A stretch of DNA of 64,000 nt, taken from the IMG/VR virus record IMGVR_UViG_3300022921_000002, positions 62,001 through 126,000 of that record, one strand, 5' to 3'. This document shows positions 1-64,000 of this stretch, piece after piece. How positions within the stretch are numbered: position 1 is the stretch's first letter; each line of letters starts with the position of its first letter. Under the pieces are notes generated by a model that worked only from the letters and a program-made list of their open reading frames with translations, was not told the DNA's origin and searched no databases. A program made the translations under genes and the position numbers.

Positions 1-481
1 CGTCAGGATCATCCGCAACAGTAACTTTGGTAACACGAGACATTTTTTGTCCATGAAGGTGTGTTTTCTGTAGCTCTTCACCACGTTCTAATCTGGAATG
101 ATGCGGTTGCCCTAAGTTTTCTGGTTGTTTTGCTCTACTGTTCAATTCAGGTTGTTCTGTTATTACACCCCAACCTTTTGTTTCAGGATTGATTTCTTCA
201 TTATATTGAGTAGGAACTGTTCCGATAATAATTGGTTGCTGTGCATCTCTACCATCAATAAACAAACCAAAAACGAAATCGTTTTCATCAGGAATTTGAT
301 TAAATAAGTCATTTACAAGGCAACTTGCCCATGGTAATGATTGAGTCGGAACTTTATCATTCAAACCATGTACTCCAAATGCTCTTACTTGAACTCGTCC
401 TTGCTTTTGTGGATCATCTCTATTCTCAATAACACCAATAAAGAATAAAGGTTCTCTTATGCCAACACCGTATGGGAACAT
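1..481 (-). CDS. gp5: Baseplate hub/tail spike gp5, N-terminal OB domain (partial; continues beyond position 1)
   Basis: Manual translation from ATG at 481 gives MFPYGVGIREPLFFIGVIENRDDPQKQGRVQVRAFGVHG...LPWA, matching the gp5 pattern FVGVVEDRxDPxKLGRVRVR. TAATG overlap with the upstream gene. Not in the ORF track. Confidence 0.85.
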   Translation of the reverse strand, partial: MFPYGVGIREPLFFIGVIENRDDPQKQGRVQVRAFGVHGLNDKVPTQSLPWASCLVNDLFNQIPDENDFVFGLFIDGRDAQQPIIIGTVPTQYNEEINPETKGWGVITEQPELNSRAKQPENLGQPHHSRLERGEELQKTHLHGQKMSRVTKVTVADDPD

Positions 482-1854
482 TAATCATTACTCCAATCAT
501 ATTTAACAAGCTCAAAGTTGGTCCGTACTTTATCGTTTTCCAATGTATGCTTGGTTGTAAATACAAGATACCTACCTGATAGCTGTTGATGGTTATTAGA
601 AGTACCTAAAGCATCAAATCCTTGAACTGTAAGATCAATTAATTGACCAGGCATAATATCCATTCGGCCTGTTAATGATGCCGATACTTTAGTGTTGTAT
701 AAATGGTGCCTGTATGCTATTCGGTTTGAAACTAAATCATCAAGTCTTTGGTCAGATGCCAATTCACGTGAAGTAGCATAAGGTCCGGTAAAATCACGGA
801 ATGCAAGAAACCGTGGACCGTTGTCAATTCTAAATGTTTCTTCAGCAAATTCTCTAGAATGTGGAAAATCAATTTGGCCTCTTCGTGCCTGAACTCCTGA
901 CATATCAACAAACTCAGCTTCTTCGGTATACTTATATGTTGATTCAGTATAGTTGTGGTTTAATATATCAACTACACAAACCGTACTTGCATATCCGCCT
1001 GATTTTATATCTTTACCAATATCACTACCTCTTGAATTAATAGTGATATATTCAATACGATTAAGTTGCTTTTCAGGTTCAGTAGGATCATATGTTGCAT
1101 TAGGTGAATAAAAGAATTTTTGTATTACGTCATCTGCTTCAACTGATTCTTTAATTAAATATTCATCAGTCACAAAAAAGTAATCAGTTAAATTTTCAAA
1201 GAAACGATAAGTCTGTGAATTTGCTTCACCATAAGCACGTCGAGCAAGGAACAACATTGTTTCCGACGGTGTGTAATGCGGGATAGCTAAATTGTTTAAA
1301 CCAATTGTAGGTTGTATTGTAAACTTTCGGCTTTCATTTGTTGCAAAATTAACTAATGGAAATTTAGCAGTACCATATGGGAATGTTCTGCTTCCTTCAT
1401 TTCTAACAGCAGTGCCAAGTGTTGCGAAATAATTTCTAAACGTATATTCAACAATTTGGTTTATTGATTTATTGGCAAACCCTTCTTCAACATCCGACGC
1501 AACGGCTGCCGAATAAGTAACTGCTGATATAAAATGAATATTATACCGAACACCATTCATACTTTCAGTAGGTACTAAATTATCAATACGAATAACCTGA
1601 CACGCCAAATCATATTCAGTATCAAGGTCGTGGGATACAATTTTTAAAATTAATTGTTCTTCGCCAAGTAATGGTGTCTTGTCAAGGAAACCAACGGTGT
1701 CTAGGACAGCGGCTACACCACTCCATGAAGTCATACCCATCGACTGATTGATTTCAATACCATCAATCATCCCGGCGATATTTTCATCAAGGTTTGTGTA
1801 TTTGTTTCTTAACGTAAATGAAACAATCGTATATGATGATGGATTAAATGCCAT
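481..1854 (-). CDS. Baseplate hub protein, gp27-like
   Basis: 457 aa, lies between gp53 and gp5; N-terminal ...SGVAAVLDTVGFLDKTPLLGEEQL and C-terminal LSGRYLVFTTKH resemble phage hub proteins. Confidence 0.65.
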   Translation of the reverse strand: MAFNPSSYTIVSFTLRNKYTNLDENIAGMIDGIEINQSMGMTSWSGVAAVLDTVGFLDKTPLLGEEQLILKIVSHDLDTEYDLACQVIRIDNLVPTESMNGVRYNIHFISAVTYSAAVASDVEEGFANKSINQIVEYTFRNYFATLGTAVRNEGSRTFPYGTAKFPLVNFATNESRKFTIQPTIGLNNLAIPHYTPSETMLFLARRAYGEANSQTYRFFENLTDYFFVTDEYLIKESVEADDVIQKFFYSPNATYDPTEPEKQLNRIEYITINSRGSDIGKDIKSGGYASTVCVVDILNHNYTESTYKYTEEAEFVDMSGVQARRGQIDFPHSREFAEETFRIDNGPRFLAFRDFTGPYATSRELASDQRLDDLVSNRIAYRHHLYNTKVSASLTGRMDIMPGQLIDLTVQGFDALGTSNNHQQLSGRYLVFTTKHTLENDKVRTNFELVKYDWSND

Positions 1855-2109
1855 TTATAGTTTTATACTTTTTACAAATTCTTCGGTTACTTGTGGTAAA
1901 TACTTTTTATCAATTAAAAAGATCTCACGTTTGTTTTCGTTTATTGCTCGTTCGTTATCCCAAATGCGCCAAGGTTTCCATTCTTCAGGAATAATACGTT
2001 TAATAATAATTTTACGACCTTGTTCTGTTCTGATAATAACTCGGTCTTCCTTACGAAGATAAATTGTTTCAAAACTTTCAGGTGTTAATTTGACTAGATC
2101 AACTGCCAT
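1855..2109 (-). CDS. Baseplate wedge gp53, C-terminal portion as a separate ORF
   Basis: WDNERAINENKREIFLIDKKYL resembles the gp53 C-terminal E..ENE.KR.I.ii motif; in frame with 2113..2487; own SD AGGGAGG at 2118-2124. Confidence 0.6.
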   Translation of the reverse strand: MAVDLVKLTPESFETIYLRKEDRVIIRTEQGRKIIIKRIIPEEWKPWRIWDNERAINENKREIFLIDKKYLPQVTEEFVKSIKL

Positions 2110-2112
2110 TTA

Positions 2113-2487
2113 TTAAACCTCCCTATACCAATAGATGATGTTTTCATCGTTATCTTCTTGTGTCCAATCGACTACATCATCACCAATCCTACCTGATACA
2201 TTACCGTATTTGTCAATTAAGAAATCTTTAAATTCTGCTTCCGACAACGGCCACTCATGGTAAGGATCCATTATATTGTTTGCCATATAAACGAGCCAAG
2301 TATAATCAACTGAACCGTAATAAAAATTAGCAATATCCTCAGCTCTTTCACCTTCACTAATTGTATATGGTAAATAAAGTAAAGGGTTTGTACTTACGTT
2401 ACGAACAAATTGATTTCTTCGTGTAATGTCACGTACCTGTTTACCTTCGTATGTTATAATTGGAAAATTTTCAAAATACTTTGCCAT
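2113..2487 (-). CDS. gp53: Baseplate wedge gp53, N-terminal LysM-like portion
   Basis: MAKYFENFP...YTISEGERAEDIANFYYGSVDYTWLVYMANNIMDPYHEWPL, typical gp53 signature. Confidence 0.85.
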   Translation of the reverse strand: MAKYFENFPIITYEGKQVRDITRRNQFVRNVSTNPLLYLPYTISEGERAEDIANFYYGSVDYTWLVYMANNIMDPYHEWPLSEAEFKDFLIDKYGNVSGRIGDDVVDWTQEDNDENIIYWYREV

Positions 2488-3470
2488 TAAGTTTCTCCTA
2501 CCGCATTAGCATCTGCACCGGCGCTAACACCATAATCATTCGCAGTTTGAATTTCGAGTTCTTGGAAGGTTAATGCTATTTGAACTGCTGATGGTTTACC
2601 ACCTTTCATAATGCTTGTCAATCCGCCAACTTGATAATTAACAGTAAACTGTGTAACCATTGAAGTTTTATATTGCATCCAATGAGTAGGATCAATTCCC
2701 AATAAAAAGATATCTACTGTTGAAGGATATGACAAGAATGCCTGTGTAAGACCAGCAAAATCTCGTGCTACAGGTAATGTCTTTTGTTTGAACCTTTCAA
2801 CAATCTTTTTAATCAAAATTGAATCAGATTTATTCGTTGGATATAAATCAAATGTCATATTATGAGTTCTTAAATCAACACCTTCAAACGATAGTGTTTC
2901 TCTTGGGTTAACAGTATTTCCTTGCACCGTATCAAGTGTTCTGCCAATGTCACCTGGCAATTTACTACGCAAAAGGTATTGTGCTGACTTGGCGGTATCA
3001 GCAAGGCTTGATCCCATAATCGCCGATCCTGCTGCATTAATAGACATATCCTCAGGTGCATTTCTACCCATACCCGCTCCTAATGACATTAGTAGTTGTG
3101 GTAGATCTGAAACTTTTGAATTGCCAAAATCACCAGATGCAGCAAATTCTCTTGCCGCAGTAGCAAGGTATTCCGTTGTTTTATTTCTTTCAAACCCATT
3201 AATTCTAAGGTTCGTATCATCCTGTAGTGTTGTGGGAAAAGGTAGTTCAATAGAATTAATTGATCTTAATTCACTACCTACAGCTCTCTGCCCAACTCTT
3301 TCACTACTTGCGTTTAATCCACCGCCTAGTGCAGTTTTAAAATCATAATCTTTAAAAACGAACAGAACCGAATGTGGTACAGGCGATGTTGGAAACGATA
3401 AATTACCTTGAGTGTTCTTATTGCGCCATGCATTTCTGTCCAGCTCTGGGCGAGTTGATGTTTTCGCCAT
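2487..3470 (-). CDS. gp48: Baseplate tail-tube cap gp48
   Basis: IELPFP, VNPRETLSFEGVDLRTHNMTFDLYP, YPSTV and LTFQELE motifs. Confidence 0.75.
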   Translation of the reverse strand: MAKTSTRPELDRNAWRNKNTQGNLSFPTSPVPHSVLFVFKDYDFKTALGGGLNASSERVGQRAVGSELRSINSIELPFPTTLQDDTNLRINGFERNKTTEYLATAAREFAASGDFGNSKVSDLPQLLMSLGAGMGRNAPEDMSINAAGSAIMGSSLADTAKSAQYLLRSKLPGDIGRTLDTVQGNTVNPRETLSFEGVDLRTHNMTFDLYPTNKSDSILIKKIVERFKQKTLPVARDFAGLTQAFLSYPSTVDIFLLGIDPTHWMQYKTSMVTQFTVNYQVGGLTSIMKGGKPSAVQIALTFQELEIQTANDYGVSAGADANAVGET

Positions 3471-3488
3471 TTGATTCGGTCCTTTTCT

Positions 3489-3496
3489 TATAAATA
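3489..3496 (+). promoter_or_regulatory. T4-type late promoter TATAAATA (gp4-gp2-gp54-gp26 operon)
   Basis: Exact TATAAATA 27 nt upstream of gp4. Confidence 0.8.
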
Positions 3497-3507
3497 GTTT
3501 ATGTTCT

Positions 3508-3515
3508 TATTTATA
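3508..3515 (-). promoter_or_regulatory. T4-type late promoter TATAAATA (gp48-gp53-gp27-gp5 operon)
   Basis: tatttata on the + strand, 38 nt upstream of the gp48 start. Confidence 0.8.
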
Positions 3516-3522
3516 TGGAAGT

Positions 3523-3987
3523 GTGAGCAGGATATTGGCGTATAGTGGTAGGTTTCGGCCGAAAAACCCGCAGAAATATAAAGGTGACCCCACAAAGATT
3601 ATTTATCGTTCGCTGTGGGAGTTTAAATTCTTTAGACACGTAGATAAACATCCTGATGTGATTTGGTGGCAAAGTGAAGAGGTTATTGTACCTTATAGAT
3701 CACCAATTGATGGGCGGTTGCATCGGTATTTTCCTGATGTGATTGTTAGGCAGAAAAAGCCTGACGGTAAGACCGAAACATTAATGATTGAAATTAAACC
3801 AAAGGCACAGACAAGGCCACCTGATATTCGTAATAAAAGTACACTCAAAGGTCGTGTATCAAAACGCTATTTGAATGAGGTTAAAACCTGGGGTGTTAAT
3901 GAAGCAAAGTGGAAAGCAGCACAAAATTTCTGTGCTGACCGCGGATGGAAATTTTTGATATATACTGAAGATCATTTAGGAGTTTAA
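3523..3987 (+). CDS. gp4: Head completion nuclease gp4 (TnsA-like)
   Basis: AYSGRFRPKNPQKYKGDPTKIIYRSLWE, RYFPD, IEIKP, NEAKWKAA; GTG or TTG start. Confidence 0.92.
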   Translation: MSRILAYSGRFRPKNPQKYKGDPTKIIYRSLWEFKFFRHVDKHPDVIWWQSEEVIVPYRSPIDGRLHRYFPDVIVRQKKPDGKTETLMIEIKPKAQTRPPDIRNKSTLKGRVSKRYLNEVKTWGVNEAKWKAAQNFCADRGWKFLIYTEDHLGV

Positions 3988-3989
3988 AA

Positions 3990-4598
3990 ATGGTAGCAAA
4001 ATTATTTGACGATATACTATTAAGAGGTATCCGTGAAGGGCAAATCCCTGCACGTACTGCAGGTGCCAGAGATTGGTATCGTCAGCAAGCCGCTACAGTT
4101 GGAAAAGGTGAAGCAAAAGGTGAAAAACTTATTCGTGAAGCCGGTAAAGAAAGATATGAAAACAGATTTAGGTTAGGCCATATGTATATGTTTGCATATG
4201 ATCCAAAGCACAAAAAGACATTACCATACTATGATAGGTTTCCACTTATATTTCCGATAAATAGAGCACAAGGTGGTTTTCTTGGTATCAATATGCATTA
4301 TTTGCCACCCACCTTAAGAGCAAAATTAATGGACCAACTATATACTGTTGCCTCCAATAAAAAATATGATGAGACTACTAAATTGAGGATTAGTTATGAC
4401 GTATTAAACGGAGCATCTAAGTTTAAGTTATTTGCACCTACGGTGAAACATTATTTAACAAAGCAGGTAAGAACGAGATTAGTATATATTAATCCTTCAG
4501 AATGGGATATTGCATTATTCTTACCGACACAAAAATTTGTTGGTGCCAAACAATCAAAAGTTTGGTCTGACTCAAGAAAAGCCGTAAGAGGAAGATAA
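3990..4598 (+). CDS. gp2: DNA end protector protein gp2
   Basis: YDPKHKKTLPYYDRFPLIF, GINMHYLPP, VKHYL motifs. Confidence 0.92.
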   Translation: MVAKLFDDILLRGIREGQIPARTAGARDWYRQQAATVGKGEAKGEKLIREAGKERYENRFRLGHMYMFAYDPKHKKTLPYYDRFPLIFPINRAQGGFLGINMHYLPPTLRAKLMDQLYTVASNKKYDETTKLRISYDVLNGASKFKLFAPTVKHYLTKQVRTRLVYINPSEWDIALFLPTQKFVGAKQSKVWSDSRKAVRGR

Positions 4599-5366
4599 AT
4601 GTCTTTTAACATATCAAAATTTAAATCAAATATGGACCGTTACGGTGGACCTGCTCATACCTCATTATTTGAAGTTCAAATCATACCACCTGGTGTTAGA
4701 ATTGAATCAGGATTAACACCAAGAGAACTTACATTCTTTTGTAAAACTGCCGCGGTACCAGGTTTAACTGTAAGAACAGAAACACTTGAACAGATTGGCC
4801 AATTGCCAAAACAGTTTCCCGTAGGAATGGATAACCAACAATTTAATACAATCTTTATGCTTGACTCCGACCATGCTGTTGTGAGTTATTTCCATTCATG
4901 GATACAGTCAGTTGTAAATTACGGTTCAAAAGGTGGAAGCTTTGCCGAGGTTGATGGGCAACTGCCGTATGAGGTGGGATACAAAGATGAGTATTCATGC
5001 CGAATGATTATCAAATATTATTCAACACGTGGCAAAATTGAAACTTATTATGAAACAATTCTTGACGGATGTTATCCAACAATCATTGGTGATATTGATT
5101 TGGCGTGGGAAAACAATGACAGCTTTGGCACATTACCTGTTGCGTTTGCATACGATCGCATTGCATTTAGTGGAGAAAAGGTTGGTTTGGTTGGAACACT
5201 TGAACGGTTTGGACGAGGTGCAGGATTGTTATCATTACTCGAATCAGTAGGAAGCATTGGTCAAACAATTCAACAAGGTTTAAGACCTGTTGGTATTCAA
5301 GATGCAATTAATAAGTTTACTAAAGTAAGAAGCGATTTCGATAATATATCAAAAATATTTAGATAA
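4599..5366 (+). CDS. gp54: Baseplate-tail tube initiator gp54 (gp19 family)
   Basis: MSFNISKFKS...GGPAHTSLFEV, FCKTAAVPG, YPTIIGDIDLAW, LPVAFAY. Confidence 0.75.
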   Translation: MSFNISKFKSNMDRYGGPAHTSLFEVQIIPPGVRIESGLTPRELTFFCKTAAVPGLTVRTETLEQIGQLPKQFPVGMDNQQFNTIFMLDSDHAVVSYFHSWIQSVVNYGSKGGSFAEVDGQLPYEVGYKDEYSCRMIIKYYSTRGKIETYYETILDGCYPTIIGDIDLAWENNDSFGTLPVAFAYDRIAFSGEKVGLVGTLERFGRGAGLLSLLESVGSIGQTIQQGLRPVGIQDAINKFTKVRSDFDNISKIFR

Positions 5367-5383
5367 TAAGAGAGAGATAAATT

Positions 5384-6085
5384 ATGACACTACCAAAAAT
5401 TGATTTGCCGATTTATGAGATGGAATTGCCATCAACCGGTGAAACTATCAAGTACCGTCCCTTCACGGTTAAAGAAGAAAAGATTCTATTAGTTGCTCAA
5501 GCATCTAAAGATAGTACACAAGAAATGGTTGCATCAAAGCAAATTGTAAATAACTGTTTGATTGACTATGATGTTAATAAATTAGCAATGTTTGATCTTG
5601 AGCTTATTCTATTAACATTGAGATCAAAATCCGTTGATAACTTAATTGAAATGCAGATCACTGATCCTGAGACAGAAGAAACTGTTGATATTTCAATTGA
5701 TTTAATGGACACTGAAATTATTAAAAATGATAAGCATACTAACAAAGTTAGGATCAATGAAGATTACACATTAATTTTAAAGTATCCTTCGATTGATGAG
5801 TATATTAAGATTACTGAAATGGACGAAGAGGATCCATTGGTATCATATCAAATTATGGTTTCCTGTTTGGATAAAGTTGCATCGGAAGATGAAGTTTATG
5901 AGTTTTCAAAGTATTCACAAAAAGAAATAGATCAATTCATGGAAGATGTGACAACCCCGGTCGTTGACGGTATTAGACTATTTTTTGAAACAATGCCAAA
6001 AATAAGACACACTAAAACATACAAGAATAAAAACGGTGACACTAAAAACTTTGTAATAGAAGGAATGCGAAGTTTTTTTACATAA
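5384..6085 (+). CDS. gp26: Baseplate hub assembly protein gp26-like
   Basis: MTLPKIDLPIYEMELPSTGETIKYRPFTVKEEKILL, LRSKSV, FFETMPK motifs. Confidence 0.88.
   Translation: MTLPKIDLPIYEMELPSTGETIKYRPFTVKEEKILLVAQASKDSTQEMVASKQIVNNCLIDYDVNKLAMFDLELILLTLRSKSVDNLIEMQITDPETEETVDISIDLMDTEIIKNDKHTNKVRINEDYTLILKYPSIDEYIKITEMDEEDPLVSYQIMVSCLDKVASEDEVYEFSKYSQKEIDQFMEDVTTPVVDGIRLFFETMPKIRHTKTYKNKNGDTKNFVIEGMRSFFT
6073..6079 (+). other. Candidate -1 ribosomal slippery site T TTT TTT linking gp26 to the gp51 frame
   Basis: AGT TTT TTT ACA TAA; the -1 frame TTT TTT TAC ATA ATG TTG is open into gp51; SD-like AAGGA at 6060-6064. Confidence 0.5.
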
Positions 6086-6249
6086 TGTTGTGCCATTCAT
6101 CACTGAGCGAATATTACCAAACGATGTTTGCTCTGGTACAACATCATAAGTATTCTATATCAGATATTGAAAGTTTGGTACCGTATGAAAAAGAATTATA
6201 TTTTACAATGTTAATTGAGTTCATGGAAAAGCAAAACGAGAATAGGTAA
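6085..6249 (+). CDS. gp51: Baseplate hub assembly catalyst gp51-like (54 aa)
   Basis: Manual translation MLCHSSLSEYYQTMFALVQHHKYSISDIESLVPYEKELYFTMLIEFMEKQNENR; TAATG overlap; below the ORF-track cutoff. Confidence 0.85.
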   Translation: MLCHSSLSEYYQTMFALVQHHKYSISDIESLVPYEKELYFTMLIEFMEKQNENR

Positions 6250-6254
6250 GAAAC

Positions 6255-8381
6255 ATGGCTAGAGAATATTCCAAAGATACAGAAGCAATCATTCAAAGGC
6301 TTAGGGATGAAGGTGACCTGATCCGTAATAGTGGAACAAATTCATTAAAATCAGTCAGTTCAAAACTCGACAAGTTTGGTGATGTTTTCAAATCAATTAA
6401 CAATGGAATACAAGCTCAAAGCGTAATGCTAAAGCAAGCACAAGGTATTGCGGAAGAACAATACGAGTACACAAAAAGACAACAGGAATTTGATGATTTA
6501 AAATCAGAAAAGCTTTCTGATGATACTCGTAAGAATGCCGAAGCCCGTGACGCAAAATTAATTGACGGTGTTACAAAAGCATTTAACTTAGGTAACCTTA
6601 CCAAATTACTTGCAGGTGGTGCAGGACTTGCTGCCGCAGGCCTTATAGGTAAAGGGTTTATGGATGAAAGATTTCCTAATGCATTTGACGGTATCAAAGA
6701 TACAGTAGCGGACTTGCGAGGAACTATTGACGGTATGAACCAGGCAGCCGCTGAATTAACACGAACCGTTAATGAAATAAAAACAGATATTCAAAAATTT
6801 AAAGATGCTGTACCATGGGAAGCCCTTGCGATCACACTTGCAGGACTTGCCCTTCTTCCATCAAGAGCAGGTCGGTTTGGCTTTGGTCTTGCCGCAGGTG
6901 CTGCTACTGGTGCATATAAAGTATTTAAGGGTGCAAGGCAAGGTGATGCTGGTTTAGCACAAGCGAAGGCAATTAAAGAAGCACAAGAGCGAGCAGCGAA
7001 AGAAGCAGCAGAAGCAGCGGCAAAAGAAGCAGCAGAAGTTGCAGCAAAGCAAGCAGCGGAAGCGGCGGCTAAGAAAGCAGCTCAAACTGCTGCATCTGAT
7101 GATAAGTTAATTGCTATCGCGGCGGAGCAGGCAGCAAAAGTTGCAAGTGAAGAAGCAGCAGAAGCAGCGGCAAAACGTACGGCGGCAATCTCAGCATCAG
7201 TCGCATTGCAACAAGCAGCATATGCTGATGCCGCTGGTCCTAATAGATATAGAATTCAACCACCGTCATTACCTCACCCTGGCAAAATGTTTACAGCACC
7301 GGGTCAAATGCCCGCGCCTAATATTAATATTACAGAAACACCTTCTGGTTTTATTTATCAAGATATGGATAATAATAATAGGTTTATGCCAAGGGATGTG
7401 GCGCAACAACGATTATCAGCTGCAGGATTTGGACCTGACGGTTTACCAAATTATGGTAAGGCGCCTCGACAACCACGTGTCGGCCCAAGGGGTGGGGATG
7501 CTGGTTTAGCAGAGGCACGAAGAATGTTGCAAGTTGGAGAAAAGCAGGGTGCAGAACTTTTAGCAAATGCTGACCGAGGTTTGATGAAAAAAATGGTAGC
7601 ATCTGAAACCACTAAAATCGCGGTAAAATGGATTCCCGCTGTTGGTGCAGTTATAGGTCTTGGGTTTGTAGCATATAGTCTTATAATAGGAGATTATACA
7701 ACCGCCGGTTTAGAATCAGTCGGTGTGGCAATGCCTAGTATTACTGGTATTGCTGCTGATATCGCCGCAGCTACTACTTCAATATTTTTCCATGTTGGAG
7801 GAGTAGGTCCTTATAACCAATTCAACCCAGCACACCGTGCACTGTATATGGAAATTGCTGCGATGTTACGAGATTCAGTTGATAAGTATATGGAAGATAA
7901 AGCAAGGGCAAGAGCAGAACGAGCAGCACAACCTTCCCAATGGGAACTCTTAGCAAGAGAAGCAGAAATTAAAGGTGGCAATGCTCGTATTGCAAGTCAA
8001 GCAACTTATTATGAAAAAAATGAAAGTGGAGGATTTTTGGGATTGCGCCGTTATTCAGTATTTAATGCTGCAGGACAATTTGTTCGTTATTCACGTACAA
8101 AACCTGAAGGTACTACATCTATGGATGGTTTCCGTATTAATCAAGCAAGGAATACTAGTTACCCATCAGCACAGCGCCAAATGGCACGAGCACAAATGGT
8201 TGCAGCAGGTGCAATAGGCACAGGCGGACAATATAACATCCATATGGGTGATACCGTTAACGCCCCAATGAATTATACTGAAGGTTCTAAGTCACAGGCA
8301 AATGTTAGAATGAACGGTACAAGTCTGCACGGCGGTGCTACCGATGATCCGTTTAATAATTTGCCACCAGGTATTAACTAA
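6255..8381 (+). CDS. Tape-measure/baseplate hub-like protein (gp29 position)
   Basis: 708 aa, helical and Ala-rich, directly after gp26/gp51; hydrophobic Gly/Ala segments. Confidence 0.55.
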   Translation: MAREYSKDTEAIIQRLRDEGDLIRNSGTNSLKSVSSKLDKFGDVFKSINNGIQAQSVMLKQAQGIAEEQYEYTKRQQEFDDLKSEKLSDDTRKNAEARDAKLIDGVTKAFNLGNLTKLLAGGAGLAAAGLIGKGFMDERFPNAFDGIKDTVADLRGTIDGMNQAAAELTRTVNEIKTDIQKFKDAVPWEALAITLAGLALLPSRAGRFGFGLAAGAATGAYKVFKGARQGDAGLAQAKAIKEAQERAAKEAAEAAAKEAAEVAAKQAAEAAAKKAAQTAASDDKLIAIAAEQAAKVASEEAAEAAAKRTAAISASVALQQAAYADAAGPNRYRIQPPSLPHPGKMFTAPGQMPAPNINITETPSGFIYQDMDNNNRFMPRDVAQQRLSAAGFGPDGLPNYGKAPRQPRVGPRGGDAGLAEARRMLQVGEKQGAELLANADRGLMKKMVASETTKIAVKWIPAVGAVIGLGFVAYSLIIGDYTTAGLESVGVAMPSITGIAADIAAATTSIFFHVGGVGPYNQFNPAHRALYMEIAAMLRDSVDKYMEDKARARAERAAQPSQWELLAREAEIKGGNARIASQATYYEKNESGGFLGLRRYSVFNAAGQFVRYSRTKPEGTTSMDGFRINQARNTSYPSAQRQMARAQMVAAGAIGTGGQYNIHMGDTVNAPMNYTEGSKSQANVRMNGTSLHGGATDDPFNNLPPGIN
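6993..7177 (+). repeat. Imperfect coding repeats encoding (A)AKEAAEAA-type Ala/Lys/Glu helix
   Basis: gcagcgaaagaagcagcagaagcagcggcaaaagaagcagcagaa... translating to AAKEAAEAAAKEAAEVAAKQAAEAAAKKAA. Confidence 0.75.
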
Positions 8382-9771
8382 ATATCTTTTTAATTTGGTT
8401 ATCAATTGCAGTTTGCGGATCATTAATATATTGGTTTATATTAAATAGATCTTTAAGCTCATTCAGGATTTCAATCCTTACTGAATCATTATCGTTAAAG
8501 TATTTAATTCTTTCATCAATATCCCACGCATTAGCGACTAACAATTTTTCTTGAATATGTTTAGGTATTTGTAAACAATCAGGATCATATTGTGGATCAA
8601 GAAATGGTACAATATCGGAATAGGCATATAGTACAGGTCTAAAGTTTAGTGAGTCATTAATTGACACGCATCTAAAAATCATTCCATACTTATATCTTTT
8701 TGTTTTATCATTGACCTCGGACGGAAGCAATGCTTCTTTATAATTTTTATGTTCTATAACATTATTATATAGTTCTGTAAATGCAGCAGTTTCTTTAAGA
8801 GTTGTTTCCGCTCGTTCTGATCTACCGTCCTTTGATTTATTAACACCATTCTTTCTTAATGGAATATAATAAGAACAATCATCGGATTTGACATCCTTTA
8901 GAAACTTATCCCAAATAAATCTCCTACTGCCTTTGTCCTGAAATAACGTACCGGCAAAAAACATATTATGAGTTTTCTTAACTTCATCATCAAAGAAACT
9001 ATCGAGTGTTTTTGGTTTAAATTTTTCATCATAGATAATATGCTGTAATTGTGATATATCAAGTTGTTGAAAGTTTCTTGTACCACGTGTATCATCGGCA
9101 AAATAAAACAGTTTCGTTTTAATTCCCATTTTATCAAAGTACGGTGTATAGATTGCAGGATCAATTGAAAAGGCAATCAATTCTTTATTCAATTTATTTA
9201 CTTTATTGATATATCCAATACACTCCATAAACCAAAAGTAATCTTTTGTACTAAACGCATATGGTGATACACGCTTATCCCAATTAGAAGTCATATCGGT
9301 ATTCATTTCATCAATTTTTTGCATTATATCAGAATCAGTACCAATATAATCAAAGAATTCGTTTTGCATATTATGTAGGAATTCAGAATAATCTTTACCA
9401 CAAAACTTTTGTAATGGCAGCCTAAAGAAATCATCAGTACCTAAAATGATGTGGTCAACAACAGGTAAATCAACAAAACTATCATCCAACCAAGAACGCA
9501 TTGTAATTGCATTCTTTTCCTTATAGTCAGGTCCGTTACCTTCTTTTCTTAAAAGACTATCGGTAGCACCACGTTGGAGTTCATAGTAATTATCAGTGAG
9601 GCCGCAACCTGCACCGATTGTAATAATATTATATTTGTCTTTAATGTTTTCTTTTACAATACGAGCTGGGCCGTAGATGTGCGTATAGGAATTATGATTT
9701 CCTTTATCCATAAAAATAACGGTTGGTTTACTCTCATCAATAATAAGATTACCCATCAATTTAAAAATCAT
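8374..9771 (-). CDS. GT-B glycosyltransferase resembling T4 beta-glucosyltransferase (putative DNA sugar transferase)
   Basis: C-terminal half (KKTHNMFFAG...NFRPVLYAYSDIVPFLD...LLVANAWDIDERIKYFNDNDSVRIEIL) parallels the T4 BGT C-domain as I recall it; also similar to 18713..19975. Confidence 0.5.
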   Translation of the reverse strand: MIFKLMGNLIIDESKPTVIFMDKGNHNSYTHIYGPARIVKENIKDKYNIITIGAGCGLTDNYYELQRGATDSLLRKEGNGPDYKEKNAITMRSWLDDSFVDLPVVDHIILGTDDFFRLPLQKFCGKDYSEFLHNMQNEFFDYIGTDSDIMQKIDEMNTDMTSNWDKRVSPYAFSTKDYFWFMECIGYINKVNKLNKELIAFSIDPAIYTPYFDKMGIKTKLFYFADDTRGTRNFQQLDISQLQHIIYDEKFKPKTLDSFFDDEVKKTHNMFFAGTLFQDKGSRRFIWDKFLKDVKSDDCSYYIPLRKNGVNKSKDGRSERAETTLKETAAFTELYNNVIEHKNYKEALLPSEVNDKTKRYKYGMIFRCVSINDSLNFRPVLYAYSDIVPFLDPQYDPDCLQIPKHIQEKLLVANAWDIDERIKYFNDNDSVRIEILNELKDLFNINQYINDPQTAIDNQIKKIFS

Positions 9772-9788
9772 TTATCACCTCACATAGT

Positions 9789-9814
9789 AAAAGAAAGGGA
9801 CCGAAGCCCCTTTC
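9789..9814 (-). terminator. Intrinsic terminator with C(UUCG)G tetraloop
   Basis: Minus strand GAAAGGGGC-UUCG-GUCCCUUUC followed by UUUU. Confidence 0.85.
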
Positions 9815-9823
9815 AGTCATTTT

Positions 9824-10042
9824 TTAATCTTTATTTGAGACAAACGAGTACATTTCTGTAGCTTTTTTCGTAAGTTCCTCGACTGAATATAACTCAGTCA
9901 TTTTTTGATATTCTTCAAATTGAATTTGTCCTAATTCAAACATCTTAGCTGCGTAATGATGGTTAGTTTCATGGATTTGATCCATATACTCTTTAGCCAT
10001 TTGCAACATATCGGCACGAATTTCAAAAGGATTTTTACTCAT
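9824..10042 (-). CDS. Hypothetical protein
   Basis: 72 aa, MSKNPFEIRADMLQMAKEY; coupled to the upstream ORF and followed by a terminator. Confidence 0.65.
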   Translation of the reverse strand: MSKNPFEIRADMLQMAKEYMDQIHETNHHYAAKMFELGQIQFEEYQKMTELYSVEELTKKATEMYSFVSNKD

Positions 10043-10251
10043 TATTTCATTACCTTAGCTGCGGTTTCACCAGACGCATTCATAAAATCAGCCATTGATT
10101 TCATAGCAACCTTTGAAAAAGCTGTTTGAGCTTCAATAAAAGCATGCAGTGGCGCAGACAATTTTTCGTCTTTTACCAATGTATCAACCATTGTTTTCTT
10201 TGTAGACTGAACATGGTCAATCCAGTAGTTAGTTGTAAAGTCGTTAAACAT
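10042..10251 (-). CDS. Small helical protein, possibly phasin-like
   Basis: Start reassigned to ATG 10251 (SD AGGAG); amphipathic 69 aa IDHVQSTKKTMVD...FIEAQTAFSKVAMKS. Confidence 0.4.
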   Translation of the reverse strand: MFNDFTTNYWIDHVQSTKKTMVDTLVKDEKLSAPLHAFIEAQTAFSKVAMKSMADFMNASGETAAKVMK

Positions 10252-10289
10252 TTTTGTTCTCCTGTGTGTGTTAAAAGGGCGACAAAGGT

Positions 10290-10508
10290 TCATCCTCCAC
10301 CTGCCCACTTTTTACTTGAACGATACCAATTTTTTTGGTTATGAATGCGTCCAAGTAATTCTTGTATCTCATGCATTTCAGCACGAGATTGTTCTGATGC
10401 ATTACCTTGAGCAATAGCTAATCCTCTACGACCAGCCTTTGCTCTTAGTGCTTGTTCTATTACTTCAATGTCTCTGACCGACAAATCAAATTTTTTGTTG
10501 GGTTTCAT
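10290..10508 (-). CDS. Hypothetical protein
   Basis: 72-aa ORF in a co-directional chain. Confidence 0.55.
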   Translation of the reverse strand: MKPNKKFDLSVRDIEVIEQALRAKAGRRGLAIAQGNASEQSRAEMHEIQELLGRIHNQKNWYRSSKKWAGGG

Positions 10509-10722
10509 TTAATATCTCTTTTGTAATTTTGTTTGCTGGCATACAAGCAACATTTAATATTGTATCGTTAAATCCTGCAACATCAATAACTTCTATTGCA
10601 AGCCTATCACTATTAGCAGGATTGTTGATATATTGTTTACATACGTTTTGCGTTTCAAAAGGTAAGCTCTTTAATGCAAAAGGTTCTGCTTCTAACATTG
10701 TAAAAACTATTAACCATTTCAT
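10486..10722 (-). CDS. Hypothetical protein
   Basis: 78 aa, hydrophobic N-terminus, two Cys; SD gagg. Confidence 0.55.
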   Translation of the reverse strand: MKWLIVFTMLEAEPFALKSLPFETQNVCKQYINNPANSDRLAIEVIDVAGFNDTILNVACMPANKITKEILNETQQKI

Positions 10723-10751
10723 GTCCTGTTACCTCTTAGCATTATCGGTAC

Positions 10752-10955
10752 TTATCTACTGGGCGTCACATACCCATAATAAGAGCGATAAATTTCAGCA
10801 AGTTCTTGTTGGTCAGTTGACTCTTGAATAATATAGTCTTCTTTATCAACTCGAGATCCGTCTGCGATTGCAATAGCATCCTCTAAACGTGATGCTAATG
10901 CAATAACTTCACCATCTTTTGATCTTATAATATGCATCAGTTCAGCCCAAAGCAA
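10752..10955 (-). CDS. Hypothetical protein
   Basis: ORF in a co-directional chain; true start may be MHIIRSK. Confidence 0.5.
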   Translation of the reverse strand: MLWAELMHIIRSKDGEVIALASRLEDAIAIADGSRVDKEDYIIQESTDQQELAEIYRSYYGYVTPSR

Positions 10956-11134
10956 GGTAAGATATTAACATTACAATAACGACCATATTCTTCAAGGCCA
11001 ACCATTGCCATTAGCATTAGTACCGGTAATACCGCAATCATAAAAATAATAATTGCAAACGCCCAGCCTAATCCTTTAGTTGTGCAATATTGTGTTTGTT
11101 CACTCATGCTCGCCACCATTCGCACGGCCATCAT
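10937..11134 (-). CDS. Small membrane protein
   Basis: One long TM segment GLGWAFAIIIFMIAVLPVLMLMAMV. Confidence 0.5.
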   Translation of the reverse strand: MMAVRMVASMSEQTQYCTTKGLGWAFAIIIFMIAVLPVLMLMAMVGLEEYGRYCNVNILPCFGLN

Positions 11135-11459
11135 ATTTACGGCCTGATTTTAAAATGTTGTTAAATGACTTAGGATTGTTTTCAGCTTGACGGAATGTCA
11201 CGGCTGTGATTGTAATACCACTAATAAGTAATAGGTGAAACGTGGCACTAAGACCGAAAGCAATATAGCTTCCTACCATTAGGGCAAAAATACCAGACCA
11301 AATAAAGAATAGACTCTGGAAGATCATATGTGCTACCATGGGGTCTAAGTTGCGTAGTGGTGATTTTTCGACTGTCATTACGCTGTCCCACATGTCTTTG
11401 GGAATAGCAGCTAGTGTTGAGATAGTAGTTGCCCAACCAATGGGTTTTACTTTTTTCAT
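11100..11459 (-). CDS. Membrane protein (2 TM)
   Basis: 119 aa, hydrophobic core AHMIFQSLFFIWSGIFALMVG; SD GGAG. Confidence 0.65.
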   Translation of the reverse strand: MKKVKPIGWATTISTLAAIPKDMWDSVMTVEKSPLRNLDPMVAHMIFQSLFFIWSGIFALMVGSYIAFGLSATFHLLLISGITITAVTFRQAENNPKSFNNILKSGRKYDGRANGGEHE

Positions 11460-11478
11460 ATTATTCTCCGTGTGTGTT

Positions 11479-11505
11479 AAAAGTCAAACCCAGTTAGGGT
11501 TTGAC
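11479..11505 (-). terminator. Intrinsic terminator
   Basis: Perfect 9-bp stem GTCAAACCC/GGGTTTGAC followed by TTTT on the minus strand. Confidence 0.8.
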
Positions 11506-11518
11506 CGTTATTAGAATC

Positions 11519-11546
11519 AATATAACATAGTTTATTATTTTGTCAA
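11519..11546 (-). promoter_or_regulatory. Sigma70-type promoter TTGACA-16-TATATT with extended -10 and adjacent GANTC
   Basis: Minus strand TTGACA aaataataaactatgt TATATT gattc; overlaps the region between hsp20 and its terminator. Confidence 0.55.
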
Positions 11547-11552
11547 TAGTAA

Positions 11553-12005
11553 TTATCCGTTGAGTTGTTCAACTGCAGATGCAGCATTATTAATAGCAAT
11601 TTTACGAGGCTTCTTTTCTTCGGGAATTACATTTTCTAACGAAATAGTTAGAATGCCGCTATCAAGTGTTGCACCGTTTACTACAATCGTATCCGATAAT
11701 GTAAAGGTCCTGCGGAAGTTACGTGCGGAAATACCACGGTGCAGGTAATCAGGTTCATCTTCTTTGGGAGATTGATTTCCATCAATAGTGAGTGTTCCAT
11801 CTCTCAATTCAATGTCCAAATCATCATAAGTAAAGCCTGCAATTGCTAACTGCAATTCATAGGTTTCATCTGACGTTTTGATAATATTATAAGGGGGATA
11901 GTTTGCTTGACTCGGTGTTTCTTGTCTCATCCTTTCAATCATTCGGTCAAAGCCGATGAAGAATGGATCATTTAACATAGACGTATCTAATCTGCGTGTA
12001 TTCAT
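11553..12005 (-). CDS. hsp20: Small heat-shock protein Hsp20/IbpA
   Basis: NYPPYNII, ELQLAIAGF, YLHRGISARNFRRTFTL, LDSGILTISLENVIPEEKKPRKI. Confidence 0.96.
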   Translation of the reverse strand: MNTRRLDTSMLNDPFFIGFDRMIERMRQETPSQANYPPYNIIKTSDETYELQLAIAGFTYDDLDIELRDGTLTIDGNQSPKEDEPDYLHRGISARNFRRTFTLSDTIVVNGATLDSGILTISLENVIPEEKKPRKIAINNAASAVEQLNG

Positions 12006-12011
12006 TTTGTT

Positions 12012-12062
12012 TCTCCTTAAATAAGCAAGATTAATATAAGGAACCCTTTACGGCATTCCTAT
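12012..12062 (-). promoter_or_regulatory. ROSE-like RNA thermometer in the hsp20 5' UTR
   Basis: UCUU(G)CUU-AUUU-AAGGAGA pairs the SD with a bulged G (UUGCU motif); second hairpin AGGAA/UUCCU upstream. Confidence 0.65.
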
Positions 12063-12069
12063 ACAGTAT

Positions 12070-12096
12070 ATATAATACATTTTTCTAAAATGTCAA
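12070..12096 (-). promoter_or_regulatory. Putative sigma70 promoter for hsp20
   Basis: TTGACA at 12096-12091 with a TATATA-like -10. Confidence 0.45.
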
Positions 12097-12105
12097 TGGT
12101 TTTAA

Positions 12106-12426
12106 TTAATTATTTTCAGTATAAGGCTGAAAATTACTTCCATTGGCAACCATGCAGGCAATACCATTAGGATATAATGAAACTAAAGTCCATGAACCTG
12201 TATCCTGATTAACCGTGAAAACAAATTCAGTTTTGATGGTTTGTCCTGAGGCATGAATATTCAATATTTGTCCATTAAACAATACCGGTTCATTATGCCT
12301 TTGAGAAATTGCGGCAATCTCTTGCATCGTGGCACAAGATTGCATTGCATAAAATGGTGGGTAATTTGATTCTTGGGCAACAGCGGGTGCCGCAAGTAGT
12401 GCTGTAAGTAGTGTTAGATATTTCAT
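12106..12426 (-). CDS. Exported hypothetical protein
   Basis: Signal peptide MKYLTLLTALLAAPAVA; Cys pair. Confidence 0.6.
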   Translation of the reverse strand: MKYLTLLTALLAAPAVAQESNYPPFYAMQSCATMQEIAAISQRHNEPVLFNGQILNIHASGQTIKTEFVFTVNQDTGSWTLVSLYPNGIACMVANGSNFQPYTENN

Positions 12427-12435
12427 ATCATCTTC

Positions 12436-12978
12436 CTATTCTCCAGTACTACCAAACCCTCCGTCTCTTTCGGTTTTTTGTTCTGGACGTTCTGTGGTTT
12501 CATTTAATTCAATGTTTGTTGTTGGTTCAATTAAACATTGAGCTAATCGCTCACCGTGCTCAATAGTAATAAGACTATCACTAAAATTCGTGAGCATTAT
12601 AAACGACTCCTCGACATAATCAGAATCAATTATGCCAACACCATTTGCCATGGCTAAACCTTTTTTAAGTGCAGTACCTGACCTAATATACATCTTCATA
12701 ACGTGACCTTTTGGTACGTCAAAGATTAAACCTGTAGGGACGAGTACTCTCATCTCTGGTGGTAGTTGAAAGGCATCAGGTTTTTGTCCAACACCTTTCA
12801 CTACAATATCCAACTTCTTGTTCCATGTATTGTAACCAACAAGTCTTTGTTTTTGTTCAATACAGGCTGCTATATCAAAACATGCCGATCCTTCTGTTGC
12901 GTATTCAGGCATCGTAGCACGCTCATTCATTTTATAAACATTCATATTATTTCTTTCCAATATTATATTTTGCTTCAA
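12436..12978 (-). CDS. dut: Trimeric dUTPase
   Basis: Motifs ACFD, RSG, GIIDSDY, RLAQ, RDGGFGSTG; true start may be ATG 12945. Confidence 0.95.
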   Translation of the reverse strand: MKQNIILERNNMNVYKMNERATMPEYATEGSACFDIAACIEQKQRLVGYNTWNKKLDIVVKGVGQKPDAFQLPPEMRVLVPTGLIFDVPKGHVMKMYIRSGTALKKGLAMANGVGIIDSDYVEESFIMLTNFSDSLITIEHGERLAQCLIEPTTNIELNETTERPEQKTERDGGFGSTGE

Positions 12979-13354
12979 GTATCCAATTATCTTTTTCTTT
13001 ATGTGAAAGAATTTTGATTTGGTTTAAAGGTGCAATTGGGTCTTGCGCCTTTTCAGTGTTCACAATATTAACCAAACCCCATTCTTCCAATAAGTTAACT
13101 ATTGTATTACGTCTTGCATTATCTTCTTCGATAAACGTGTCCTTTTTACCATCTAGGATAAACAATTCTTTAAAATGTAGAATTGCATAGCGACCTTGTT
13201 TATGTAGGATGTGGCAAGATTGGTATAATTTCTTTTCTTTACGAGATGAAATACCAATACGTGTGAGTGTTTCTTTGATTTTTAGAAAGCTGTCCTGCGT
13301 TGGTAGGGAAATTTCAATGCCTACTCCTCTAAAAATGTTTTCTTCAATTTGCAT
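12947..13354 (-). CDS. regA: Translational repressor RegA
   Basis: FLKIKETLTRIGI, LYQSCHILHKQGRYAILHFKELFILDG. Confidence 0.96.
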   Translation of the reverse strand: MQIEENIFRGVGIEISLPTQDSFLKIKETLTRIGISSRKEKKLYQSCHILHKQGRYAILHFKELFILDGKKDTFIEEDNARRNTIVNLLEEWGLVNIVNTEKAQDPIAPLNQIKILSHKEKDNWILEAKYNIGKK

Positions 13355-13425
13355 AACGATAGCACCTTTATTATTGTTATTATTTAGGCGATGCTCTCAT
13401 GACCATCCGAATATTTATCATTTTC

Positions 13426-13821
13426 TTACCCTCCTGTGCTCAATTTGGAATGTACCTCTTTGAGATCAGCGGTTGATAATGCTTTGAGATAGAGTTTAGC
13501 AATTGTTCTATTGCATTGGTATACTTCTTGAATGGCATCAAGGTCTTTGCTTTTATCAGCTTTTGGCCATTTGCTAAACCGTTTACGTTTACGCAATACA
13601 CCTCGGTAATATTGAAATTGCGCATCTTTGAATAAGTGTGCTCTTTGATTCATTTCGTTTGCGTGAAGAATGGAATCCTCAAAGTTAGTGAACCCACGGT
13701 TAACAATATATGGAACATATAGATTTTCCGCCATCTCAGGGTTTTCATGGTTTGCAATCAAATCATCTTTTGAAAATGAGGCTGCGTTCATAAAATCAAA
13801 AGGTGTTATTTCTTTGACCAT
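13426..13821 (-). CDS. gp62: Clamp loader small subunit gp62
   Basis: PFDFMNA, YVPYIVNRGF, ANEMN, RKRKRFSKW. Confidence 0.9.
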   Translation of the reverse strand: MVKEITPFDFMNAASFSKDDLIANHENPEMAENLYVPYIVNRGFTNFEDSILHANEMNQRAHLFKDAQFQYYRGVLRKRKRFSKWPKADKSKDLDAIQEVYQCNRTIAKLYLKALSTADLKEVHSKLSTGG

Positions 13822-14005
13822 TTAGGTTCTCCTCAAGGTCTTTAAGCATATCATCAAAGTCATCGGCACAATTTTGACATAGCTTTAGGTGTAACGGTCC
13901 ATCCGCGGTATCAATGTCAACACTGTAAATGTCTTTCTTATTAACAGTGCTTTCACAATTAAAACAAGTGTGCATACCTATAAGTTTTTTAATCCATTCA
14001 CTCAT
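13796..14005 (-). CDS. Small zinc-finger protein
   Basis: CFNC...CQNC pair in 69 aa. Confidence 0.6.
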   Translation of the reverse strand: MSEWIKKLIGMHTCFNCESTVNKKDIYSVDIDTADGPLHLKLCQNCADDFDDMLKDLEENLNGQRNNTF

Positions 14006-14955
14006 TTGAAACTCGTTTCTATCATAATTTCGGTTAAGAATGCAACCATGTTAACTTCAAGGTCAGCAACAAAGTTGGCCTTATACATATAGTCAGCAAG
14101 TGTTACAACAAAACCTGGCATTGATCTCATTTCAATTTTATCGTTTGACATATCATAGATACGACGGAACATCTCATTCATATCCTGGTCACTGTTTTTA
14201 GCAACCCATTTACGCATATTGGTAAAATCTTTTGCTTTGAGTAATTCAAACAGTGCATCCATTGATTCTTGTTTAAGATTAATAAAAATACCTTCATCAA
14301 TTTTACCCGAAGCTGCATATGATTGCAATTCAGTTAAAACACGACGGAAGTCAGGAAAATGTTTTTGGATTACTTTTGCAACTACCGCTTTATCGTGAGC
14401 GACGTTTTCAGTTTCAAGAATTGCCTCTACTCGTTTCATAAATTGCATCGCAAGTTTAGGACGGTCACTGGTTTCAATACTGAAATCAACTTCTGATAAA
14501 CGAGAACGGAGTGGTGCAATGATACGGTTTTTGAAGTTACACGTAAAGATGAAACCACAATTGGATGAGAATTCCTCAATAAAATTACGGAGTGCGGGTT
14601 GCACGTTAGCAGCATTTAGGTAATCTGCTTCATCAAAGATAACATATTTACGGCCGCCTTGAAGTGATACCGCTGACGCATATGTTGAAATATCATAGCG
14701 GAGGGTATCAATGTTTACGTTCAATGATCCGTTCTTAACAATATAGTCACAACCCATTTCTTCGAGCATTGCTTTTGCAATTGTTGTTTTACCAACACCT
14801 GGTCCACCACTCAATAACAGATTAGGAATACTATCATCAGATACGAATTTTTTAAACATATCTTTAGTTTTTTGCGGAAGGATTGTGTCTTCGATAACCT
14901 GAGGTCTATATCGTTCAACCCACAATACTTCATTTGCTTTTGCATCTACAGCCAT
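14002..14955 (-). CDS. gp44: Clamp loader large subunit gp44
   Basis: LWVERYRP, Walker A GPGVGKT, DEAD, SRL, FPDFRR. Confidence 0.96.
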   Translation of the reverse strand: MAVDAKANEVLWVERYRPQVIEDTILPQKTKDMFKKFVSDDSIPNLLLSGGPGVGKTTIAKAMLEEMGCDYIVKNGSLNVNIDTLRYDISTYASAVSLQGGRKYVIFDEADYLNAANVQPALRNFIEEFSSNCGFIFTCNFKNRIIAPLRSRLSEVDFSIETSDRPKLAMQFMKRVEAILETENVAHDKAVVAKVIQKHFPDFRRVLTELQSYAASGKIDEGIFINLKQESMDALFELLKAKDFTNMRKWVAKNSDQDMNEMFRRIYDMSNDKIEMRSMPGFVVTLADYMYKANFVADLEVNMVAFLTEIMIETSFK

Positions 14956-14978
14956 TTAATCACCATTTCATAATATAA

Positions 14979-15005
14979 AAAATAAGGTGGGGGCATTTCA
15001 CCCCC
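14979..15005 (-). terminator. Putative intrinsic terminator
   Basis: GGGGG/CCCCC stem with a downstream T-rich tail on the minus strand. Confidence 0.55.
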
Positions 15006-15012
15006 GAAGTTT

Positions 15013-15273
15013 TTACTGAACTTTGTCAGCGAGCGGTGCATCTGCTGGAACATTAGCAGGCGCATCCATAGGCATTTGGCCTTGAGGTGCTTCACCTTGT
15101 GGAGCGTTCTGTTGCAAAAACATTTCCAACTTGTTGCGGAGCATGCCTACTCCTGCTAATTCACGGCCTTCAATGCCGCCGCGGCGTGATACAACATCAA
15201 TCATTTGAACAACTGTTGCGATATCTTGTAGCGAGAGTTGTACCTTCTCTTGCTCTTGATTTTCGTTTTCCAT
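15013..15273 (-). CDS. Hypothetical protein
   Basis: 86 aa between gp45 and gp44; LSLQDIATVVQMIDVVSRRG. Confidence 0.65.
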   Translation of the reverse strand: MENENQEQEKVQLSLQDIATVVQMIDVVSRRGGIEGRELAGVGMLRNKLEMFLQQNAPQGEAPQGQMPMDAPANVPADAPLADKVQ

Positions 15274-15939
15274 TTAGGATCCTTTCTTATAAGTCGACTT
15301 TGTGTCAATTGCTACGTAATATGTAGCTTCATTACCTTTGAACTCAGAGATACCTTTACTTGAAAGCGTAACTTTGTAGTCCTGAGGTAGGAGTTTCAAA
15401 TTATCAGTCTTGATGATAATTTTGAATGTGTCGGGTGTTACACCGATTTCTACACCATAATCATCAGCTCTTTCGCTAGATGAGTCAATGGCTTTAAGAT
15501 AGCATTTGCCATCTTGTCCAACAAATGCAACTTCAGAGAACTGAAGCACACCTGCTGCTTTCACCACTGATTGGATATCTTCCCACGATACCGCCACTTC
15601 AACGTCAGCGTCTGTGATCTGAATTTCTTTCTCAGGTGGTGTATGAATCATAGAGATATCAGCAAACGCATAACGTGTGCGCTGTTTACCTTCTGTGATA
15701 ATAAAGTATTTATCATGGAATTCTACATCCGGATTTGAATGAAGTGACAAAATTGATAGAAATCTTGACAAATCATAGATACAAGCCTGTGATGGAATTT
15801 GATCTGGAATTGTTGCTGATGCAAGCAATGTTTTCTCAGGTGTGATTGTTTTCAATACACTACCTGGTTGCATCAAAATTGATTTATTAATAGTAGAGAA
15901 ACTCTTCAGAATAGTCAGAGTACGGTCAGAAAATTGCAT
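15274..15939 (-). CDS. gp45: Sliding clamp gp45
   Basis: MQFSDRTLTILKSFSTINKSI, IYDLSRFLS, NLKLLPQDYKV. Confidence 0.95.
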   Translation of the reverse strand: MQFSDRTLTILKSFSTINKSILMQPGSVLKTITPEKTLLASATIPDQIPSQACIYDLSRFLSILSLHSNPDVEFHDKYFIITEGKQRTRYAFADISMIHTPPEKEIQITDADVEVAVSWEDIQSVVKAAGVLQFSEVAFVGQDGKCYLKAIDSSSERADDYGVEIGVTPDTFKIIIKTDNLKLLPQDYKVTLSSKGISEFKGNEATYYVAIDTKSTYKKGS

Positions 15940-15962
15940 TATATAAGACTCCTGTCATTGTG

Positions 15963-16856
15963 TTATCTGTTTATTTTATTACGCTTTTGCCTTTTTGTCA
16001 ATGGCTTTTTTGCTTTTTGAGATGTTTTATCAGCAGTTAGTGGTGCACCGAGTGAACCGATGTGTGCCATTGAACCTTTGAATACATATGCTCCAATATG
16101 TTGCAACTGCATCCATGGGCAAGTCCAAATTCTTAATCCAATATCACGTGCTTTACGGCAGAAGAAGTAATCTTCCGATAGATACCGTTTTGATACTGGG
16201 TCAATCATACAATCAAAGAATGCGTGGATCATTGTTTTACCATCAAAGTTTTCAGTACGAACATGGTCAGGTTTATAACTCATCTCAGGATATGCTTCTT
16301 TCCATTTAATAAGTGTTTCACGTGGGATGAGCATAAATCCTGTACCTGCTTCTGCAACCTCCATTGGTTCACCGACATTAAATGTTGCCTGTCCTTGAAC
16401 CGGGTTCATAACATAATCAGCAGTATAGTTTTCTAATTCAAACGGATCTTTATCAGCACGACCTTCTTTGGCAGCACGTGCTACCTTTTCCCAAGCAATT
16501 GTTTTCTTTGGGTAAGGACCTGTTACGATATTATAATTCTCAGGATCTGAAATGTTAACCGCAAGCATTGCAAGAATATCTTTTGCATTGAAACCAATAT
16601 CAGAATCAATAAAGACCATGTGGGTGCATTCTGACCTTAGGAATTCATCAACACAATAGTTACGTGCTCGCTGTACAAGGCTTTCATTAAACAAATAATA
16701 AAACTTTACGGTGATGCCATTTGCAGCACACATCATAGCCAAATCTGTTGAAGCCTTTGTATATGAGCCAGCACATTGGGCACCATACATCGGACTTGCT
16801 ATGAAGAGGGAAAACTTTCGTAATTCCTCAACTGTTACTTCTATTTTATTACTCAT
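15963..16856 (-). CDS. GT-A fold (GT2-like) glycosyltransferase
   Basis: ESLVQRARN, DxD motif FIDSD, GTGFMLI, YLSEDYFFC, H in LQHIG. Confidence 0.75.
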   Translation of the reverse strand: MSNKIEVTVEELRKFSLFIASPMYGAQCAGSYTKASTDLAMMCAANGITVKFYYLFNESLVQRARNYCVDEFLRSECTHMVFIDSDIGFNAKDILAMLAVNISDPENYNIVTGPYPKKTIAWEKVARAAKEGRADKDPFELENYTADYVMNPVQGQATFNVGEPMEVAEAGTGFMLIPRETLIKWKEAYPEMSYKPDHVRTENFDGKTMIHAFFDCMIDPVSKRYLSEDYFFCRKARDIGLRIWTCPWMQLQHIGAYVFKGSMAHIGSLGAPLTADKTSQKAKKPLTKRQKRNKINR

Positions 16857-17479
16857 ATCATCTCCATATCATTTTCAGCTCGATGGATTGCCTGCAAACG
16901 CATAACATCCGCAAGAATATCCCATGAGCTATCGTGTTCTTTAAAATTATTTTCCCACACTTCTGTACTATTGATTGGACAAAAACCATTGATCTTTGGG
17001 AAATCCAATTTTGCATCAATATAAGTACGTGTATCTCGTATTCTCCAAAACTTTAGGTATTCTTCCATGTGTAGAAGTTTGTTTTGTGATTTAAACAAAC
17101 GACCTAGAATAATAGGATCAAACGTATTTGATCTTGACCACCAATATGTAATGTTTGGTTGGCTAATCAAATAATCCATAAACTCTGAACAGAACATTTC
17201 AACAGTTAAATCATTGGGTGTTGGTTTGATATGCCTACGCACCTCAGGACCTAGTGACTCCCACCAATTAACTGTTGATGCATCAACTTCATATCCATAC
17301 TTTTTAACCTGATTAACAACATCAAGTTTAAACCGTTTTGCTTTTACAACATCGTTGAAGTTGTATGGCTCATCAAGAAACTTATCCCAATTGAATACCA
17401 TAACCGAACAGTCGATTACAGCACATTTATTAGCATCCTTTCCGAATGTTTCGAAGTCAATTATAAGATCGTTTCTCAC
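16853..17479 (-). CDS. dexA: DexA-like 3'-5' exonuclease (DEDD)
   Basis: IIDFET, WSRSNTFD, WRIRDTRT, HDSSWDILAD. Confidence 0.8.
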   Translation of the reverse strand: MRNDLIIDFETFGKDANKCAVIDCSVMVFNWDKFLDEPYNFNDVVKAKRFKLDVVNQVKKYGYEVDASTVNWWESLGPEVRRHIKPTPNDLTVEMFCSEFMDYLISQPNITYWWSRSNTFDPIILGRLFKSQNKLLHMEEYLKFWRIRDTRTYIDAKLDFPKINGFCPINSTEVWENNFKEHDSSWDILADVMRLQAIHRAENDMEMI

Positions 17480-18699
17480 GCAAAGAACTCCTCTAATGTA
17501 GGTTGATTACTTGTACCTCGGACATCCATTTCTGTCTTTTCAGTATGATTATTCTGACGCAAATAGTTTGTTTCAGACATAGGTAGTTCACCGTTAAGGA
17601 ATTTTGCAATCTGCAAGTGCATATCACGAGATGTTGGTACAGGAACATTTTGGGCAATGTGGTTCATAGAAGTCATTCCATTAAGCAACTCAAAATCATC
17701 AGGGAAACCCATCAAATACAATGCTTCACGGATTGTTAGTGAACGGTCATAGTGCGGATGTACTGTGTCTGCAAGGTTACGTCCAATAACAGCATTCATA
17801 CAATCATCAAACACATGGACTGATGCATCCCAAACGCCCAAACCTTGAGCAAACTTTTTGATGGCATGGTCAGTTACGTGTATCCCACGTGTATGTCCTG
17901 TCTCGTGCATCCATTTATTTGCCTCTTGAATTTTACCTGATTTGTTTACATATCCAAATGCCGTTGCCGCAATCTCACGGATAACTTGACGTGCTGTCAT
18001 ATTTGATCCTGGTGGTAGCATTGCTTCAACAAAATTATAATAAGGTTCATCCATTAGGTTTTTGTTTACAATCAAATCTTGGTGTAGTGCATCATCTTTG
18101 ACATCGTTTACATATTCATCAAATCTACGACGTGGGCGTTTATGCCAATCCATAATAGGTGCAGTTTCTGATTTCCAACCAATAGCAAAGGTACGGTCAC
18201 GTGCTTGTGGAATACCATGATATTTTGTTGATGTTTTATATAATGTCATACTATAACCTGCTTTGCTGCAAATGTCAAATAGTTTATCTGCTACAGGTCG
18301 ACCTTTATTAGTAAATAGTGCAGGAGCGTTTTCAACAATAATAGCTTTGGCTTCAAACCTATTAATACCTTCTTTAAAAACTTCGTACATCCATTCGTTC
18401 TTTTCACAACCTGCACCTTTTGCGTCAGGCGCTTTTGCAGTATTCAATTGTGACAATGCAGCACAAGGTGGTGTACCGCTGACAACATCAAGTGATCTTT
18501 TTGCGGCTTCAGGAATCATTGTATAGGCAATATCTCGACCTTTTGTTACATTCTGATAGTTAACATAGTGACTATCGTTTGCTCCAAAGTCAGGATAGGA
18601 ATAGATTGTTTCAGGTGGCTTGCCGAATGCTTTTTCCGCTCCTAGCATTTGACCGCCGATTAGTGGAATGATTGGAGCCCAGGTAATTTCTTTGTTCAT
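17476..18699 (-). CDS. C5-cytosine DNA methyltransferase-like protein with atypical motif I
   Basis: PPC (IV), VENAP (VI), PQARDR (VIII), LTIREALYLMGFPDDF (IX), IAQNVP (X); motif I reads IIPLIGG. Confidence 0.8.
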   Translation of the reverse strand: MNKEITWAPIIPLIGGQMLGAEKAFGKPPETIYSYPDFGANDSHYVNYQNVTKGRDIAYTMIPEAAKRSLDVVSGTPPCAALSQLNTAKAPDAKGAGCEKNEWMYEVFKEGINRFEAKAIIVENAPALFTNKGRPVADKLFDICSKAGYSMTLYKTSTKYHGIPQARDRTFAIGWKSETAPIMDWHKRPRRRFDEYVNDVKDDALHQDLIVNKNLMDEPYYNFVEAMLPPGSNMTARQVIREIAATAFGYVNKSGKIQEANKWMHETGHTRGIHVTDHAIKKFAQGLGVWDASVHVFDDCMNAVIGRNLADTVHPHYDRSLTIREALYLMGFPDDFELLNGMTSMNHIAQNVPVPTSRDMHLQIAKFLNGELPMSETNYLRQNNHTEKTEMDVRGTSNQPTLEEFFA

Positions 18700-18712
18700 A
18701 ATATATCCTTAT

Positions 18713-19975
18713 TTAAAAAAATGCTTCGAGTGTTGCTGGTTTTTGAACTTCATATCCAGTTAAATCAGGTCTCTTATAGTTACTGTCAAATGCGGTGAAG
18801 ATTTTATCATTAATAAAACTACCATCATAATATTCAGGTTTAAGAACAGCTTTACGCAATTCGTAGATTGTTTGCTCATATGCCAATTTGTTATCAATAA
18901 GATATTGAAGATTTTTATGGAATTCTTCAGGTGTTTTTGGGCGCAAGATCTCAGGAATAGGTGTGTGACCTTGCATATCATATGACGGATGTAAGAATGG
19001 AATAACACCAGCATGGATCATTTCAATATACTTTGACGTTACCCAACCTTCTTTAATAGGAATGATAAATGTAAACTTAACATCCTGTAGTTTGTTCTGC
19101 AATTGTTTTAAATGCATTGATCCTTTAAAACGATTATCTCCTTTTGCATTATTACCCCATTTGCCATAGATCTCAACATCATCAAATTTGTCGAGTACCC
19201 ATTCCTTCAGGAGTTTATAACGTGATGGTTTGCCTTCATTAAGAACAACCATGAAGTCAGTGTTACGATTAGTATTTACTTCTTCTGTATATTCGTAATC
19301 AACACAGAATGCTGTTTCCATTGCAGCGTATTCACAGTTAACAGGAATGTCTTGCCGTGATTGATCTTCAATGCTTTTAATTGGATGAGCAGTATAGGTA
19401 TAGTCATATTGGCTCAAACCTTTAAACGGTAGGTGCATAAAGTCACGTGCTTGCCGCATTGTGTATCGAGGATCATTGATAACTTCAACATAATGTGGCT
19501 TACATTCATTTAGCCAAAAAGTCAACGGTGTAACATACCATTTTGTCATATCAAGAACAAATGCTGGTTTGCCATCATCGTTTTCTTCACGAACCTTTTT
19601 CATCTTTTCGGGAATACTTACGTTACCGATTTGACCTACCATCATTACCGTGGCATCAAGCGTGATATTATTTTCTTCAAAATATGTTTTAATCCACCAA
19701 AAATACCGATCAGTTGGTACTCTTTCAATTTTCATTTCTGCCCAAATATCAATAACATTATTATAAGGAAACAGATCTGCTTTATCCGTTTCAGTTAATG
19801 AAGCGAAGTCAGATCTTCCTACAATATAAAATATTTTATCAGGGTTGTTGTTTGCAATAGCACGAAGAACACAAGATGCCTCATTGTCACCACCGACAGG
19901 AGAATATTTGTTTGTCCTTAGCTTTACTGATTTACCAATTTTGGCAAAGGCAATATGTTTCATAATTAAGTCCAT
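18713..19975 (-). CDS. GT-B glycosyltransferase, T4 beta-glucosyltransferase-like (putative hmC sugar transferase)
   Basis: MKHIAFAKIG N-terminus, DVEIYGKW, KFTFIIP...TSKYIEMIHAGVIPFLHPSYD; next to sugar-activation genes. Confidence 0.6.
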   Translation of the reverse strand: MDLIMKHIAFAKIGKSVKLRTNKYSPVGGDNEASCVLRAIANNNPDKIFYIVGRSDFASLTETDKADLFPYNNVIDIWAEMKIERVPTDRYFWWIKTYFEENNITLDATVMMVGQIGNVSIPEKMKKVREENDDGKPAFVLDMTKWYVTPLTFWLNECKPHYVEVINDPRYTMRQARDFMHLPFKGLSQYDYTYTAHPIKSIEDQSRQDIPVNCEYAAMETAFCVDYEYTEEVNTNRNTDFMVVLNEGKPSRYKLLKEWVLDKFDDVEIYGKWGNNAKGDNRFKGSMHLKQLQNKLQDVKFTFIIPIKEGWVTSKYIEMIHAGVIPFLHPSYDMQGHTPIPEILRPKTPEEFHKNLQYLIDNKLAYEQTIYELRKAVLKPEYYDGSFINDKIFTAFDSNYKRPDLTGYEVQKPATLEAFF

Positions 19976-20328
19976 TCCATAGTTTTAACGAATTGCTCGG
20001 GAGTTATTGCTTTATCGTCAATATAGTAAACACCGTATGGTTTACCCCAAACAATTTCATCATAAGGAACGTCGTACTTTTTTAGCCAATCGACTGTAAT
20101 CTGTCCGACGTCTTCAATAATTTTATTTATGTCACCGCCATGAGTTAACATTCTGCGTGCTGTATGTAGCACAATCCGATAACCTTTTGACTTTGCCTTT
20201 TGCAGACTTTTAATCATAGGTTCATTTGGTAGAGCCATAGCATACTTCTGTTCTGATTCTTTTTGGTTATGTCTAGGGTAACATATAGTATCGTCTATGT
20301 CAACTACAATTGTTTCTTGCGTACTCAT
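19966..20328 (-). CDS. HAD-family phosphatase (capsule biosynthesis EcbF/BcbF-like)
   Basis: VVDIDDTI, LHTARRM, VPYDEIVWGKP, YYIDDKA. Confidence 0.85.
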   Translation of the reverse strand: MSTQETIVVDIDDTICYPRHNQKESEQKYAMALPNEPMIKSLQKAKSKGYRIVLHTARRMLTHGGDINKIIEDVGQITVDWLKKYDVPYDEIVWGKPYGVYYIDDKAITPEQFVKTMEWT

Positions 20329-21775
20329 TAATATAATCTCTCATTCTTTGTTGTCTGTCTTCGCAGTCATAATGAAGTTTAATACAAGTTGCGATTAACA
20401 GTGCACCGCCATCTATGATTTCGTCATAATCATTAGGAAAGTACTCTTTAATTAATTCAGAAAAACATTCCCGAACCGCTGTGGGGTATTTATGCCCCGT
20501 AACTAGTTCGTTATATCCATGATATAGGTCGTGTGACAATTTGCACATATCATAAAGGTAATCACCACCGATACCTATATAATCACCATAAGATCCTCGT
20601 GGATCCAATAATGTAAAAGCATCATTATATGGGTTATACAGAATGTTGCCAAAGTGCAAATCACCGTGCATAGCATCAACAGGTTTTGCCTTTTTCAGAC
20701 AGCGTTCCGCAACATTTCGGTAATACGGACTATCAGTTTCTAATCGTTCTTCTGTTTTATCAATCCACATCTTTTTTGCATTGTCAGGAAAATTGGCAGT
20801 AAACTCAAGAGTTGGCTTACGATGAAAATGGTTTGACATTGTAACTATAACTCTTTCAATCAAATACCGTATAGTACTTTTTGATATGTCCTCATGAGCA
20901 AATAGATCAGATAGCAGAATGCCTGACTCATAGGACATGGTCAGGGAATAATCATCTTTTAATACTTTAGGAATGAGCATGCTTTGAATAGGTGACAGTG
21001 ATGTATACCAATTCTTTTCATTCATAATAGTTCTTGTGGCAAAACTGTTATTTGCATTTGGAATCTTTGTAATCATATTGAGATCGGCATGATATTCAAA
21101 CGAATTAAACTCACGTGCCTTTAGTGTCAACAATGTAGCACAAGTTTTATGGTATGAGGCAATATCACCAATATCATACCACAATTCTGTACTTACGTTA
21201 TTAAAGTTACCATAATCTTCAAGTGCATCCGAGATATCATATCCTTTGCTATCACAAAAAGCAATGGATGCAGTTTGACCACACTTAAAGCTGTATAGAC
21301 CTACGAGTGCGGTTGCGTTATCAATGTTTTCTTTTGGTTTATTGTAATATTTTTCACCATCCCACATACACCAAGCAAAGTGATCTTCAACTTGTTTTGT
21401 TAAAAGGAAGTCTGTACCCAACGGCATATTTTCTTCAAGGATAATTGCGTCACCCAACCAAACAACAAGAGGACATTCCCAATTACCCAAATTTTCAATA
21501 CCAACAGCAATAGCGTCACGAGGTCCATTTAGTGATCCTTGTTTTACACATTTAATATTTTTATATTTTGATTTTTCAACCCAGTCACGAATATCATTAT
21601 GCTTACCATCAACAATAACGATCTGCCCAACTTGATCAGCATTCTTATAAATTGATTCAATAATATATTCAATAGTAGGTTTACCGTGGACACGGATCAT
21701 AGCCTTGCTACAATTTGCTGTTAGCGGTTTAAGGCGTGTTGCTTCTCCTGCCGCTGGTATCACTACATTTATCAT
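20300..21775 (-). CDS. Fused sugar nucleotidyltransferase plus APH/choline-kinase-like domain
   Basis: N-terminal IPAAGEATRL, WLGD, WYDIG; C-terminal HGDLHFGNIL, LDPRG. Confidence 0.8.
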   Translation of the reverse strand: MINVVIPAAGEATRLKPLTANCSKAMIRVHGKPTIEYIIESIYKNADQVGQIVIVDGKHNDIRDWVEKSKYKNIKCVKQGSLNGPRDAIAVGIENLGNWECPLVVWLGDAIILEENMPLGTDFLLTKQVEDHFAWCMWDGEKYYNKPKENIDNATALVGLYSFKCGQTASIAFCDSKGYDISDALEDYGNFNNVSTELWYDIGDIASYHKTCATLLTLKAREFNSFEYHADLNMITKIPNANNSFATRTIMNEKNWYTSLSPIQSMLIPKVLKDDYSLTMSYESGILLSDLFAHEDISKSTIRYLIERVIVTMSNHFHRKPTLEFTANFPDNAKKMWIDKTEERLETDSPYYRNVAERCLKKAKPVDAMHGDLHFGNILYNPYNDAFTLLDPRGSYGDYIGIGGDYLYDMCKLSHDLYHGYNELVTGHKYPTAVRECFSELIKEYFPNDYDEIIDGGALLIATCIKLHYDCEDRQQRMRDYINEYARNNCS

Positions 21776-22409
21776 AATTTAATCTCCACTCGTCGTATTC
21801 ATCTTCAAGGTTAACCCATTGTGGTTTACATAGACCTGACCAACTATGTCTCTTGTCCCAAACAAACCACGCATATGCAATCATACCACCAATCTGATGT
21901 TTCTTTTCAATCGGCTCAATAGAATCCTTTTTGAATTGAACTCGGTCCGATAAAAATATTATATCACTAGGAGGGTGGTTTGTAAACAACTTTTTTCGTT
22001 TTTTTCCTTCTAAAAAGGTTAAACGTAGAAACATTGCTACATAATCATATTCACCTATCCATTTTTCCGCCATCTTTCGTGGTAAGTCTTTATGATATGG
22101 TGGGTTTGTCACTACTCCATCAAAACCTGTTGGCTTTTGCAATTCCATTGCGTCATAAGAAGTATTTATGCTACATAAAGAATCGGAATATTCATTGAGA
22201 TCATAACTTAAAACATTGTGACCATTCCGCGCAAGCTCAACCGAAATGTTACCACGACCTGCGCATGGTTCAACTATATCTCTTGGTGGTTTACAATACT
22301 TTGTGAGAACGAATGTTGCAAGTGGAGGTGTTGGGTAAAAATCATTCGTTCTTCGGTTAGGGTCATCTTTCTTGACCCCAACATAGACATCGGTTAAACT
22401 ATTAGCCAA
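21729..22409 (-). CDS. N6-adenine (or N4-cytosine) DNA methyltransferase
   Basis: DFYPTP, EPCAGRGNI, VVTNPPY. Confidence 0.85.
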   Translation of the reverse strand: MANSLTDVYVGVKKDDPNRRTNDFYPTPPLATFVLTKYCKPPRDIVEPCAGRGNISVELARNGHNVLSYDLNEYSDSLCSINTSYDAMELQKPTGFDGVVTNPPYHKDLPRKMAEKWIGEYDYVAMFLRLTFLEGKKRKKLFTNHPPSDIIFLSDRVQFKKDSIEPIEKKHQIGGMIAYAWFVWDKRHSWSGLCKPQWVNLEDEYDEWRLNYDKCSDTSGRRSNTP

Positions 22410-22905
22410 GGTGTGTTACCAAAATACCTGCCTCTTTAAACATAGGCGCAGATTGCGTGGTCCATAAGTCAACCCATTTCTCGGGTGTGTTGTATGTTGC
22501 TTCGCGGATTACAACTCGGCGAATACCGGATTGAATAATAAGTTTAGTACAGTCAGGACACACTGGCAATCCGTGGACATATATTGTTGCATTCTTTAAT
22601 GAAACACCAGAATACAAAGCATTCATCAAAGCATTAGTTTCCGCATGGACAATCCGTGGGTATTTTTCATCTCGGTTTTCTAAACGCTCAATACTATCTT
22701 CAATACCTTTTGGAAAACCATTATAACCAGTAGCAAGAATACGTCGTTCGTCATTTACACAAACAGCACCAATCTGACTCGACGGATCTTTACTCCATTT
22801 AGAAATTGTTTCAGCCAATTCCATAAATCGCTTATCCCATTTGAGTTGACGTTCATCTTCCTCACGGTATTTTCGACTTATAAATCTATCATATGGTTCT
22901 TGCAT
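22402..22905 (-). CDS. cd: dCMP deaminase
   Basis: SKDPSSQIGA, GYNGFPKG, HAETNA, PVCPDC. Confidence 0.92.
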   Translation of the reverse strand: MQEPYDRFISRKYREEDERQLKWDKRFMELAETISKWSKDPSSQIGAVCVNDERRILATGYNGFPKGIEDSIERLENRDEKYPRIVHAETNALMNALYSGVSLKNATIYVHGLPVCPDCTKLIIQSGIRRVVIREATYNTPEKWVDLWTTQSAPMFKEAGILVTHLG

Positions 22906-24143
22906 TACATACCTCGAATAGCAATAGTTGAATTTAAACCACCAAACGCAAAGTTATTACTGATTGCAACATCAACCTTCTTTTCCTTTGCGGTATTTGG
23001 TACGACGTCAAGATCACATTCAGGATCAGGTTCTTCATAATTAATTGTTGGTGCAATAATGCCATCGTTTACTGCCATAATTGCCGCAAGTAATTCAACT
23101 GCACCTGTTCCGCCAATACAATGTCCGTGCATAGATTTGGTTGAACTTACACTCAATTTATGAGCATGGTCACCGAATGTTTGTTTGATAGCATCAATTT
23201 CAGTTCTATCATTTGGAACTGTGCCTGTACCATGAGCATTTATATAATCAACTTGTTCTGGGTTAATTGATGCATCTTTGAGGCATTTTTTCATTGATCT
23301 AATCAATCCTGAAACTTCAGGCATCACAAGATCACTTGAGTCTGCAGTACACGCCGCACCTAATACTTCACAGATGATATTTGCACCACGATTTTTAGCA
23401 TGCCAATATTCTTCAAAGACAAATACACCTGCGCCTTCACCGTGAACAATACCTTGACGCCCAAGAGAAAACGGTCGACAGTAACCTGGGCTTACAACGC
23501 GCAAACCTTCCCATGCTTTCATTCCTGATAGATTTAGAATTGCTTCTGAACCACCTGTCAGCATAACAGGAGCCATACCGTATTTAACCATATGGAATGC
23601 TTGTGTCATTGCGTGGTTAGCAGAAGCACATCCTGACGTTACAGTAAATGATGGACCTTTGATATTATGTTCCATTGAGATATGGCAAACAGGAGCATTA
23701 CCCATAACACGTGGAATAATAAAAGGATTAGCACGGCGTTTTGGATTATCAGATGCAAAGTAATTATGATATGTCCGTTCCCAGGTTTCAGCGCCACCAC
23801 TACCGTTACCCATAATAATACCTGCTTCCTCAGCAAGTTCACCATCAAATTCTAAACCTGATTGTTCTACTGCCTCGCGGGCTGCAAGTATATTGAGTTG
23901 TGTAAACCTATCAAAGATTGCAATTTGCATTCTTGTCCAATGGTCTTTTTCATCATAGCCTTTAATTTGGCCACCACGAGTGTAGCGCATATTTTGAATT
24001 TCTATGATGTTTTGGAGTTCGCTAATGCCGTCGGTGCCTTCGGCCATTGCTTTCATTGTATCTTGGGCAGTCCATCCTAAAGAATTTATAGTGCCCATGC
24101 CTGTAATAACAACACGGTTAGTCTGTCTTGTTGAGCTCATCAA
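22905..24143 (-). CDS. fabF: Beta-ketoacyl-ACP synthase II, FabF/NodE-like
   Basis: RVVITGMG; catalytic Cys in TSGCASANHA; His in INAHGTGT and KSMHGH; NNFAFGG; KAWEGLRV segment typical of NodE-like paralogues. Confidence 0.93.
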   Translation of the reverse strand: MMSSTRQTNRVVITGMGTINSLGWTAQDTMKAMAEGTDGISELQNIIEIQNMRYTRGGQIKGYDEKDHWTRMQIAIFDRFTQLNILAAREAVEQSGLEFDGELAEEAGIIMGNGSGGAETWERTYHNYFASDNPKRRANPFIIPRVMGNAPVCHISMEHNIKGPSFTVTSGCASANHAMTQAFHMVKYGMAPVMLTGGSEAILNLSGMKAWEGLRVVSPGYCRPFSLGRQGIVHGEGAGVFVFEEYWHAKNRGANIICEVLGAACTADSSDLVMPEVSGLIRSMKKCLKDASINPEQVDYINAHGTGTVPNDRTEIDAIKQTFGDHAHKLSVSSTKSMHGHCIGGTGAVELLAAIMAVNDGIIAPTINYEEPDPECDLDVVPNTAKEKKVDVAISNNFAFGGLNSTIAIRGM

Positions 24144-24321
24144 TTAATGTTTTCCTTTTTTCACTACCCATTGCTCCATCAAAAAGTGATTTGGCAGAAG
24201 TCATAAGACAACTGCCGAGCATTAGGATTTCTTCATTATCATCACACATCATAATAAGCCGATCTAATTCAGAATTAAAATAAGTCATTCTTTTTACAAC
24301 GTGGCGTGCGGAATGTGGCAT
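24118..24321 (-). CDS. Hypothetical protein
   Basis: 67-aa ORF coupled to its neighbours. Confidence 0.5.
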   Translation of the reverse strand: MPHSARHVVKRMTYFNSELDRLIMMCDDNEEILMLGSCLMTSAKSLFDGAMGSEKRKTLIDELNKTD

Positions 24322-24593
24322 TACTCTTCAACAAGCTCCACTGAAATAACTTTCTTTACTTTAATACCATCCCACCGATCCTTGCGGATATCGTAACAAC
24401 CAGTATGAGAAGGTGTCAACACAGGTGGATTGTTTATGCGGCCGCGCTTGTTTGGCATATCAGGAATTAGTTCAGGCTTGAGTGTGTAATGCTTACTGCG
24501 TGTACCAGTTTTATCATTACGTTCCCAGGTGACAAGGCATTCGCCTTCCTGTAATTTAGCTTTAAATGCTGCTTTACTCCATGTCCCTAGCAT
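24321..24593 (-). CDS. WYL-like/Sm-like small protein
   Basis: KLQEGECLVTW...YTL...YDIRKDRWDGIKVKKV resembles the DUF2693/WYL_2 pattern. Confidence 0.45.
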   Translation of the reverse strand: MLGTWSKAAFKAKLQEGECLVTWERNDKTGTRSKHYTLKPELIPDMPNKRGRINNPPVLTPSHTGCYDIRKDRWDGIKVKKVISVELVEE

Positions 24594-24810
24594 CGGATTC
24601 TCCTATCATTCGTTTTTCCATATTTTCTTTTACGTCCATTACTTTTTCATTTTCAATTATATTAATAATGATATTAGTAATGTCTAAATCTTTTTGTAGG
24701 AAAGACATTTTGGTTTTTATTTTTTCAATCTGTGCTCGATAAAATTCAAGCTCTTTTTCTTTTCTGAGTTTTGTCTCGATAACATCTGATATTCGTATTA
24801 ATTTACTCAT
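24574..24810 (-). CDS. Coiled-coil hypothetical protein
   Basis: 78 aa, heptad-rich. Confidence 0.55.
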   Translation of the reverse strand: MSKLIRISDVIETKLRKEKELEFYRAQIEKIKTKMSFLQKDLDITNIIINIIENEKVMDVKENMEKRMIGESDARDME

Positions 24811-24818
24811 GGATATAT

Positions 24819-25517
24819 TTATACAACAAGATCAAAATGACGTTCGTATACGTGCAAGTTCATCACTTGCCATGTCAGCATGCCTTTTTCAATAGTAAAG
24901 TGTTTATTACCAGGAAGCTCACAACGGCTGTTCCATCGAGTAACAAGTTGATCCATTAGGTATTGAGCCCATGCGTAATCATTCTTGTAACCAAATACAA
25001 CATCATTAGAACGCATTTGCGATACCATATGTAGAATACCATCACGGATATAGAATGTTTGAGCGTTGGTACAAATGAAATCAGACTTACCGTTTTCATC
25101 AAACTCAACCCAGATAGATGGACGATTGTAAACCATTTGAGCACGACGGCTGTCAGGATTACGCCACAGTTCATCAAAAGCATTTTCAAATTGATTGAAA
25201 TACTTTGGTGAATTTACAAGGTGACCGTAGTTTGAATTGATTTCACCGTTTGGATCAGCAGCATATTGCCATGCCGCAGGTGGTTCTTTAGATGGTCCGT
25301 AAATATCATTAATATTTGTTGAACCTGATTTGTACCATTCCAATTCTGATTCAATATAACTTTGACTTGGTTTACCAAAGATTGCTGGTTCAGTTGCAAG
25401 AAAGTTTGCACCGATTAATTCAATAGTACGTTGGCCTGTTTTATCAATAGTGAATGCTTCATCTTTAAGCTCACCTTTGAAAAACTCACGGATATCATAT
25501 ACGCTATCAATTCTCAT
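24819..25517 (-). CDS. gp42: dCMP hydroxymethylase (T4 gp42 family)
   Basis: DKTGQRTIELIGANF, ELEWY, GEINSNYG, NPDSRR, DFICT, MRSNDVVFGYKNDYAW (Asp at the dCMP-specificity position), LHVYERHF. Confidence 0.93.
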   Translation of the reverse strand: MRIDSVYDIREFFKGELKDEAFTIDKTGQRTIELIGANFLATEPAIFGKPSQSYIESELEWYKSGSTNINDIYGPSKEPPAAWQYAADPNGEINSNYGHLVNSPKYFNQFENAFDELWRNPDSRRAQMVYNRPSIWVEFDENGKSDFICTNAQTFYIRDGILHMVSQMRSNDVVFGYKNDYAWAQYLMDQLVTRWNSRCELPGNKHFTIEKGMLTWQVMNLHVYERHFDLVV

Positions 25518-26014
25518 GCGAATGTCCTTTTATAGTTTGACTTGTCTATTTCTTTAATTCTATTATACAACGGTTCGTTATTAATGTCAATAATTTTATT
25601 AAATGTTTCGAGCGCAAATCCTGCGGTATGCCTATTGTCTCGTTTGTTTTGAATAACTCTAAACCTACGTTGACCAGGTGGAGGTGCTTCCCATAATGTA
25701 ACAAGCTTTGATCCAGGCCGTGGGTTTTGAACAATAATCCATCGGTCGGCATTTAAACACTTATCAAGTTGATTACTTACGGCACCACCTTTAGTTGTTG
25801 TAATCGGAACAGTAAATGCCTCATACGTTTCCATGTTAGGTACTTTAAAATGGTAATAAATTGTTTGGAATTTAACTTCGGCATGTCTGCCGTCAATCAT
25901 CATATCCTTTGACATATCAAACGGATCTTCCGACATTTCAACTTTGCAATTTTGCATTTCAAAGTATTCTTTTACAATACGTTCACCTAATTTACCTAAC
26001 CGTTCTATGCTCAT
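25514..26014 (-). CDS. PD-(D/E)xK nuclease-like protein
   Basis: GKLGERIV...D-MMIDGRHA-EVK pattern. Confidence 0.55.
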   Translation of the reverse strand: MSIERLGKLGERIVKEYFEMQNCKVEMSEDPFDMSKDMMIDGRHAEVKFQTIYYHFKVPNMETYEAFTVPITTTKGGAVSNQLDKCLNADRWIIVQNPRPGSKLVTLWEAPPPGQRRFRVIQNKRDNRHTAGFALETFNKIIDINNEPLYNRIKEIDKSNYKRTFA

Positions 26015-26322
26015 TTTTTAAACCTATCATCAGTATCAATTGGATCAGACTCAATTGTTGTCATAACAAGAATCATCATTTGAGTTAAGGCATGAGACAA
26101 ATGTGGCAAACCTGATTCAGGATCTTGATCTTCACCTGACATATATGCTAACAAATGACGCTGAATAGATGAGTAATGACGAGAGACAGGAAACTTTTCA
26201 ATGTCTTGTCGCCAATTGTTTTCACCGTACTTTTCAGCACCAAAACCAAATACCTTTGCTGCTTCGATAATAGCTTCAGGTGGAACTAAATGGATTTTGG
26301 GTTTGTCATTATCATACTTCAT
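26011..26322 (-). CDS. DUF5664 dATP/dGTP diphosphohydrolase-like protein
   Basis: KYDNDKP, GAEKYGENNW, RHL, DPESGLPHLSHA. Confidence 0.88.
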   Translation of the reverse strand: MKYDNDKPKIHLVPPEAIIEAAKVFGFGAEKYGENNWRQDIEKFPVSRHYSSIQRHLLAYMSGEDQDPESGLPHLSHALTQMMILVMTTIESDPIDTDDRFKK

Positions 26323-26842
26323 TACGAGAGCCTCTGCCTTTTATTTGAGAATTGAGTAGTGGCTGATAATGGTCAATAGATGCATCTTCAATTAATGGAG
26401 CAATCTTTAAGTCATAATCAGCGGTGTTAATGTATTTTATCACAACATCCATAGTTTGTAAACCATTTTCTTTTAGATATTGTCTATATTTTCTACCTGT
26501 TACTTCATGGTGTGAGTCAGGTTTAGTAAACGAACTGCGGTGATTGCCTATCCGTGCATGGATTGAAGAAGTCTTACCATCCGTTTTGCCAATATAAAGT
26601 ATTTTACCTGTGGATTTTTCTTGCCACATATAAACACCTTTATGTTCAAATGCAGCTATGCGCCTACCGTGATTACAGCGACGCAATGGAGTTACAATAT
26701 CAGCTTTATATTCTGTCTTATAACCATGCTCTATGATTTGTAAACAGACTTCACCGTATTCTATGGCTTCCTCCCAATACTCTTCAATATTGGAAAGAAT
26801 TTTATCTTGCAGCAAAGCCGCAAGGTCATCAAGTTTTGACAT
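26312..26842 (-). CDS. GIY-YIG endonuclease
   Basis: GVY...LYIGKT, conserved R (HARIGNH), E (LIEDA) and N (PLLN). Confidence 0.8.
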   Translation of the reverse strand: MSKLDDLAALLQDKILSNIEEYWEEAIEYGEVCLQIIEHGYKTEYKADIVTPLRRCNHGRRIAAFEHKGVYMWQEKSTGKILYIGKTDGKTSSIHARIGNHRSSFTKPDSHHEVTGRKYRQYLKENGLQTMDVVIKYINTADYDLKIAPLIEDASIDHYQPLLNSQIKGRGSRNEV

Positions 26843-26854
26843 AACGTCAGTCCT

Positions 26855-27016
26855 TTATGATTTGTGGTTACGATCCTGTAACCCAATCTTTTTAGCACCT
26901 TTATTCCAGGCACCTGATTTACCACGCCATGTTTTGAAGCGTTTCTTTGACGGTTCACATTTTGTAATGGAACCGCCTTCAGAGACAAACTTTTTTACAA
27001 GATCTTTATAATCCAT
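26855..27016 (-). CDS. Small basic protein (53 aa)
   Basis: Manual translation MDYKDLVKKFVSEGGSITKCEPSKKRFKTWRG...; TAATG coupling. Confidence 0.55.
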   Translation of the reverse strand: MDYKDLVKKFVSEGGSITKCEPSKKRFKTWRGKSGAWNKGAKKIGLQDRNHKS

Positions 27017-27309
27017 TATGAATAATCCCGGATGTAAACGTCGTAATGAGTTGCATTTTCAGCAGGTGTGTCATAAGCCCAAGAATTTTTGCGAGGACCG
27101 CGAGGACGAATACGAAGTCCTTGTGTTTTTTGGTTAAAAATACAAAATCTGCGGGCACGTTTGATAAAACCGTTGCGTTCAACAAGTATTTTTTTAAGGT
27201 TTGCAATCTCAGGATCATCAAGAGATTTACAAGTAAAACGATAGTCAGAAGAAGAGCGGTTTTTGTAAGTTACATAAGCCATGATATAGTTCCTTTTCAT
27301 TTGATACAA
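27016..27309 (-). CDS. Early hypothetical protein
   Basis: First ORF downstream of the early promoter at 27312. Confidence 0.6.
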   Translation of the reverse strand: MYQMKRNYIMAYVTYKNRSSSDYRFTCKSLDDPEIANLKKILVERNGFIKRARRFCIFNQKTQGLRIRPRGPRKNSWAYDTPAENATHYDVYIRDYS

Positions 27310-27311
27310 TC

Positions 27312-27340
27312 AATATAACTGATTCTAAAGCATTTGTCAA
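27312..27340 (-). promoter_or_regulatory. Early promoter TTGACA-17-TATATT with TAGAATCAGT spacer (copy 1)
   Basis: Consensus boxes, 17-nt spacer, motif repeated five times in the window. Confidence 0.85.
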
Positions 27341-27354
27341 TAGTTAATTTGAAA

Positions 27355-27516
27355 TTAAATCAAATTAAGTAGACCTGCTGTACCTAAAAACAAAATTAAA
27401 CCTGTTAATGACCATGCCAATACTTCTAACTCAGCACCAACTTTTTTGTCATCCACAATATATGCACCAAACAGTCCACCTGCAATCATACCTGCTATAA
27501 TAAAAACTACTTCCAT
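27355..27516 (-). CDS. Small membrane protein (53 aa)
   Basis: Manual translation MEVVFIIAGMIAGGLFGAYIV...; SD AAGGAG. Confidence 0.5.
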   Translation of the reverse strand: MEVVFIIAGMIAGGLFGAYIVDDKKVGAELEVLAWSLTGLILFLGTAGLLNLI

Positions 27517-27519
27517 CGC

Positions 27520-27759
27520 TTACTCCTTAAGTTGGAATTTTGAACTAAATCCAACCGCGTCTTGTTTATATTCAAAAAAGAATGTATCTTCATATACATC
27601 TGTAAATTTTCGGTGCACCCATTGCTGTTTATGCAATTGCACTTTGCACCATTGAGTGGCTGCCCACCTATTATCCGAATGAATGGCAACGGCGTAAAAA
27701 TTACCGCTGCTCATCCATCGTTGTTTATGATCTGCTATTTCTTGTGGCGTCATACCCAT
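27520..27759 (-). CDS. Hypothetical protein
   Basis: 79-aa ORF in an early chain. Confidence 0.6.
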   Translation of the reverse strand: MGMTPQEIADHKQRWMSSGNFYAVAIHSDNRWAATQWCKVQLHKQQWVHRKFTDVYEDTFFFEYKQDAVGFSSKFQLKE

Positions 27760-28151
27760 TCCTTATATTCAACAATACCCAACAGATCTTCAATTAATTT
27801 CTTACCATATTTAGTAAACAAAATTCCTTGTTCCCATACAAAATGCTCAACATCTTGACTATGATAAAAGGTTTCTTGACCAGTAATCCAACTTAATGCT
27901 GTTTTACGGTCACCGGCACCAAGGCTGATAACATCTTGAACGCGTGCTTCAAACTTTGCAACATCTCGTTCTTCCTGAGATTTTGTTTCAGCCATTTGGA
28001 TATCAAGGGCACGGCAATACTCATCCCACGTTTTTTGTTTTTCCGCAGGTGTACAGTTATTCCAATCATCCCAATATGCACCACGAGGTCTATAACCATA
28101 AACTTCTTTGTGTAAATCTGAAATACAATCATCTGAATATGTATAAGTCAT
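27750..28151 (-). CDS. Early hypothetical protein
   Basis: Start reassigned to MTYTYSDD (SD AAAGGAG); the ORF-track start lies inside the promoter. Confidence 0.7.
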   Translation of the reverse strand: MTYTYSDDCISDLHKEVYGYRPRGAYWDDWNNCTPAEKQKTWDEYCRALDIQMAETKSQEERDVAKFEARVQDVISLGAGDRKTALSWITGQETFYHSQDVEHFVWEQGILFTKYGKKLIEDLLGIVEYKEWV

Positions 28152-28176
28152 TGTTTGCTCCTTTGTTGATGATTCC

Positions 28177-28205
28177 AATATAACTGATTCTAAACCAAAT
28201 GTCAA
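28177..28205 (-). promoter_or_regulatory. Early promoter with TAGAATCAGT spacer (copy 2)
   Basis: TTGACA-17-TATATT; a second GANTC at 28171-28175. Confidence 0.85.
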
Positions 28206-28236
28206 TAGGAAACATCATTTTTTAGTAGATAAATCT

Positions 28237-28265
28237 ATGATAACACAGCTATGATAGTCTGTCAA
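28237..28265 (-). promoter_or_regulatory. Tandem sigma70 promoter TTGACA-17-TATCAT
   Basis: Extended -10 TG present. Confidence 0.6.
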
Positions 28266-28292
28266 CAAAATAAATAAGACATGGAGGAGTAA

Positions 28293-28394
28293 ATGAAACT
28301 AAAGTATAGAATCAAGTTCTTTATGTCTAAATTAAAGTTTTGGAAAAAAGGAAGTTACGGTAAAGGTACGTTCATCTACGAAGATGATGATTAG
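28293..28394 (+). CDS. 33-aa basic peptide with acidic tail
   Basis: MKLKYRIKFFMSKLKFWKKGSYGKGTFIYEDDD; strong SD GGAGGAG; upstream AATAAATA late-like box. Confidence 0.55.
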   Translation: MKLKYRIKFFMSKLKFWKKGSYGKGTFIYEDDD

Positions 28395-28986
28395 GTTCAT
28401 AATTAAATGTTTTGATATCTCTTTCATACCAATCTCCTATATCATTTATAAGCTTAGGAGTCCAAAGATTAGGGTAATCGCCTGTGACATTATACTTTTC
28501 TTGTAGTTCAACGCTGAAATAGTTTTTTACATCTTTCTTTAAAGTCTCAGTTTTCATCACATGGCACATTATTTTCCCATCATCGTTAGTAATGTGGTCT
28601 AATTGATTATGCCAATGAAGATGTGGTCTGTGCCATGTGAACGGCATTTCTATAAGTCTGTGCCTATCTTCAATAAATGCCTCAAAGCTTGAAAGATCAG
28701 TACCATGAACCTCATAATCTCTTGTCTTTGCATGCCAATAGCGAGAAGCTGTTCTCTGCCATGGATTTCTTACAACAGCAAATGCTTCAAACTTATCTCT
28801 ATATTCTGGGTAAAGGTCTTTCCATCTACTATGCTCAGCTCCTGGATATCCAATAACTTTTAAGCCCTGAATATAATCATAGTCTTTTAATTTATCTACA
28901 GTGTTAATGATAATTTGAGACTTTAGTGCGTTGCAATATCTTATAGAGAACCCACCTGTCTTTGGAATATGAATAAAAATTTTCAT
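28372..28986 (-). CDS. Sulfotransferase (Sulfotransfer_2 family)
   Basis: PAPS-binding motifs FIHIPKTGG and VRNPWQR. Confidence 0.85.
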   Translation of the reverse strand: MKIFIHIPKTGGFSIRYCNALKSQIIINTVDKLKDYDYIQGLKVIGYPGAEHSRWKDLYPEYRDKFEAFAVVRNPWQRTASRYWHAKTRDYEVHGTDLSSFEAFIEDRHRLIEMPFTWHRPHLHWHNQLDHITNDDGKIMCHVMKTETLKKDVKNYFSVELQEKYNVTGDYPNLWTPKLINDIGDWYERDIKTFNYEPNHHLRR

Positions 28987-29438
28987 AATCTATATACTGC
29001 GTATGCATTTTCTCCGTGTTTAAATGTCATCCACTCAGTCATACGAATGAACCCAAACTCTTCAGCATGAGAAAATGTAGGCCTACGAGGTAAACACCAT
29101 AAAAACTCACAACCTTCTCTTCTTCCTTGGTCTGCCACAGCTTGCCACATTATTTGAGATAACTTTTGTCTTCTATAATCTTCATCTACCCACACTCCAC
29201 GTCCTCTATAATAAGTTTCTGAAGTCTTGTGTCCTGAGTTTGAAGCTATAAGTTTATCTCCGTCATACAAGCCCCAGTAGGTGGCTTTATATTTTGTAAA
29301 TATTTCTTTATTGTTTCCAAGTTCAGGAAAAGTCATATCAGAAATATAATAGTGCTCATTCCCAGGCCACAACTTGTCCCAGGCTTCTTTAATCTGTTCT
29401 TTGGTTATTTCTCTAAGCTGATAATTCTGCATAGTCAT
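28983..29438 (-). CDS. GNAT acetyltransferase
   Basis: RGVWVDEDYRRQKLS acetyl-CoA motif. Confidence 0.8.
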   Translation of the reverse strand: MTMQNYQLREITKEQIKEAWDKLWPGNEHYYISDMTFPELGNNKEIFTKYKATYWGLYDGDKLIASNSGHKTSETYYRGRGVWVDEDYRRQKLSQIMWQAVADQGRREGCEFLWCLPRRPTFSHAEEFGFIRMTEWMTFKHGENAYAVYRL

Positions 29439-29961
29439 TCAGTACATTTACTACAAGGTGTATTCTATCTTCTTTACTTGAATTGAAGGCAGTGTGCTTT
29501 AACATAGTATTGGTTAAATACCACGTGTCTTGTTTGAGATGCATAATCTCATCATCTATAACCATAAAGCATCCTTCCTGTGTTTTTACAGGATAGTGTA
29601 TTCTTATTTGAGAATCAGTATGCCATGATAAACAAGTAAACGGTAAAGATTTCATTAATCTGACTCTACCGATTTTATATCTTTCATTCAACATATTATA
29701 AACAGTTTCAAGTACGGTGCCACGGAACACTGAGCACACGGTGTTGAAATCTTGTTCCTTGAGTTCTGTTTCTCGCAATGGTACTATAGTCTGACCATTT
29801 TTATAAACCTTTTTTGACCAATCATATTTCAAACTACCACATGCCATCTTTGTGTTATCAGGTGCATCCGATGTAGTTGTAATACCGATCTGTGTTTGAC
29901 CATCCCATTCAATATGATCTAATGTAAATGGCGGTAATTCTAATTCAGTAAAATTTTTCAT
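29413..29961 (-). CDS. Aspartyl/asparaginyl beta-hydroxylase-like 2OG-Fe(II) oxygenase
   Basis: RVRLM, WHTD, RIHYP, HTAFN, RIHLV. Confidence 0.75.
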   Translation of the reverse strand: MKNFTELELPPFTLDHIEWDGQTQIGITTTSDAPDNTKMACGSLKYDWSKKVYKNGQTIVPLRETELKEQDFNTVCSVFRGTVLETVYNMLNERYKIGRVRLMKSLPFTCLSWHTDSQIRIHYPVKTQEGCFMVIDDEIMHLKQDTWYLTNTMLKHTAFNSSKEDRIHLVVNVLNDYAELSA

Positions 29962-30650
29962 GGTTCAATCACAAGAAAAGGATATTCTAATTCGTGTACG
30001 ATTTGAATAGTACCACCAAGATGGCCTAATACGAACGGTGGTCTATACATTGTCAAAAATGTTTGGCATGGAGTATTATTTGCTTGTATCTGATCTCGTA
30101 TCAATACATTGTTATCGGTAAGATAAGCTATGTTTGTATCGGTCTCATTCTCTAAGTTACGTATATCAATACTTGACCCATCTCTTTCAACACGTGCCTT
30201 ATAAAACCTATCAAGTAATTTTGTACTATTCGTTCCGATAAGACTGATGATGATTTTCTTATAGGTAAATGTTTCTTTCATCCACCGAACGGTTTGTTTG
30301 AACTCATTAAAATCTGTATGGGTAAATACACTAAACGCAAAAATAATATCTTGCTTTGTATTGATATTGGGAAACGGTTCGTCGAGATTACCAGTCTGAT
30401 TATAAACTTTATTATATTTGTTATAGTGAAAAAAGTTAGCATCAGGATAATTTTTTGCACCAACATCCAATGCACCTTTATCAACATCAACACAAGTATA
30501 GTTACTTTGTTTGATTGGAAAATTATCAAACGATAATAGGTTACCTTGATTGCCACCCCAATCTAAAAATGTTGTTGTACTTGATAAATCATCAACCTCT
30601 AAAAGGCTGTTAAGACTGATTACCGATTTTTCTACCGGGTATAAATCCAT
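29958..30650 (-). CDS. Class I SAM-dependent methyltransferase
   Basis: FLDWGGNQG, CVDVD, FSVFTH. Confidence 0.75.
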   Translation of the reverse strand: MDLYPVEKSVISLNSLLEVDDLSSTTTFLDWGGNQGNLLSFDNFPIKQSNYTCVDVDKGALDVGAKNYPDANFFHYNKYNKVYNQTGNLDEPFPNINTKQDIIFAFSVFTHTDFNEFKQTVRWMKETFTYKKIIISLIGTNSTKLLDRFYKARVERDGSSIDIRNLENETDTNIAYLTDNNVLIRDQIQANNTPCQTFLTMYRPPFVLGHLGGTIQIVHELEYPFLVIEP

Positions 30651-31344
30651 AATCCCAATCTCCCCATATTAATTTGCGTTCACCACAAGACCAACATACA
30701 CCACACGGTTTTTCTGTGTCAGGTATATTAGTACAGCATGACCTCGTTTCCTGCAACAAATCAAATAAATCAAATCTCCTGTAGATTGACGCAACAAACC
30801 TTTTATCAACATTTGCAAATGGAGAATAGTATGGATATCCAAATCTATCAATTGTAATAGGAATATCGTTTTCATTCCGTATACCAATCATTGGATCACA
30901 TTCTTTCCAAAGATTAATATGCGTACCATCTTTTAATTCAATGTCAACATCAAATCGAGGGTTAGCTGTATTACCGCCAATAAGCATATCATACTCACCA
31001 CGGCCAAACACTTCTTTTTGATATTTATGTAGGTGAGAGTCGTTATAATCATCACCGTAGACTGTATGGTGAGACAAGATGTTGTGGTAATCAAACTTGC
31101 TAATCATATATTCAATGATGTTGGCAGACCTTCGTGCCTGCCATCTATACCGCTTGTCAAAGGCTAGAGTAAGGCATCCAATCGTTGTATCGTGTCGGTT
31201 ATTTTCCGTTAAGTATTTGATTAGTAAATAAAAAACCAATGCCGAATCAGCACCACCGCTTAAATTAAAAAGTATTCTTTTACATTCTAACGGTATTTCA
31301 AAGCTTATAGATTGACCAAACTCATCCTCAAGATACATCATCAA
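30610..31344 (-). CDS. QueC-like PP-loop ATPase
   Basis: LSGGADS and TRSCC...PCGVCWSC Zn motif. Confidence 0.7.
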   Translation of the reverse strand: MMMYLEDEFGQSISFEIPLECKRILFNLSGGADSALVFYLLIKYLTENNRHDTTIGCLTLAFDKRYRWQARRSANIIEYMISKFDYHNILSHHTVYGDDYNDSHLHKYQKEVFGRGEYDMLIGGNTANPRFDVDIELKDGTHINLWKECDPMIGIRNENDIPITIDRFGYPYYSPFANVDKRFVASIYRRFDLFDLLQETRSCCTNIPDTEKPCGVCWSCGERKLIWGDWDYGFIPGRKIGNQS

Positions 31345-32161
31345 TCCACTTGTTTATCGCTGCACCGAGGTTTATTTGTCCTTTTGCATCAGGATGAGAG
31401 TCAAGTTCTGAAATTTTACTTTCTGCTGATATCCATTTACCACCAATCTCTTTCCATACAGGCCAACCATATACTTCAACAGGTTTGATCTTTTCAACTT
31501 TTGCAAATGCCTCGCCTGAGATTAATTCGTTTAAAATTGCCTTAGTTAAAAAACAATTCTCAACTCTTTCATCAATCATTAAGTTAAAAACTTTCCATTC
31601 CTTGGGGTGCTTTTGTCTAAAGTTATCGAGGTACCACCACCAGTAATCGGATGTAAACGGCCATATTGGGACATCAGATTGAAATATATTTAATTTAATA
31701 TTAAGTTTACGGCATAACATAATTACCTTCTCAATATAAAACAACGTGTTTTCTAATATAGGTATAGGTCCGTCGAGTGCTAATGGCAATGTATGTAAAC
31801 CCATTAAGTATTCAGCGCTTGAGTTATCTTTTCTGAATTTCTTTTCAGAATTAGATTCCATTGCAAACACCTCCCACCTTTTACAAGGCATTATTCTGCG
31901 CCTACCTAATTGCAATCTTGACCAATCGGTAAGTTGCCAACAAATGTGTGATGGAGGATCATCTGATAATACCGCGTCCATTATTTCAATATAAGCATAC
32001 TCATTTGAACTACCAGATCTACCTTTATTAACGGCAGGCAATCCCAAATGCTTTCCAACATATTCTGGCCATTTCGGCCATGAGCAATCAAGTTCTTCAT
32101 GCTGAAAAGAAAAGTAATTGTGGTCAGTCCAACTACATCCTACTGCAAGCAAATAACTCAT
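31328..32161 (-). CDS. SGNH/GDSL hydrolase-like protein
   Basis: GCSWT block I, GRSGSSN, DSHP block V. Confidence 0.65.
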   Translation of the reverse strand: MSYLLAVGCSWTDHNYFSFQHEELDCSWPKWPEYVGKHLGLPAVNKGRSGSSNEYAYIEIMDAVLSDDPPSHICWQLTDWSRLQLGRRRIMPCKRWEVFAMESNSEKKFRKDNSSAEYLMGLHTLPLALDGPIPILENTLFYIEKVIMLCRKLNIKLNIFQSDVPIWPFTSDYWWWYLDNFRQKHPKEWKVFNLMIDERVENCFLTKAILNELISGEAFAKVEKIKPVEVYGWPVWKEIGGKWISAESKISELDSHPDAKGQINLGAAINKWIDDVS

Positions 32162-33930
32162 TACATTATCAACCCAAAGTTTTTAGAAATAAAGTGTATG
32201 AATTGAAGTTCTTTAAACTTTATGTTTGTTTCTAACTCATGCTTTCTTTGTTTAAAATGGCGGTTGGTTGGATCATAGGCAGCCAGCTTAGTAGTATCGT
32301 GTTTGAAATGCCATTTCTCTTGTAGGCGCATTACAGGTACATTATTGATCTTAGTCTTATATGACATTATAGTTTCATTATCGTGTCCAAATGATCTACG
32401 GATCTCCTCAGTATACATTGAGAATTCCTTAACCTCATCCATTAAATCTAACAATTCATCAATGCCACCAAAATAATCAAGTTGTTCCATAATCTTTCGG
32501 CTTGACATCATAATCCCAGTATTGAATACCCAATTGTCACCATCAAGATCTTCCTCTGCCAACAATGCGTGCGCATTCCAATACTTTGCTTGGGGATTAC
32601 GGAAATCTTTATTATAATTTTTGAAATATAATGGATCTCTTACATTAACTCCTGCTTCATACGCGGTGTTTACATCACAACAAAATCCTTGTTCTGCTCT
32701 CAAATAATTAAACGCATCAAACTTATCAGCAAAATATACATCGTAATCAATATACAAAACTAAATCATAATCGTGAGTTAATTTATCAAGTAACCAAACT
32801 TTATATAGATTAATAATATTGTATTCTGTTAGTTGTGGAAATCTTGCCGCAAATGTTTCGTATTGCTCATCACGCCCAAACTGAATAAATTCTGCACCGC
32901 ATAGATCTGCATAATCTCGGTGGTTTTTATCTAACTTATCTTTAAATTCTGCAAGCCGTTGTTTAACACGGAGACTTTTCGGAACATCATCATCGGATGG
33001 ACCACGAGGATTGTCAAGACGTTCGTCAGGTATTTCAATATAAATTGAATAGATACATTTAGTTTTATCGTTAAAGAAATGATTGAACTTTTTATTAATA
33101 AAATGAGCAACCTTAATCTCATCCCAATCAACAGTTATAAGATCATCGGATACAATGTAATGCCATTCTCTATCCATCAAAACATACGGGATATTGAATT
33201 CTTCCATAATCCATGAAAACAATGATTCGTTGTTTGGATAATAATACATTCTCAAATAAGTACTATTAACACCCATAAGATTATCGTGCTTTATTTGATT
33301 AATCTTTTTTATGCCTTTTTTAATTCTTGCGATATACTTGATCTTTTTGATGTGTTCAGACTTGCCAACCATAATACCTGTATTCATCACATGGCAATCA
33401 AACTTATCATTAAGTAGATCTCTTGTGATATGGTATTTTAATGTTGGGTTACGCACGCCAATTTCTTGAAAGACAACTTCATTAATGTTTCTATTCAATA
33501 TCTTTTCATCTTGATCTTTAATATGAATGCCTTTACTCAAATCCAATTCATCAAACATATTCTCATCGGTATTGAATACCACATCCATATCAATATACAT
33601 TACTTCATCATATTCTTCAGCAAGTTTGGCAAATAAGTGATGTTTATATAAGTTAACCTTTGTAAACTCAACGTCGTGCTCGACAACAAAGTCTTTCATT
33701 GTGTTATGGAATAATTTAAATTCTACACCAATTTTATCGGCATAATCTTTTTTGTTGTCAATCAGTTTATCCCAATAATCTTTTTGCTGTTCGTGTGACC
33801 AATGATTAACATTCCATGCATCATCTTCACGACTAATATCATCCCAAACTGTAAATATAATTCGTTTCATATACCAATCACCATATATCTTTGATATTGA
33901 GCATTCTCCGGTGTAGTAAATCCTGACCAA
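32161..33930 (-). CDS. Tandem two-domain GT-A glycosyltransferase
   Basis: Two repeats: K..L...YIDMDV...MNTGIM and K..L...YIDYDV...FNTGIM. Confidence 0.75.
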   Translation of the reverse strand: MVRIYYTGECSISKIYGDWYMKRIIFTVWDDISREDDAWNVNHWSHEQQKDYWDKLIDNKKDYADKIGVEFKLFHNTMKDFVVEHDVEFTKVNLYKHHLFAKLAEEYDEVMYIDMDVVFNTDENMFDELDLSKGIHIKDQDEKILNRNINEVVFQEIGVRNPTLKYHITRDLLNDKFDCHVMNTGIMVGKSEHIKKIKYIARIKKGIKKINQIKHDNLMGVNSTYLRMYYYPNNESLFSWIMEEFNIPYVLMDREWHYIVSDDLITVDWDEIKVAHFINKKFNHFFNDKTKCIYSIYIEIPDERLDNPRGPSDDDVPKSLRVKQRLAEFKDKLDKNHRDYADLCGAEFIQFGRDEQYETFAARFPQLTEYNIINLYKVWLLDKLTHDYDLVLYIDYDVYFADKFDAFNYLRAEQGFCCDVNTAYEAGVNVRDPLYFKNYNKDFRNPQAKYWNAHALLAEEDLDGDNWVFNTGIMMSSRKIMEQLDYFGGIDELLDLMDEVKEFSMYTEEIRRSFGHDNETIMSYKTKINNVPVMRLQEKWHFKHDTTKLAAYDPTNRHFKQRKHELETNIKFKELQFIHFISKNFGLIM

Positions 33931-34538
33931 AATACTCTTGTTAAACCCAATGATTTTTCAAATTCTTCAATACTGTTATGAGTATTAATGTGCTCAGCTT
34001 CATTATGAAAGTTATTACTTTGAAAGCATACAATGCAATTTGGTTTCTTAAGGCGGATAATCATTTCAATATCCTCCTGTTCCATATGCTCACAACTTGT
34101 ATTAATAATGAGTTGAAAATTTTCTGCGCGTTCAATAAAATAATCTATTGCATCATCATGCTTCCAATGAATATTTTGGCAATGCTCAATATCTTTGTGT
34201 AGCATAGGACCGTATATTTCACATTGGTAATCTGAATCAACATTCCATACCGCAACATCATTATCGAGATGTTCTTTCATTAATAATCCGGCAATACCAT
34301 ACCATGCACCCATAACTAAAACGTGCTCAATCGGCCCGTCTCGTAGAAAGGTTTCATCGTTTACAAATTCTTTGAGGTTTTCAACCAGCCATTGCTTACT
34401 TGTTGTTTGGCTAGGATTAACGGCAGTCATAATATCGAGTGAACGGTATAAATCTACATTAGGATTATACTTTGACTCAACATATATTTCTTCAATTATT
34501 TTAAGAGCATTTTTATAAAGTGTTTCTAGGTAATTCAT
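33867..34538 (-). CDS. SAM-dependent methyltransferase-like protein
   Basis: SKQWL, VLVMGAWYG, VDSD, INTSCEHM. Confidence 0.65.
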   Translation of the reverse strand: MNYLETLYKNALKIIEEIYVESKYNPNVDLYRSLDIMTAVNPSQTTSKQWLVENLKEFVNDETFLRDGPIEHVLVMGAWYGIAGLLMKEHLDNDVAVWNVDSDYQCEIYGPMLHKDIEHCQNIHWKHDDAIDYFIERAENFQLIINTSCEHMEQEDIEMIIRLKKPNCIVCFQSNNFHNEAEHINTHNSIEEFEKSLGLTRVFWSGFTTPENAQYQRYMVIGI

Positions 34539-35130
34539 ATTTCATTCCATTATACATATCAATTGGTGCAGTGCCATTATAAGGATTGGCAATTGAGTTT
34601 ACTAATCCGTGTTCAAACGTATTAAATTCAATACCTTCATGGACAAGAAAACGATCTATACCTGCGTACTTTCTCATAAAGTAATCTTTATTTGACATAA
34701 AGTGATCCCAGATATGATTCTGTTCACCAGCAGTCCATGTGATTACTGAACTATTTATGTGAACATCATAAGCATGAGGTGCCATGTATAAATCGTCTTT
34801 CCAATAATCTTTAATGATTGTTAACCCATCCCAATTCAACCATGGGCGCGGATCAGCTTTAATATCCATGTCTAAATCAAAGAATAAACATTTACCTCTG
34901 ACTGGAAAATCTTTACTAAACATTGCAAGTTTATTCCACCAAAATCTAAGTGATGGTTTTTTGAAACATGGAATACACTCAATCTCAACATTCAACGGAT
35001 TATCAGTATAGCACAAGTATTGAGAATTAGGATAGTATTCTCGTAGCTGATCTCTCAATCTGTTAACGTGTTCAGGGTCGTACTTGTCACCATGTTTCAC
35101 AAATATAATATTATCGGTCATTAATTGCAT
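34513..35130 (-). CDS. GT8-like glycosyltransferase
   Basis: KHGDKY, WWNKL, FFDLD, INSSV. Confidence 0.75.
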   Translation of the reverse strand: MQLMTDNIIFVKHGDKYDPEHVNRLRDQLREYYPNSQYLCYTDNPLNVEIECIPCFKKPSLRFWWNKLAMFSKDFPVRGKCLFFDLDMDIKADPRPWLNWDGLTIIKDYWKDDLYMAPHAYDVHINSSVITWTAGEQNHIWDHFMSNKDYFMRKYAGIDRFLVHEGIEFNTFEHGLVNSIANPYNGTAPIDMYNGMKYELPRNTL

Positions 35131-36211
35131 TCCTCAATAAGTTCATAATTTTTGTAACTGCATTCCTGCTATTACGGTTAGACAGGTTTAATATTTTTAG
35201 TCTATTCATTATATCTTCTAATACATCTTTTGATAACAAATTAATATTCCAATTTTCAGTATGCTGCCGTCCTGCTCTATCATATGCATTTATAAACGCG
35301 CCAAAACCATTCCACTCCGCATATTTAAAAAACAAATCAATATTTTCGGCATTGACTTTCATAAGAGTTGAATTAACTTTAATGTTTTCAGGACCTAATA
35401 CATCTTTAAACTTTTGAATGTTATCCATTGTTTCATTATACTTACCGCCAATTCTAATCATATCATATTCCGATTCAACAACAGTATCTAATGAAACTGA
35501 AAGACTAATGTTGTTTTCTTGGCACATCCTTAAAACTTTTTTATTAAATACACTACCGTTAGTACAGATTTGTACTCTCATCTCAGGATTAATGTCGGCA
35601 ATCAACGCACAAAGTTTATATAATGCTTTATGAGAAAACGGTTCTCCACCAACAAATCTTATCTCTTTTAGGTGTGGAATAAACTCGACAAACTGTTCAA
35701 GCAATTGTTCTAGGTTTTCATCATTATCAAACACGTTTGGATCATATTGTTTAAGATCTTTATCGCGTCCTAACATATGTTTTGATGATAATTCGCCAAA
35801 GCACATTGGGCACGCCATATTACACAGATTACTAATTTCAAATTCAAAAACTCTAGGCCATGAGTTAGCATCCATTGCGTGTTCTAATCTATCTCTGCCA
35901 ACATTATAATCATATTCAATAATAGGTGGTGTTTCACCTTTATCAATTCTTTTTTGACAAGCAGCCTGACAACCTGCACTTAATTTATTCTCAAGGAAGT
36001 CATCTTTATAAGTGTTGTTTAATTCACCAAACCAATAATCTTTTAAACCAAACTGATCTTTTTTCCATATTTTCATTTTACGGCTAAAGCAGCAAGGATG
36101 CATCCCGCCGTTTCTTCTTATTCGCATATGATTAAATGCGGCATAGCATGAGATAATTTTATGTTCTTCGGGTATAGTTCGTTTACTTTGAAATAAATCC
36201 CACTTATTCAT
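35111..36211 (-). CDS. Radical SAM protein with N-terminal twitch/SPASM-like cluster
   Basis: CNMACPMC (CX3CX2C), GGEP; N-terminal C...PCC...C. Confidence 0.9.
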   Translation of the reverse strand: MNKWDLFQSKRTIPEEHKIISCYAAFNHMRIRRNGGMHPCCFSRKMKIWKKDQFGLKDYWFGELNNTYKDDFLENKLSAGCQAACQKRIDKGETPPIIEYDYNVGRDRLEHAMDANSWPRVFEFEISNLCNMACPMCFGELSSKHMLGRDKDLKQYDPNVFDNDENLEQLLEQFVEFIPHLKEIRFVGGEPFSHKALYKLCALIADINPEMRVQICTNGSVFNKKVLRMCQENNISLSVSLDTVVESEYDMIRIGGKYNETMDNIQKFKDVLGPENIKVNSTLMKVNAENIDLFFKYAEWNGFGAFINAYDRAGRQHTENWNINLLSKDVLEDIMNRLKILNLSNRNSRNAVTKIMNLLRNAINDR

Positions 36212-37415
36212 TATCTTTGTATTCCTTCAAATATGGAGCCAAATCCCATATGTCTTCATTATTTTCACGTGCCACTAAACAAAAGTCAATCCATTCAACC
36301 ATTCTTTCTTGTATCTCTGCCTTTTCGCCATTCCATTCTTCTTCTTGTGGTACAACACTTAATACGTTATTAGTATTACTCAAATCAAGTTTTGGGTTTC
36401 GCCAATAAAATTTATCGACTTGTTCAAATTTAGAATTAAGATATTCAAATAGTTTATCAATACCTTCTTTTTGGTGATGATCCTCTAACCAAACAGGTGA
36501 ACAATATTTTGGAAATGTAACAAGGTTTGCCATACTTACACGAGGCACACCAGGTACATCAATAAAGTAATCAATCAATTCTGGTAAGTGCATCCAATTA
36601 TAAATTGAGACCGTTGCAACAACTATTACGATGCGTCCTTCGACAGCGTGGTACCGATTGATATTATTTATTGTGCGTTCAAAGTTACCGCCACGGATCC
36701 AATCATATGTTTCGTGTACTCCATCAATACTTGCTTGAATGTGTACTTCTTCAATCTGATGTAAAATATCAATAACAGTATTAGTAACCAATTGAAAGTT
36801 AGTACAAATCTCAACACGGCATTTAGGATTTGTTTCCGCAACCTTTTTCAATATTTTTATATTGTTTGGGTCAGCAAATGGTTCACCACCTTTAATGGTT
36901 AGGTGCTGTAAATGTGGAACAAGATCAAGTACCTTATCAACATCGGCGTCAGTCATCTTATACATATCAGTGTGGAATTTATGATTTTGGTTTCGCCAAT
37001 CTAAACCAGACTCCACCGCCATTTTTTCATATGGTGCCCACTTTGACGAATACTTACCTGAACAGGTTACGCACATTTGGTTACAGATATTACTTGTTGT
37101 AAGCTCAAGAAACCTTATTGGTGTTACCTCAGCGGCAACGTCTTCTTCATATGTTGGAAATTTAAAACGGTTGTAAGTATCAAACCGAGCAAGGCGCCCT
37201 GCATCCCAATGGCGCCAACAGACATCACATTGAGGCGGGAATTTCTTTTCTTTAAAATCTGCACGGATTTGGTTGTATATATCACCGTTAAAGAACTCAG
37301 TTAAATCAGGAACATCTTTAATATGTGATACCGCAGTGTTATCACCGGCACAGCATAAGACAATTTCTCCAATAGGATTGATTGTCAATCCAGTTTCAGG
37401 TACCATACATTTCAT
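36204..37415 (-). CDS. Radical SAM protein with N-terminal twitch/SPASM-like cluster
   Basis: CNQMCVTC, GGEP; N-terminal C...LCC...CDVC. Confidence 0.9.
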   Translation of the reverse strand: MKCMVPETGLTINPIGEIVLCCAGDNTAVSHIKDVPDLTEFFNGDIYNQIRADFKEKKFPPQCDVCWRHWDAGRLARFDTYNRFKFPTYEEDVAAEVTPIRFLELTTSNICNQMCVTCSGKYSSKWAPYEKMAVESGLDWRNQNHKFHTDMYKMTDADVDKVLDLVPHLQHLTIKGGEPFADPNNIKILKKVAETNPKCRVEICTNFQLVTNTVIDILHQIEEVHIQASIDGVHETYDWIRGGNFERTINNINRYHAVEGRIVIVVATVSIYNWMHLPELIDYFIDVPGVPRVSMANLVTFPKYCSPVWLEDHHQKEGIDKLFEYLNSKFEQVDKFYWRNPKLDLSNTNNVLSVVPQEEEWNGEKAEIQERMVEWIDFCLVARENNEDIWDLAPYLKEYKDNE

Positions 37416-37420
37416 AATAA

Positions 37421-38008
37421 TTAATCCAATACTGTGTTGATAATAGAGATTGCCTCAGTAATTTTAGTTGAGCGTCGGATTTTAGATTTGATTTCTTTTG
37501 GTGCCTTTTTAATTATATCTTGTTCTAATGACCATAGTTTAAATTTAAATACTGCTTCTTTATTAGTATTGTTATCAAGGATATATTCAAACGCAACATT
37601 ATCAACCTTATTCGTTTTCATTTTAAATGCTTGGTCCAACGTTGTCAAGTCATCTTTTGTTTTCTCAAGGTCCACACGTTTTGTATGTAGATCTTTAAGT
37701 ACACGTGCCTTTTCTTTTTCAAGTTCTTCAATACCAAGGATCTCCCTTGCCCTCATATTAACACGTGTATTGAACTCACGAGAATAACGACGTTTAAATT
37801 CTACCGTGTCATCAAGAATTGATTCTTCATCCCATCCTTCTTCAATCAATGCTTTATAATCTGCGCTATCGGGATTGTTTTCAATAACGTGAGCAACTTT
37901 AGTGTCGCCATCCTCGAATATAATCTCAATTGTATTATAACCTTCATCTATATAATGTGCTTCAATTACCTTACCACTAAACACTGACATCTTCATCACC
38001 CTCATCAA
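37421..38008 (-). CDS. Hypothetical protein (paralogue of 37977..38486)
   Basis: VFSGKVIEAHY...DYKALIEEGW...SREF...FKFKLWSLE. Confidence 0.7.
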   Translation of the reverse strand: MMRVMKMSVFSGKVIEAHYIDEGYNTIEIIFEDGDTKVAHVIENNPDSADYKALIEEGWDEESILDDTVEFKRRYSREFNTRVNMRAREILGIEELEKEKARVLKDLHTKRVDLEKTKDDLTTLDQAFKMKTNKVDNVAFEYILDNNTNKEAVFKFKLWSLEQDIIKKAPKEIKSKIRRSTKITEAISIINTVLD

Positions 38009-38486
38009 TAGCTTGTTGGATTATACCTAACGTGCTCAAAATTGTTTTACTTTTACGAATATCTCGTTTTAATTTTGAATCACTGTCTTTAATAAAAGGC
38101 AATTCCAACGCCCATAATTTAACTTTAAATATTTCTTCTTTACTTGTATTGTTATCCATAATAGCTTCATACTTATCAAGACCCATTGTTTTGAGTTTTT
38201 TCTCAGCCTTCATACTTTGACTAATAATTAAATGCTTTGCCTGGGCATTAACAAATGTTGCAAATTCTCTACTTGTTCTCTGTTTATATTCTGCAGTTGA
38301 ATCGAGGAGTCTATCTTTTGTCCATCCTTCTTCAACCAGATCAATATAATCAGGATTATCGGTATCATCTGCGGGAAGGTGGAATACGTGCTCTTTGCCA
38401 TCATCGTCAAGCCATTTGACAAAAATAGTATCGTAGTTGTTACTGATATAATACGCTGTAACTATGCGTTTGCTAAATACTGCCAT
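37977..38486 (-). CDS. Hypothetical protein (paralogue of 37421..38008)
   Basis: VFSKRIVTAYY...DYIDLVEEGW...SREF...FKVKLWALE. Confidence 0.7.
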   Translation of the reverse strand: MAVFSKRIVTAYYISNNYDTIFVKWLDDDGKEHVFHLPADDTDNPDYIDLVEEGWTKDRLLDSTAEYKQRTSREFATFVNAQAKHLIISQSMKAEKKLKTMGLDKYEAIMDNNTSKEEIFKVKLWALELPFIKDSDSKLKRDIRKSKTILSTLGIIQQAIDEGDEDVSV

Positions 38487-38501
38487 AATATATTCACTTT
38501 C

Positions 38502-39545
38502 TTATGATTTTACAATTCTTAAATAATATGTTTCTCTTGTTTGTGTTACACCGCTTGGAAATTCTTGAGTACGATAATCATCGGTATTGACAAATCTTGT
38601 TTGGTAACCGTCATCTGATTCACCTGATAGATATGTATCCGCCATACCCGTACCACGTTGCAGCCCATCACCTGTATATGTCGAGTCAGTGATTTCATAT
38701 GTGATCTTATAACCATCAACAGTACGAGCAACAAGGTTGATTTCATATGAAAGCATATCTTGGAATTCTTCCAACGTATATGTTTGCACTGATCCATCGG
38801 CGGCGGCGTAACATGGAATTTTTACACCAAATTCTGTCCCATCACTCGAGACATTAATTTCGCTAACGGCATTCTTTATGTATAGATAATAAGTGTTTAC
38901 AATAAAATAAATGTCACGGTCATAAAAAGGTTCGCCAATCTGATCTCCAGGTGTGACATCATAACCGCCAGTTATATCATATTTTGAATCTTGGAAAACT
39001 GAACGTGTTCCTACTTGAGTAAAACCAGATTCAGCACCTGTACCAATTTTATATGTGCCTTGCTGATTATCGCCAACAGCTTGGAATGCCATTTCGTTAA
39101 TCGTAGGATAAATGTATGTGTCACGGAAATCCTCACGAGACATAGAACGCAAATTAGCATCACTATCAACGTATAACGGATATCGGTGTGTTTCTTCTGA
39201 TATTGGATATGTTGGCTCAGTTATAGAATTAAATCTTTGTTTAATACCACGCCAAGGTGTTGTAACTAATTCAATGTCAGGTGTTTCCGCAGGAGTGTCA
39301 AAATTTGTTATGTCGGTGGTATCTTCGCCTGCTTTATAACGTGTATCCGTAATAGTACCAATAATATCAGGATCATTAGCAAACTGTGTAAACGGGTTTA
39401 ATACATATAACTCAACTGCGGGGTTTAGTGCATATTGCCGTGCTGCTTCACGTCGCCAAAACGATTGTTCTAGGGATGGTGATTCTCGAAACGATAACAC
39501 ACCGTTAGTGTCAACTGAAACATAGGCTGCTGTGCGTGCGGTCAT
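38502..39545 (-). CDS. Putative virion structural protein (paralogue of 39779..40774)
   Basis: Thr/Asp-rich; DFRDTYIYPTI, GTYKI, YRTQEFPSG; late promoter upstream. Confidence 0.6.
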   Translation of the reverse strand: MTARTAAYVSVDTNGVLSFRESPSLEQSFWRREAARQYALNPAVELYVLNPFTQFANDPDIIGTITDTRYKAGEDTTDITNFDTPAETPDIELVTTPWRGIKQRFNSITEPTYPISEETHRYPLYVDSDANLRSMSREDFRDTYIYPTINEMAFQAVGDNQQGTYKIGTGAESGFTQVGTRSVFQDSKYDITGGYDVTPGDQIGEPFYDRDIYFIVNTYYLYIKNAVSEINVSSDGTEFGVKIPCYAAADGSVQTYTLEEFQDMLSYEINLVARTVDGYKITYEITDSTYTGDGLQRGTGMADTYLSGESDDGYQTRFVNTDDYRTQEFPSGVTQTRETYYLRIVKS

Positions 39546-39757
39546 TAATCATCACTTCCACAGTAAAATGTTTTAAGAACGGTACCGTCTGAAGCTTTAA
39601 CTTCAAACTTGTGATCCTTGGCAACCACACCAGAGTTAATTGTCGCGGTTGTAATTTTTTGGTTAATGATGGTAGACGTTCCTGCGTCAATATCGGCAAT
39701 GTTTTCTAAATGCCGAGTATCATCAATAACTATGCTAGTTCCTACTTTTAATGGCAT
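39545..39757 (-). CDS. Small virion/fibre protein (paralogue of 40787..40972)
   Basis: LKVGTSIVIDD...LKTFYC. Confidence 0.6.
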   Translation of the reverse strand: MPLKVGTSIVIDDTRHLENIADIDAGTSTIINQKITTATINSGVVAKDHKFEVKASDGTVLKTFYCGSDD

Positions 39758-39775
39758 CCTTGCCTCCTATGAATT

Positions 39776-39783
39776 TATTTATA
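39776..39783 (-). promoter_or_regulatory. Late promoter TATAAATA
   Basis: tatttata 19 nt upstream of the 39757 start. Confidence 0.7.
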
Positions 39784-40774
39784 TTTTTCTAATACGAAGA
39801 CCATATGAAATTAGATTTGTCGGTGAACCAACCGGGAATTCTTGAGTACGATATAAGTCATTACCTGTTGTTCCAACTTGTCTTGTTGTATAACCTGCTG
39901 CTGATGTTCCGTCAAGAATCGTGTCATTCATCAATGTACCTTTGAGTGTAAGAGGACTTGAACTACTTGTAAGGCTATATTGAATTTCATTTCCTGTAGA
40001 ATCAGACGCAATGTGTTTTAACTCACCGAGAATTAAAGCATCAAATGCCGCAACAGTATATTGTCTAATATCTCCATTTGTGTCAATATAAAAAGGTGGT
40101 TCATATGCTACCGCCGACGTATTAACTTTATGTAAGTAATACTGATTAATAATGATTGGCTGATCTTCATTCTCAGGAATACCACCTGACGTATAAACTG
40201 CAGAATCAGCACGCCTATCAATAAACACGGGGTTGGCATTTTGGAGTGTTGCACCTGTAACACTATTTGTTGCCGCAATAAAATATGTACCACCTTGGTC
40301 CGCGGTTTCACCTGAAGAAACAAGTGCATCAATTGTAGGAATAATAAACGTATCTCTAAAATCAGCTTTGGTCATTGCTCTAATTCCGAGTGATCCTGTC
40401 CCAACTGCATATACAGGAAACGCAAGGTTTTCATCAGTATACGTAGGTGCTGCTGCTAAAGTATAATCAACTTGTAATGTAGTATAGGTAACTTCTTCAC
40501 TACCTGTATCAGGTGTGGCTGCCTCAGATGCATAGTTAGCAACAGTAGAAGGACCGTTTTCTGTTGCCGCTCCAGCTGTCCTACGAGTATCAATCATACT
40601 ACCCATATTACCACCACTTGCAACACGAGAAACTGTAACTACTTCATCGTTTGCTAATAGGTGTGCTGCATTTTGAAATATGGCTTGCAGATCTGTACTT
40701 GACATTTCAGTAAGTCTTGTCACTGCAGTATTGGAATTTGCTTCATCCCAATATAATGGTAACCTTGCTGTCAT
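39779..40774 (-). CDS. Putative virion structural protein (paralogue of 38502..39545)
   Basis: DFRDTFIIPTI, GTYFI, YRTQEFPVG. Confidence 0.6.
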   Translation of the reverse strand: MTARLPLYWDEANSNTAVTRLTEMSSTDLQAIFQNAAHLLANDEVVTVSRVASGGNMGSMIDTRRTAGAATENGPSTVANYASEAATPDTGSEEVTYTTLQVDYTLAAAPTYTDENLAFPVYAVGTGSLGIRAMTKADFRDTFIIPTIDALVSSGETADQGGTYFIAATNSVTGATLQNANPVFIDRRADSAVYTSGGIPENEDQPIIINQYYLHKVNTSAVAYEPPFYIDTNGDIRQYTVAAFDALILGELKHIASDSTGNEIQYSLTSSSSPLTLKGTLMNDTILDGTSAAGYTTRQVGTTGNDLYRTQEFPVGSPTNLISYGLRIRKI

Positions 40775-40786
40775 TTTATTGTCCTT

Positions 40787-40972
40787 TTATAAGGCGCAAT
40801 AATACGCAGCAATAATTGTGCCTGCCGCATTATAAACTGTTAGAACATTTGCTTGGTTTTTAATTGAGTTATTAATCGCGGTATCAGTTGTTGTATCTGT
40901 GCTTGCCACGTTTTTTAACTGTAACGCATTATCAATTACTTCGGTGCCTGCTACTTGAATCGCCATCTTCAT
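40787..40972 (-). CDS. Small virion/fibre protein
   Basis: AIQVAGTEVID...IAAYYC. Confidence 0.6.
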   Translation of the reverse strand: MKMAIQVAGTEVIDNALQLKNVASTDTTTDTAINNSIKNQANVLTVYNAAGTIIAAYYCAL

Positions 40973-41003
40973 CTCCTTTGACTATTAGCAATCTTATTAG
41001 TTT

Positions 41004-41015
41004 TATTTATAAATA
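41004..41015. promoter_or_regulatory. Palindromic bidirectional late promoter TATTTATAAATA
   Basis: Contains TATAAATA on both strands between divergent genes. Confidence 0.8.
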
Positions 41016-41066
41016 TTCTCAGTGAGTTATTTGCTATGTTACTGATTTTTTCACAGGAGCTATTAT

Positions 41067-41438
41067 ATGGCTTATGTCAACGCCTTTGGAGTGGAGATGA
41101 AAACTATGGCAAAGAAAGAAATAACAGTTGATGCTGAAGCAGCAGCTGCACTCGACACAAATAATGACGGTCATATCTCGGCAGAAGAGCTGAGTATGGA
41201 GTTGGAATTTAAACGCAAGCGCCTTGAAGATCAAGATGCTCAACGAGATGCAATGCGTAAAATGACTTGGTTTGCATTGTTTGGAATGTTATTGTACCCA
41301 GTAGGTATTGCTATAACATCATGGTTAGGATTAGATGAAGCATCAGGATTAATTGGAGATATTGCACCGACATATTTTGTTGCAATTTCTGCACTTGTTT
41401 CTGTTTTCTTTGGTGCTAACGCATACAGTAGTAAGTAA
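41067..41438 (+). CDS. EF-hand plus 2-TM holin-like protein
   Basis: Canonical loop DTNNDGHISAEE; two TM helices; late promoter; second in-frame start at 41106. Confidence 0.6.
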   Translation: MAYVNAFGVEMKTMAKKEITVDAEAAAALDTNNDGHISAEELSMELEFKRKRLEDQDAQRDAMRKMTWFALFGMLLYPVGIAITSWLGLDEASGLIGDIAPTYFVAISALVSVFFGANAYSSK

Positions 41439-41441
41439 AAC

Positions 41442-41476
41442 AAAAATAGGGAGGCTAACTTAATAACCTCCCTATT
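41442..41476. terminator. Hairpin terminator between convergent units
   Basis: 10-bp stem AATAGGGAGG/CCTCCCTATT; T-tail on the minus strand. Confidence 0.7.
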
Positions 41477-41567
41477 ACTCGGGTCTTGTATGTGGACTTC
41501 GGGCTGTGTGTTACACCTCTCCCAGGCTGTCCCTACCTATCTGGTTTTCACGTCACCAGAATTCCTT

Positions 41568-41634
<67 letters not shown>

Positions 41635-41644
<10 letters not shown>

Positions 41645-41802
41645 TTTCTTGTTATAAGATCAAGAACAATGCTCAACTCATATATTGATTTATCTAAAAC
41701 TAAATGAGCAGTTTTATCATCATTCTTTTTCTTTTCTTCGCGAAGAAACTCTAACCTTACCTTTATATAGTTTTCTGCTTCAGGTTTGTTTCCTCTACGC
41801 AT
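41635..41802 (-). CDS. Small hypothetical protein between tRNAs (55 aa)
   Basis: MRRGNKPEAENYIKVRLEFLREEKKK...; SD AAGGA; stop overlaps the tRNA-Pro 5' end. Confidence 0.5.
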
Positions 41803-41819
41803 AATATATCCTTTTTATT

Positions 41820-41893
41820 TGGCAAGGGTGGTAGGAATCGAACCCACACCAACGGGTTTGGAATCCGTTGTACTGCCATTATACTACACCCTA
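41820..41893 (-). tRNA. tRNA-Trp(CCA)
   Basis: Cloverleaf with TTCCAAA anticodon loop, GTGGG-TTCGATT-CCTAC T-arm, G discriminator and CCA; mismatches at pairs 1-72 and 31-39. Confidence 0.88.
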
Positions 41894-41901
41894 TCAAACT
41901 C

Positions 41902-42277
41902 CTTAATACTGAATAGTAGTCTTAACTTAGTCCCTCACCAGGATTTTACGGGTTCGGTTGCTAGCACCTACCTACCTGTTACGTTTCTTTGCTCGTACTA
42001 TGCAGTATTAAGAAGTTTTCGTGGGAGGGACTTTCTGCAGTGCCCCTCCCCTTATTTGCATTTTACGTATGCAACAACCGACTGGGTTTTTTTACGGTAC
42101 CAGTTCTTTTTACCGACCTATATGTCCGACGCGCCTCGAACCACATATAGGGTTTGCTTGGGTACGTTCGACGTGATTGTCAGGCTTTCCCCGTGTGCCT
42201 AATAAAGAATGAGTTCGTTACCGTCATGCTTTTTTACCCGAAGGTGATAGCGTCGTGGCCTATTCCTCATTCCTTAT
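41902..42277 (-). ncRNA. Candidate structured non-coding RNA(s)
   Basis: At least six helices, a C(UUCG)G tetraloop, no credible minus-strand ORF; starts right after an early promoter. Confidence 0.55.
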
Positions 42278-42283
42278 ATAAAC

Positions 42284-42312
42284 AATATAACTGATTCTAT
42301 AGTAAATGTCAA
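42284..42312 (-). promoter_or_regulatory. Early promoter with TAGAATCAGT spacer (copy 3)
   Basis: TTGACA-17-TATATT driving the ncRNA/tRNA block. Confidence 0.85.
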
Positions 42313-42315
42313 TAG

Positions 42316-43026
42316 TTATTTGAAGTTTTTTTGTTTCCAAAACATTTTTTTGTACCGATCTACCCACATTGTTGCTAGTTTATTAACAAACTTTTTATGT
42401 GCGGATTGGTCTATATGATGTTGTTCAGATTTCCATGATTCTCTTTTAAAAGGAATAACTTGTACAAGTGGTGTTCCTTTTTTAATTATAACAGGTCGAC
42501 CTGTAAAGTTTCTAAAAAAGAATGGCAAGTTAACTTGATTGTTTTTATACTCATCGGTATCAACAATTGCTGTTTGGAAATAAACACCACTTAATTGTAA
42601 CGTAGGATCATTTAACATTGGTGTAAATAAACAACTATAACCTGGTGGTGTTTCAATTATAAAATGTTGATTGTATTTGAGTACCATTGCAGGTTCAGTG
42701 AAATACGGATGGCCGTTAACTTGATTAGTATTGTGGTCGGTAATTAAATTTTCCAAACCGTCATTTGACCATGAGGCTTCCCATTTGGGTTTATCATTTT
42801 CAATAGAACCGACAAGCATAAGATCACAGTGTGCAGTAATGGTATAACCTGCAGTCATTGCGTCAAGAAACGGAATACATTTTTTGACGGACCCAATTTG
42901 TACTCCTTCTATAACAGGAGATATCTTTTTAAACCAACTTGGTATTGTTTTGACTGCAGGTTTCGGATATTCACTTGCATCGGATAAAAACTCATCAACT
43001 GAAAATTTAATCCGTTTATCTTTCAT
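42316..43026 (-). CDS. Hypothetical protein, possibly dUTPase-like beta fold
   Basis: KKCIPFLDAMTAGY, IETPPGYSCLF, IKKGTPLVQVIPFKRE. Confidence 0.5.
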   Translation of the reverse strand: MKDKRIKFSVDEFLSDASEYPKPAVKTIPSWFKKISPVIEGVQIGSVKKCIPFLDAMTAGYTITAHCDLMLVGSIENDKPKWEASWSNDGLENLITDHNTNQVNGHPYFTEPAMVLKYNQHFIIETPPGYSCLFTPMLNDPTLQLSGVYFQTAIVDTDEYKNNQVNLPFFFRNFTGRPVIIKKGTPLVQVIPFKRESWKSEQHHIDQSAHKKFVNKLATMWVDRYKKMFWKQKNFK

Positions 43027-43039
43027 AATATAATATCCT

Positions 43040-43504
43040 TTATTTTTTCATTTTAGCGGCTGCTTTATCAACTTCCTCTTGTGATACAACACCTTCAGAT
43101 AACAGACGTGCTCGGTTTGTGTTATGAGCTGCTTGTGTGTCATCTTTTGATCCACCTGTATATGGTACAGCATGACCTTCACTAATCATAATAGCAGTTA
43201 CCATACGACCATCTTCAGCAATAAAATCACCGAGGATACGACCAAACTTACCCTTCATATCTTCACCGTCTTTTGCAGCAAATGTTTTAAGTGTAGTTGT
43301 TTTGCCAAGGATGCCTTTTAGTCTATTCTTTGCGGCTAATCCAAATACCTTTTCAACCTTATCGGATGTGCGTGACTCAGGAGTATCAATACCCATAATA
43401 CGTACTCGCTCATCTTTCATCCAAATACCAAATCCTAGATCAATGTCTACATCCACTGTATCACCGTCCACGATTTTAGTTACGTGTGCTTTATATTCAT
43501 ACAT
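43040..43504 (-). CDS. Thermonuclease (SNase-like)
   Basis: IVDGDT, RVRIMGIDTPE, GKFGRIL. Confidence 0.88.
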   Translation of the reverse strand: MYEYKAHVTKIVDGDTVDVDIDLGFGIWMKDERVRIMGIDTPESRTSDKVEKVFGLAAKNRLKGILGKTTTLKTFAAKDGEDMKGKFGRILGDFIAEDGRMVTAIMISEGHAVPYTGGSKDDTQAAHNTNRARLLSEGVVSQEEVDKAAAKMKK

Positions 43505-43563
43505 TCTTTGATTCCTTTTATGATTTAAGAGCTCAAAGAATTATAATATAAGTTGCTCAGGTA

Positions 43564-43872
43564 TTATTTATTAAGTTCAAACCGTTCTTCGACGTGCTCA
43601 ATACAAGCAGCAATGATATGGCCGATAGTCGGTTCACTATCAATCCATAATCTAACCGCATAGTTATCAATATCAACGTCAGGAAAGAACTTCTCCTCAG
43701 CTGCCATGATGAAATATAGTACACCCATAGAATCCATAATATCATCAAGTGCTGATTCTAAAGTAATGTCATCACGTCTGTAGTCATCTTTCAAGTATTC
43801 AAGTGCCCAATCATACATTTGTTCAAGAGGTGGGCCGCCATATTTTGTAACCATATCCAATTCCTTATTCAT
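43564..43872 (-). CDS. Acyl carrier protein, NodF-like
   Basis: ITLESALDDIM-DS-MGVLYFIMAAEEKF keeps the ACP DS-x7-MAxEExF register; acidic, 102 aa. Confidence 0.7.
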   Translation of the reverse strand: MNKELDMVTKYGGPPLEQMYDWALEYLKDDYRRDDITLESALDDIMDSMGVLYFIMAAEEKFFPDVDIDNYAVRLWIDSEPTIGHIIAACIEHVEERFELNK

Positions 43873-43880
43873 CTGTATCT

Positions 43881-43909
43881 ACTATATCAAACTTTATTTA
43901 CTTTGTCAA
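43881..43909 (-). promoter_or_regulatory. Sigma70 promoter TTGACA-17-TATAGT for the ACP gene
   Basis: Consensus boxes immediately upstream of 43872. Confidence 0.65.
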
Positions 43910-43921
43910 CAACTTTTGCCT

Positions 43922-43929
43922 TATAAATA
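43922..43929 (+). promoter_or_regulatory. Late promoter TATAAATA heading the curli operon
   Basis: Exact match 21 nt upstream of 43950. Confidence 0.8.
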
Positions 43930-43949
43930 ACCGTAGAGGAGTATTAATT

Positions 43950-44228
43950 ATGGATTTTTTAACGCTTGTTGGTGATGTAGGTTTCCCTATTGCTGGTGCC
44001 CTAGCTGCCGGTGTATTTGTATTTATCACACTTAAGTTTATCCTTGCAAGCGTTACTGACACTGTAAATTCCCTCAAAAATATTATGACGGGTTTGGACA
44101 ACCGAGTTCAGACTATGAATAACGATTTAGTGAAAATTGATGCCCTTTTAAGTTATGCTCTAAATGTTAAACCAAACATTGACCGCATAGCTGCAAATGA
44201 AGGCAAGGATGATGCAAGGAGAGATTAA
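43950..44228 (+). CDS. Small membrane protein (paralogue of 44588..44968)
   Basis: GDVGFPIAGA...LDNRVQTMNNDL. Confidence 0.7.
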   Translation: MDFLTLVGDVGFPIAGALAAGVFVFITLKFILASVTDTVNSLKNIMTGLDNRVQTMNNDLVKIDALLSYALNVKPNIDRIAANEGKDDARRD

Positions 44229-44398
44229 TGCTTTGGAAAGATTTACTATTAATGAAATTTAAAAATGGTTTTCGCATTCTCAATAACGACGATGATAAAT
44301 TTTTTGTTATTGACGACGTGAAACTAAATATCGGTGACATTTATCGAGTTGGCCCAAACGGTTACTTCGAGTTAATTGAAGAAGGACCGCCGCTATGA
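44228..44398 (+). CDS. Small hypothetical protein (56 aa)
   Basis: Manual translation; TAATG and ATGA coupling on both sides; resembles 44395..44586. Confidence 0.6.
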   Translation: MLWKDLLLMKFKNGFRILNNDDDKFFVIDDVKLNIGDIYRVGPNGYFELIEEGPPL

Positions 44399-44586
44399 TG
44401 TGGATGGAATATGCGATTAATCAAGCTGGAAAAAACTTTGAAATAAAAGGTGACTGGCCCGGAGAGGTTATGGGAAAACTAAAAGACGGTACGGATAAAG
44501 AATATTATCTATACAAACCAGGCGATAAGTTTATAGTTAATGAAGATGGTTGGTTGATGCATCACGGAAACATTAACGAGGAATAA
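44395..44586 (+). CDS. Small hypothetical protein
   Basis: YKPGDKFIVNEDGWL, compared with LNIGDIYRVGPNGYF in the preceding ORF. Confidence 0.6.
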   Translation: MMWMEYAINQAGKNFEIKGDWPGEVMGKLKDGTDKEYYLYKPGDKFIVNEDGWLMHHGNINEE

Positions 44587-44587
44587 T

Positions 44588-44968
44588 ATGGAATTTGACA
44601 TTGCAGGAGCCATAAGTGAATATGGATTTCCTATAGTTGCGGCTTTTGGAATGGGCTATTTTATATTTTTTATATGGAAATGGGTTACGGAAGTAATTGA
44701 TCCGGTCCTAGGTGAAGCGATGTTTACTTTGATTAAATTAGTAGATCGTGTACGTATGCTTGATAATGATATGATTAGACTTAATAGCAAGTTATCTATG
44801 GTACTTGAATATAGGTCAAAACTAAATCCTAAGCGACAAGATGAGTTGCATAGGTTGGTTGCCGAATATCAGGCAGGTAGTAAAGCGTTTAATTCAACTG
44901 GGGTTGTAGATGAAGAAAATATTAACAATAGTGGCGGTGATGATGCCGGCACAGGTAATAGCAAGTGA
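44588..44968 (+). CDS. Small membrane protein (paralogue of 43950..44228)
   Basis: SEYGFPIVAA...LVDRVRMLDNDM. Confidence 0.7.
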   Translation: MEFDIAGAISEYGFPIVAAFGMGYFIFFIWKWVTEVIDPVLGEAMFTLIKLVDRVRMLDNDMIRLNSKLSMVLEYRSKLNPKRQDELHRLVAEYQAGSKAFNSTGVVDEENINNSGGDDAGTGNSK

Positions 44969-45371
44969 ATTAGTTTGGGGATTTAAATCTCCCGCTTTTC
45001 ATTATGGTAATGGATATTCAACTCACGTTTTGTCGGTTGAACAACTTTCTCACAACAGAAAACAAGATTATAAAGACGAGCAACAACGTATTGCCGATGA
45101 ACTTGAGCGAGAAGCAGAAAATACTACTTTAGCCAAATTCCTTCGCAACGTAGAGTCAAGAATTTACGCTACGTTATCCAAACAAATGGTTGATGCTATG
45201 TTTGCCGATTGTGGCGACAGTTGTTCCAACAGCGGTTCAACTGACCTTGAAGATAATACGATTGCTTGGTTAAGAGACCCGGTAACAGGTTCTATCACAT
45301 TAACGATTACCGAAGCAGATGGTAGTACTACTGAAATCACAATACCAGGTGCTGGGGAGTTTAATTTCTAA
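44910..45371 (+). CDS. csgF: Curli assembly protein CsgF-like
   Basis: Signal peptide then ELVWGFKSPAF...EQ (CsgF N-terminus); directly upstream of csgG. Confidence 0.75.
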   Translation: MKKILTIVAVMMPAQVIASELVWGFKSPAFHYGNGYSTHVLSVEQLSHNRKQDYKDEQQRIADELEREAENTTLAKFLRNVESRIYATLSKQMVDAMFADCGDSCSNSGSTDLEDNTIAWLRDPVTGSITLTITEADGSTTEITIPGAGEFNF

Positions 45372-46184
45372 ATGAGATTTTTACCCTTCATACTAATATT
45401 CTTTTTAAGTGCCTGCGCAACACCCGGAAGTTTGAAAGTTTTAGGTGACCTTGATAAATCTCCAACATTATCAGGAAGTCCTATTGATGATAGATTACTC
45501 GCCGTTCCTGAACTGTCAGGTCCAAAGATTACAATTGCAGTTTATGAATTTGCCGATAAGACAGGTCAAAGAAAGACGAGTTCCAACTCATCATTATCAA
45601 GTGCCGTAACTCAAGGTGCTGAGGTTTGGGTAATTAAAGCATTACAAGATGTGGGCAATCAAACATGGTTTGAGGTAGTTGAAAGAGTTGGCATTGATAA
45701 TCTAATTAAAGAAAGACAGCTTATTCGCCAAACGCGTGAAGTATATGAAAAAGAAAAAGAAAAAGGCCCGACACCTTTACAGCCAATGTTATTTGCCGGC
45801 TTATTACTTGAAGGTGGTGTTGTAGGTTATGACTCCGATACCGCGGCCGGTGGAGTAGGTGCAAGATTCCTAGGAGTCGGAGCCTCAACAGAATATAGAG
45901 TTGATACAGTAACAGTTGTTATGAGACTTGTGAGTGTTAATTCAGGAAAGGTGTTAATGAGTATCGCAACTGAGAAATCAATTGCAAGTTACAGATCTTC
46001 AACCGATGTATTTAAATTTATTGATTTAGGACAAGAAAATATTGAGGTTGAAAATGGGTATTCCGTAAATGAACCTGTGAACTATGCAGTAAGGGCTGCA
46101 ATAGAACAGGGTGTGATAGAATTGGTTAAAGACGGGGTCGATAAGGGATTATGGTCGTATAAAATAAAAGAGATAAGAGGATAG
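45372..46184 (+). CDS. csgG: Curli secretion channel CsgG
   Basis: Lipobox FLSAC, IAVYEFADKTGQRK, AVTQGA, WFEVVER, EGGVVGYD, EPVNYAVRAAIE. Confidence 0.93.
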   Translation: MRFLPFILIFFLSACATPGSLKVLGDLDKSPTLSGSPIDDRLLAVPELSGPKITIAVYEFADKTGQRKTSSNSSLSSAVTQGAEVWVIKALQDVGNQTWFEVVERVGIDNLIKERQLIRQTREVYEKEKEKGPTPLQPMLFAGLLLEGGVVGYDSDTAAGGVGARFLGVGASTEYRVDTVTVVMRLVSVNSGKVLMSIATEKSIASYRSSTDVFKFIDLGQENIEVENGYSVNEPVNYAVRAAIEQGVIELVKDGVDKGLWSYKIKEIRG

Positions 46185-46186
46185 AA

Positions 46187-46924
46187 ATGAAGCATTTCAT
46201 ATTTTTGATTATGATGATGTTTGGTTCTGCAGCCTATGCCAACGATATCTACATTACACAAAGCGGTGACAATTTAGATTTAGACATAACACAAGATGGG
46301 CAAGATAACGAATTCGGTGATAGTACCACTGATGCAACTTTGACGGGTGATACAATGACTTTTAATATCACCCAAACAGGTGATTTTAACAAGATTGACG
46401 TTATCATTGATGGTAACAACTACACAGGTACTTGGGCATTTACAGGTGACGATAACACTGTTGATATGACTTGTGATTCCGCATCAGGTTTGAATTGTGA
46501 AACAGTTCAGGTTGATGTTACTGTTATAGGTGATGATTCTGACTTTAAGATTTACATTGGTGAAACAGCAGATGCCGATAGTTTAGTTGCTGACTTTACT
46601 GTTACAGGTGATGGTAACGCATTTTATCTTGATGCTGATGGCACAAATCAGAATTTTGATGTTAATGTTAATTCAAGCGCAACATTACTTACAGCAGGTA
46701 CAGATCGTACACATTTAACTTACGATGTTAATGCTGATAGTGCCGGTAACTTGATTGCTATTGACAGCACAGGAGATGGTGATGTTAATGGGCATGAAGT
46801 AGATCTTACAGTTACTGGTGGCGGCGGAGATTTTATTATTGTTCAAAGCGGTATTTACGATAATCTCGTAAACGCAACTTTCAGTGGAGATTCAGCAAAT
46901 GTTCAAATTACACAATCTGATTAA
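46187..46924 (+). CDS. Curlin-repeat-like secreted protein
   Basis: Signal peptide; NDIYITQSGDNLDLDITQDGQDN and repeated xQ/TxGDxN units; very acidic. Confidence 0.7.
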   Translation: MKHFIFLIMMMFGSAAYANDIYITQSGDNLDLDITQDGQDNEFGDSTTDATLTGDTMTFNITQTGDFNKIDVIIDGNNYTGTWAFTGDDNTVDMTCDSASGLNCETVQVDVTVIGDDSDFKIYIGETADADSLVADFTVTGDGNAFYLDADGTNQNFDVNVNSSATLLTAGTDRTHLTYDVNADSAGNLIAIDSTGDGDVNGHEVDLTVTGGGGDFIIVQSGIYDNLVNATFSGDSANVQITQSD

Positions 46925-48069
46925 TGAAATTTCATACTATTGGCTTCATTGCCATTCTGCTGATACCGAGCTTATGCTTTGGCGCTGTAGATGAAGATGC
47001 GGGGGCAATCGGTGAATTTTCAGGATCAGGAGTCATTGAGCGTGGGAGAGATGTTATTGATGGTGGCCAAGGTGTTGGGGTGCAACCCATGGATACCGCC
47101 GTCACAGCAAAAGGCCGAATGCGAATCGACTTTATTGATGATACGAGAGTCGATATTACCGAACACGCAAGGTTAGTAATTGATGATTTCGTTTATGACC
47201 CAAATGCTGGGACTGGTAAGCTGGGATTACGTGCGACATTGGGAACAGTACGCTATGCGTCTGGAGCAATTGCAAAGAACAGCAGAAGAAACGTCAGCAT
47301 CAAAACACCGTCAGCAACGATAGGTGTACGTGGTACTGATTTCGTTATGGTGGTTGATGAAATAGGTGGCACGATGGTGACATTATTACCATCGTGTTCC
47401 ATCGACTCCCTCGGAAAAACCAATTGCGTGACCGGTGAAATTTCAGTTGAGTCTGACACCGGGTTTGTTATTATGAATAAAGCATTTCAGGCAACAATAG
47501 TAAAAAGCAGATGGACAAAACCAACTAAGCCATTATTATTGGCGCTTAATGAAAGTGACATAACAAACCTTTTGATTTTAAGAAAGAAAAAACCTTTATT
47601 TGAAGAAGATGGGCAACCATTAGAACAAATGACGGATTTCCTAGATATAGATTTCTTAAATTTTGACGGTTTGGATGTTGATATTTTATCCGATAGTATT
47701 AAAGACATATGGTTAACAGAGTTTGATTTAAGAGATAGTGATTATTATCTCGGTGAACTACTACACGACATGGTTGAACAATTAAACATTGCTTTAATGC
47801 GAAGACTTATGGGTGAATTAGATGCACAGAATGCCGAGTTCTTTAATTTCAGAGAAGAAGGTTATGATCCTGTAACAAGAATTACTTTAAACAGAGAAGA
47901 TCCTAGTTGGATTTTTGAAAGAGACGATAGTGGTTATTATCACCACCTAAGAATATATGTGGAGCAGCAATATGGATATACGATTAATATCCAACAACAG
48001 GACGAGTATGTTTGGGATTACCGTCTTGGCGTTGGTAATAATAATATTGACATCATCCAAATCAAATAG
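46924..48069 (+). CDS. FecR-domain protein
   Basis: Signal/TM segment, DDTRVDITEHARLVID, GTVRYASG, IKTPSATIGVRGTDF. Confidence 0.88.
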   Translation: MKFHTIGFIAILLIPSLCFGAVDEDAGAIGEFSGSGVIERGRDVIDGGQGVGVQPMDTAVTAKGRMRIDFIDDTRVDITEHARLVIDDFVYDPNAGTGKLGLRATLGTVRYASGAIAKNSRRNVSIKTPSATIGVRGTDFVMVVDEIGGTMVTLLPSCSIDSLGKTNCVTGEISVESDTGFVIMNKAFQATIVKSRWTKPTKPLLLALNESDITNLLILRKKKPLFEEDGQPLEQMTDFLDIDFLNFDGLDVDILSDSIKDIWLTEFDLRDSDYYLGELLHDMVEQLNIALMRRLMGELDAQNAEFFNFREEGYDPVTRITLNREDPSWIFERDDSGYYHHLRIYVEQQYGYTINIQQQDEYVWDYRLGVGNNNIDIIQIK

Positions 48070-48850
48070 TGGACCAAATGAAGTTTATATGTATCAAACA
48101 GGTGACGACTTTACGTTAACTATCACCCAAGATGGCAGTCAGAATTATATAACTGGTGTAAGTGGACAGACTAAAGGTATTGAAGGTGACAACAATACGG
48201 TTGATATGGTACAAATAGGACAGTATCATGGTATCGCAGGAATGTTAGATGGTGATAACAATAACATAGATTTTTATCAAGGTGGCGGTGGTGACAGCGG
48301 AATGATTACTGCAATGGTAACAGGTAATAATAATGACCTGGTGGTGTGGCAAGGTAAGCATCCTGATGGTACAACTGACTTGTCAGAAGGCGGTGACCAC
48401 ACTGCAACGGTTACCATTACTGGTGATTATAATGATATTAAGGCCGGACAAACTGATCAAGGACAAATTAATCAAACTTATGGTAGGCATGAATTAACCG
48501 CAGAAATTACCGGTGATAGCAATGATGTTGGAATGACACAAAAAGGAAATCAAAAGCATACATTGGACCTTGATATTTCTGGTGATGGTAATGATGTTAC
48601 AACTTATCAGCATGGTAATGGCGGACAAAAAACTGCAACCATTGAAGTTTCTGGCAACTATAACGTAATTGATGTAAACCAACGTGGAACAAATTCAGCG
48701 TCAGCAACCATTTCAGTAGAAAGCATATATGGTCCTGCCTATAATGTAACACTTAGCCAACAAACCGACACTTCTGCTAAATCATTTTCTTTAAGTGGTG
48801 TATGTAATGATCCAAATGGATGTGTCGTAAGTGTCGAGCAACACAACTAG
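47957..48850 (+). CDS. Second curlin-repeat-like secreted protein
   Basis: More than eight Q-x-G-x-x-N / GDxN repeats; true start probably 47975 or 48008. Confidence 0.7.
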   Translation: MWSSNMDIRLISNNRTSMFGITVLALVIIILTSSKSNSGPNEVYMYQTGDDFTLTITQDGSQNYITGVSGQTKGIEGDNNTVDMVQIGQYHGIAGMLDGDNNNIDFYQGGGGDSGMITAMVTGNNNDLVVWQGKHPDGTTDLSEGGDHTATVTITGDYNDIKAGQTDQGQINQTYGRHELTAEITGDSNDVGMTQKGNQKHTLDLDISGDGNDVTTYQHGNGGQKTATIEVSGNYNVIDVNQRGTNSASATISVESIYGPAYNVTLSQQTDTSAKSFSLSGVCNDPNGCVVSVEQHN

Positions 48851-48858
48851 GAGAAGTA

Positions 48859-48969
48859 ATGGATACAGTCGTCGCGTTTTTCATAGCAGGATTTTTTACA
48901 GCATTCGGTTGGTGGGCAGCAAACAAAATAACAACCCAAATTGATACACATATTGAGCAGGCTGAGTAA
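48859..48969 (+). CDS. 36-aa membrane peptide
   Basis: MDTVVAFFIAGFFTAFGWWAANKI...; SD AGGAG; TAATG coupling. Confidence 0.55.
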   Translation: MDTVVAFFIAGFFTAFGWWAANKITTQIDTHIEQAE

Positions 48970-49331
48970 TGGATTTAATTTTAAGTTTGGCTTTGTCAAC
49001 ACATTTGGGTCTTTCTCAAGATTATAATGAAATTCATCCTCATATAAGATTAACTAATGATAAATATATCGCAGGCGCATATTATAACAGCGTCGAAAAA
49101 TTGAGTGTATACTCAGGAATAAAATATAGTTATGGTGATATTGCAATAGAAGGAGGTGTGGCTACAGGCTATAGGCCACATCCAATAGCTCCTTATGGTA
49201 GGGTAACCTACGATTACGTGGATAATATAAGATTATTTGGGACTACGGCATTTGAATCCGACGGCTCTGCAGCTCGAGGAGGAATTGTATTAGGAATAGA
49301 ATTTATACTAAATCCACGGGAGAAGCAATGA
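48969..49331 (+). CDS. Small outer-membrane beta-barrel-like protein (PagP-like pattern)
   Basis: YNE.HP, AYYNS...S.Y.G, GVATGY...P motifs; alternating beta strands. Confidence 0.45.
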   Translation: MDLILSLALSTHLGLSQDYNEIHPHIRLTNDKYIAGAYYNSVEKLSVYSGIKYSYGDIAIEGGVATGYRPHPIAPYGRVTYDYVDNIRLFGTTAFESDGSAARGGIVLGIEFILNPREKQ

Positions 49332-51322
49332 AACATTTACTATTAACAACTGCATTAGTCATACCAAGCTGGGCTATTGCTGATACTTCGAGTTTACAAA
49401 CATCATCTCACGGTTTACTTGAGAACCAATGGGTTAAAGCTGGCATTAATAAAGACTCAGGCACATTTGGCTCTGGCGGAAGTACATCACCGGGCCTGTT
49501 ATTTGATCCTGAAGGTTCGGGTACATTTAATTCTAGTTATGATTATCTGACGCCTGGCTCGCCGTTTGACGGACAAGCACTAAAGGTAGATGGCACAAAT
49601 AAAGCAAATAATAATACAGGCTCAAAAACTATCGTTGACTCTGACGGTTTAACAGACGGCACAGACAGCATGACTTGGAGTGGTGATGTTGATGTTGATG
49701 GCGGTACATGGAATGTTGAAAATACATTTACATTAGAAGATAATAAACCATACATTGATGTTGAAACAAAAATTACCGCAGGTTCTGATGCTGATACTGT
49801 AGCATATGGTAAATTTATTGACCCAGACTCACAAGGTATGCCGGGAGATAGTTCATCAACAGATAACGTACTTGGGTATTCAGGTGTTCCTGATACAAAC
49901 ATTGCCTTTTCAGAAGCAACTGTTTCAAAGTATGCATTAGGTGTTTATTCAACGGATACAAACACTACTGCAGGCGTCAATGGTTGGTCATCAGAAGCAG
50001 ATGGATATAACGGAACAAGTTATACAGATGCCGAAGGCAATGCTGTCAATTACGGCAATTCAGATGATACTATTGGTATTAGTTGGTCTTGGACTGGTGT
50101 ATCAACAGGCGACATTCTTACAGCAAAATATGCTTATATCTTCGGCCCATCAGCGTTTGATGCACTTGATGATGCAGTAGATGGTGGAGCAGGCGGTGGT
50201 ACTCCTGGTGAATTACCTACAGGGTGGTCACTTGATGATGTTGGATCAGCAACAGATGCTGCCGAAAGCGGCGGAGCACCAACAGTTGTAAGTACCGCAA
50301 CCGAAACTATTACTTCAACATCAGAAGCAATAAGCACAACACTACCTGTTTTAACTGGTGCAATCACAACGCATGACTCATCTACAGCTGACGGTGTTCA
50401 AACTATTGACCGTGAAACTACTACGACTGTAACAACACCGATGGATGTAACAACCACAAGCTTTGTTAGAACTACTGATACTATGAGTGACGGCAGCGAA
50501 GTTGTTACAGACGGTACTCCAACATCAACTACAGTTGTTCGTAATGATGCTGTTGTAACTGTAACTGATCCAGGTTCATTCGTTGGACGTATGGATCAAG
50601 CATCGCAATTAATCGGATTAAATACTCATCGCAATTTAAATATAGCTGATGGCGTATCAGTAGGTCGCATTAACCATTCGATGGGTGATAACTACGAAGC
50701 AACATCAACGGTGGTTGGTCTTGGTCACACACTTGTAACCGACGATGCGTTAAGACTAAGCCTAGGTATTAATAGAATTGATACTGAAATGTCAGAAGGC
50801 GGCGATGGTGAAATAATAACAAACGCTGTGTCTGCTGAATTAGGAAAGGCAATAGAAGATAAAGACATTACCGTCGTAGGACGAGTAAACATGGCTAAAT
50901 CTGATATTGAATATTCAAGAACAATCGGTACTTTTTCTGCGGCAGGTGAAACATCAGCTTCTGACGTTTCTGCTGGGCTAACAATTGAAAAATCAACTGG
51001 TTCTGTTAGACCTTTCGGTGGATTAACTATCGGAAAATCAAGCACTGATGGATGGACTGAAACCGGAGATGTTCAAGCTGTTTTAACTCATGATGAAGCA
51101 GACGCTACATACAGATATGGTACAATAGGTTTCAATATTGATGAAGGACCAATTACCGCTACATTTAGTAAAAACATTGGCGACAATGATGCCACTAATA
51201 TAAGAATTGGTTTTGAACAAGAAATAAATGAATATGCTATTGTCGGTGTAGATTATAATAGAACTTTGGATGAAGATAATTCAAGCAATTATTTCTCAGC
51301 AGGTATCAAGATACGGTTTTAA
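49328..51322 (+). CDS. Autotransporter-like outer-membrane protein
   Basis: Signal peptide, acidic passenger, Thr-rich linker, C-terminal amphipathic strands ending SAGIKIRF. Confidence 0.65.
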   Translation: MKHLLLTTALVIPSWAIADTSSLQTSSHGLLENQWVKAGINKDSGTFGSGGSTSPGLLFDPEGSGTFNSSYDYLTPGSPFDGQALKVDGTNKANNNTGSKTIVDSDGLTDGTDSMTWSGDVDVDGGTWNVENTFTLEDNKPYIDVETKITAGSDADTVAYGKFIDPDSQGMPGDSSSTDNVLGYSGVPDTNIAFSEATVSKYALGVYSTDTNTTAGVNGWSSEADGYNGTSYTDAEGNAVNYGNSDDTIGISWSWTGVSTGDILTAKYAYIFGPSAFDALDDAVDGGAGGGTPGELPTGWSLDDVGSATDAAESGGAPTVVSTATETITSTSEAISTTLPVLTGAITTHDSSTADGVQTIDRETTTTVTTPMDVTTTSFVRTTDTMSDGSEVVTDGTPTSTTVVRNDAVVTVTDPGSFVGRMDQASQLIGLNTHRNLNIADGVSVGRINHSMGDNYEATSTVVGLGHTLVTDDALRLSLGINRIDTEMSEGGDGEIITNAVSAELGKAIEDKDITVVGRVNMAKSDIEYSRTIGTFSAAGETSASDVSAGLTIEKSTGSVRPFGGLTIGKSSTDGWTETGDVQAVLTHDEADATYRYGTIGFNIDEGPITATFSKNIGDNDATNIRIGFEQEINEYAIVGVDYNRTLDEDNSSNYFSAGIKIRF

Positions 51323-51758
51323 ATCTCGGTAACACCACACCGCATTGTTCCATAATCTTATAGAGTGTAAGTAATGCTTCGCACTCAAATTCATGGTAGG
51401 TTTTTTGATTTAAAACAATTGTATCTAATTCAGGAATGTCCATAGGGGCTATTACAATCTTATGAGGTAATAGCCCGCCGACATTAACAAGTCCTTCGAC
51501 AATAGGAGAGTTTGCTCTTGTTGTAATACCGATGATACAGTCAGCAAAAGTTCCGTATTCATATATCCATCTTTTATGCCAACCCTCATCACCACCCAAG
51601 GCGGTTAGGTGAATAGCATCAGGTGCAAAGCAATGTTTGCCAAGATGCCTTGTCATATCAGATGCAGCGTGTTGAGCAATAGCAAGGTTTCCGCCATTGC
51701 CTACAATAGCAATCTTTGGTGAATGAGATATTTTTTTAATAAGATTAAGATCTATCAA
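51306..51758 (-). CDS. SIS-domain phosphosugar isomerase (GmhA-like)
   Basis: IAIVGNGGNLAIAQHAASD, TALGGD, TYHEFE. Confidence 0.75.
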   Translation of the reverse strand: MIDLNLIKKISHSPKIAIVGNGGNLAIAQHAASDMTRHLGKHCFAPDAIHLTALGGDEGWHKRWIYEYGTFADCIIGITTRANSPIVEGLVNVGGLLPHKIVIAPMDIPELDTIVLNQKTYHEFECEALLTLYKIMEQCGVVLPRFKTVS

Positions 51759-52434
51759 GGTATTCCTCCACTAATTTTATATCGTCTGGTACATCAACCG
51801 CAGGTGTACGTTCATTAATCATATATGGTATAACATCAACCATTCCTATGAATGCTAATGTGTCTAGTCCTTTATGTGCATATACTAATTCTTGATCATA
51901 TTCTGGAAAATGCATAATTGTACCAAGATCATATGCATATAAGCCATTAATACCAACAAGATTAGGACTATCAATTAATTCACGGTCAGGTGTTCGTGTT
52001 AAGTAAACAATTTTCCCATTGCTGATAACAGCCTTAACTACGTTTACATTACTTCTTTCTTCATCGGTTAATGGATAACAACACTGAACCATTTCAGCAT
52101 TTGTTTCAAACATTTTACGAATGATTCCAGATATCATTTCAGGTGTAACACACGGTTCATCACTTTGTAAATTCACAATATAATCAGCATCAGTTTGAAT
52201 AACCGCCTCAGCAACTCGTGAAGTACAAGTGTTGTGAATCTTTTTTGTTTTAATAAGATTAGGCGCCCATATGCTGTCGTATTCGTCAGCAGCTACATAT
52301 ACTTTATTAATATCTGCGCAAGCGTTCGCGTTATCAATACAATGATTAAGAACAGATTTACCGTTTACTTCGGCAAATATTTTGCTTGGGAAACGAGTTG
52401 ATCCTGTTCTTGCTGGTATAATACAATCAATCAT
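51745..52434 (-). CDS. kdsB: CMP-Kdo synthetase KdsB-like cytidylyltransferase
   Basis: IIPARTGSTRFPSK, HNTCTSRV, IVNLQSDEP, VKAV, GLYAY, VDVPDDI. Confidence 0.8.
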   Translation of the reverse strand: MIDCIIPARTGSTRFPSKIFAEVNGKSVLNHCIDNANACADINKVYVAADEYDSIWAPNLIKTKKIHNTCTSRVAEAVIQTDADYIVNLQSDEPCVTPEMISGIIRKMFETNAEMVQCCYPLTDEERSNVNVVKAVISNGKIVYLTRTPDRELIDSPNLVGINGLYAYDLGTIMHFPEYDQELVYAHKGLDTLAFIGMVDVIPYMINERTPAVDVPDDIKLVEEYLDRS

Positions 52435-53269
52435 TTAATATATTCCTTATTTCCTCGGGTTTCAAATATGATATAGTTGAATACTCGATAGGTGCGGATA
52501 CAGCTTCATTTCTGAATTGTAATATTTTGTTTGGGCTGATACCCATAAATCCCCACGTGTCGGGTAAGTTATCATAATAGTGAGTATATTTGGTTGTCGG
52601 TGTTCCCGTCATTCCTGCGGTGTAATAAGTACCGCCGTCATAACTAAAATGGTGTGTGGTTGATAACAATATATCATAGATTTCTTCCATTGTCAAGGAG
52701 TAATGAATAAATTTTACACCATACCCAAACTCGTGAGCAATTTTAGTTATGTTCGGTAATATTGTTTTTTCTTTTTCCATTAATCCGCCGATCCGTCGCT
52801 TTGACATTAACGGTTCAGATTTATGAATTGAAACGAATTTACCTTTCTTATTCCATTGTTTTTTAAACGGCCATAATTGATTTACCGTCCAAGGTGTTGC
52901 AACTGTCTGCTTTTGTTCGTACCGATATATGCTTACAATCATACCATTCTTAGGAGGTAGCATATTATTAAGAAACCATTTCATAACATCATATGAGGTT
53001 TCGGCATTACTAGGTTTACGTTTAAATGGATTGATAAATTGTTCAGGCCACATAATAGAAACACGATATGGGCCTTGTGCATAGTCTTCATCTGACATTA
53101 ATTGTGCTTTAAAGAAAACATCACTTAATAAACACATAATAGTGCAGTGAGCATGGGCTGTATCAGCACAAAAACGTACTATGTGGGATGATGTTGGCAG
53201 TGAAATGCTTTTATTATTTTCACAACCTATATAAATAGTTTCAATTAGATTTGCCATGATATAATCCAT
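52427..53269 (-). CDS. Possible GT9 (heptosyltransferase)-like glycosyltransferase
   Basis: LTMEEIYDILLSTTHHFSYDGGTYYTAGMTGTPT resembles the GT9 D-S-G-x-x-H-x-A...P motif. Confidence 0.5.
   Translation of the reverse strand: MDYIMANLIETIYIGCENNKSISLPTSSHIVRFCADTAHAHCTIMCLLSDVFFKAQLMSDEDYAQGPYRVSIMWPEQFINPFKRKPSNAETSYDVMKWFLNNMLPPKNGMIVSIYRYEQKQTVATPWTVNQLWPFKKQWNKKGKFVSIHKSEPLMSKRRIGGLMEKEKTILPNITKIAHEFGYGVKFIHYSLTMEEIYDILLSTTHHFSYDGGTYYTAGMTGTPTTKYTHYYDNLPDTWGFMGISPNKILQFRNEAVSAPIEYSTISYLKPEEIRNILND
53230..53237 (+). promoter_or_regulatory. Late promoter TATAAATA (Cys-rich peptide/cyclase/lipase operon)
   Basis: Exact match inside the 5' end of the opposite-strand gene. Confidence 0.65.
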
Positions 53270-53280
53270 TAATAAAATAA

Positions 53281-53288
53281 TATTTATA
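53281..53288 (-). promoter_or_regulatory. Late promoter TATAAATA (GT9/KdsB/SIS cassette)
   Basis: tatttata 12 nt upstream of 53269. Confidence 0.7.
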
Positions 53289-53300
53289 AGGAGTATAAGA

Positions 53301-53423
53301 ATGATAGGTCAAGAGAGATTTTGTAAAAAGTGTGGTCACCGCTGCCACTGTTATGCATCAGACTGTAAAGAATGTGTCAATGATGTTTGCACAAGCTGTG
53401 ATTGTAAGAAAGATAAAGAATGA
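53301..53423 (+). CDS. Cys-rich metallothionein-like peptide (40 aa, 9 Cys, 2 His)
   Basis: MIGQERFCKKCGHRCHCYASDCKECVNDVCTSCDCKKDKE; SD AAGGAG; ATGA overlap with the cyclase. Confidence 0.7.
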   Translation: MIGQERFCKKCGHRCHCYASDCKECVNDVCTSCDCKKDKE

Positions 53424-55462
53424 AAAATATTTTATTATCTCCTATATGGAGCATATTATTGTTAGGGTTACTTGCTTGGCTGCATACTATTAATCCTTCA
53501 TTCATTGAAAGTTTAAGATTACGGTATTTTGACCAGCTTATTGTAAATCAAGAGGTTGTCCCAAATAACATTTATTCAGTAAACATTGATGAAGATGCAA
53601 TAACCGAATATGGACAATGGCCATTTCCTAGACAAGTATACTCAGAATTTATTATAGATCTGTACAATAGAGGTGCAGGTCTTGTTGTTTTAAATATTCT
53701 TATGTCTGAACCTGATAGATCCGGCGGAGATGAAGACCTTGCTATAACTATGCAGCAAGTACCAATAATTTTAACCATGCTTGGAGCTGAGGAGAACAAA
53801 AATGAAGCGATTAATCCAGGAGCCTCTATTATTAATAGCGATTATATTTCTCTCATTCCAAGTGTACCTGGGATTATCGCTAACATCAATGAGCTTGAAA
53901 CTAATGCAGTGGGGTCAGGAATCATCAACACATTCCCAGAGATCGACGGGGTTACCCGCAGAGCACCGTTGGTATTCGAGTCCGGGGGGAACCTCTTCCC
54001 TAATGTCACCCTTGAGGTATTGCGAGTCCTTGCCGGAGACCCATCCTTCCAAATCAAGTTGTCGCCGCTCGGGGTTGATAAATTAAGAATACCACAATTT
54101 GGAATGATACCAACAAATGAGGTTGGCGAGGTATGGATAGATTGGTCTCAAGGTTATCAATCAGAATCAATAATGAATTTGCCAGATGATTTAGGAGGTG
54201 CTGTAGTATTTGTTGGACCAACAGCTGCAGGTACTATTCAACCGATTTCAACTGCGGTTGGTGGAGTATATCCACAAGAAATACAAGCAGCAATGCTTGG
54301 TACTGTATTTAATGAGTCAAACATCACACGTCACGCCGATGCAAAAGCATGGGGTGAACTGGCTGCTCTAATTGTAGCAGGGCTATTAATAATTGGTTTA
54401 TCCTATTGGACTTTTATAGGCATCGGCGCATTCGTATTAACGATTGGCGGCTTTATAGGAGGGTCTATCTATGTATTCCAAAGTTCAAATTTACTTATTG
54501 ACGGCATCACTATTTCTGTTATGCTGTTCCTTGTTGGTAGTTTACGATATATTGTAAAATTCGTAGACGAGTTTTTACAGAAACAAGCAATCAAAAAACA
54601 ATTCGCGGGTTACGCTTCACCAACGGTTGTTAAGTTATTACAAGAAAATCCGTCGTTAGTTAAGGATGGGCAAAAGAAAGACGTATCAATAGTATTCAGT
54701 GACCTTCGCGGTTTTACTCCTTTAGGAGAAAGCTTTGGCGATGATGTTAAAGGCTTAACGGAGATTATGAATGGTTATATGGATGCAATAACCGAACCAG
54801 TATTAGATGCCAATGGCATGATTATTAAGTATATCGGCGATGCTTCAATGCATATTCACAACGCACCGATAGATGATCCTGACCACCCACGAACCGCGGT
54901 GCAAGTGGCTTTCAAAATGCTGAAAGCAGTGGAGAAATTTAATGTGGCACTTCAAAGAAGTAACCGGCCGCCAGTGGGCATGGGTGCTGGTATTAATTCT
55001 GGCCTGGGTTACATTGGGGAGATGGGTAGTAGTAAGCGGCACAGCTACGACATACTTGGGGATGCTGTATCAACAGCAGCAAGAATTGAGTCTAAATGTA
55101 AAGAATATGGAATGGTACTCCTCATTGGAGAAGAAACGCAACGCCACACAGCTGATGAATTCTTTTACCTCAAGATCGACGACTTGGCAGTCAAAGGTAA
55201 ATCGGTAGGAATTGGAATTTGGACAGCACTTGATGATGTAAAACAACCATGGTATGCAGCACAGAAAAAACACCAAGAAATGTTTGCTGCGTATCAAGCA
55301 CAAGATTTTGATAAAGCTATTGAACTATGTGATATATTACATGGCCACTTTGATAATAAAATGGACGGATATTATGATATGTGGAAAGAAAGATGTGAAT
55401 ATATGAAAACACAAGACCTTCCAGAAGATTGGAACGGCGTATTTATTGCGACCACAAAATGA
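53420..55462 (+). CDS. CHASE2-domain class III adenylate cyclase
   Basis: CHASE2 (GQWPFPR, DGVTRR, YPQEIQA), three TM helices, cyclase motifs FSDLRGFT, KYIGDA, GINSG, GDAVSTAARIES. Confidence 0.92.
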   Translation: MKNILLSPIWSILLLGLLAWLHTINPSFIESLRLRYFDQLIVNQEVVPNNIYSVNIDEDAITEYGQWPFPRQVYSEFIIDLYNRGAGLVVLNILMSEPDRSGGDEDLAITMQQVPIILTMLGAEENKNEAINPGASIINSDYISLIPSVPGIIANINELETNAVGSGIINTFPEIDGVTRRAPLVFESGGNLFPNVTLEVLRVLAGDPSFQIKLSPLGVDKLRIPQFGMIPTNEVGEVWIDWSQGYQSESIMNLPDDLGGAVVFVGPTAAGTIQPISTAVGGVYPQEIQAAMLGTVFNESNITRHADAKAWGELAALIVAGLLIIGLSYWTFIGIGAFVLTIGGFIGGSIYVFQSSNLLIDGITISVMLFLVGSLRYIVKFVDEFLQKQAIKKQFAGYASPTVVKLLQENPSLVKDGQKKDVSIVFSDLRGFTPLGESFGDDVKGLTEIMNGYMDAITEPVLDANGMIIKYIGDASMHIHNAPIDDPDHPRTAVQVAFKMLKAVEKFNVALQRSNRPPVGMGAGINSGLGYIGEMGSSKRHSYDILGDAVSTAARIESKCKEYGMVLLIGEETQRHTADEFFYLKIDDLAVKGKSVGIGIWTALDDVKQPWYAAQKKHQEMFAAYQAQDFDKAIELCDILHGHFDNKMDGYYDMWKERCEYMKTQDLPEDWNGVFIATTK

Positions 55463-55764
55463 TTAGAACTTTATTTGAAATGTTCTTTAAAAATTATATT
55501 GATGAACAAATAGACAAACGGTTCACGGAGAATATGATTGAAAGATACTGGGCTCAAAGACAGAATGAAACATCAAGACGACTTCAACAAGCAAGAGATC
55601 GCTACAAGATTGATTATCCGCCTTCCCATGAGGCCGAGCAAGATATGTCCGAGCCCAAAGTATTGTCCAGTGGTGACTTACGATGGGACGACGCCAAATC
55701 CCGAGTACAAACAAAAACCACTACATCTTCGTTAAAAGATAAACTAAAGGGGATTAACAAATGA
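55429..55764 (+). CDS. Hypothetical protein
   Basis: ORF in the operon; true start probably MIRTLF. Confidence 0.5.
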   Translation: MERRIYCDHKMIRTLFEMFFKNYIDEQIDKRFTENMIERYWAQRQNETSRRLQQARDRYKIDYPPSHEAEQDMSEPKVLSSGDLRWDDAKSRVQTKTTTSSLKDKLKGINK

Positions 55765-56501
55765 TAGAAAAATGCGCAACTATGGCTCAGTGTGCTCAAA
55801 TAGCATATATGGACGGTAAAGAAGCAAAAGCTGAATATAAAAAGTTAGGTTATACACAACATAAATTTATTGAAAAGGATGGTGCTCAGGTACACCTTAT
55901 TCAGAATAAGAACGAAATTGTTTTATGTTTCCGTGGTACAGAGCCTGGTGAATTTTCTGATATTAAAGCAGATCTAAATGCTATGCCCGACAAAGCAAAC
56001 AACGGATCAGGTCTTGTCCATAACGGTTTTCAAACAGAAGTTGATAAAGTATGGGTTGCAATTGAAGCAGCATTGGCAAAGGCAAAACCTAAAGACCTAT
56101 TCATATGCGGACATTCATTAGGTGGTGCAATGGCAACAATTGCAACATCTCGTTTGGCTGATGGTCCTTGGAATCCTGTGGCATTATATACATATGGATC
56201 ACCGAGAGTTGGTACTCGTAAATTCGTCAAGAGTTTTAAAAATGTTACTCACTATCGCCATGTCAACAATAATGATTTGGTAACAACTGTACCGTTTGCA
56301 CTTATTGGCTATAGACATCATTGCCCACCACGTTATATTAATTACTACGGTAATATTAGAAAAATGTCGAAGTGGCAAAGAATTAAAGACAAGTGGCGCG
56401 GCCGTTGGAGAGCATTGAAAAAAGGTATGCCTTTTGATGGTGCATATGACCACGGTATGAACCATTACTGCAAATACACGGAGCAAAATAATGATAGATA
56501 G
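55761..56501 (+). CDS. Class 3 lipase
   Basis: FRGT, VHNGF, GHSLGGA, YGSPRVG, DLVTTVP, DHGM. Confidence 0.9.
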   Translation: MIEKCATMAQCAQIAYMDGKEAKAEYKKLGYTQHKFIEKDGAQVHLIQNKNEIVLCFRGTEPGEFSDIKADLNAMPDKANNGSGLVHNGFQTEVDKVWVAIEAALAKAKPKDLFICGHSLGGAMATIATSRLADGPWNPVALYTYGSPRVGTRKFVKSFKNVTHYRHVNNNDLVTTVPFALIGYRHHCPPRYINYYGNIRKMSKWQRIKDKWRGRWRALKKGMPFDGAYDHGMNHYCKYTEQNNDR

Positions 56502-56793
56502 AATGCTAGAAGACACGTTATGGATCTACACCGCAATTGGCGGATCCATAATTGGCGCAGTTGTACTTGCATATTTGAGTACAACACGCATTGGACTATG
56601 GGGCTATGCTAAATTTGATTTGATGATTGATTACTTAGTTGAGCGCTGGGGTTTAACCTGGCTTGAACAACCTGAAGACGCATGGCGAAAGAAGTATCCA
56701 AAAATCACTCAAAAGATTGATGATATGGAGCGCCGGCTAAATGCCGTTGAAGCAAAAGCTGGTGTTAAAATCCTAGGAGGAAAAAAGAAATGA
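56491..56793 (+). CDS. Membrane protein with coiled-coil tail
   Basis: N-terminal TM, WRKKYPKIT...ERRL. Confidence 0.6.
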   Translation: MIDRMLEDTLWIYTAIGGSIIGAVVLAYLSTTRIGLWGYAKFDLMIDYLVERWGLTWLEQPEDAWRKKYPKITQKIDDMERRLNAVEAKAGVKILGGKKK

Positions 56794-56948
56794 ATTGGAT
56801 TAAAAACAGACTTAAGGAAAGAACAACTTGGGACGGCTGTGCTTTGGTAGCACTCGGTATGTTGGTTCTCTTCATGGCACCATTAGCAAAAATTGCTGCA
56901 GGCATTGCAATTGCCTGGGGCGCTTGGACAATTTGGAAATCTGAATAA
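56790..56948 (+). CDS. Small 2-TM holin-like protein (52 aa)
   Basis: MNWIKNRLKERTTWDG + two TM helices; SD AGGAGG. Confidence 0.55.
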   Translation: MNWIKNRLKERTTWDGCALVALGMLVLFMAPLAKIAAGIAIAWGAWTIWKSE

Positions 56949-56949
56949 G

Positions 56950-57705
56950 TTAAGCTTTCCGCCAATGTTCAAATGAAGGCAGTGTTCTACTATATTCGGC
57001 GACATTTGGTTTTCTTACAATCATAACATCTCCTGCCACACAAAACCTACTTAGTTTTAAATCAGTTTTTGTTTTGAAACTTTGGAGGCCAGGTCCATCG
57101 TCACCTTCCTGTGCAACAATATCATGGTTAAGGTTTGATGGAAATACTAGTAGAACACCGTCCTTTACTGGGAATTGCCATGTTCTTGCATTTGCATAAG
57201 TCCAATTCCCACCCACGTGTTCGCCAAAGAATTTTGAATAGGGCTCATTAGGATGAGCATCACGTGGATCATAGAATCTAATATCACGGTGCCTTTGAAT
57301 ATTTACGTGTGGATAATACACCCATGAGATATGATTCTCAGCATGGTTATGGATATTTATGGATGCTTTATCGGTTATATTAAAGAATGCTTTTGTTATA
57401 AACAAATCAATCTTCATTCGGTTCACACCGATTGTCTCAAGGTACAGGTTTAAACAGTTTGGTAATACTACATCAAACCATTCCGCTAATGCAGGATCAT
57501 TGTGTACTTTCTCATAACCGATAAAGTCATGAGATACACCACTTTCCTTTGAATGTCTAAGATAAGCGTCAAACCACATATCTTTTTCTTTTTGAGTTAC
57601 AGGTTTTCTAACTTCTGTAATTGTTGTTGGAAAAATAAAGTGATTTTGAAATTCACCTTCTTGAGTTGTCGGAAACTTTTCCTCATATCTAAATTGATTT
57701 GCCAT
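56950..57705 (-). CDS. 2OG-Fe(II) oxygenase (TIGR02466-like)
   Basis: HNHAENHISWVYY, LLVFPSNLNH. Confidence 0.75.
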   Translation of the reverse strand: MANQFRYEEKFPTTQEGEFQNHFIFPTTITEVRKPVTQKEKDMWFDAYLRHSKESGVSHDFIGYEKVHNDPALAEWFDVVLPNCLNLYLETIGVNRMKIDLFITKAFFNITDKASINIHNHAENHISWVYYPHVNIQRHRDIRFYDPRDAHPNEPYSKFFGEHVGGNWTYANARTWQFPVKDGVLLVFPSNLNHDIVAQEGDDGPGLQSFKTKTDLKLSRFCVAGDVMIVRKPNVAEYSRTLPSFEHWRKA

Positions 57706-58573
57706 GCTTTCCCATTTCTAACTTATACTGATCGTGGCACATATCACCAAGCGATTTTGTCAGGTTACATAATTTTGATGGATTATCAACTATAGATTTA
57801 ACAGCATCACCGGCACGACGGCCGACAATTTTTCTATTCATTGATTTACCGGTAATTTTTTCCATAGTATCTAAGACTTCGTGGACAGTCCATCCTTGAT
57901 TACTTCCGAGGCATTCGTATGGAGTATTGGATGGTCCAGATATAGCAGCGTTGAGTAAAGAATTACAGAGATCGTTAACGTGAATGTAATCACGTACACA
58001 AGTCCCATCCCGTGTTTCATAATCATCTCCATATACTTCTACGTGTTGCCGTATGCCTGCAGCAACTTCCGCTCCAATTCTAATGAGGTGAGAACTATCC
58101 CCAAGCTGACGATTAATACCATCACTCCCACTAACATTAAAGAAACGAAAAATAGTGTACCCATCAGCTTTCTCCTTTATAATATCTTCAGCACCAACTT
58201 TTGAGCGAGCATATGGTGATGCCATTTCAAAAGCCGATGATGTAGATGCGAATATGAAATTATCAGTACGTAATTTTTGAACCGCATTGAGCGTACCCAT
58301 TGTATTGATACGATAATATGCTGATGGTTCTTTTAATGATTGTGGAACAATACTACGGCCTGCAAGGTGAACTACTGCATCACCCCAACCCATAAGCCAA
58401 TGATCCATAATATCCTGTACCCAAAACTTGTCACAGTATTTAGAAACATCATTGCTTTCGCCATGGAAATTGTTATCAAACCCATGGACTTCATATCCAT
58501 GTTCTTTTGCCAACCGACAAAAATGTGATCCGATATAACCGGACGCACCTGTCACTAATAACTTCATAACCAT
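57689..58573 (-). CDS. galE: UDP-glucose 4-epimerase
   Basis: TGASGYIGSH, ASTS, YARSK, RFFNV, DGTCVRDYIHV. Confidence 0.9.
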   Translation of the reverse strand: MVMKLLVTGASGYIGSHFCRLAKEHGYEVHGFDNNFHGESNDVSKYCDKFWVQDIMDHWLMGWGDAVVHLAGRSIVPQSLKEPSAYYRINTMGTLNAVQKLRTDNFIFASTSSAFEMASPYARSKVGAEDIIKEKADGYTIFRFFNVSGSDGINRQLGDSSHLIRIGAEVAAGIRQHVEVYGDDYETRDGTCVRDYIHVNDLCNSLLNAAISGPSNTPYECLGSNQGWTVHEVLDTMEKITGKSMNRKIVGRRAGDAVKSIVDNPSKLCNLTKSLGDMCHDQYKLEMGKHGKSI

Positions 58574-58581
58574 ACTAATAT

Positions 58582-58788
58582 TTATGTAAAGTACTTATCC
58601 AACATATCAAGTACATCCTGGTATTTTGCAATTTCAAGGATTTCTGTTTCCATTGCTTCAAATACGTCGGGGTGTTCACCTACACCTGCTGGGTTATTAA
58701 GATAAACTTCAACATTATACTTATGCTTATCAATATGACCTCTTGCGTGTGAGCGTAGTGCTTCTATTGTGTATTCTTGATGAATCAT
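58582..58788 (-). CDS. Hypothetical protein
   Basis: NVEVYLNNPAGVGEHPDV, 68 aa. Confidence 0.7.
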   Translation of the reverse strand: MIHQEYTIEALRSHARGHIDKHKYNVEVYLNNPAGVGEHPDVFEAMETEILEIAKYQDVLDMLDKYFT

Positions 58789-58797
58789 AATATTCTC

Positions 58798-59091
58798 CTA
58801 TACAATTAAGCTTGATTGTGGTGTAACCAAACCACTCGTCATTTGTCGGTATGCGTTAGCAACCTCTTCATTTGTTTTAACTACTAATGAAATGTTATAT
58901 AATACACATTCCTTAGGATCTTGTTCACCTGTCATAGCAATTCCATTTGAAAAACCCATACCTTGTTCACTCATTGTGAGGAACCTAGGATTTTTTAGCT
59001 CAACTGTTGAGCCATCTTGTGATATTAGTTTACCTACGTATTCACCGTTTTGTGTAATTACTGTTACAATATCATTAGCTTTAAATGCCAT
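58798..59091 (-). CDS. Small Sm-like beta protein
   Basis: Start reassigned to MAFKAND; GEYVGKL...ELKNPR. Confidence 0.55.
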   Translation of the reverse strand: MAFKANDIVTVITQNGEYVGKLISQDGSTVELKNPRFLTMSEQGMGFSNGIAMTGEQDPKECVLYNISLVVKTNEEVANAYRQMTSGLVTPQSSLIV

Positions 59092-59272
59092 CTTTTTCAC
59101 CTTTATAAATGCAAATTGCTTGTTGACCTGCTTCAAAATAACCATCGCCTTTACCAACGTCAGAACTTAGATCTTCACGTGCATAAAAGCACTCATACAT
59201 ATTAGTATGTTTGCTGACAAGTTCTACGTAAGGTATTTCATCGTACATATATACGAACACTAAAACCCACAT
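59081..59272 (-). CDS. Hypothetical protein
   Basis: MWVLVFVY...CFYARE...AIC. Confidence 0.5.
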   Translation of the reverse strand: MWVLVFVYMYDEIPYVELVSKHTNMYECFYAREDLSSDVGKGDGYFEAGQQAICIYKGEKDGI

Positions 59273-59287
59273 TGTTATTCCTTTATT

Positions 59288-59365
59288 TGGTGATCTCTGT
59301 AGGACTCGAACCTACGACCTAGTGCTTAGAAGGCACTTGCTCTAATCCTGCTGAGCTAAGAGACC
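59288..59365 (-). tRNA. tRNA-Arg(TCT)
   Basis: Cloverleaf: GGTCTCT/AGAGATC acceptor, AGTGC-CTTCTAA-GCACT anticodon arm, TTCGAGT T-loop, CCA. Confidence 0.97.
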
Positions 59366-59841
59366 TATCTTTGAAAATTAAGAACGTATCGTTTACCGTC
59401 AATAAAAAATCTAATCGTCGAGTGCGAATACACGTCGGCGTTTACGGTATCTCGATATTCAACAACATCACATTGTTCAGTCCATTCATAACCAACAATA
59501 CGTTGTTGTGTTTTTGGTCGTGATCCTTGATCTGCACCAACCAATCCTCCAATTACCGCGCCGACTGCTGCACCATCATCGTTACCTGATACTCCTTTAC
59601 CTAGGATACCTCCGATAATCATACCTGCAAGAGCACCACCTGCGGCATCACCTTGGGATTGTACCGTCTCGTAAATCGGTACTTTCACATCATTACAAAC
59701 GAGCTTTTCAACAATCTGAACGGAACGTGCTTGCTTTGTATGGTCAAACACTCTCACGTTAGTCGGAGTTTCGTTTGCAAAGACTGGTGTTGCAACAGTC
59801 AGCGCGGTTAGAAATACTAAATTTTTCATTTTATTATCCAA
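59365..59841 (-). CDS. Glycine-zipper 2TM exported protein
   Basis: Signal peptide; GGALAGMIIGGILG...GAAVGAVIGGLVG. Confidence 0.75.
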   Translation of the reverse strand: MDNKMKNLVFLTALTVATPVFANETPTNVRVFDHTKQARSVQIVEKLVCNDVKVPIYETVQSQGDAAGGALAGMIIGGILGKGVSGNDDGAAVGAVIGGLVGADQGSRPKTQQRIVGYEWTEQCDVVEYRDTVNADVYSHSTIRFFIDGKRYVLNFQR

Positions 59842-60058
59842 TCAATCTTTTAGCATAACGAACGGTCATTAGTTGTGCTTCACTAAGACCTTTCATAGAT
59901 GCAGTTTCAGCAAGATGCTCACCTACATCCGAAAAGGAATTCAGGATAGGTAACGGAATGTTCATAAATTCACCTGATTCAGATGCCCACATCATTTTAC
60001 GGCCAAAGGATGAAACGATTTTTTGTGCGGCAGTTTGTTCAAAGAATGTAATGTTCAT
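59834..60058 (-). CDS. Early hypothetical protein
   Basis: First ORF after the promoter at 60086; SD AAGGA. Confidence 0.6.
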   Translation of the reverse strand: MNITFFEQTAAQKIVSSFGRKMMWASESGEFMNIPLPILNSFSDVGEHLAETASMKGLSEAQLMTVRYAKRLIG

Positions 60059-60085
60059 AGATAGTTTCCTTTATTTGATTATTCC

Positions 60086-60114
60086 ATAATAACTGATTCT
60101 AAAGCATTTGTCAA
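60086..60114 (-). promoter_or_regulatory. Early promoter with TAGAATCAGT spacer (copy 4)
   Basis: TTGACA-17-TATTAT; spacer identical to copy 1. Confidence 0.85.
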
Positions 60115-60530
60115 TGGTTAATTTCAATTATTTTAACAAATTCTGTAATTAATTCTTTAGATTTTTCACGTGCCTCAGTTTCCCACCAACAAGTTTCGTA
60201 TTCTGTGTCAGTTTGTAATGCAGCATTAAGATCATCAAACTCATATTGTTTAACGTGAACAAGCTCGTGAGCAATGGTTGAAAATATTTCCGTGATATTA
60301 CGATTAATGGTTTTTACCAAAATCAGATAATAACCTTTTTCTATATCAACACATATACCATTGCCTTCGAGCTCATCCTCAGCTTCGAGGACGATTTGCT
60401 CTGGGAACACGTTTAGATTGTTACAACAAAATGCAACAAACTTTTTTACCAGATCTTCATTATCAAGATTAGTTTTAATCATCATCTTCGTAATCAAAGT
60501 CTTCAAGGTATTCGTTATATTCTTCTTCAA
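60111..60530 (-). CDS. HExxH metallopeptidase-like protein
   Basis: TIAHELVHVKQY...WWETEA; true start probably 60485. Confidence 0.7.
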   Translation of the reverse strand: MKKNITNTLKTLITKMMIKTNLDNEDLVKKFVAFCCNNLNVFPEQIVLEAEDELEGNGICVDIEKGYYLILVKTINRNITEIFSTIAHELVHVKQYEFDDLNAALQTDTEYETCWWETEAREKSKELITEFVKIIEINH

Positions 60531-60981
60531 TGCTAAAATGTTCTAGCAAATCATCAGGAATTTCATCAATTGACGAACGGTCTTCCAAATTATATTCGTA
60601 ATACTCGTCTTCCATTGTTTCAGAATTAAATTGCCCAACAAACCCAATGCCTGACTCCCAATATTTCAAATCAACAGAACAGTCTTTGTTAAGGGTGGCG
60701 AATGTTTCCAATGCGGTGATTGGTGGACCCCATGCAGAATCGACAGTACCAACAATACGAAGTGTATTAGCGTTTACAACATCAAGTTCTAGGTTCTCAG
60801 GATCAACATCCCATTTAGTACCCCATGCTTCAAGCTGGTCACCGATTCCGATTGATTCATCTTCCTTAAGAGGTACGAGTTGTTGAAGTAAACCACCTTG
60901 ATCTTGAGCCTTTTCAAAAATCTCAGTGATTAAATCAGTCGGTCCGCTTATTTCAATATCATTCATACACCAATTGGGCAT
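60475..60981 (-). CDS. YubB/DUF1281 ferredoxin-like domain protein
   Basis: MPNWCMN, WGTKWD, SAWGPP, YWESGIGF. Confidence 0.7.
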   Translation of the reverse strand: MPNWCMNDIEISGPTDLITEIFEKAQDQGGLLQQLVPLKEDESIGIGDQLEAWGTKWDVDPENLELDVVNANTLRIVGTVDSAWGPPITALETFATLNKDCSVDLKYWESGIGFVGQFNSETMEDEYYEYNLEDRSSIDEIPDDLLEHFSIEEEYNEYLEDFDYEDDD

Positions 60982-61006
60982 GCTGTTTCTCCTTTGTTAT
61001 TATGTT

Positions 61007-61035
61007 ATTATAACTGATTCTATTTTGAATGTCAA
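61007..61035 (-). promoter_or_regulatory. Early promoter with TAGAATCAGT spacer (copy 5)
   Basis: TTGACA-17-TATAAT. Confidence 0.85.
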
Positions 61036-61436
61036 TAGGATTTAAAGCAATCAAACATAATCTTTTCTAATTCGAAGGCTTCTTGTTCCCATGGTGAATT
61101 ATAATAATCACCATCAAATGTTTTACCATACCAACGTGACGGTTTCTTACCGATACCTGAAACAAGCTCACCTTTTAGGTATTGTTTAACGTGTACCATT
61201 TCATGGAAGAAAGTAGTGAGGATCTGGTCTTGCTGGTTTTTTCCATCAATATAAACACACAGCTCAAGATCCTCAGGGTCGTATTCAACATAACCAAAAC
61301 AATCATTATCGAACTCACCATTAAATAACACTTCCATTTCACCTTCGATTTCAAGGAACTCTGATGCAAACGCAACAGCACGGTCCATCATGGCATCAGG
61401 TATTTTTGCTGGTTTATCATATGAGACATAAAACAT
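61032..61436 (-). CDS. HExxH metallopeptidase-like protein
   Basis: TFFHEMVHVKQY...PWEQEA. Confidence 0.72.
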   Translation of the reverse strand: MFYVSYDKPAKIPDAMMDRAVAFASEFLEIEGEMEVLFNGEFDNDCFGYVEYDPEDLELCVYIDGKNQQDQILTTFFHEMVHVKQYLKGELVSGIGKKPSRWYGKTFDGDYYNSPWEQEAFELEKIMFDCFKSY

Positions 61437-62776
61437 TATGCCACCTCTTTAAGATCAAGCTCAAATTGTTTCTTTGCAGTTGTATTGTTCCAATACCGCA
61501 AATCAGTTTCAGCTTCTTTGATTTCCTTGGCAAGCTTTTGTACCATTTCATCAGTTAGGCTCATAATGTTAATTGCGAGTAACTTATCAGCATCTTCTGG
61601 TAATGCTGAGGTGACATTAAGGATTTGCTCGGCGACATCTTTTTTCTTGCGGTTCTTGAATACAATTTTATCATCAAGTACTGCTTGGATGAATTCCATT
61701 TTAACACGTAACCAACGTGCTAATTCGATTGCTTCTTGTTTACGCAATTCAATACGAGCATTGAGAATACCCAAACGGTAATCACAAAAATCTTTAATGA
61801 GATCAAGTTCATTTTTGTACTCACGGAGTTTACCATTAAAATCAATAACAGTAATATTTTCGGTGAGTGGCTTTGATAATTTGAACTTACGATATATTTT
61901 ATCGTTATCCCAATCTGAACTACCTTTTTGTTTTAATTTAACATCAAAACGAAAACCAGTTTTATCACATAAATCTTCATATGATACAATGTCACCATCT
62001 TCCTCAAGTTTATCGAGAACCTTAACGTAACCTTCACGGTCAAAACCGTATGGTACTTCAGTGATTGTCATTGTTGTTTTGGTTGGTTTACTGAAAACAC
62101 CATTAACAGAATACTTATCTTCGATAGAATCATATGTAACTGTACCATTGAAATCAGGAAAGGACACTGGAAGTCTTCTCGATATGTTACCACTCGACAA
62201 GTATTCATCGCAAGCACGAGAGAGATCGTTTTTTGATCGCGGAAGAATGTTTGTTGCGAAACCAGTTGCAATTCCTTTAGTTCCATTTGCCAATACCAAA
62301 GGAATAACTGGCAGGTAGAATGCTGGCGGCTCATGCTCAGGATCATTATGTTCAGGTGACAATTCCAAATCTTTGATATATGTTTTGAAATTTTCATGGA
62401 CACGAGTATATACATAACGTGCCGCACCAGGTTCTTGAACAAGTCGAGTACCAAATGACCCACGGCCTTCAACTAAACAAATATTGTTATTCCATGTTGC
62501 TGCCATCAATTGACCGGCACCTGCCGCTGATGTTTCACCGTGGTTGTAGCCGTAATCAGAAATGATACCAGCAACAGCAGATACCTTTTTGAAATCTGAT
62601 TTAGAGTTTAGCAATGAGGAGTACAAATAAAACCGTTGTACTGGTTTCAACCCATCAATCATATTTGGGATTGCTCTCGACTCAACCGTATACATTGCAA
62701 ATGATAACCATTCGTTTTTAGCAACGGCGCTAATTGGGTATTGGTGTTGATCTTCAACAAAATCTAAAACGCTCAT
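61436..62776 (-). CDS. gp52: DNA topoisomerase II subunit gp52 (GyrA/ParC-like)
   Basis: RAIPNMIDGLKPVQR, YNHGETS, GAARYVY (catalytic Tyr), GIATGFAT. Confidence 0.96.
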   Translation of the reverse strand: MSVLDFVEDQHQYPISAVAKNEWLSFAMYTVESRAIPNMIDGLKPVQRFYLYSSLLNSKSDFKKVSAVAGIISDYGYNHGETSAAGAGQLMAATWNNNICLVEGRGSFGTRLVQEPGAARYVYTRVHENFKTYIKDLELSPEHNDPEHEPPAFYLPVIPLVLANGTKGIATGFATNILPRSKNDLSRACDEYLSSGNISRRLPVSFPDFNGTVTYDSIEDKYSVNGVFSKPTKTTMTITEVPYGFDREGYVKVLDKLEEDGDIVSYEDLCDKTGFRFDVKLKQKGSSDWDNDKIYRKFKLSKPLTENITVIDFNGKLREYKNELDLIKDFCDYRLGILNARIELRKQEAIELARWLRVKMEFIQAVLDDKIVFKNRKKKDVAEQILNVTSALPEDADKLLAINIMSLTDEMVQKLAKEIKEAETDLRYWNNTTAKKQFELDLKEVA

Positions 62777-62800
62777 AGTAATTCCTTTATGATTCTATCC

Positions 62801-62829
62801 ATTCTACAACATTAAACCTGGTTTGTCAA
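62801..62829 (-). promoter_or_regulatory. Sigma70 promoter TTGACA-17-TAGAAT for gp52, with GANTC at 62791-62795
   Basis: Consensus boxes. Confidence 0.7.
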
Positions 62830-62964
62830 CCGATAATTACAGTACACCATCCAACCTTCATAAGCAAAGTATGCCATGATGGGTCCAATGAATGGTGCAA
62901 AGAATAGGTTGAGCATTATCCATGCAAACAAAATAGCTAACAATATGTCATACCATAAAATCAT
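62812..62964 (-). CDS. Small membrane protein (50 aa)
   Basis: Manual translation MILWYDILLAILFAWIMLNLFFAPFIGP...; ATGA overlap with the topoisomerase stop. Confidence 0.5.
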   Translation of the reverse strand: MILWYDILLAILFAWIMLNLFFAPFIGPIMAYFAYEGWMVYCNYRLTNQV

Positions 62965-64000
62965 GCGAACATATACTCCTTACGCAAGGTTGAGTCTTTA
63001 CCGAACATCATTTGGAATACTGATGCATCATCAACCGTAACCGTATCATAAACCGGTTTATTAATAATGGTATCATATTCATCTTCGGTCAAGCTGCCTA
63101 GGCCTTTGATATAACGGTGCTTCCAATTTGTTTGTTCTTGTTTGAACTTTGAAGCATCTTCATATGTGTAGAACCATTTAATGTCTTTGCCTTTAGTTGA
63201 AATCATAATTGGAGTACGTGTGATTTTAACACGTTTCTCAGATAACAACCGCGGCCAAAATTTGTAAAAGAATGCAATCAGCAACGGACTGATGTGGCCA
63301 ATACCATCGTGGTCAGCATCGGTTAATGTTGCAATTGATTCATATGACATATTATCAATAGAATTTGGATTGTTAATGTCGAGGTTTAGAACCGCAACCA
63401 ATTCTGACAATTCTTTGTTCTTTAGCACATCCGCAGGTTTCATATCCCACGTGTTCATAATAACACCACGCAATGGATATGCACCAACCGTATCAGGATC
63501 ACGTACTTTGAGTAAGAAACCCATTGCCGAGTCACCTTCAACAATTTTCAGTGTTGAGTTTGGTTTGTTAGCAGAGATGTGCTTTGCAACTTTGACTTTT
63601 CTCAAATTCTTTTGAGCAATTGTAGCGGCACGTTTATCAGCAGCCTGTTTCTTTGCAAGCTGTGCTTCGATAATTGGTTCAATAATTGACGGTGTTGCCA
63701 TGATCTTACGAGCAAAGAATAAAGCATCTTTTACGTTTGCTTCTGTGTAGTGTTCTTTGACATTACCCATTGGGTTTGTTAACCGTTCCTTTGTTTGAGA
63801 ATCAAACTTTGGATTGGTGAAGTTTCGAGCAAACATAACCATGGTCAAACCATTTTTAATTGTCATATTACCGACTTCAATACGGTGTTTCCGTTTAATC
63901 ATAACAGCCAATTGAGTAATTACGTTATGCATTATCCAATCAACATAAGTACCACCTTGACGAGTATTCACACCATTAACAAATGAGTTTGAACGGAACC
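62961..64000 (-). CDS. gp39: DNA topoisomerase II large subunit, fused gp39+gp60 (partial; start beyond the window)
   Basis: FDSQTKERL, TOPRIM EGDSA, PLRG, DADHDG, RYIKGLGS in one open frame. Confidence 0.95.
   Translation of the reverse strand, partial: FRSNSFVNGVNTRQGGTYVDWIMHNVITQLAVMIKRKHRIEVGNMTIKNGLTMVMFARNFTNPKFDSQTKERLTNPMGNVKEHYTEANVKDALFFARKIMATPSIIEPIIEAQLAKKQAADKRAATIAQKNLRKVKVAKHISANKPNSTLKIVEGDSAMGFLLKVRDPDTVGAYPLRGVIMNTWDMKPADVLKNKELSELVAVLNLDINNPNSIDNMSYESIATLTDADHDGIGHISPLLIAFFYKFWPRLLSEKRVKITRTPIMISTKGKDIKWFYTYEDASKFKQEQTNWKHRYIKGLGSLTEDEYDTIINKPVYDTVTVDDASVFQMMFGKDSTLRKEYMFA

What the first reader, a model, noticed from the sequence alone, without database searches (positions are those of the whole stretch)
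22905..24143. Phage-encoded NodE-like beta-ketoacyl synthase inside the nucleotide-modification operon
Seen: an intact FabF-fold enzyme with the Cys-His-His triad (SGCAS, NAHGTG, SMHGH), translationally coupled by TAATG to dCMP deaminase and lying 0.7 kb from gp42. Segments such as DRFTQL, KAWEGLRV and HGHCIGGTGAVE resemble the rhizobial NodE and Rhodobacteraceae FabF-paralogue type rather than housekeeping FabF. Known: NodE with the ACP NodF makes specialised unsaturated acyl chains. Condensing enzymes are unusual phage cargo. Inference: the phage may build or redirect a special acyl chain for lipid A/membrane remodelling or for acylating a phage macromolecule.
Basis: partly seen in the sequence, partly recalled or inferred. 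Interest (0 to 1): 0.72.

Follow-up and report, generated by a model that had tools for sequence, protein, structure and literature searches.

The report
Phage ketosynthase–ACP pair from roseobacters
A marine T4-like phage carries a working fatty-acid condensing enzyme and, 19 kb away, its own small acyl carrier protein, both derived from a bacterial gene pair that in roseobacters sits directly behind the lipid A gene lpxD, so the phage probably alters its host's outer-membrane lipid rather than its DNA.

Summary
Window 22905-24140(-) encodes an intact 411-aa KAS II-type ketosynthase with the Cys-His-His triad. Its stop overlaps the dCMP deaminase start (TAATG) and it lies 0.7 kb from a gp42-like gene, in a complete 221-kb T4-like marine phage.

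It is neither housekeeping FabF (36-37% identity) nor NodE proper (47%, sister clade). It groups at 100/100 support with a Rhodobacterales KAS (55-59%). That KAS always follows a dedicated ACP, and in 48/51 Rhodobacterales loci it also follows lpxD, which was the only LpxD-domain copy in all 3 genomes checked.

A profile of the cellular partner ACPs picks it out uniquely in the phage genome (E 2.4e-6), it keeps the Ser motif, and it models as a four-helix ACP.

Both genes occur only in this phage species. All about 30 relatives have the TS-like gene directly abutting dCMP deaminase, so the KAS is a ~2 kb insertion and not part of a nucleotide pathway. It is fully ameliorated (GC3 0.26) and under strong purifying selection (pN/pS 0.01-0.14).

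Best reading: a two-part 3-oxoacyl-ACP generator feeding lipid A N-acylation. This is inferred and not demonstrated. The host is unresolved, and expression is suggested by metatranscriptomes but not proven.

The parts
22905..24140 (-). KAS II-type beta-ketoacyl-ACP synthase, 411 aa from ATG 24140 (TTG at 24143 also in frame). Catalytic C172/H304/H341, K336 and the F398-x-F400-GG gate are intact.
   Evidence: pN/pS 0.01-0.14 among phage variants. Keeps 94-95% of subfamily-invariant columns. Clade with the Rhodobacterales lpxD-linked KAS at 100/100.
43564..43872 (-). Divergent acyl carrier protein (102 aa; the true start may be Met7 at 43854). Ser48 lies in a D-S-M motif at the start of helix II and is the predicted phosphopantetheine site.
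   Evidence: No PF00550 hit. It is the single hit of a profile built from the cellular partner ACPs among 2,084 six-frame segments of the phage genome: E 2.4e-6, next best 2.2. It scores 24.4 bits against partner ACPs and 6.9 bits against housekeeping AcpP. The AF2 model has pLDDT 89.8 with four helices. Foldseek top hits are almost all ACPs. The core 34-66 is invariant in three variants.
22903..22907 (-). TAATG overlap of the KAS stop codon and the dCMP deaminase start codon (translational coupling).
   Evidence: Sequence read.
22402..22905 (-). dCMP deaminase, the downstream neighbour. In relatives it directly follows the TS-like gene.
   Evidence: PF00383 3.6e-22, phrog_174. Synteny in relatives.
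24118..24321 (-). 67-aa ORF overlapping the KAS start. It occurs only in the KAS-bearing species and is part of the inserted block. It is not an ACP.
   Evidence: No ACP-profile hit.
24321..24593 (-). 90-aa ORF, also found only in the KAS-bearing species and part of the inserted block.
24574..24810 (-). 78-aa ORF between the TS-like gene and the insertion. It is also present (63-73% identity) in a few KAS-less relatives.
24819..25517 (-). gp42-like thymidylate-synthase-family gene (probable dCMP hydroxymethylase), the upstream anchor of the insertion site.
   Evidence: PF00303, phrog_160. 50% identical to T4-like dCMP hydroxymethylases.
25562..25590 (-). Perfect sigma-70 consensus (TTGACA-17-TATAAT) upstream of the TS-like gene. 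It is a candidate early promoter for the TS...KAS...dCD run.
   Evidence: This is a consensus match only; the total number of sites in the region is not above shuffles.
24390..24419 (-). 10/12 sigma-70-like site with an extended -10 TG, inside the 90-aa ORF and upstream of the KAS.
   Evidence: consensus match only.
43881..43909 (-). 11/12 sigma-70-like site with an extended -10 TG directly upstream of the ACP-like gene. It is a candidate early promoter.
   Evidence: consensus match only.
51745..52434 (-). KdsB-like CMP-Kdo synthetase, a second gene of the Kdo2-lipid A pathway in the same phage. It may be functionally related, but it is older cargo shared with relatives.
   Evidence: NF009905 at 133 bits, below cut-off. 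Graded phage relatives from 91% to 49% identity.

Best explanation
The phage carries a functional two-component acyl-chain module: a KAS II-type condensing enzyme and its own dedicated acyl carrier protein. Both descend from an ACP-KAS gene pair of the kind that lies directly behind lpxD in Rhodobacterales.

Shown: the enzyme is intact, strongly constrained, fully adapted to the phage's base composition, and specific to this phage species. The ACP-like gene has the same distribution and resembles the KAS-partner ACPs, not housekeeping AcpP. The phage encodes no phosphopantetheinyl transferase, reductase, dehydratase or acyltransferase.

Inferred mechanism:
1. A host PPTase primes the phage ACP.
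2. The KAS condenses a host acyl primer with malonyl-ACP to give a 3-oxoacyl-ACP on the private carrier.
3. This product is handed, unreduced or after host FabG reduction, to the host's LpxD, the lipid A N-acyltransferase. The cellular lpxD-ACP-KAS trio is proposed to do the same when making the amide-linked 3-oxo/3-hydroxy-C14 chains of Rhodobacter-type lipid A.

The likely benefit is to sustain or alter lipid A/outer-membrane synthesis during infection. Both genes appear to have early-type promoters. The position next to dCMP deaminase is an accident of insertion.
For: Enzyme integrity and type.

Phylogeny:
- The phage KAS and the Rhodobacterales lpxD-linked KAS form a clade at 100/100. NodE is the sister group and FabF lies outside.
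- Within single genomes it matches the linked paralogue at 56-59%, FabF at 36-37% and FabB at 30-32%.

Cellular context:
- An ACP lies directly upstream of the KAS in 79/80 loci, and lpxD lies upstream of that in 48/51 Rhodobacterales loci.
- The same holds in 5/5 gammaproteobacterial carriers for the ACP and in 1/5 for lpxD.
- That lpxD is the only LpxD-domain gene in three genomes checked.
- 3-oxo fatty acids occur in R. sphaeroides and R. capsulatus lipid A, and are amide-bound in related cases (PMC5923411). A KAS product is by definition a 3-oxoacyl-ACP (established biochemistry).

Phage ACP.

Co-occurrence: both genes are found only in this species among about 30 TS-anchored and 160 SNase/CsgG-anchored relatives.

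Constraint: 36 synonymous against 7.5 non-synonymous differences, pN/pS 0.06. 94-95% of subfamily-invariant positions are kept. GC3 is 0.255 against a phage mean of 0.273.

No other FAS or acyltransferase genes are present.

A second Kdo2-lipid A pathway gene, KdsB-like, is present in the phage.

The region is present in more than 15 metatranscriptome runs.
Against: - No experiment links the cellular lpxD-ACP-KAS trio to 3-oxoacyl lipid A. I found no paper on it, and one review describes only hydroxyacyl chains for R. sphaeroides.
- The host is unknown. The phage is 37.5% GC, whereas all close carriers of the trio are at least 52% GC. If the host is not a Rhodobacterales-type bacterium, its LpxD may not accept this donor.
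- In the phage the ACP is not adjacent to the KAS, and between variants it shows relaxed overall constraint (3.5 synonymous against 9.5 non-synonymous differences).
- The KAS sits on a long branch (0.8-1.1 substitutions per site), so its specificity may have changed.
- The AU test cannot tell whether it is nested in or sister to the cellular clade.
- Metatranscriptome contigs are long and flat in depth, so DNA carry-over cannot be excluded.
Confidence: 0.45

Rival explanations
1. General fatty-acid booster. The phage KAS simply replaces or supplements host FabF to keep bulk phospholipid synthesis going during infection, using host AcpP. The ACP-like gene would be unrelated or accessory.
For: The enzyme has the full FabF-type active site, and its best solved relatives are FabF enzymes. 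fabF, acpP and fabG have been listed as viral or prophage AMGs before (PMC8224337). The phage has no other pathway genes, so it must plug into host FAS in any case.
Against: It belongs to a clade that is always paired with a private ACP and is distinct from housekeeping FabF (36-37% identity). It falls below the fabF equivalog cut-off. The phage retained a matching partner-type ACP that is restricted to the same lineage.
Confidence: 0.2
2. Phage-specific acylated product. The KAS-ACP pair builds a special acyl or polyketide-like chain. The chain would be attached to a phage macromolecule or a small molecule (lipidated virion protein, signalling lipid, modified nucleotide), possibly together with the nearby radical-SAM, methyltransferase, hydroxylase and GNAT genes.
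For: The ACP-like gene heads a long co-directional block that contains two radical-SAM/SPASM genes, a methyltransferase, an Asp/Asn hydroxylase and a GNAT. NodE-type pairs in rhizobia feed a dedicated acyltransferase, NodA.
Against: No acyl-ACP-using transferase was detected in the phage. The radical-SAM block is shared with strains and relatives regardless of the KAS, and 10-20 kb separate it from both genes. The KAS sits in an insertion between two nucleotide genes that are adjacent in all relatives, so nothing ties it to nucleotide chemistry.
Confidence: 0.12
3. Metabolic sabotage. The pair acts as a sink for malonyl-ACP or holo-ACP/CoA precursors, or as a decoy, to shut down host fatty-acid synthesis rather than to make a useful product.
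For: Only the condensing and carrier parts are encoded and there is no downstream enzyme. Phages commonly redirect host metabolism.
Against: The catalytic Cys is retained, whereas decarboxylase-only KS variants replace it, and 94-95% of subfamily-invariant residues are kept. This argues for the ancestral condensing function.
Confidence: 0.06
4. Artefact or dead passenger. The gene would be cellular contamination or a mis-assembly in a viral bin, or a decaying hitch-hiker without function.
For: Many 'phage' database hits to KAS are evidently bacterial contigs. The gene is confined to one phage species.
Against: The same gene in the same slot appears in many independently assembled contigs from different samples, including contigs of 86-196 kb. 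Its GC3 equals the phage's. The frame is intact with pN/pS 0.01-0.14. T4-type genes flank it on both sides.
Confidence: 0.02

Closest known systems
Rhodobacterales lpxD-ACP-KAS locus (uncharacterised; the KAS is often auto-annotated 'nodulation protein E' or 'FabF family')
   Same: Closest relatives by sequence (55-59%) and phylogeny (100/100 clade). Same 400-aa single-domain-pair KAS with an identical active site. It works with a small private ACP of the same subtype, and there are no reductase or dehydratase genes in the module.
   Different: In bacteria the ACP lies immediately upstream of the KAS and lpxD lies upstream of that. In the phage the ACP is 19 kb away under its own promoter-like site, and there is no lpxD. 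The phage proteins are highly diverged (long branch; ACP about 25% identical) and AT-adapted.
NodF/NodE of rhizobia (Rhizobium leguminosarum pSym)
   Same: Same broader subfamily of dedicated ACP+KAS pairs that make a special acyl chain for one acyltransferase. 47% identity. Sister clade (99/93).
   Different: Not an orthologue. NodE clusters with the Hyphomicrobiales sequences and is embedded in nodABC-nodD-nodFE-nodL. The phage has no nod genes. NodE's polyunsaturated product needs host FAS enzymes and NodA.
Housekeeping FabF (KAS II) and FabB (KAS I)
   Same: Same fold, same Cys-His-His chemistry, same length. The best solved structural relatives are FabF enzymes.
   Different: Only 36-37% (FabF) and 30-32% (FabB) identical to the copies in the same genomes that hold the closer paralogue. 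It is below the TIGR03150 cut-off, and those enzymes use the general AcpP.
Previously reported viral fatty-acid and LPS AMGs (fabG-acpP-fabF in predicted roseobacter prophages, PMC8224337; fabF in virome catalogues; LPS gene clusters of marine T4-like cyanophages, the last from my own knowledge)
   Same: Host-derived lipid or envelope genes carried by phages of marine bacteria.
   Different: Those are housekeeping-type genes in host order within predicted prophages, or survey hits without analysis. Here the pair is the lpxD-linked type, split into two loci, in a lytic-type T4-like genome, ancient and under selection. The 32 other KAS genes in IMG/VR are only 27-38% identical, so they are independent.

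Membership tests
Beta-ketoacyl-ACP synthase, KAS I/II class (thiolase superfamily) | N- and C-terminal ketoacyl-synthase domains (PF00109 + PF02801) | tested here: met
   5.8e-36 and 4.7e-33, both far above the cut-off.
Beta-ketoacyl-ACP synthase, KAS I/II class (thiolase superfamily) | Cys-His-His catalytic triad with the conserved Lys and the Phe gate | tested here: met
   C172, H304, H341, K336 and F398/F400 align with FabF structures and are invariant in the family alignment.
Housekeeping FabF (TIGR03150 equivalog) | Score above the curated equivalog cut-off; orthology with fabF in the fabG-acpP-fabF cluster | tested here: not met
   410 bits against a cut-off of 493.75. 36-37% identity to genomic FabF and a separate clade.
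NodE (rhizobial nodulation KAS) | Falls in the NodE clade | tested here: not met
   R. leguminosarum NodE groups with the Hyphomicrobiales sequences at 100/100. The phage groups with Rhodobacterales at 100/100.
NodE (rhizobial nodulation KAS) | Encoded next to nodF within a nod gene cluster | tested here: not met
   The phage has no nod genes and its ACP is 19 kb away. The true cluster is seen in L140.
NodE (rhizobial nodulation KAS) | Makes trans-polyunsaturated C16-C18 chains on NodF | not testable with these tools
   Needs biochemistry.
Rhodobacterales lpxD-linked ACP-KAS pair | Phylogenetic placement with the clade | tested here: met
   100/100 and SH-aLRT 100. Nested versus sister position is unresolved (AU p 0.84).
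Rhodobacterales lpxD-linked ACP-KAS pair | Dedicated ACP of the partner subtype present | tested here: met
   A single genome-wide hit of the partner-ACP profile, E 2.4e-6. It is preferred over AcpP.
Rhodobacterales lpxD-linked ACP-KAS pair | ACP immediately upstream of the KAS and lpxD upstream of the ACP | tested here: not met
   The phage ACP is at 43.6 kb and the KAS at 23-24 kb. There is no LpxD-like or hexapeptide gene in the phage.
Acyl carrier protein (PF00550 PP-binding) | Match to the Pfam model | tested here: not met
   No hit at E<=0.01 or E<=1 genome-wide.
Acyl carrier protein (PF00550 PP-binding) | D-S-L-type serine at the N-terminus of helix II in a four-helix bundle | tested here: met
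   S48 falls in the nearly invariant Ser column. The AF2 model has pLDDT 89.8 with helix II starting at residue 48. Foldseek hits are ACPs at TM 0.57-0.73. Caveat: the model leaned on an alignment made mostly of real ACPs.
Acyl carrier protein (PF00550 PP-binding) | Phosphopantetheinylated and loaded in vivo | not testable with these tools
   The phage has no PPTase, so a host enzyme would be required.
Auxiliary metabolic gene of a bona fide virus | Embedded among viral genes, recurrent across samples, under purifying selection | tested here: met
Auxiliary metabolic gene of a bona fide virus | Expressed during infection | tested here: inconclusive
   The region is held by more than 15 metatranscriptome runs at depth 34-69, but on long flat contigs, so DNA carry-over is not excluded.

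The most novel reading that the evidence does not exclude
A lytic marine phage reprograms the N-acyl chains of its host's lipid A with a private ACP-ketosynthase module. In doing so it points to the function of an uncharacterised bacterial operon (lpxD-acp-kas) as the long-unexplained source of the amide-linked 3-oxo-acyl chains of Rhodobacter-type lipid A, the structural template of the TLR4 antagonist Eritoran.
Probability: 0.3. Interest if true: 0.75.

Novelty: new variant of a known kind. Interest (0 to 1): 0.58.

Why it matters
Phage-borne metabolic genes are well known, and fabF-like hits appear in virome catalogues. This case differs in three respects:
- The enzyme is not the housekeeping one. 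It is the specialised, ACP-paired type tied to the lipid A gene lpxD.
- The phage kept both halves of the pair as separate genes.
- The pair is old, constrained and unique to one abundant coastal phage species.

If the lipid A reading is right, a lytic phage would be editing the membrane anchor of LPS itself rather than the O-antigen sugars. It would also give a direct genetic handle on how 3-oxo-acyl lipid A is made, which is of pharmacological interest. If it is wrong, the module is still a compact two-protein system for testing how a ketosynthase and a very divergent carrier protein recognise each other.

Tried and rejected
- Complex prediction for KAS plus the ACP-like protein returned 'no answer' (score 0.01, controls not run). 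It counts neither for nor against binding.
- The first fold of the ACP-like protein, from 3 sequences, was unusable at pLDDT 48.
I removed that sequence and did not resend it.
- Megablast of 12 kb against GenBank phages found nothing. The tblastn hits there are at most 42% identical and mostly look like bacterial contigs filed as phage.
- The generic PF00550 model missed the ACP.
- Searches of the phage for PPTase, hexapeptide/LpxD-type, PlsC-type acyltransferase, FabG and FabZ/FabA genes were all negative.
- I tried to cross-validate the 3-oxo-lipid-A idea in Gammaproteobacteria.
- Literature searches found no study of the lpxD-acp-kas locus.
- The AU test did not resolve a nested versus sister position for the phage KAS, so no donor genus is claimed.
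- Metatranscriptome contigs cannot prove transcription.
- Looking for a low-GC roseobacter carrier among the 80 closest loci found none.
- I considered the 67-aa ORF directly upstream of the KAS as a decayed ACP. It has no similarity to the ACP profile, so I rejected that idea.
Full report
WHAT IS THERE. The window is bases 62,001-126,000 of a 221,447-bp IMG/VR virus record that CheckV rates complete. It is 37.5% GC. It is a T4-like phage with gp44 clamp loader, gp45 clamp, gp62, RegA, dUTPase and a gp42-like gene. It is deep-branching: its gp44 is at most 57% identical to any cultured phage, and the nearest are Stenotrophomonas DLP_6, OM43 phage Melnitz and cyanomyoviruses.

The ORF 22905..24143(-) is real. 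The probable start is the ATG at 24140, giving 411 aa as JGI calls it. It has both ketoacyl-synthase domains. It aligns end to end with solved FabF enzymes (1j3n, E 6.6e-92) and has Cys172, His304, Lys336, His341 and the Phe-x-Phe-Gly-Gly gate in place. Its stop overlaps the dCMP deaminase start as TAATG. No PHROG family matches it.

WHICH KETOSYNTHASE. It scores below NCBIfam's fabF equivalog cut-off, 410 against 493.75 bits. A search of 5.8 billion proteins gave one 99% cluster, which is the same phage in other samples. After that nothing appears until 57-60% identical 402-aa proteins of Phaeobacter, Ruegeria, Roseovarius and other Rhodobacterales, several auto-named 'nodulation protein E'. 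An exhaustive HMMER scan agrees.

Within single Rhodobacterales genomes the phage protein matches this paralogue at 56-59%, housekeeping FabF at 36-37% and FabB-like enzymes at 30-32%. Genuine NodE, taken from the nodABC-nodD-nodF-nodE-nodL cluster of R. leguminosarum pSym, is 47% identical.

A 91-sequence tree and a more careful 56-sequence tree both place the phage with the Rhodobacterales clade. Support is SH-aLRT 100 in the first and UFBoot/SH-aLRT 100/100 in the second, and 96/93 for a position inside the marine-roseobacter subset. The NodE/Hyphomicrobiales clade is the sister group (99/93), and FabF and FabB lie outside. An AU test does not reject a tree in which the cellular Rhodobacterales form a clade without the phage (p 0.84). 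I therefore claim the clade but not a donor genus.

The phage branch is 4-7 times the median length. Part of this is compositional: FYMINK residues make up 28% against 21%, and GARP residues 28% against 35%.

WHAT THE CELLULAR RELATIVES DO. In 80 genomic loci of this subfamily, a small ACP gene lies immediately upstream of the KAS in 79. The exception is a contig with only 106 bp of upstream sequence. In 48 of 51 Rhodobacterales loci, and in several other Alphaproteobacteria, an LpxD gene lies immediately upstream of the ACP. Five gammaproteobacterial carriers, out of 401 genomes sampled, all have the ACP, and one has the whole trio.

In three Rhodobacterales genomes the LpxD N-terminal domain occurs only once, and that copy is the one in the trio. 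The locus therefore contains the housekeeping lipid A N-acyltransferase followed by a private carrier and condensing enzyme, with no reductase or dehydratase.

Lipid A of R. sphaeroides and R. capsulatus is reported to contain 3-oxo fatty acids, which are amide-bound 14:0(3-oxo) in related cases (PMC5923411). One review lists only hydroxy-acyl chains. A KAS product is a 3-oxoacyl-ACP. My inference is that the trio supplies LpxD with that chain on a segregated ACP. This is unproven, and I found no paper on the locus.

THE CARRIER PROTEIN.
- It aligns with the Phaeobacter partner ACP across the Asp-Ser-Leu motif, 45% over 29 residues.
- A profile of the cellular partner ACPs, run against all 2,084 six-frame segments of the phage genome, hits this ORF alone. 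The match has E 2.4e-6 and covers profile positions 19-82 of 85. The next best segment has E 2.2.
- A profile of housekeeping AcpP from the same genomes gives only 6.9 bits against 24.4 bits, and the best pairwise hits are all roseobacter partner ACPs.
- Ser48 falls in the nearly invariant serine column.
- The segment 34-66 is invariant among the three known variants, which are 92% and 73% identical overall.
- With a 55-sequence alignment the protein models at pLDDT 89.8 as a four-helix bundle with Ser48 at the start of helix II. Foldseek then returns almost only ACPs. The caveat is that the alignment is dominated by true ACPs.
- JGI's own label for the 92% variant is 'acyl carrier protein'.

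The phage has no phosphopantetheinyl transferase, so a host enzyme must prime the ACP.

DISTRIBUTION AND HISTORY. The KAS occupies the same slot in every copy recovered, in contigs from IMG/VR, JGI and ENA. The order is TS-like gene, then 78-, 90- and 67/56-aa ORFs, then KAS, then dCMP deaminase.

Using the TS-like gene as an anchor I recovered 39 viral loci ranging from 100% down to 60% identity. In all about 30 loci at 89% or below, the TS-like gene is followed directly by dCMP deaminase with no KAS. This includes the nearest sister group, which shares the dGTPase-TS-dCD-methyltransferase-nucleotidyltransferase order. The KAS, with two small ORFs, is thus a ~2 kb insertion into an ancestral TS-dCD junction.

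Using the SNase-like and CsgG genes that flank the ACP as anchors, I collected 160 loci (1.42 Mb) from relatives. They contain neither an ACP-like gene nor a KAS, except in contigs of this same species. 74 of 77 SNase relatives have at least 500 nt upstream, so the slot is covered. Both halves of the pair are therefore specific to the same lineage.

By contrast, the phage's KdsB-like gene has a smooth series of phage relatives from 91% down to 49%.

The KAS is not recent. Its GC3 is 0.255, against a phage mean of 0.273 +/- 0.035 and 0.60-0.80 in cellular homologues.

It is under strong purifying selection. Examples are 36 synonymous against 7.5 non-synonymous differences (pN/pS 0.06) and 25 against 1 (0.01), similar to the neighbouring TS-like and deaminase genes. 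It keeps 94-95% of positions that are at least 95% conserved across the subfamily, and its four changes at the most conserved sites are conservative.

The ACP shows weaker overall constraint (3.5 synonymous against 9.5 non-synonymous differences), with the changes lying outside the invariant core.

The other 32 KAS genes in IMG/VR are only 27-38% identical, so they are independent.

EXPRESSION. More than 15 metatranscriptome runs (salt marsh, marine, estuary) hold the region. Three salt-marsh runs cover it at assembler depth 34-69, and one marine run holds a diverged strain. The contigs are long and flat, so DNA carry-over cannot be excluded. I treat this as compatible with transcription, not as proof.

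Three sigma-70-type promoter-like sites are relevant: a perfect consensus upstream of the TS-like gene, a 10/12 site with an extended -10 upstream of the KAS, and an 11/12 site with an extended -10 directly upstream of the ACP. Together they suggest that host polymerase transcribes both genes early. These are consensus matches only.

MECHANISM AND CONFIDENCE. High confidence, about 0.9: this is a functional, selected, phage-adapted ketosynthase with a cognate private ACP, captured from a Rhodobacterales-type ACP-KAS pair.

Moderate confidence, about 0.4-0.45: the pair produces a 3-oxoacyl-ACP that enters lipid A N-acylation through the host's LpxD, sustaining or altering outer-membrane lipid A during infection. 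Three things support this step: the lpxD linkage of the orthologues, the absence of any other consuming enzyme in the phage, and a second Kdo2-lipid A pathway gene in the same genome (KdsB-like). Weakening it are the unknown host, the GC gap to known carriers, the long branch, and the lack of any experiment on the cellular trio.

The rivals are a bulk FabF-like booster, a phage-specific acylated product, and metabolic sabotage. They are ranked lower for the reasons given under rival explanations. An artefact is effectively excluded.

NOVELTY. Viral fabF and acpP hits have been listed before. Examples are fabG-acpP-fabF in predicted roseobacter prophages (PMC8224337) and virome AMG catalogues. 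Marine T4-like phages are also known to carry LPS genes (from my own knowledge). What is new here is the type of enzyme (lpxD-linked and ACP-paired), the retention of both partners as split genes, the clean insertion history, and the testable link to 3-oxo-acyl lipid A. I rate it a new variant of a known kind, of moderate-to-good interest.

Noticed in passing
window 44588-48850 (+): CsgF-like 44910-45371, CsgG 45372-46184, FecR-like 46924-48069, faint curlin-repeat 47957-48850: The phage encodes a curli-type secretion set. CsgG scores 186 bits against the NCBIfam equivalog model, below its cut-off, and CsgF is recognised by Pfam. CsgG relatives at 47-75% identity occur in at least 116 IMG/VR contigs, so a large clade of marine phages carries an outer-membrane curli channel. 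Its function in a phage is unexplained.
   Followed up: partly
window 53420-55462 (+): A 680-aa protein with a CHASE2 sensor domain and a guanylate/adenylate cyclase domain (Pfam labels from syntenic sister contigs). This is a phage-encoded signalling cyclase.
   Followed up: no
window 28983-37415 (-): A co-directional block with two radical-SAM genes (one with SPASM), a Methyltransf_12, an Asp/Asn beta-hydroxylase and a GNAT, among ORFs of unknown function. It looks like a peptide- or small-molecule-modification cassette.
   Followed up: no
window 51306-53269 (-): A KdsB-like CMP-Kdo synthetase (133 bits, below cut-off) next to a weak GmhA/SIS-like ORF and a 280-aa unknown. KdsB-like relatives form a graded series (91% to 49%) on phage-sized contigs, then drop to 34% or less for cellular KdsB. 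It is old phage cargo of the Kdo/LPS pathway.
   Followed up: partly
window 17476-22409 (-): Downstream of the KAS lie a phrog_799 DNA methyltransferase with only weak Pfam methylase matches, a sugar-1-phosphate nucleotidyltransferase fused to a kinase-like domain (491 aa), a capsule-biosynthesis-type HAD phosphatase, a 420-aa unknown and a C5 cytosine methylase. Together with the gp42-like hydroxymethylase these could serve DNA hypermodification (glycosylated hmC) or envelope sugar synthesis.
   Followed up: partly
L171/L172 (dCMP deaminase) and L173 (TS-like gene), syntenic with window 22402-25517: Mosaic alleles occur right at the borders of the KAS insertion. In two strains the dCMP deaminase is only 74% identical while the KAS and the next gene are 98-100%. 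In another strain the TS-like gene is 86% identical while its neighbours are 99-100%. This suggests recombination hot spots flanking the insert.
   Followed up: no
window 23224-23247 and 23497-23521, runs X1 and X2: The same salt-marsh metatranscriptomes contain a GC-rich contig (2.8 kb, depth about 8) that matches only two 24-nt conserved stretches of the phage KAS. It is most likely a cellular homologue transcribed in the same community.
   Followed up: no
IMG/VR loci L012-L043: 32 other viral contigs carry KAS genes only 27-38% identical to this one, some on contigs of 110-364 kb. They may be independent acquisitions by jumbo phages or cellular contamination. I did not examine them.
   Followed up: no
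window 41568-41644, 41820-41893, 59288-59365 (-): Three phage tRNA genes: Pro-TGG, Trp-CCA and Arg-TCT.
   Followed up: no
L107, L115, L117, L119, L131, L132, L166: The lpxD-ACP-KAS trio is not confined to Rhodobacterales. It also occurs in Rhodospirillaceae, in several unclassified Alphaproteobacteria and proteobacterial MAGs, and in one gammaproteobacterium. The Acidobacteria, Lysobacterales and Hyphomicrobiales members have only the ACP-KAS pair.
   Followed up: partly

What the first reader, a model, noticed from the sequence alone, without database searches (positions are those of the whole stretch)
28372..41011. 13-kb late operon joining putative virion proteins to an 11-enzyme tailoring line
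Seen: from late promoters at 41004 and 39776, one minus-strand run encodes four putative structural proteins and two paralogous unknowns, then two radical SAM enzymes, a GT8-like enzyme, a methyltransferase, a double GT-A, an SGNH hydrolase, a QueC-like ATPase, a second methyltransferase, a 2OG hydroxylase, a GNAT and a sulfotransferase, nearly all with overlapping stops and starts. Known: similar enzyme-rich islands occur in marine T4-like phages, products unknown. Inference: an assembly line for a sulfated, acetylated and methylated glycan or modified residue on fibres or capsid.
Basis: partly seen in the sequence, partly recalled or inferred. Interest (0 to 1): 0.6.

Follow-up and report, generated by a model that had tools for sequence, protein, structure and literature searches.

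The report
Late phage operon: fibre-like proteins plus glycan enzymes
An uncultured 221-kb marine T4-like phage has a late-promoter gene run that pairs an unnamed fibre-like protein family with radical SAM enzymes, glycosyltransferases and a swappable set of tailoring enzymes; it most likely decorates a virion protein, but this is unproven.

Summary
The run is real: 17 tightly packed minus-strand ORFs (40972 to 28372) follow a T4-type late motif (TATAAATA, 41011-41004). Relatives with only 43-51% protein identity keep that motif at the same place.

The run has two parts.
- **Conserved core:** a small 61/70-aa protein, a 331/347-aa protein of an unnamed family, a ~190-aa coiled-coil protein, radical SAM enzymes with an N-terminal twitch domain, a small DxD protein, a methyltransferase-fold protein and a double GT-A glycosyltransferase. 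It recurs in about 25 uncultured marine T4-like phages and in Pelagibacter phage Mosig. In the distant ones it sits inside the tail-fibre cluster.
- **Distal six genes:** SGNH-like, PP-loop, methyltransferase, Asp/Asn-hydroxylase-like, GNAT and sulfotransferase. These form a swappable cassette: a phage 96-100% identical in the core carries other genes there.

Best reading (about 0.4): late glycan and radical-SAM decoration of the co-encoded fibre-like protein. The main rival is glycan hypermodification of 5-hydroxymethylcytosine DNA, because a T4 gp42 homologue lies 3 kb downstream. Against it, Mosig has the module but no such enzyme.

Enzyme islands of this kind were already described in pelagimyophages. 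The conserved core and its late wiring were not.

The parts
41004..41011 (-). T4-type late promoter motif TATAAATA, 31 nt before the first gene. It overlaps a plus-strand copy at 41008-41015 that faces the divergent gene 41067-41438.
   Evidence: same position in relatives; 8 of 9 motifs in the window lie outside ORF interiors
40787..40972 (-). small protein 1 (61 aa), strong RBS, 49% G/S/T/A/N; unnamed family
   Evidence: no Pfam or PHROG match
39779..40774 (-). large protein 1 (331 aa). Unnamed family with a conserved C-terminal DYRTQEFPxG motif. Confident model with three beta-beta-alpha-beta-beta repeats.
39776..39783 (-). second TATAAATA, overlapping the stop of large protein 1; not kept in phages 92-98% identical
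39545..39757 (-). small protein 2 (70 aa), paralogue of small protein 1
38502..39545 (-). large protein 2 (347 aa), paralogue of large protein 1 (E 1e-30)
37977..38486 (-). coiled-coil protein 1 (169 aa): N-terminal domain, variable coiled coil, conserved C-terminal helix
37421..37990 (-). coiled-coil protein 2 (189 aa from the ATG that homologues use; the ORF list gives a TTG at 38008). An internal sigma-70-like site lies at 37648-37620.
36204..37415 (-). radical SAM enzyme 1 (403 aa): N-terminal SPASM/twitch domain then the CX3CX2C core; NF033640 at 209 bits (cut-off 170)
35111..36211 (-). radical SAM enzyme 2 (366 aa), paralogue; NF033640 at 149.6 bits (below the cut-off); next-best matches are MoaA and viperin
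34513..35130 (-). small DxD protein (205 aa), probable GT-A-type transferase; most conserved gene of the core (68-85% in the closer relatives, 41-49% in distant loci)
   Evidence: no HMM or PDB match
33867..34538 (-). 223-aa protein, probably a class I methyltransferase fold (weak evidence)
   Evidence: the Mosig homologue is annotated as a putative methyltransferase; weak WaaS/CpsH match
32161..33870 (-). double GT-A glycosyltransferase (569 aa from the ATG); each half has YDxVxYxDxDV, NTGI and H..K motifs; encoded as two genes in L026, L028 and L029
31328..32161 (-). first gene of the variable cassette: 277-aa SGNH-like protein (invariant GCS, N and D-x-H-P)
   Evidence: no HMM or PDB support
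30610..31338 (-). PP-loop ATP pyrophosphatase, QueC-like (SGGADS motif, C-terminal Cys cluster)
29958..30650 (-). SAM methyltransferase (Methyltransf_12, 29.1 bits, cut-off 30)
29413..29961 (-). Asp/Asn beta-hydroxylase-type 2-oxoglutarate oxygenase
28983..29438 (-). GNAT acetyltransferase
28372..28986 (-). sulfotransferase (Sulfotransfer_2, PAPS-binding motifs); absent from L007, which is 90-100% identical in the neighbouring genes
28177..28265 (-). end of the unit: 165-nt spacer with two 11/12 sigma-70-like promoters that open the next, early-type unit (ATG at 28151)

Best explanation
The region is a late transcription unit made of a conserved module and a swappable tail. The module encodes a fibre- or adhesin-like virion protein together with the enzymes that decorate it.

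Proposed order of events:
1. The late promoter at 41011-41004 drives strong translation of the small+large protein pairs and the coiled-coil proteins. These are read as the structural subunits and an assembly partner.
2. Read-through and translational coupling give low levels of the enzymes.
3. The two twitch-domain radical SAM enzymes either make an unusual sugar donor or alter residues of the protein.
4. The small DxD transferase and the double GT-A enzyme build a short glycan. The methyltransferase-fold protein methylates it.
5. In this strain the distal cassette then tailors the product: SGNH-like O-acyl handling, PP-loop amidation, methylation, hydroxylation, N- or O-acetylation and sulfation.
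6. Because the cassette differs between near-identical phages, the outcome is a strain-variable surface chemistry on a host-recognition part.

Shown:
- gene order, overlaps and paralogy
- the positionally conserved late motif
- the enzyme folds and families listed in the observation check
- conserved neighbourhood of the 331-aa family with the enzymes
- cassette swapping

Inferred:
- that the 331-aa family is in the virion
- that it is the substrate
- single-transcript read-through
- every chemical step
For: 1. Late wiring. TATAAATA sits 30-32 nt before the first gene in relatives with 43-51% protein identity. The motif is almost confined to non-coding spots in this window. It also precedes the radical SAM gene in L012, where an inserted reverse gene breaks the run. 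It precedes Mosig's enzyme operon and lies about 120 nt before L006's alternative cassette.

2. Kept neighbourhood. A 331-aa-family gene lies within a few kb of the radical SAM and GT genes in all but one (L024) of the loci with enough flank. This holds through at least four different arrangements, including inversions.

3. Structural context. In L018, L022, L026, L029 and Mosig the module lies among VrlC-like giants, tail-fibre, tail-spike and 'structural protein' genes.

4. Fibre-like traits. Large protein 1 has 46% G/S/T/A/N, 17% charged residues, no Cys and a strong RBS (large protein 2: 36% and 23%). The enzymes have 21-31% G/S/T/A/N.

5. Longer relatives. The family has 684 representatives. 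Many are 480-906 aa, with the 331-aa domain at the N-terminus. In one the C-terminal part is an FG-GAP beta-propeller. In two it matches the T4 gp5-type baseplate hub profile. A conserved N-terminal domain with a variable distal domain is the usual tail-fibre layout (my knowledge).

6. Fold of the double GT-A. The 210 Foldseek matches at E<=0.001 are led by protein-glycosylating enzymes: LH3, ColGalT1, Mimivirus R699, UGGT, XXYLT1 and the PBCV-1 capsid glycosyltransferase A64R.

7. Independence from modified DNA. Complete Mosig has the module but no thymidylate-synthase homologue or TET/JBP enzyme.

8. Presence in RNA libraries. Salt-marsh metatranscriptome assemblies hold the stretch. One 13,401-nt contig, found in two runs, spans about 28179-41579 by arithmetic, which is the whole unit.
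Against: - No proteomic or structural evidence places any of these proteins in a virion.
- The 331-aa model has no convincing structural relative. The best Z is 6.3, to beta-prism domains, which is below the aligner's usual background.
- In this genome the module is about 41 kb from VrlC. It is flanked by tRNAs, a nuclease and nucleotide-metabolism genes, not by structural genes.
- A gp42 homologue lies 3 kb downstream. GT-A enzymes of this look are known to extend glycans on DNA.
- Foldseek rank among GT-A enzymes says little about the acceptor.
- The contigs from RNA libraries may be contaminating DNA, and they show neither strand nor transcript ends.
- An 11/12 sigma-70-like site inside 37421-37990 could drive the enzymes earlier in this strain.
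- The complex prediction for the small+large pair could not be run.
Confidence: 0.4

Rival explanations
1. DNA hypermodification. The phage replaces C by 5-hydroxymethylcytosine. The island's GT-A enzymes and tailoring enzymes build and decorate a glycan on that base late in infection, before packaging.
For: - Window 24819-25517 encodes a close homologue of T4 dCMP hydroxymethylase (PDB 1b49, E 1e-61).
- Its neighbours include a dCMP deaminase and a MazG-like diphosphohydrolase.
- An NTP-transferase+kinase fusion has the architecture of the RB69/DLP3 UDP-arabinose enzyme (PMC13326640).
- No T4-type alpha- or beta-glucosyltransferase is found in the genome.
- The gp42 homologue lies on the same contigs as the module in L004, L005, L006, L009, L017 and L023.
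- Phage GT-A enzymes related to WaaJ/WaaO, with PBCV-1 A64R as the top PDB match, extend glycans on 5hmC. They are often within 10 kb of a thymidylate-synthase homologue (bioRxiv 10.1101/2023.12.21.572611).
- Group transfer to DNA is reported to occur late (PMC13326640).
Against: - Complete Mosig has homologues of the 331-aa protein, both GT types, the methyltransferase-fold protein and the SGNH-like protein (26-34% identity), plus radical SAM genes annotated MoaA-like. It has no thymidylate-synthase homologue and no TET/JBP enzyme.
- In distant relatives the module sits in the tail-fibre cluster.
- This rival does not explain the kept neighbourhood with the three non-enzyme families.
- The window already holds a separate candidate DNA-glycosylation pair (20300-21775 and 18713-19975). 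These are adjacent in Pseudoalteromonas phage XG4 and lie close together in Enterococcus phages, where the second is annotated as a glycosyltransferase.
- That pair and gp42 lie downstream of the sigma-70-like sites at 28265 and 28205, not behind the late motif.
Confidence: 0.2
2. Host envelope remodelling. The enzymes alter the host's LPS O-chain, capsule or another surface glycan. This would block superinfection or stop progeny from sticking to debris, as was proposed for pelagimyophage islands.
For: - PMC7029224 describes hypervariable islands with GT8-type glycosyltransferases and radical SAM cassettes in pelagimyophages. It reads them as O-chain modification.
- The Asp_Arg_Hydrox family also contains lipid A/Kdo hydroxylases (my knowledge).
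- Bacterial relatives of the radical SAM enzyme (about 25% identity) sit with AsnB-like, UbiA-like and PhyH genes. This is compatible with envelope polymer loci.
- Cassette swapping resembles O-antigen serotype islands.
Against: - Late-motif wiring fits exclusion functions poorly.
- This rival does not explain why the fibre-like protein, the coiled-coil protein and the small protein always travel with the enzymes.
- No Pfam match suggesting a flippase, polymerase or lipid-carrier enzyme was found in the unit.
Confidence: 0.15
3. Peptide or small-molecule product. The small 61/70-aa proteins are precursors matured by the SPASM/twitch radical SAM enzymes (RiPP-like), or the island makes a diffusible glycosylated metabolite.
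For: - The radical SAM enzymes also match many peptide maturases at lower scores, such as YhhB, PapB and GggB.
- The small ORFs are duplicated along with the other genes.
- Cassettes in relatives carry a tryptophan halogenase, a B12-radical SAM enzyme, an AMP-binding enzyme and a SnoaL-like protein.
Against: - The small proteins have no conserved Cys and no leader/core layout. They are not adjacent to the radical SAM genes.
- Distant loci lack this small family but keep the rest.
- No Pfam match to a protease or transporter was found in the unit.
- The second-best matches of enzyme 2 are the nucleotide-acting MoaA and viperin.
Confidence: 0.07

Closest known systems
Pelagimyophage 'host recognition cluster' islands (Zaragoza-Solas et al. 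2020, PMC7029224)
   Same: Hypervariable island in marine T4-like phages that mixes tail-fibre genes, GT8-type glycosyltransferases and radical SAM cassettes. The closest cultured relative of these genes is Pelagibacter phage Mosig.
   Different: - Here the module is not between VrlC and gp14. It lies about 41 kb from VrlC.
- The paper did not define the conserved core, its late motif or the 331-aa family.
- The paper favoured host O-chain modification.
Chlorovirus PBCV-1 capsid glycosylation (A64R) and Mimivirus R699 / human LH3 collagen glycosylation
   Same: Virus-encoded GT-A enzymes that glycosylate a structural protein. They are among the best structural matches of the 569-aa protein (R699 function from PMC9546862).
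   Different: Fold-level likeness only (9-14% identity). The acceptor here is unknown. Radical SAM partners are not part of those systems as far as I know.
Mycobacteriophage virion glycosylation (Freeman et al. 2023, PMC10527164, seen only in reference lists)
   Same: Phage glycosyltransferase genes beside structural genes that glycosylate capsid and tail proteins (my knowledge of that paper).
   Different: Siphoviruses of actinobacteria with one or two GT genes. They have no radical SAM enzymes, no tailoring cassette and no dedicated substrate family.
Phage cytosine glycan hypermodification (T4, RB69/DLP3, metavirome GT-A/GT-B enzymes; PMC13326640, bioRxiv 10.1101/2023.12.21.572611)
   Same: A thymidylate-synthase homologue within 10 kb, a sugar-activating NTP-transferase/kinase, and GT-A enzymes whose top PDB match is A64R.
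   Different: - The module also occurs in a complete genome without any such base-modifying enzyme.
- It sits behind a late motif, together with non-enzyme proteins.
- Radical SAM and sulfotransferase do not occur in the text of that preprint.
Radical SAM/SPASM-twitch enzymes, NCBIfam NF033640 (N-terminal twitch)
   Same: Enzyme 1 passes the family cut-off. Both enzymes have the CX3CX2C motif and an N-terminal Cys-rich auxiliary domain.
   Different: - The family has no described substrate. I found no paper that uses its accession, its short name or the phrases 'N-terminal twitch' or 'N-terminal SPASM'.
- Bacterial members are only about 25% identical and sit in other contexts.

Membership tests
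NCBIfam NF033640 (N_Twi_rSAM) | whole-protein score at or above the curated cut-off (170 bits) | tested here: met
   The 36204-37415 product scores 209.3 bits over model positions 5-397. The 35111-36211 paralogue scores 149.6 bits, below the cut-off, but this is its best family.
NCBIfam NF033640 (N_Twi_rSAM) | CX3CX2C radical SAM motif preceded by an N-terminal Cys-rich twitch/SPASM domain | tested here: met
   Pfam SPASM matches residues 3-67 and 22-67, ahead of Radical_SAM at 107-282 and 125-294. The motifs CNQMCVTC and CNMACPMC are visible. The Cys columns are invariant in A7.
Glycosyltransferase family 8 (Pfam PF01501) | match to the family HMM | tested here: not met
   No match for the 205-aa or 569-aa proteins at E<=5. 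No match anywhere in the genome at E<=10. LgtC matches only at E 3.4, around the DxD motif.
GT-A fold glycosyltransferases | GT-A Rossmann-like fold with a DxD motif | tested here: met
   569-aa model: pLDDT 87, and 210 Foldseek matches at E<=0.001, all those shown being GT-A enzymes. A DxD motif is present in both halves. For the 205-aa protein there is only a DxD motif and a language-model lead, so it is inconclusive there.
SGNH/GDSL hydrolases | conserved blocks (Ser in block I, Asn in block III, Asp/His in block V) and a family HMM match | tested here: inconclusive
   Invariant GCS, N53 and D254-x-H256-P are present. There is no Pfam, PDB-profile or DUF6071 match.
Sulfotransfer_2 (PF03567) | score above the gathering cut-off and PAPS-binding motifs | tested here: met
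   24.6 bits against a cut-off of 22. PKTGG and RNPWQRTAS are seen in the sequence. A PAPS source was not established; there is only a weak APS-kinase-like match elsewhere in the genome.
T4-type late transcription unit | TATAAATA-type late promoter just upstream of the first gene | tested here: met
T4-type late transcription unit | mapped transcript start and late timing; late sigma (gp55/gp33) in the genome | not testable with these tools
   Only assembled contigs of RNA libraries were on hand. They show no ends, strand or level. I did not search for gp55/gp33.
Pelagimyophage host recognition cluster (PMC7029224) | lies between VrlC and the neck gene gp14 | tested here: not met
   The VrlC homologue is at genome 44.0-49.5 kb and the module at 90.4-103.0 kb. 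In Mosig, L026 and L029 the module does follow the VrlC-like gene.
Pelagimyophage host recognition cluster (PMC7029224) | hypervariable content with glycosyltransferases and radical SAM cassettes | tested here: met
RiPP biosynthetic cluster | precursor peptide with a conserved modifiable core beside its maturase | tested here: not met
   The small proteins have no conserved Cys. They are separated from the radical SAM genes by two or more genes. They are absent from distant loci that keep the enzymes.
Phage 5hmC glycan hypermodification pathway | depends on a hydroxymethyl- or hydroxy-pyrimidine synthase in the same genome | tested here: inconclusive
   Met in this genome and in six related contigs. 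Not met in complete Mosig, which keeps the module.
Virion protein glycosylation systems | glycan demonstrated on a virion protein | not testable with these tools
   This needs virion mass spectrometry.

The most novel reading that the evidence does not exclude
Marine T4-like phages carry a portable 'surface chemistry' module. It consists of a dedicated fibre-like protein family, late-expressed radical SAM enzymes and glycosyltransferases that modify it, and a rapidly exchanged tailoring cassette (sulfation, acetylation, halogenation and others). Near-identical phages would then differ in the chemistry of a host-recognition part, as a viral counterpart of bacterial O-antigen serotypes. As far as I know it would be the first case of radical-SAM-dependent modification of a phage virion protein.
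Probability: 0.25. Interest if true: 0.8.

Novelty: new variant of a known kind. Interest (0 to 1): 0.55.

Why it matters
If the module decorates a virion protein, host range and immune or defence evasion in abundant marine myoviruses could be tuned by chemistry rather than by protein sequence alone. Cassette swapping would then be a fast route of diversification that sequence-based host prediction cannot see.

It would also give a substrate context to a radical SAM subfamily (N-terminal twitch) that has no described function.

If the DNA rival is right instead, the island would extend known DNA glycan hypermodification to methylated, acetylated or sulfated forms in an hmC-containing marine phage.

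Either way, the core module is a defined, testable unit. The 331-aa family has 684 representatives and the small DxD protein has at least 339 clusters. One cultured carrier exists (Mosig).

Tried and rejected
**Searches that gave nothing**
- Megablast of the region against cultured phages: no match.
- Foldseek of the 331-aa model against PDB and BFVD: nothing.
- VIA wide search of the same model: only Z 6.3 to beta-prism domains, below the usual background.
- The atlas fold library was not available.
- PDB profile searches for the 331-aa, 205-aa and 277-aa families: empty. The search for the 569-aa family was not significant.
- hhalign found no link between the 205-aa and 569-aa families, nor between Mosig_00098 and the 331-aa family.
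- The Pfam GT8 and DUF6071 models hit nothing in the genome.
- The word-index searches gave only unnamed environmental proteins. Because that tool cannot see much longer kin, I ran the exhaustive search, which did find longer fusions.
- No paper uses the accession or short name of the N-terminal-twitch family, or the phrases 'N-terminal twitch' or 'N-terminal SPASM'.

**Not run or not informative**
- RNA fold of the spacer after 28372: no terminator-like structure (z -1.1).

**Readings rejected**
- Cyanophage: there is no psbA.
- A fixed 11-enzyme line.
- RiPP precursors.
- Placement in the classical VrlC-gp14 island for this genome.

- No alternative genetic code was used.

Full report
**Source.** The window is bases 62001-126000 of a 221,447-bp IMG/VR virus record rated complete. 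It is a T4-like phage. It has a gp23 capsid gene, a VrlC-like giant gene and a topoisomerase II gene. It has no psbA. No cultured phage matches the region at the DNA level. The only cultured relative of the two large proteins is Pelagibacter phage Mosig (31-34% identity).

- Seventeen minus-strand ORFs run from 40972 to 28372. Eleven of the 16 junctions overlap by 1-41 nt and the rest are gaps of 5-21 nt.
- The raw count of the motif in the window is what chance gives (9 against 8.8). But 8 of the 9 lie outside ORF interiors, which make up only 8.3% of the window (P about 2e-8).
- The motif at 41011-41004 sits 30-32 nt before the homologous first gene in eight relatives. Six of them share only 43-51% identity in that gene. 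That is good evidence for a working late promoter.
- The motif at 39783-39776 is missing from phages 92-98% identical, so it is dispensable or chance.
- Upstream, the unit is bounded by a divergent plus-strand gene, a strong terminator (41476-41445) and two tRNA genes.
- Downstream, a 165-nt spacer holds two 11/12 sigma-70-like promoters that open an early-type unit.

**The proteins.**
- The 'four structural proteins' are a tandem duplication of a pair: small (61/70 aa) plus large (331/347 aa; E 1e-30).
- The next two genes are paralogues (E 4e-37). They have an N-terminal domain, a coiled coil of variable length and a conserved C-terminal helix.
- The two radical SAM enzymes are paralogues. 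They belong to an unusual subfamily in which the Cys-rich SPASM/twitch domain precedes the core. This is NCBIfam NF033640, with 209 bits for the first and 149.6 for the second against a cut-off of 170. They are the only radical SAM genes in the genome.
- The 569-aa protein gave a confident model (pLDDT 87). It has 210 Foldseek matches at E<=0.001, and all those shown are GT-A glycosyltransferases. They are led by two-domain or protein-glycosylating enzymes: LH3, WbbM, Mimivirus R699, LARGE1, UGGT and the PBCV-1 capsid enzyme A64R. 'Double GT-A' therefore stands. Membership of GT8 by its Pfam model fails.
- The 205-aa protein has a DxD motif. Its nearest named language-model clusters are GT8 and Nucleotid_trans, which is a lead only.
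- The 223-aa protein weakly matches class I methyltransferase-fold structures.
- The 277-aa protein has SGNH-like invariant residues but no model support.
- GNAT, Asp_Arg_Hydrox and the sulfotransferase pass Pfam cut-offs. The second methyltransferase and the PP-loop protein fall just under theirs but carry the expected motifs.

**Comparative anatomy.** Twenty-nine related IMG/VR loci were fetched with the first radical SAM enzyme.
- A table of presence and identity, together with gene maps, shows a conserved core. The core is a large-protein family member, the coiled-coil protein, one to four twitch radical SAM genes, the 205-aa protein (68-85% identical in the closer relatives), the 223-aa protein and the GT-A pair. 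The GT-A pair is fused in some loci and split into two genes in others.
- The 61/70-aa small-protein family is confined to the closer relatives.
- The six distal genes are not conserved. L006 is 96-100% identical through the core but carries five other genes on the opposite strand, including FG-GAP, Asp_Arg_Hydrox-like and SnoaL-like proteins. L007 lacks the sulfotransferase. L016 has a B12-radical SAM enzyme, an AMP-binding enzyme and a tryptophan halogenase. L012 has further hydroxylases.
- In L018, L022, L026, L029 and Mosig the module lies among VrlC-like giants and among genes that match tail-fibre, tail-spike and structural-protein families.
- In this genome and its closer relatives the module has moved as a block to a region of tRNAs, a nuclease and nucleotide metabolism, about 41 kb from VrlC.

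**What is the large protein?**
- Its family is unnamed and has no Pfam or PHROG match.
- The model is confident (pLDDT 87, pTM 0.85) and shows three beta-beta-alpha-beta-beta repeats.
- Foldseek finds nothing. The wide structural search gives only Z 6.3 to the beta-prism domains of MACPF proteins and Z 5.0 to the MABP domain. That is no better than background.
- The exhaustive profile search finds 684 representatives. Many are 480-906 aa, with this domain at the N-terminus. One continues into an FG-GAP beta-propeller. Two match the T4 gp5-type baseplate hub profile.
- Tail fibres typically have a conserved N-terminal domain with variable distal domains (my knowledge). Large protein 1 also has a G/S/T/A/N-rich, Cys-free composition, and strong RBSs precede the first three genes.
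- Taken with the tail-fibre neighbourhood, I read the family as a fibre or adhesin component. This is an inference.

**Mechanism.** The best-supported model is a late unit in which abundant structural subunits are followed by low-level, translationally coupled enzymes that decorate them.
- The late motif also precedes the radical SAM gene in L012, where an inserted reverse gene breaks the run. It precedes Mosig's enzyme operon and lies near L006's alternative cassette. Late timing therefore seems to be a property of the enzymes themselves.
- Mosig's island adds entries annotated as sugar aminotransferase, epimerase and carbamoyltransferase. This points to nucleotide-sugar chemistry.
- It is open whether the radical SAM enzymes act on a sugar donor or on the protein. 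Enzyme 2's next-best matches are MoaA and viperin, which act on nucleotides. Many peptide maturases also match, more weakly.
- Bacterial relatives are about 25% identical and occur at about three copies per locus. They sit with AsnB-like, UbiA-like and PhyH genes, which does not settle the question.

**Expression.** Salt-marsh metatranscriptome assemblies from several studies hold the stretch. A 13,401-nt contig, seen in two runs, covers 35100-41050 at its positions 530-6480. By arithmetic it spans about 28179 to 41579, which is the whole unit. Contigs show neither strand, ends nor level, and DNA carry-over is not excluded. This is compatible with one long transcript but does not prove it.

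- Window 24819-25517 encodes a close homologue of T4 dCMP hydroxymethylase (E 1e-61 to PDB 1b49).
- Nearby are a dCMP deaminase and a MazG-like diphosphohydrolase.
- There is also an NTP-transferase+kinase fusion whose best solved relative is LicC. That is the same relative and the same architecture reported for the UDP-arabinose enzyme of RB69 and DLP3 (PMC13326640).
- A 420-aa gene neighbours that fusion in other phages (adjacent in Pseudoalteromonas phage XG4), where it is annotated as a glycosyltransferase.
- The genome lacks T4-type glucosyltransferases.
- GT-A enzymes with A64R as their top PDB match are known to extend glycans on 5hmC DNA (bioRxiv 10.1101/2023.12.21.572611).
- The island could therefore hypermodify DNA.

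Four points weigh against this rival:
- Complete Mosig keeps the module but has no thymidylate-synthase homologue and no TET/JBP enzyme.
- The module lives in tail-fibre clusters elsewhere.
- The hmC genes lie downstream of the sigma-70-like promoter sites at 28265 and 28205, whereas the island sits behind the late motif.
- The rival leaves the three non-enzyme families unexplained.

**Other rivals.** The published reading for such islands is host O-chain modification (PMC7029224). It fits the enzyme kinds and the variability, but not the late wiring or the kept neighbours. A RiPP-like reading fails on the small proteins. They have no conserved Cys, they are not next to the maturases, and they are absent from distant loci.

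**Verdict.**
- The feature is real and well bounded.
Glycan-type tailoring behind a late promoter is supported. The virion target is plausible but unproven. The fixed 11-enzyme line is wrong.
- Islands of this kind are known descriptively. The conserved core, its late wiring, the N-terminal-twitch radical SAM enzymes, the 331-aa family and the cassette swapping are a new variant.

Noticed in passing
window 18713-26322 (minus strand): A probable 5-hydroxymethylcytosine DNA pathway in a marine T4-like phage. It comprises a T4 gp42 homologue (24819-25517, E 1e-61), a dCMP deaminase (22402-22905), a MazG-like dGTP_diPhyd_N protein (26011-26322), an NTP-transferase+kinase fusion like RB69 gp52:53 (20300-21775), and a 420-aa partner annotated as a glycosyltransferase in Enterococcus phages (18713-19975). 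No T4-type alpha- or beta-glucosyltransferase is found in the genome.
   Followed up: partly
window 22905-24143 (-): A beta-ketoacyl synthase (FabF-like, both Pfam domains) sits between the deaminase and the gp42 homologue.
   Followed up: no
window 41445-41893 (-) and 59288-59365 (-): tRNA-Trp(cca) and tRNA-Pro(tgg) are followed by a 13-bp-stem terminator just upstream of the unit. An 11/12 sigma-70-like promoter at 42312-42284 precedes them. tRNA-Arg(tct) lies further on.
   Followed up: partly
window 41004-41015 and 41067-41438 (+): The late motif is doubled head to head (TATTTATAAATA), so it may also drive the divergent 123-aa gene. That gene's sequence looks EF-hand-like (DTNNDGHISAEEL) with a hydrophobic tail; this is by eye only.
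   Followed up: no
L016:17082-21028, L006:9256-13229, L012:15184-20927: Alternative cassettes at the same site in relatives carry a B12-binding radical SAM enzyme, an AMP-binding enzyme, a tryptophan halogenase, an FG-GAP protein, a SnoaL-like protein and several Asp/Asn-hydroxylase-like genes.
   Followed up: partly
L032-L106 (bacterial genome contigs): Bacterial N-terminal-SPASM radical SAM homologues (about 25% identity) are found mainly in Bacteroidota and Acidimicrobiales. There are about three paralogues per locus (204 in 72 loci). They occur with AsnB-like (26 loci), UbiA-like (16) and PhyH (10) genes and an unnamed 365-aa family (22 loci).
   Followed up: partly
genome 205613-205858 (+), outside the window: A 142-aa ORF gives a weak APS_kinase match (30 bits). 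It is the only hint of a PAPS source for the sulfotransferase, and it may be a generic P-loop kinase.
   Followed up: no
window 37620-37648 (-): A sigma-70-like TTGACA-17-TAAAAT site lies inside the second coiled-coil gene, 233 nt before the first radical SAM gene. It is kept only in the near-identical contigs L003, L006 and L007.
   Followed up: partly
window 35100-41050; runs X1-X4: Salt-marsh metatranscriptome assemblies from several studies hold this phage at 99-100% identity. This suggests a coastal or estuarine host rather than an open-ocean one.
   Followed up: partly
window 43040-43504 (-) and 42316-43026 (-): A staphylococcal-nuclease-like gene is conserved upstream of the module in the closer relatives (69-73% identity). 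Beside it is a phrog_7084 protein of unknown function.
   Followed up: no

Follow-up and report, generated by a model that had tools for sequence, protein, structure and literature searches.

A conserved structured RNA with self-complementary loops located beside tRNA genes in apparently T4-like aquatic phages

Organization of the tRNA-associated locus

The analyzed stretch of DNA (hereafter, the window; 64,000 nucleotides, bases 62001-126000 of the 221,447-bp IMG/VR virus record IMGVR_UViG_3300022921_000002, with coordinates counted from its first letter) harbors a non-coding unit on the minus strand, in which a sigma-70-like promoter is followed by about 380 nt of structured RNA, tRNA-Trp, a 55-aa ORF, tRNA-Pro, a conserved 3' module and an intrinsic terminator (Table 1). 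The genome has 37.5% GC, and the closest cultured relatives of nearby proteins were found in the T4-like phages Pelagibacter myophage HTVC008M and Methylophilales phage Melnitz, while the tRNA-Pro gene also resembled that of Pelagibacter phage Mosig. The neighboring genes code for a 236-aa protein (phrog_7084/PF19541-like), two adjacent radical-SAM proteins (phrog_14086), a staphylococcal-nuclease homolog (PF00565) and a convergent 123-aa protein, which showed a weak EF-hand match below the Pfam cut-off, has a C-terminal half that looks hydrophobic, and ends just beyond the terminator hairpin of the RNA unit. The genome also carries, outside the window (C1:142772-143124, plus strand), a permuted, two-piece tmRNA gene of the alpha-proteobacterial type (tag ANDNYKPSGFALAA).

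Table 1. Features of the non-coding unit and its surroundings in the window.
Feature	Coordinates	Strand	Details
Radical-SAM proteins	35111-37415	-	two adjacent genes
Convergent ORF	41067-41438	+	123 aa
3' module	41437-41567	-	hairpin CUGG-UGACGUGAAAA-CCAG; element GGGAC-AGCCUGGGAGAGGUGUAACACACAGCCCGAAG-UCC
Intrinsic terminator	41476-41445	-	followed by a U-run
tRNA-Pro	41568-41644	-	UGG
55-aa ORF	41635-41802	-	with a Shine-Dalgarno sequence
tRNA-Trp	41820-41893	-	CCA; 2 nt downstream of P-d
P-d with module A	41896-42018	-	stem 42018-41996/41918-41896, 23 bp with one mismatch; 77-nt interior
Hairpin in module A	41968-41956	-	GGU-GCUAGCA-ACC
Conserved core	42014-42161	-	about 145 nt
Joiner J	42022-42015	-	ACGAAAAC
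P-c	42050-42042/42031-42023	-	9 bp; 10-nt loop with CUGCAG at 42040-42035
PK2, S2	42074-42069/42061-42056	-	6 bp
PK2, S1	C42080 G42079 with C42067 G42066	-	two canonical pairs
P-b	42104-42100/42085-42081	-	5 bp
PK1	42114-42111 with 42099-42096	-	GGUA with UACC
P-a	42151-42143/42125-42117	-	perfect 9-bp stem; tip CGA-GGCGCG-UCG
Accessory 5' subdomain	42153-42203	-	AACGUACCCAA after the small hairpin; GUACCC at 42161-42166
Small hairpin of the subdomain	42181-42170	-	GAC-AAUCAC-GUC
AGGC/GCCU hairpin of the subdomain	42200-42197/42185-42182	-	loop ACACGGGGAAA
P0 (5'-terminal hairpin)	42204-42277	-	stem 42275-42266/42213-42204, 10 bp (AAGGAAUGAG/CUCAUUCUUU) with G42273.U42206; ACC-UUCG-GGU at 42245-42236
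Promoter	42284-42312	-	TTGACA-17-TATATT; start inferred near 42277
Antisense ORF	41786-42202	+	138 aa
236-aa gene	43026-42316	-	phrog_7084/PF19541-like
Staphylococcal-nuclease homolog	43040-43504	-	PF00565

The promoter matched 11 of 12 consensus positions, and about a dozen near-identical copies (TTGACA-N6-TAGAATCAGTTATATT) were present in the genome, for example at window positions 60114, 61035, 28205 and 27340 on the minus strand. The conserved spacer extended well beyond the two hexamers, suggesting a phage-specific early promoter class or an additional factor-binding site. The first-pass annotation had described the region 41902-42277 as a highly structured stretch that looks more GC-rich than its surroundings, has no credible ORF and heads the tRNA operon, and base-by-base inspection confirmed all the helices it listed, including the G.U pair of the 10-bp helix that is valid only on this strand. 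However, the P-c stem, given as 7 bp, was found to be 9 bp, and the long arm, given as 17 bp, extended to 23 bp. The region has 45.5% GC, and its longest same-strand ORF is 27 aa. A 23-aa ORF starting at AUG 42269 was rejected as a small protein, as its Shine-Dalgarno sequence abuts the start codon and the frame is not conserved, with the hairpin interior differing by indels in a close relative. The 138-aa ORF on the opposite strand, which spans tRNA-Trp and most of the RNA, is an artifact of the GC-rich structured region. The folding energy of the 392 nt was -111.5 kcal/mol (z = -3.45 against shuffles), which is only suggestive; the decisive evidence came from covariation in homologs.

Homologs and covariation of the conserved core

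Searches against Rfam 15, both of the whole window at gathering scores and of 41300-42500 at E up to 10, revealed only tRNAs, and similarly permissive searches of 18 related loci gave only tRNAs and a tmRNA elsewhere. ARAGORN also detected only the flanking tRNAs. RNase P RNA, tmRNA and group I intron, considered owing to the size and some look-alike motifs (GAAAGUCC, ACAGAA-like), were rejected for lack of any model match. Comparison by blastn with 50,697 phage records gave only tRNA-Pro hits and nothing for the core. The neighboring 236-aa protein led to two short contigs, L082 and L083 (related loci are designated here by L numbers), with proteins 96% and 72% identical, which carry diverged copies of the RNA with visibly compensatory changes. 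In L082, a second copy of the promoter and a 108-aa gene lie between the 236-aa gene and the RNA (760-1150, plus strand), pointing to a promoter duplication or cassette insertion; the same 108-aa gene precedes the RNA in L088 and L099. A partnership of the RNA with the 236-aa gene was rejected, since 78 loci with relatives of this gene lack the RNA; in L109 and L122 such a gene lies downstream of the core, which was taken as coincidence of the neighborhood.

Sequence patterns derived from the conserved stretches identified 22 viral loci, and a second pattern avoiding the first motif identified 57, while 56 of 80 metagenome loci were confirmed as members by the covariance model R1. In all, the core was found in more than 110 viral and metagenomic contigs (65 distinct sequences), all apparently from T4-like aquatic phages. 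One contig carries a T4 gp32-type gene (L100), and two others, L097 (6549-6943, minus strand) and L102 (6787-7181, minus strand), carry permuted alpha-type tmRNA genes (tag ANNNFAPSGYALAA), with Rfam alpha_tmRNA and tmRNA_permuted matches in L097. A pattern scan of 185,579 species genomes gave 26 hits, of which only three were real. All three were contigs of one metagenome bin, 'Rhodobacteraceae bacterium Water_Bin34' (FZLS01000043, 46 and 92), with three different variants of the RNA at coverages of 8.6, 5.4 and 64, and are very probably mis-binned phage contigs. In the genome of the window the core is single copy (129 bits, E = 1e-34). Model R1 found nothing in HTVC008M, Mosig and Melnitz, indicating that the RNA is dispensable for this phage type.

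The core is composed of an A-rich joiner, hairpin P-a, a pseudoknot PK1 (GGUA with the UACC that follows the 5' strand of P-b), hairpin P-b, a compact H-type pseudoknot PK2 (S1 CGNN/NNCG interleaved with S2), hairpin P-c with a 10-12-nt loop, and the joiner ACGAAAAC. On 37 distinct sequences, with both pseudoknots written in, 94.3% of cells were paired as against 36-46% when the partners were slid, and 18 of 34 pairs changed on both sides. On 65 distinct sequences, the nested helices gave 95.0% paired cells as against 33-51% for slid partners, and 16 of 26 pairs changed on both sides, although this alignment was fitted to the model and hence leans slightly toward it. In neither case did any of 500 shuffles reach the observed values, and across the alignments analyzed 14-18 pairs showed changes on both sides. 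P-a, P-b, P-c and PK2 are thus supported by covariation, although in the subgroup of the window S1 of PK2 has only two canonical pairs. PK1 is invariant, so covariation neither supports nor contradicts it. A scan that left GGUACC out of the pattern found no new loci; GGUACC is therefore invariant and is equally consistent with the intramolecular PK1 as with a self-complementary site.

An explanation at the DNA level was also considered, in which the palindromes GGTACC, CTGCAG, TGTACA and GCTAGC would be protein-binding or recombination sites, or parts of a small mobile DNA cassette, with the RNA structure as a by-product. The loops do look like restriction sites, the element occupies different loci, and modules are shuffled between phages. 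However, many G.U pairs (for example, 24 at columns 150/166) would be A.C on the other strand, which fixes the transcribed strand and argues for RNA rather than DNA. In addition, compensatory changes preserve pairing and not sequence, the palindromes change while keeping self-complementarity, whereas a protein site would keep its sequence, and the element always lies in the sense orientation of a transcription unit. This explanation is hence very unlikely, though not excluded by experiment.

A catalytic or ligand-binding RNA, i.e., a new self-cleaving ribozyme trimming transcripts next to tRNAs or a riboswitch aptamer, is suggested by the compactness of the core, its two pseudoknots and its many invariant unpaired bases (GGUACCG, AAACCC, AUAAGGGG and ACGAAAAC), and small ribozymes may occur next to phage tRNAs. 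This also appears unlikely, though not excluded by experiment, as no resemblance to any ribozyme or riboswitch family in Rfam was found even at E up to 10, there is no recognizable expression platform, nothing in the sequence points to a cleavage site, and the position relative to tRNAs and genes is not fixed.

Interchangeable peripheral domains and genomic contexts

In agreement with the first-pass annotation, which inferred one or several novel non-coding RNAs heading the tRNA operon, of the kind represented by GOLLD, ROOL and the T4 stable RNAs, homologs with abundant compensatory changes exist. However, the region is modular, and only the core is shared by the whole family. A hairpin (P0) always precedes the core, but it is of several unrelated kinds. 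The stem AAUGAG/CUCAUU of the window is kept in L082, L109, L122 and L200 with different interiors. In most marine contigs, the hairpin is formed by the last 25 nt of an upstream ORF (..FDNDWD*) and is kept even where the ORF is absent, while in others the core abuts a tRNA 3' end (L097). The accessory 5' subdomain was conserved in seven distinct contexts, including the window, and its small hairpin changes in a compensatory way (GAC/GUC, AGC/GCU, GCAA/UUGC), but it is absent from most family members. It ends in a conserved GUACCC, which could compete with the P-b loop UACC for the GGUA strand of PK1 to give an alternative pairing, seen only in members that have this subdomain.

Downstream of the core, AAAC of the joiner pairs with a downstream GUUU to open P-d (z = -3.2 in the window), whose interior is one of at least four unrelated modules (A-D). 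Module A of the window is nearly identical in L082, L090, L112, L125 and L131 although their cores differ, and in L125 the C.U mismatch of the stem is a C-G pair. Several members (L109, L118, L123, L132 and L136) have no P-d, L101 has two P-d modules in tandem, and in L122 the order is module C, tRNA, core. The 3' module (z = -4.0) was found in 13 distinct variants, always ending in a terminator, with compensatory changes in its helices (GAUC/GAUC to GGAC/GUCC; UAGG/CCUA to UGGG/CCCG). In L099 and L196, it follows P-d directly with no tRNA between, so that in the window, and in L088, L089 and others, the tRNAs sit inside what is elsewhere a continuous non-coding unit. In L131, L173, L199, L222 and L231, tRNA-Trp lies at the same distance from the core, about 121 nt. 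The 55-aa ORF had no Pfam or PHROG match and appears to be a recent insertion peculiar to this phage, as the two tRNA genes in L199 and L231 start about 79 nt apart with nothing between them.

The association with tRNAs is an enrichment and not a rule. A same-strand tRNA was present within 400 nt of the core in 32 of 77 distinct contexts, which is well above what chance placement would give, with only four tRNA or tmRNA genes called in the 221-kb genome. In the remaining 45 contexts, the element lies between two protein genes with its 3' end touching the Shine-Dalgarno sequence of the next gene, which also fits a cis role. The element could possibly be a processing or stabilizing module, or a translational regulator, of polycistronic early transcripts, with the long, near-perfect P-d duplex acting, for example, as an RNase III site, or the fold controlling the Shine-Dalgarno sequence that follows. 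In most contexts, it lies between two co-oriented ORFs, with the 5' hairpin overlapping the last codons of the upstream gene and the 3' end (AGUUUGGAG) supplying the Shine-Dalgarno sequence of the next. However, the same core also stands at the end of a transcription unit before a terminator with no gene behind it (L099), between two tRNAs (L132), directly after tRNAs (L097) and ahead of tRNAs (the window). The downstream genes differ between loci, P-d and the Shine-Dalgarno contact are absent in several members, and neither the invariant unpaired nucleotides nor the palindrome-switching loops are explained by a processing site. A cis-acting role is therefore rather unlikely, although it is not excluded by experiment.

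The occurrence of the same promoter type in front of the RNA in L082, L089 and L200, together with the terminator, is in agreement with a stand-alone gene. It is inferred from position only that the unit is transcribed early as one precursor, that RNase P cleavage at the 5' end of tRNA-Trp leaves P-d with a 2-nt tail as the 3' end of an RNA of about 380 nt, and that the 5'-terminal hairpin and the closed P-d stem protect the ends. Three salt-marsh metatranscriptome runs contained the sequence as contigs, but these covered 5 kb around the region at similar depth (28-58), with the RNA region only 1.3-2.5 times higher, which DNA carry-over could explain; hence, they do not prove transcription.

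Self-complementary loops and comparison with known RNAs

The P-c loop reads CA-CUGCAG-AAAG in 110 loci, CA-CUCGAG-AAAG in 4 and CA-CCUAGG-AAAG in 4. When the hexamer was treated as three pairs, it was self-complementary in 195 of 195 cells, and two of the three pair positions changed on both sides, including the two central adjacent bases, which cannot pair within one chain. The P-a tip was likewise always palindromic, with AA-UGUACA-A (9-nt loop) in the majority, U-GGAUCC (7-nt loop), GGCC, GUAC, UCGA, ACGU and UUAA in other lineages, and G-GCGC-G in the window. The P-a and P-c variants combine independently, GGAUCC occurring with both CUCGAG and CUGCAG, so each loop matches itself and not the other. 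The P-d modules add further such loops, namely, GCUAGC in module A of the window and GGG-[CAGGCCA/CAGAUCA/AACCGGA]-CCU in modules C and D. The same criterion was used by Kretsch et al. to support the intermolecular bridges of OLE and GOLLD, where loops switch between GGCC, GAUC and AGCU, or between GC and CG (PMC12286853). However, the rarer P-c variants occur in only four loci each, some of which may be closely related, and several P-a tips, as well as P0 tips, are spacer-less perfect palindromes, which could arise from the way hairpins are created by mutation rather than from selection for kissing.

Taken together, the best-supported reading (probability of roughly 0.6) is a stand-alone, trans-acting phage RNA of unknown function that self-associates, with self-association inferred from sequence alone and neither expression nor processing shown. 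The folded RNA is inferred to display self-complementary loops (CUGCAG in P-c, the P-a tip and GCUAGC in module A), each pairing with the same loop of another copy, so that the RNA forms a dimer or a closed multimer. By analogy with GOLLD and ROOL, it would act in trans during infection, for instance, as a scaffold or container connected with tRNAs or ribosomes.

GOLLD (RF01998) and ROOL (RF03087) are large ornate RNAs of phages and prophages that form RNA-only homo-oligomeric cages. The present RNA resembles them in being phage-encoded and enriched next to tRNA genes, which in those RNAs sometimes sit inside a linker and here sit between P-d and the 3' module. It also resembles them in joining a conserved part to variable parts, in having several pseudoknots and no partner protein gene, and in its symmetric loops that switch between palindromes, the criterion used for GOLLD L21a. 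It differs in that neither family model matched, in its hosts, which are aquatic T4-like phages related to pelagimyophages, and in its size, the core being about 145 nt and the whole RNA of the window about 380 nt as against probably about 580 nt for ROOL and more than 800 nt for GOLLD; moreover, oligomerization is here only inferred. OLE RNA, a dimer with a symmetric kissing loop (L9.3), shows comparable switching between GGCC, GAUC and AGCU, and GGCC, GAUC and CCGG appear in the 7-nt loop of P-d modules C and D, but OLE is a bacterial (Firmicutes) RNA that works with membrane proteins, is not phage-borne, and shows no sequence or structural similarity. The species 1 and 2 RNAs of phage T4 (rnaC and rnaD, annotated at 70908-71171 next to tRNA-Arg) are analogous in position, being small stable RNAs co-transcribed with the tRNA cluster and released by tRNA-processing enzymes, but they are 119-139 nt and lie at the 3' end of the cluster. 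Model R1, run with filters off on T4 69500-73500, gave a best score of 5.4 bits (E = 0.43), which is noise, and to our knowledge there is no report that these RNAs self-pair through palindromic loops. The packaging RNA of phi29 (pRNA) appears to work as a ring built by intermolecular loop-loop pairing, but it uses two different, mutually complementary loops, belongs to a packaging motor that T4-like phages do not use, and has no similarity in sequence or fold.

A more far-reaching possibility, which remains tentative and is less likely than not, is that the RNA is the founding member of a third class of phage RNA-only quaternary assemblies, after GOLLD and ROOL. It would be a small unit of about 150-400 nt with two or three different symmetric kissing loops, building closed rings or cages inside cells infected by abundant marine T4-like phages, with tRNAs embedded in its precursor and swappable P-d modules decorating the assembly.

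The family is absent from Rfam 15, although it may be among the 10,006 unnamed candidate RNAs computed from IMG/VR (PMC10690425). Stretches of 150-400 nt in more than 100 viral and metagenomic contigs are currently either regarded as intergenic or wrongly called as small ORFs, as exemplified by the 138-aa antisense ORF, and the family thus adds a missing annotation. Large RNAs that assemble without protein are known from only a few families, none of which has an assigned function. The RNA described here would be a compact new family, with clear covariation and several candidate symmetric contacts, from phages related to those that infect the most abundant marine bacteria, and its repeated placement beside or around tRNA genes offers a second, independent case for asking why phages couple such RNAs to tRNAs.
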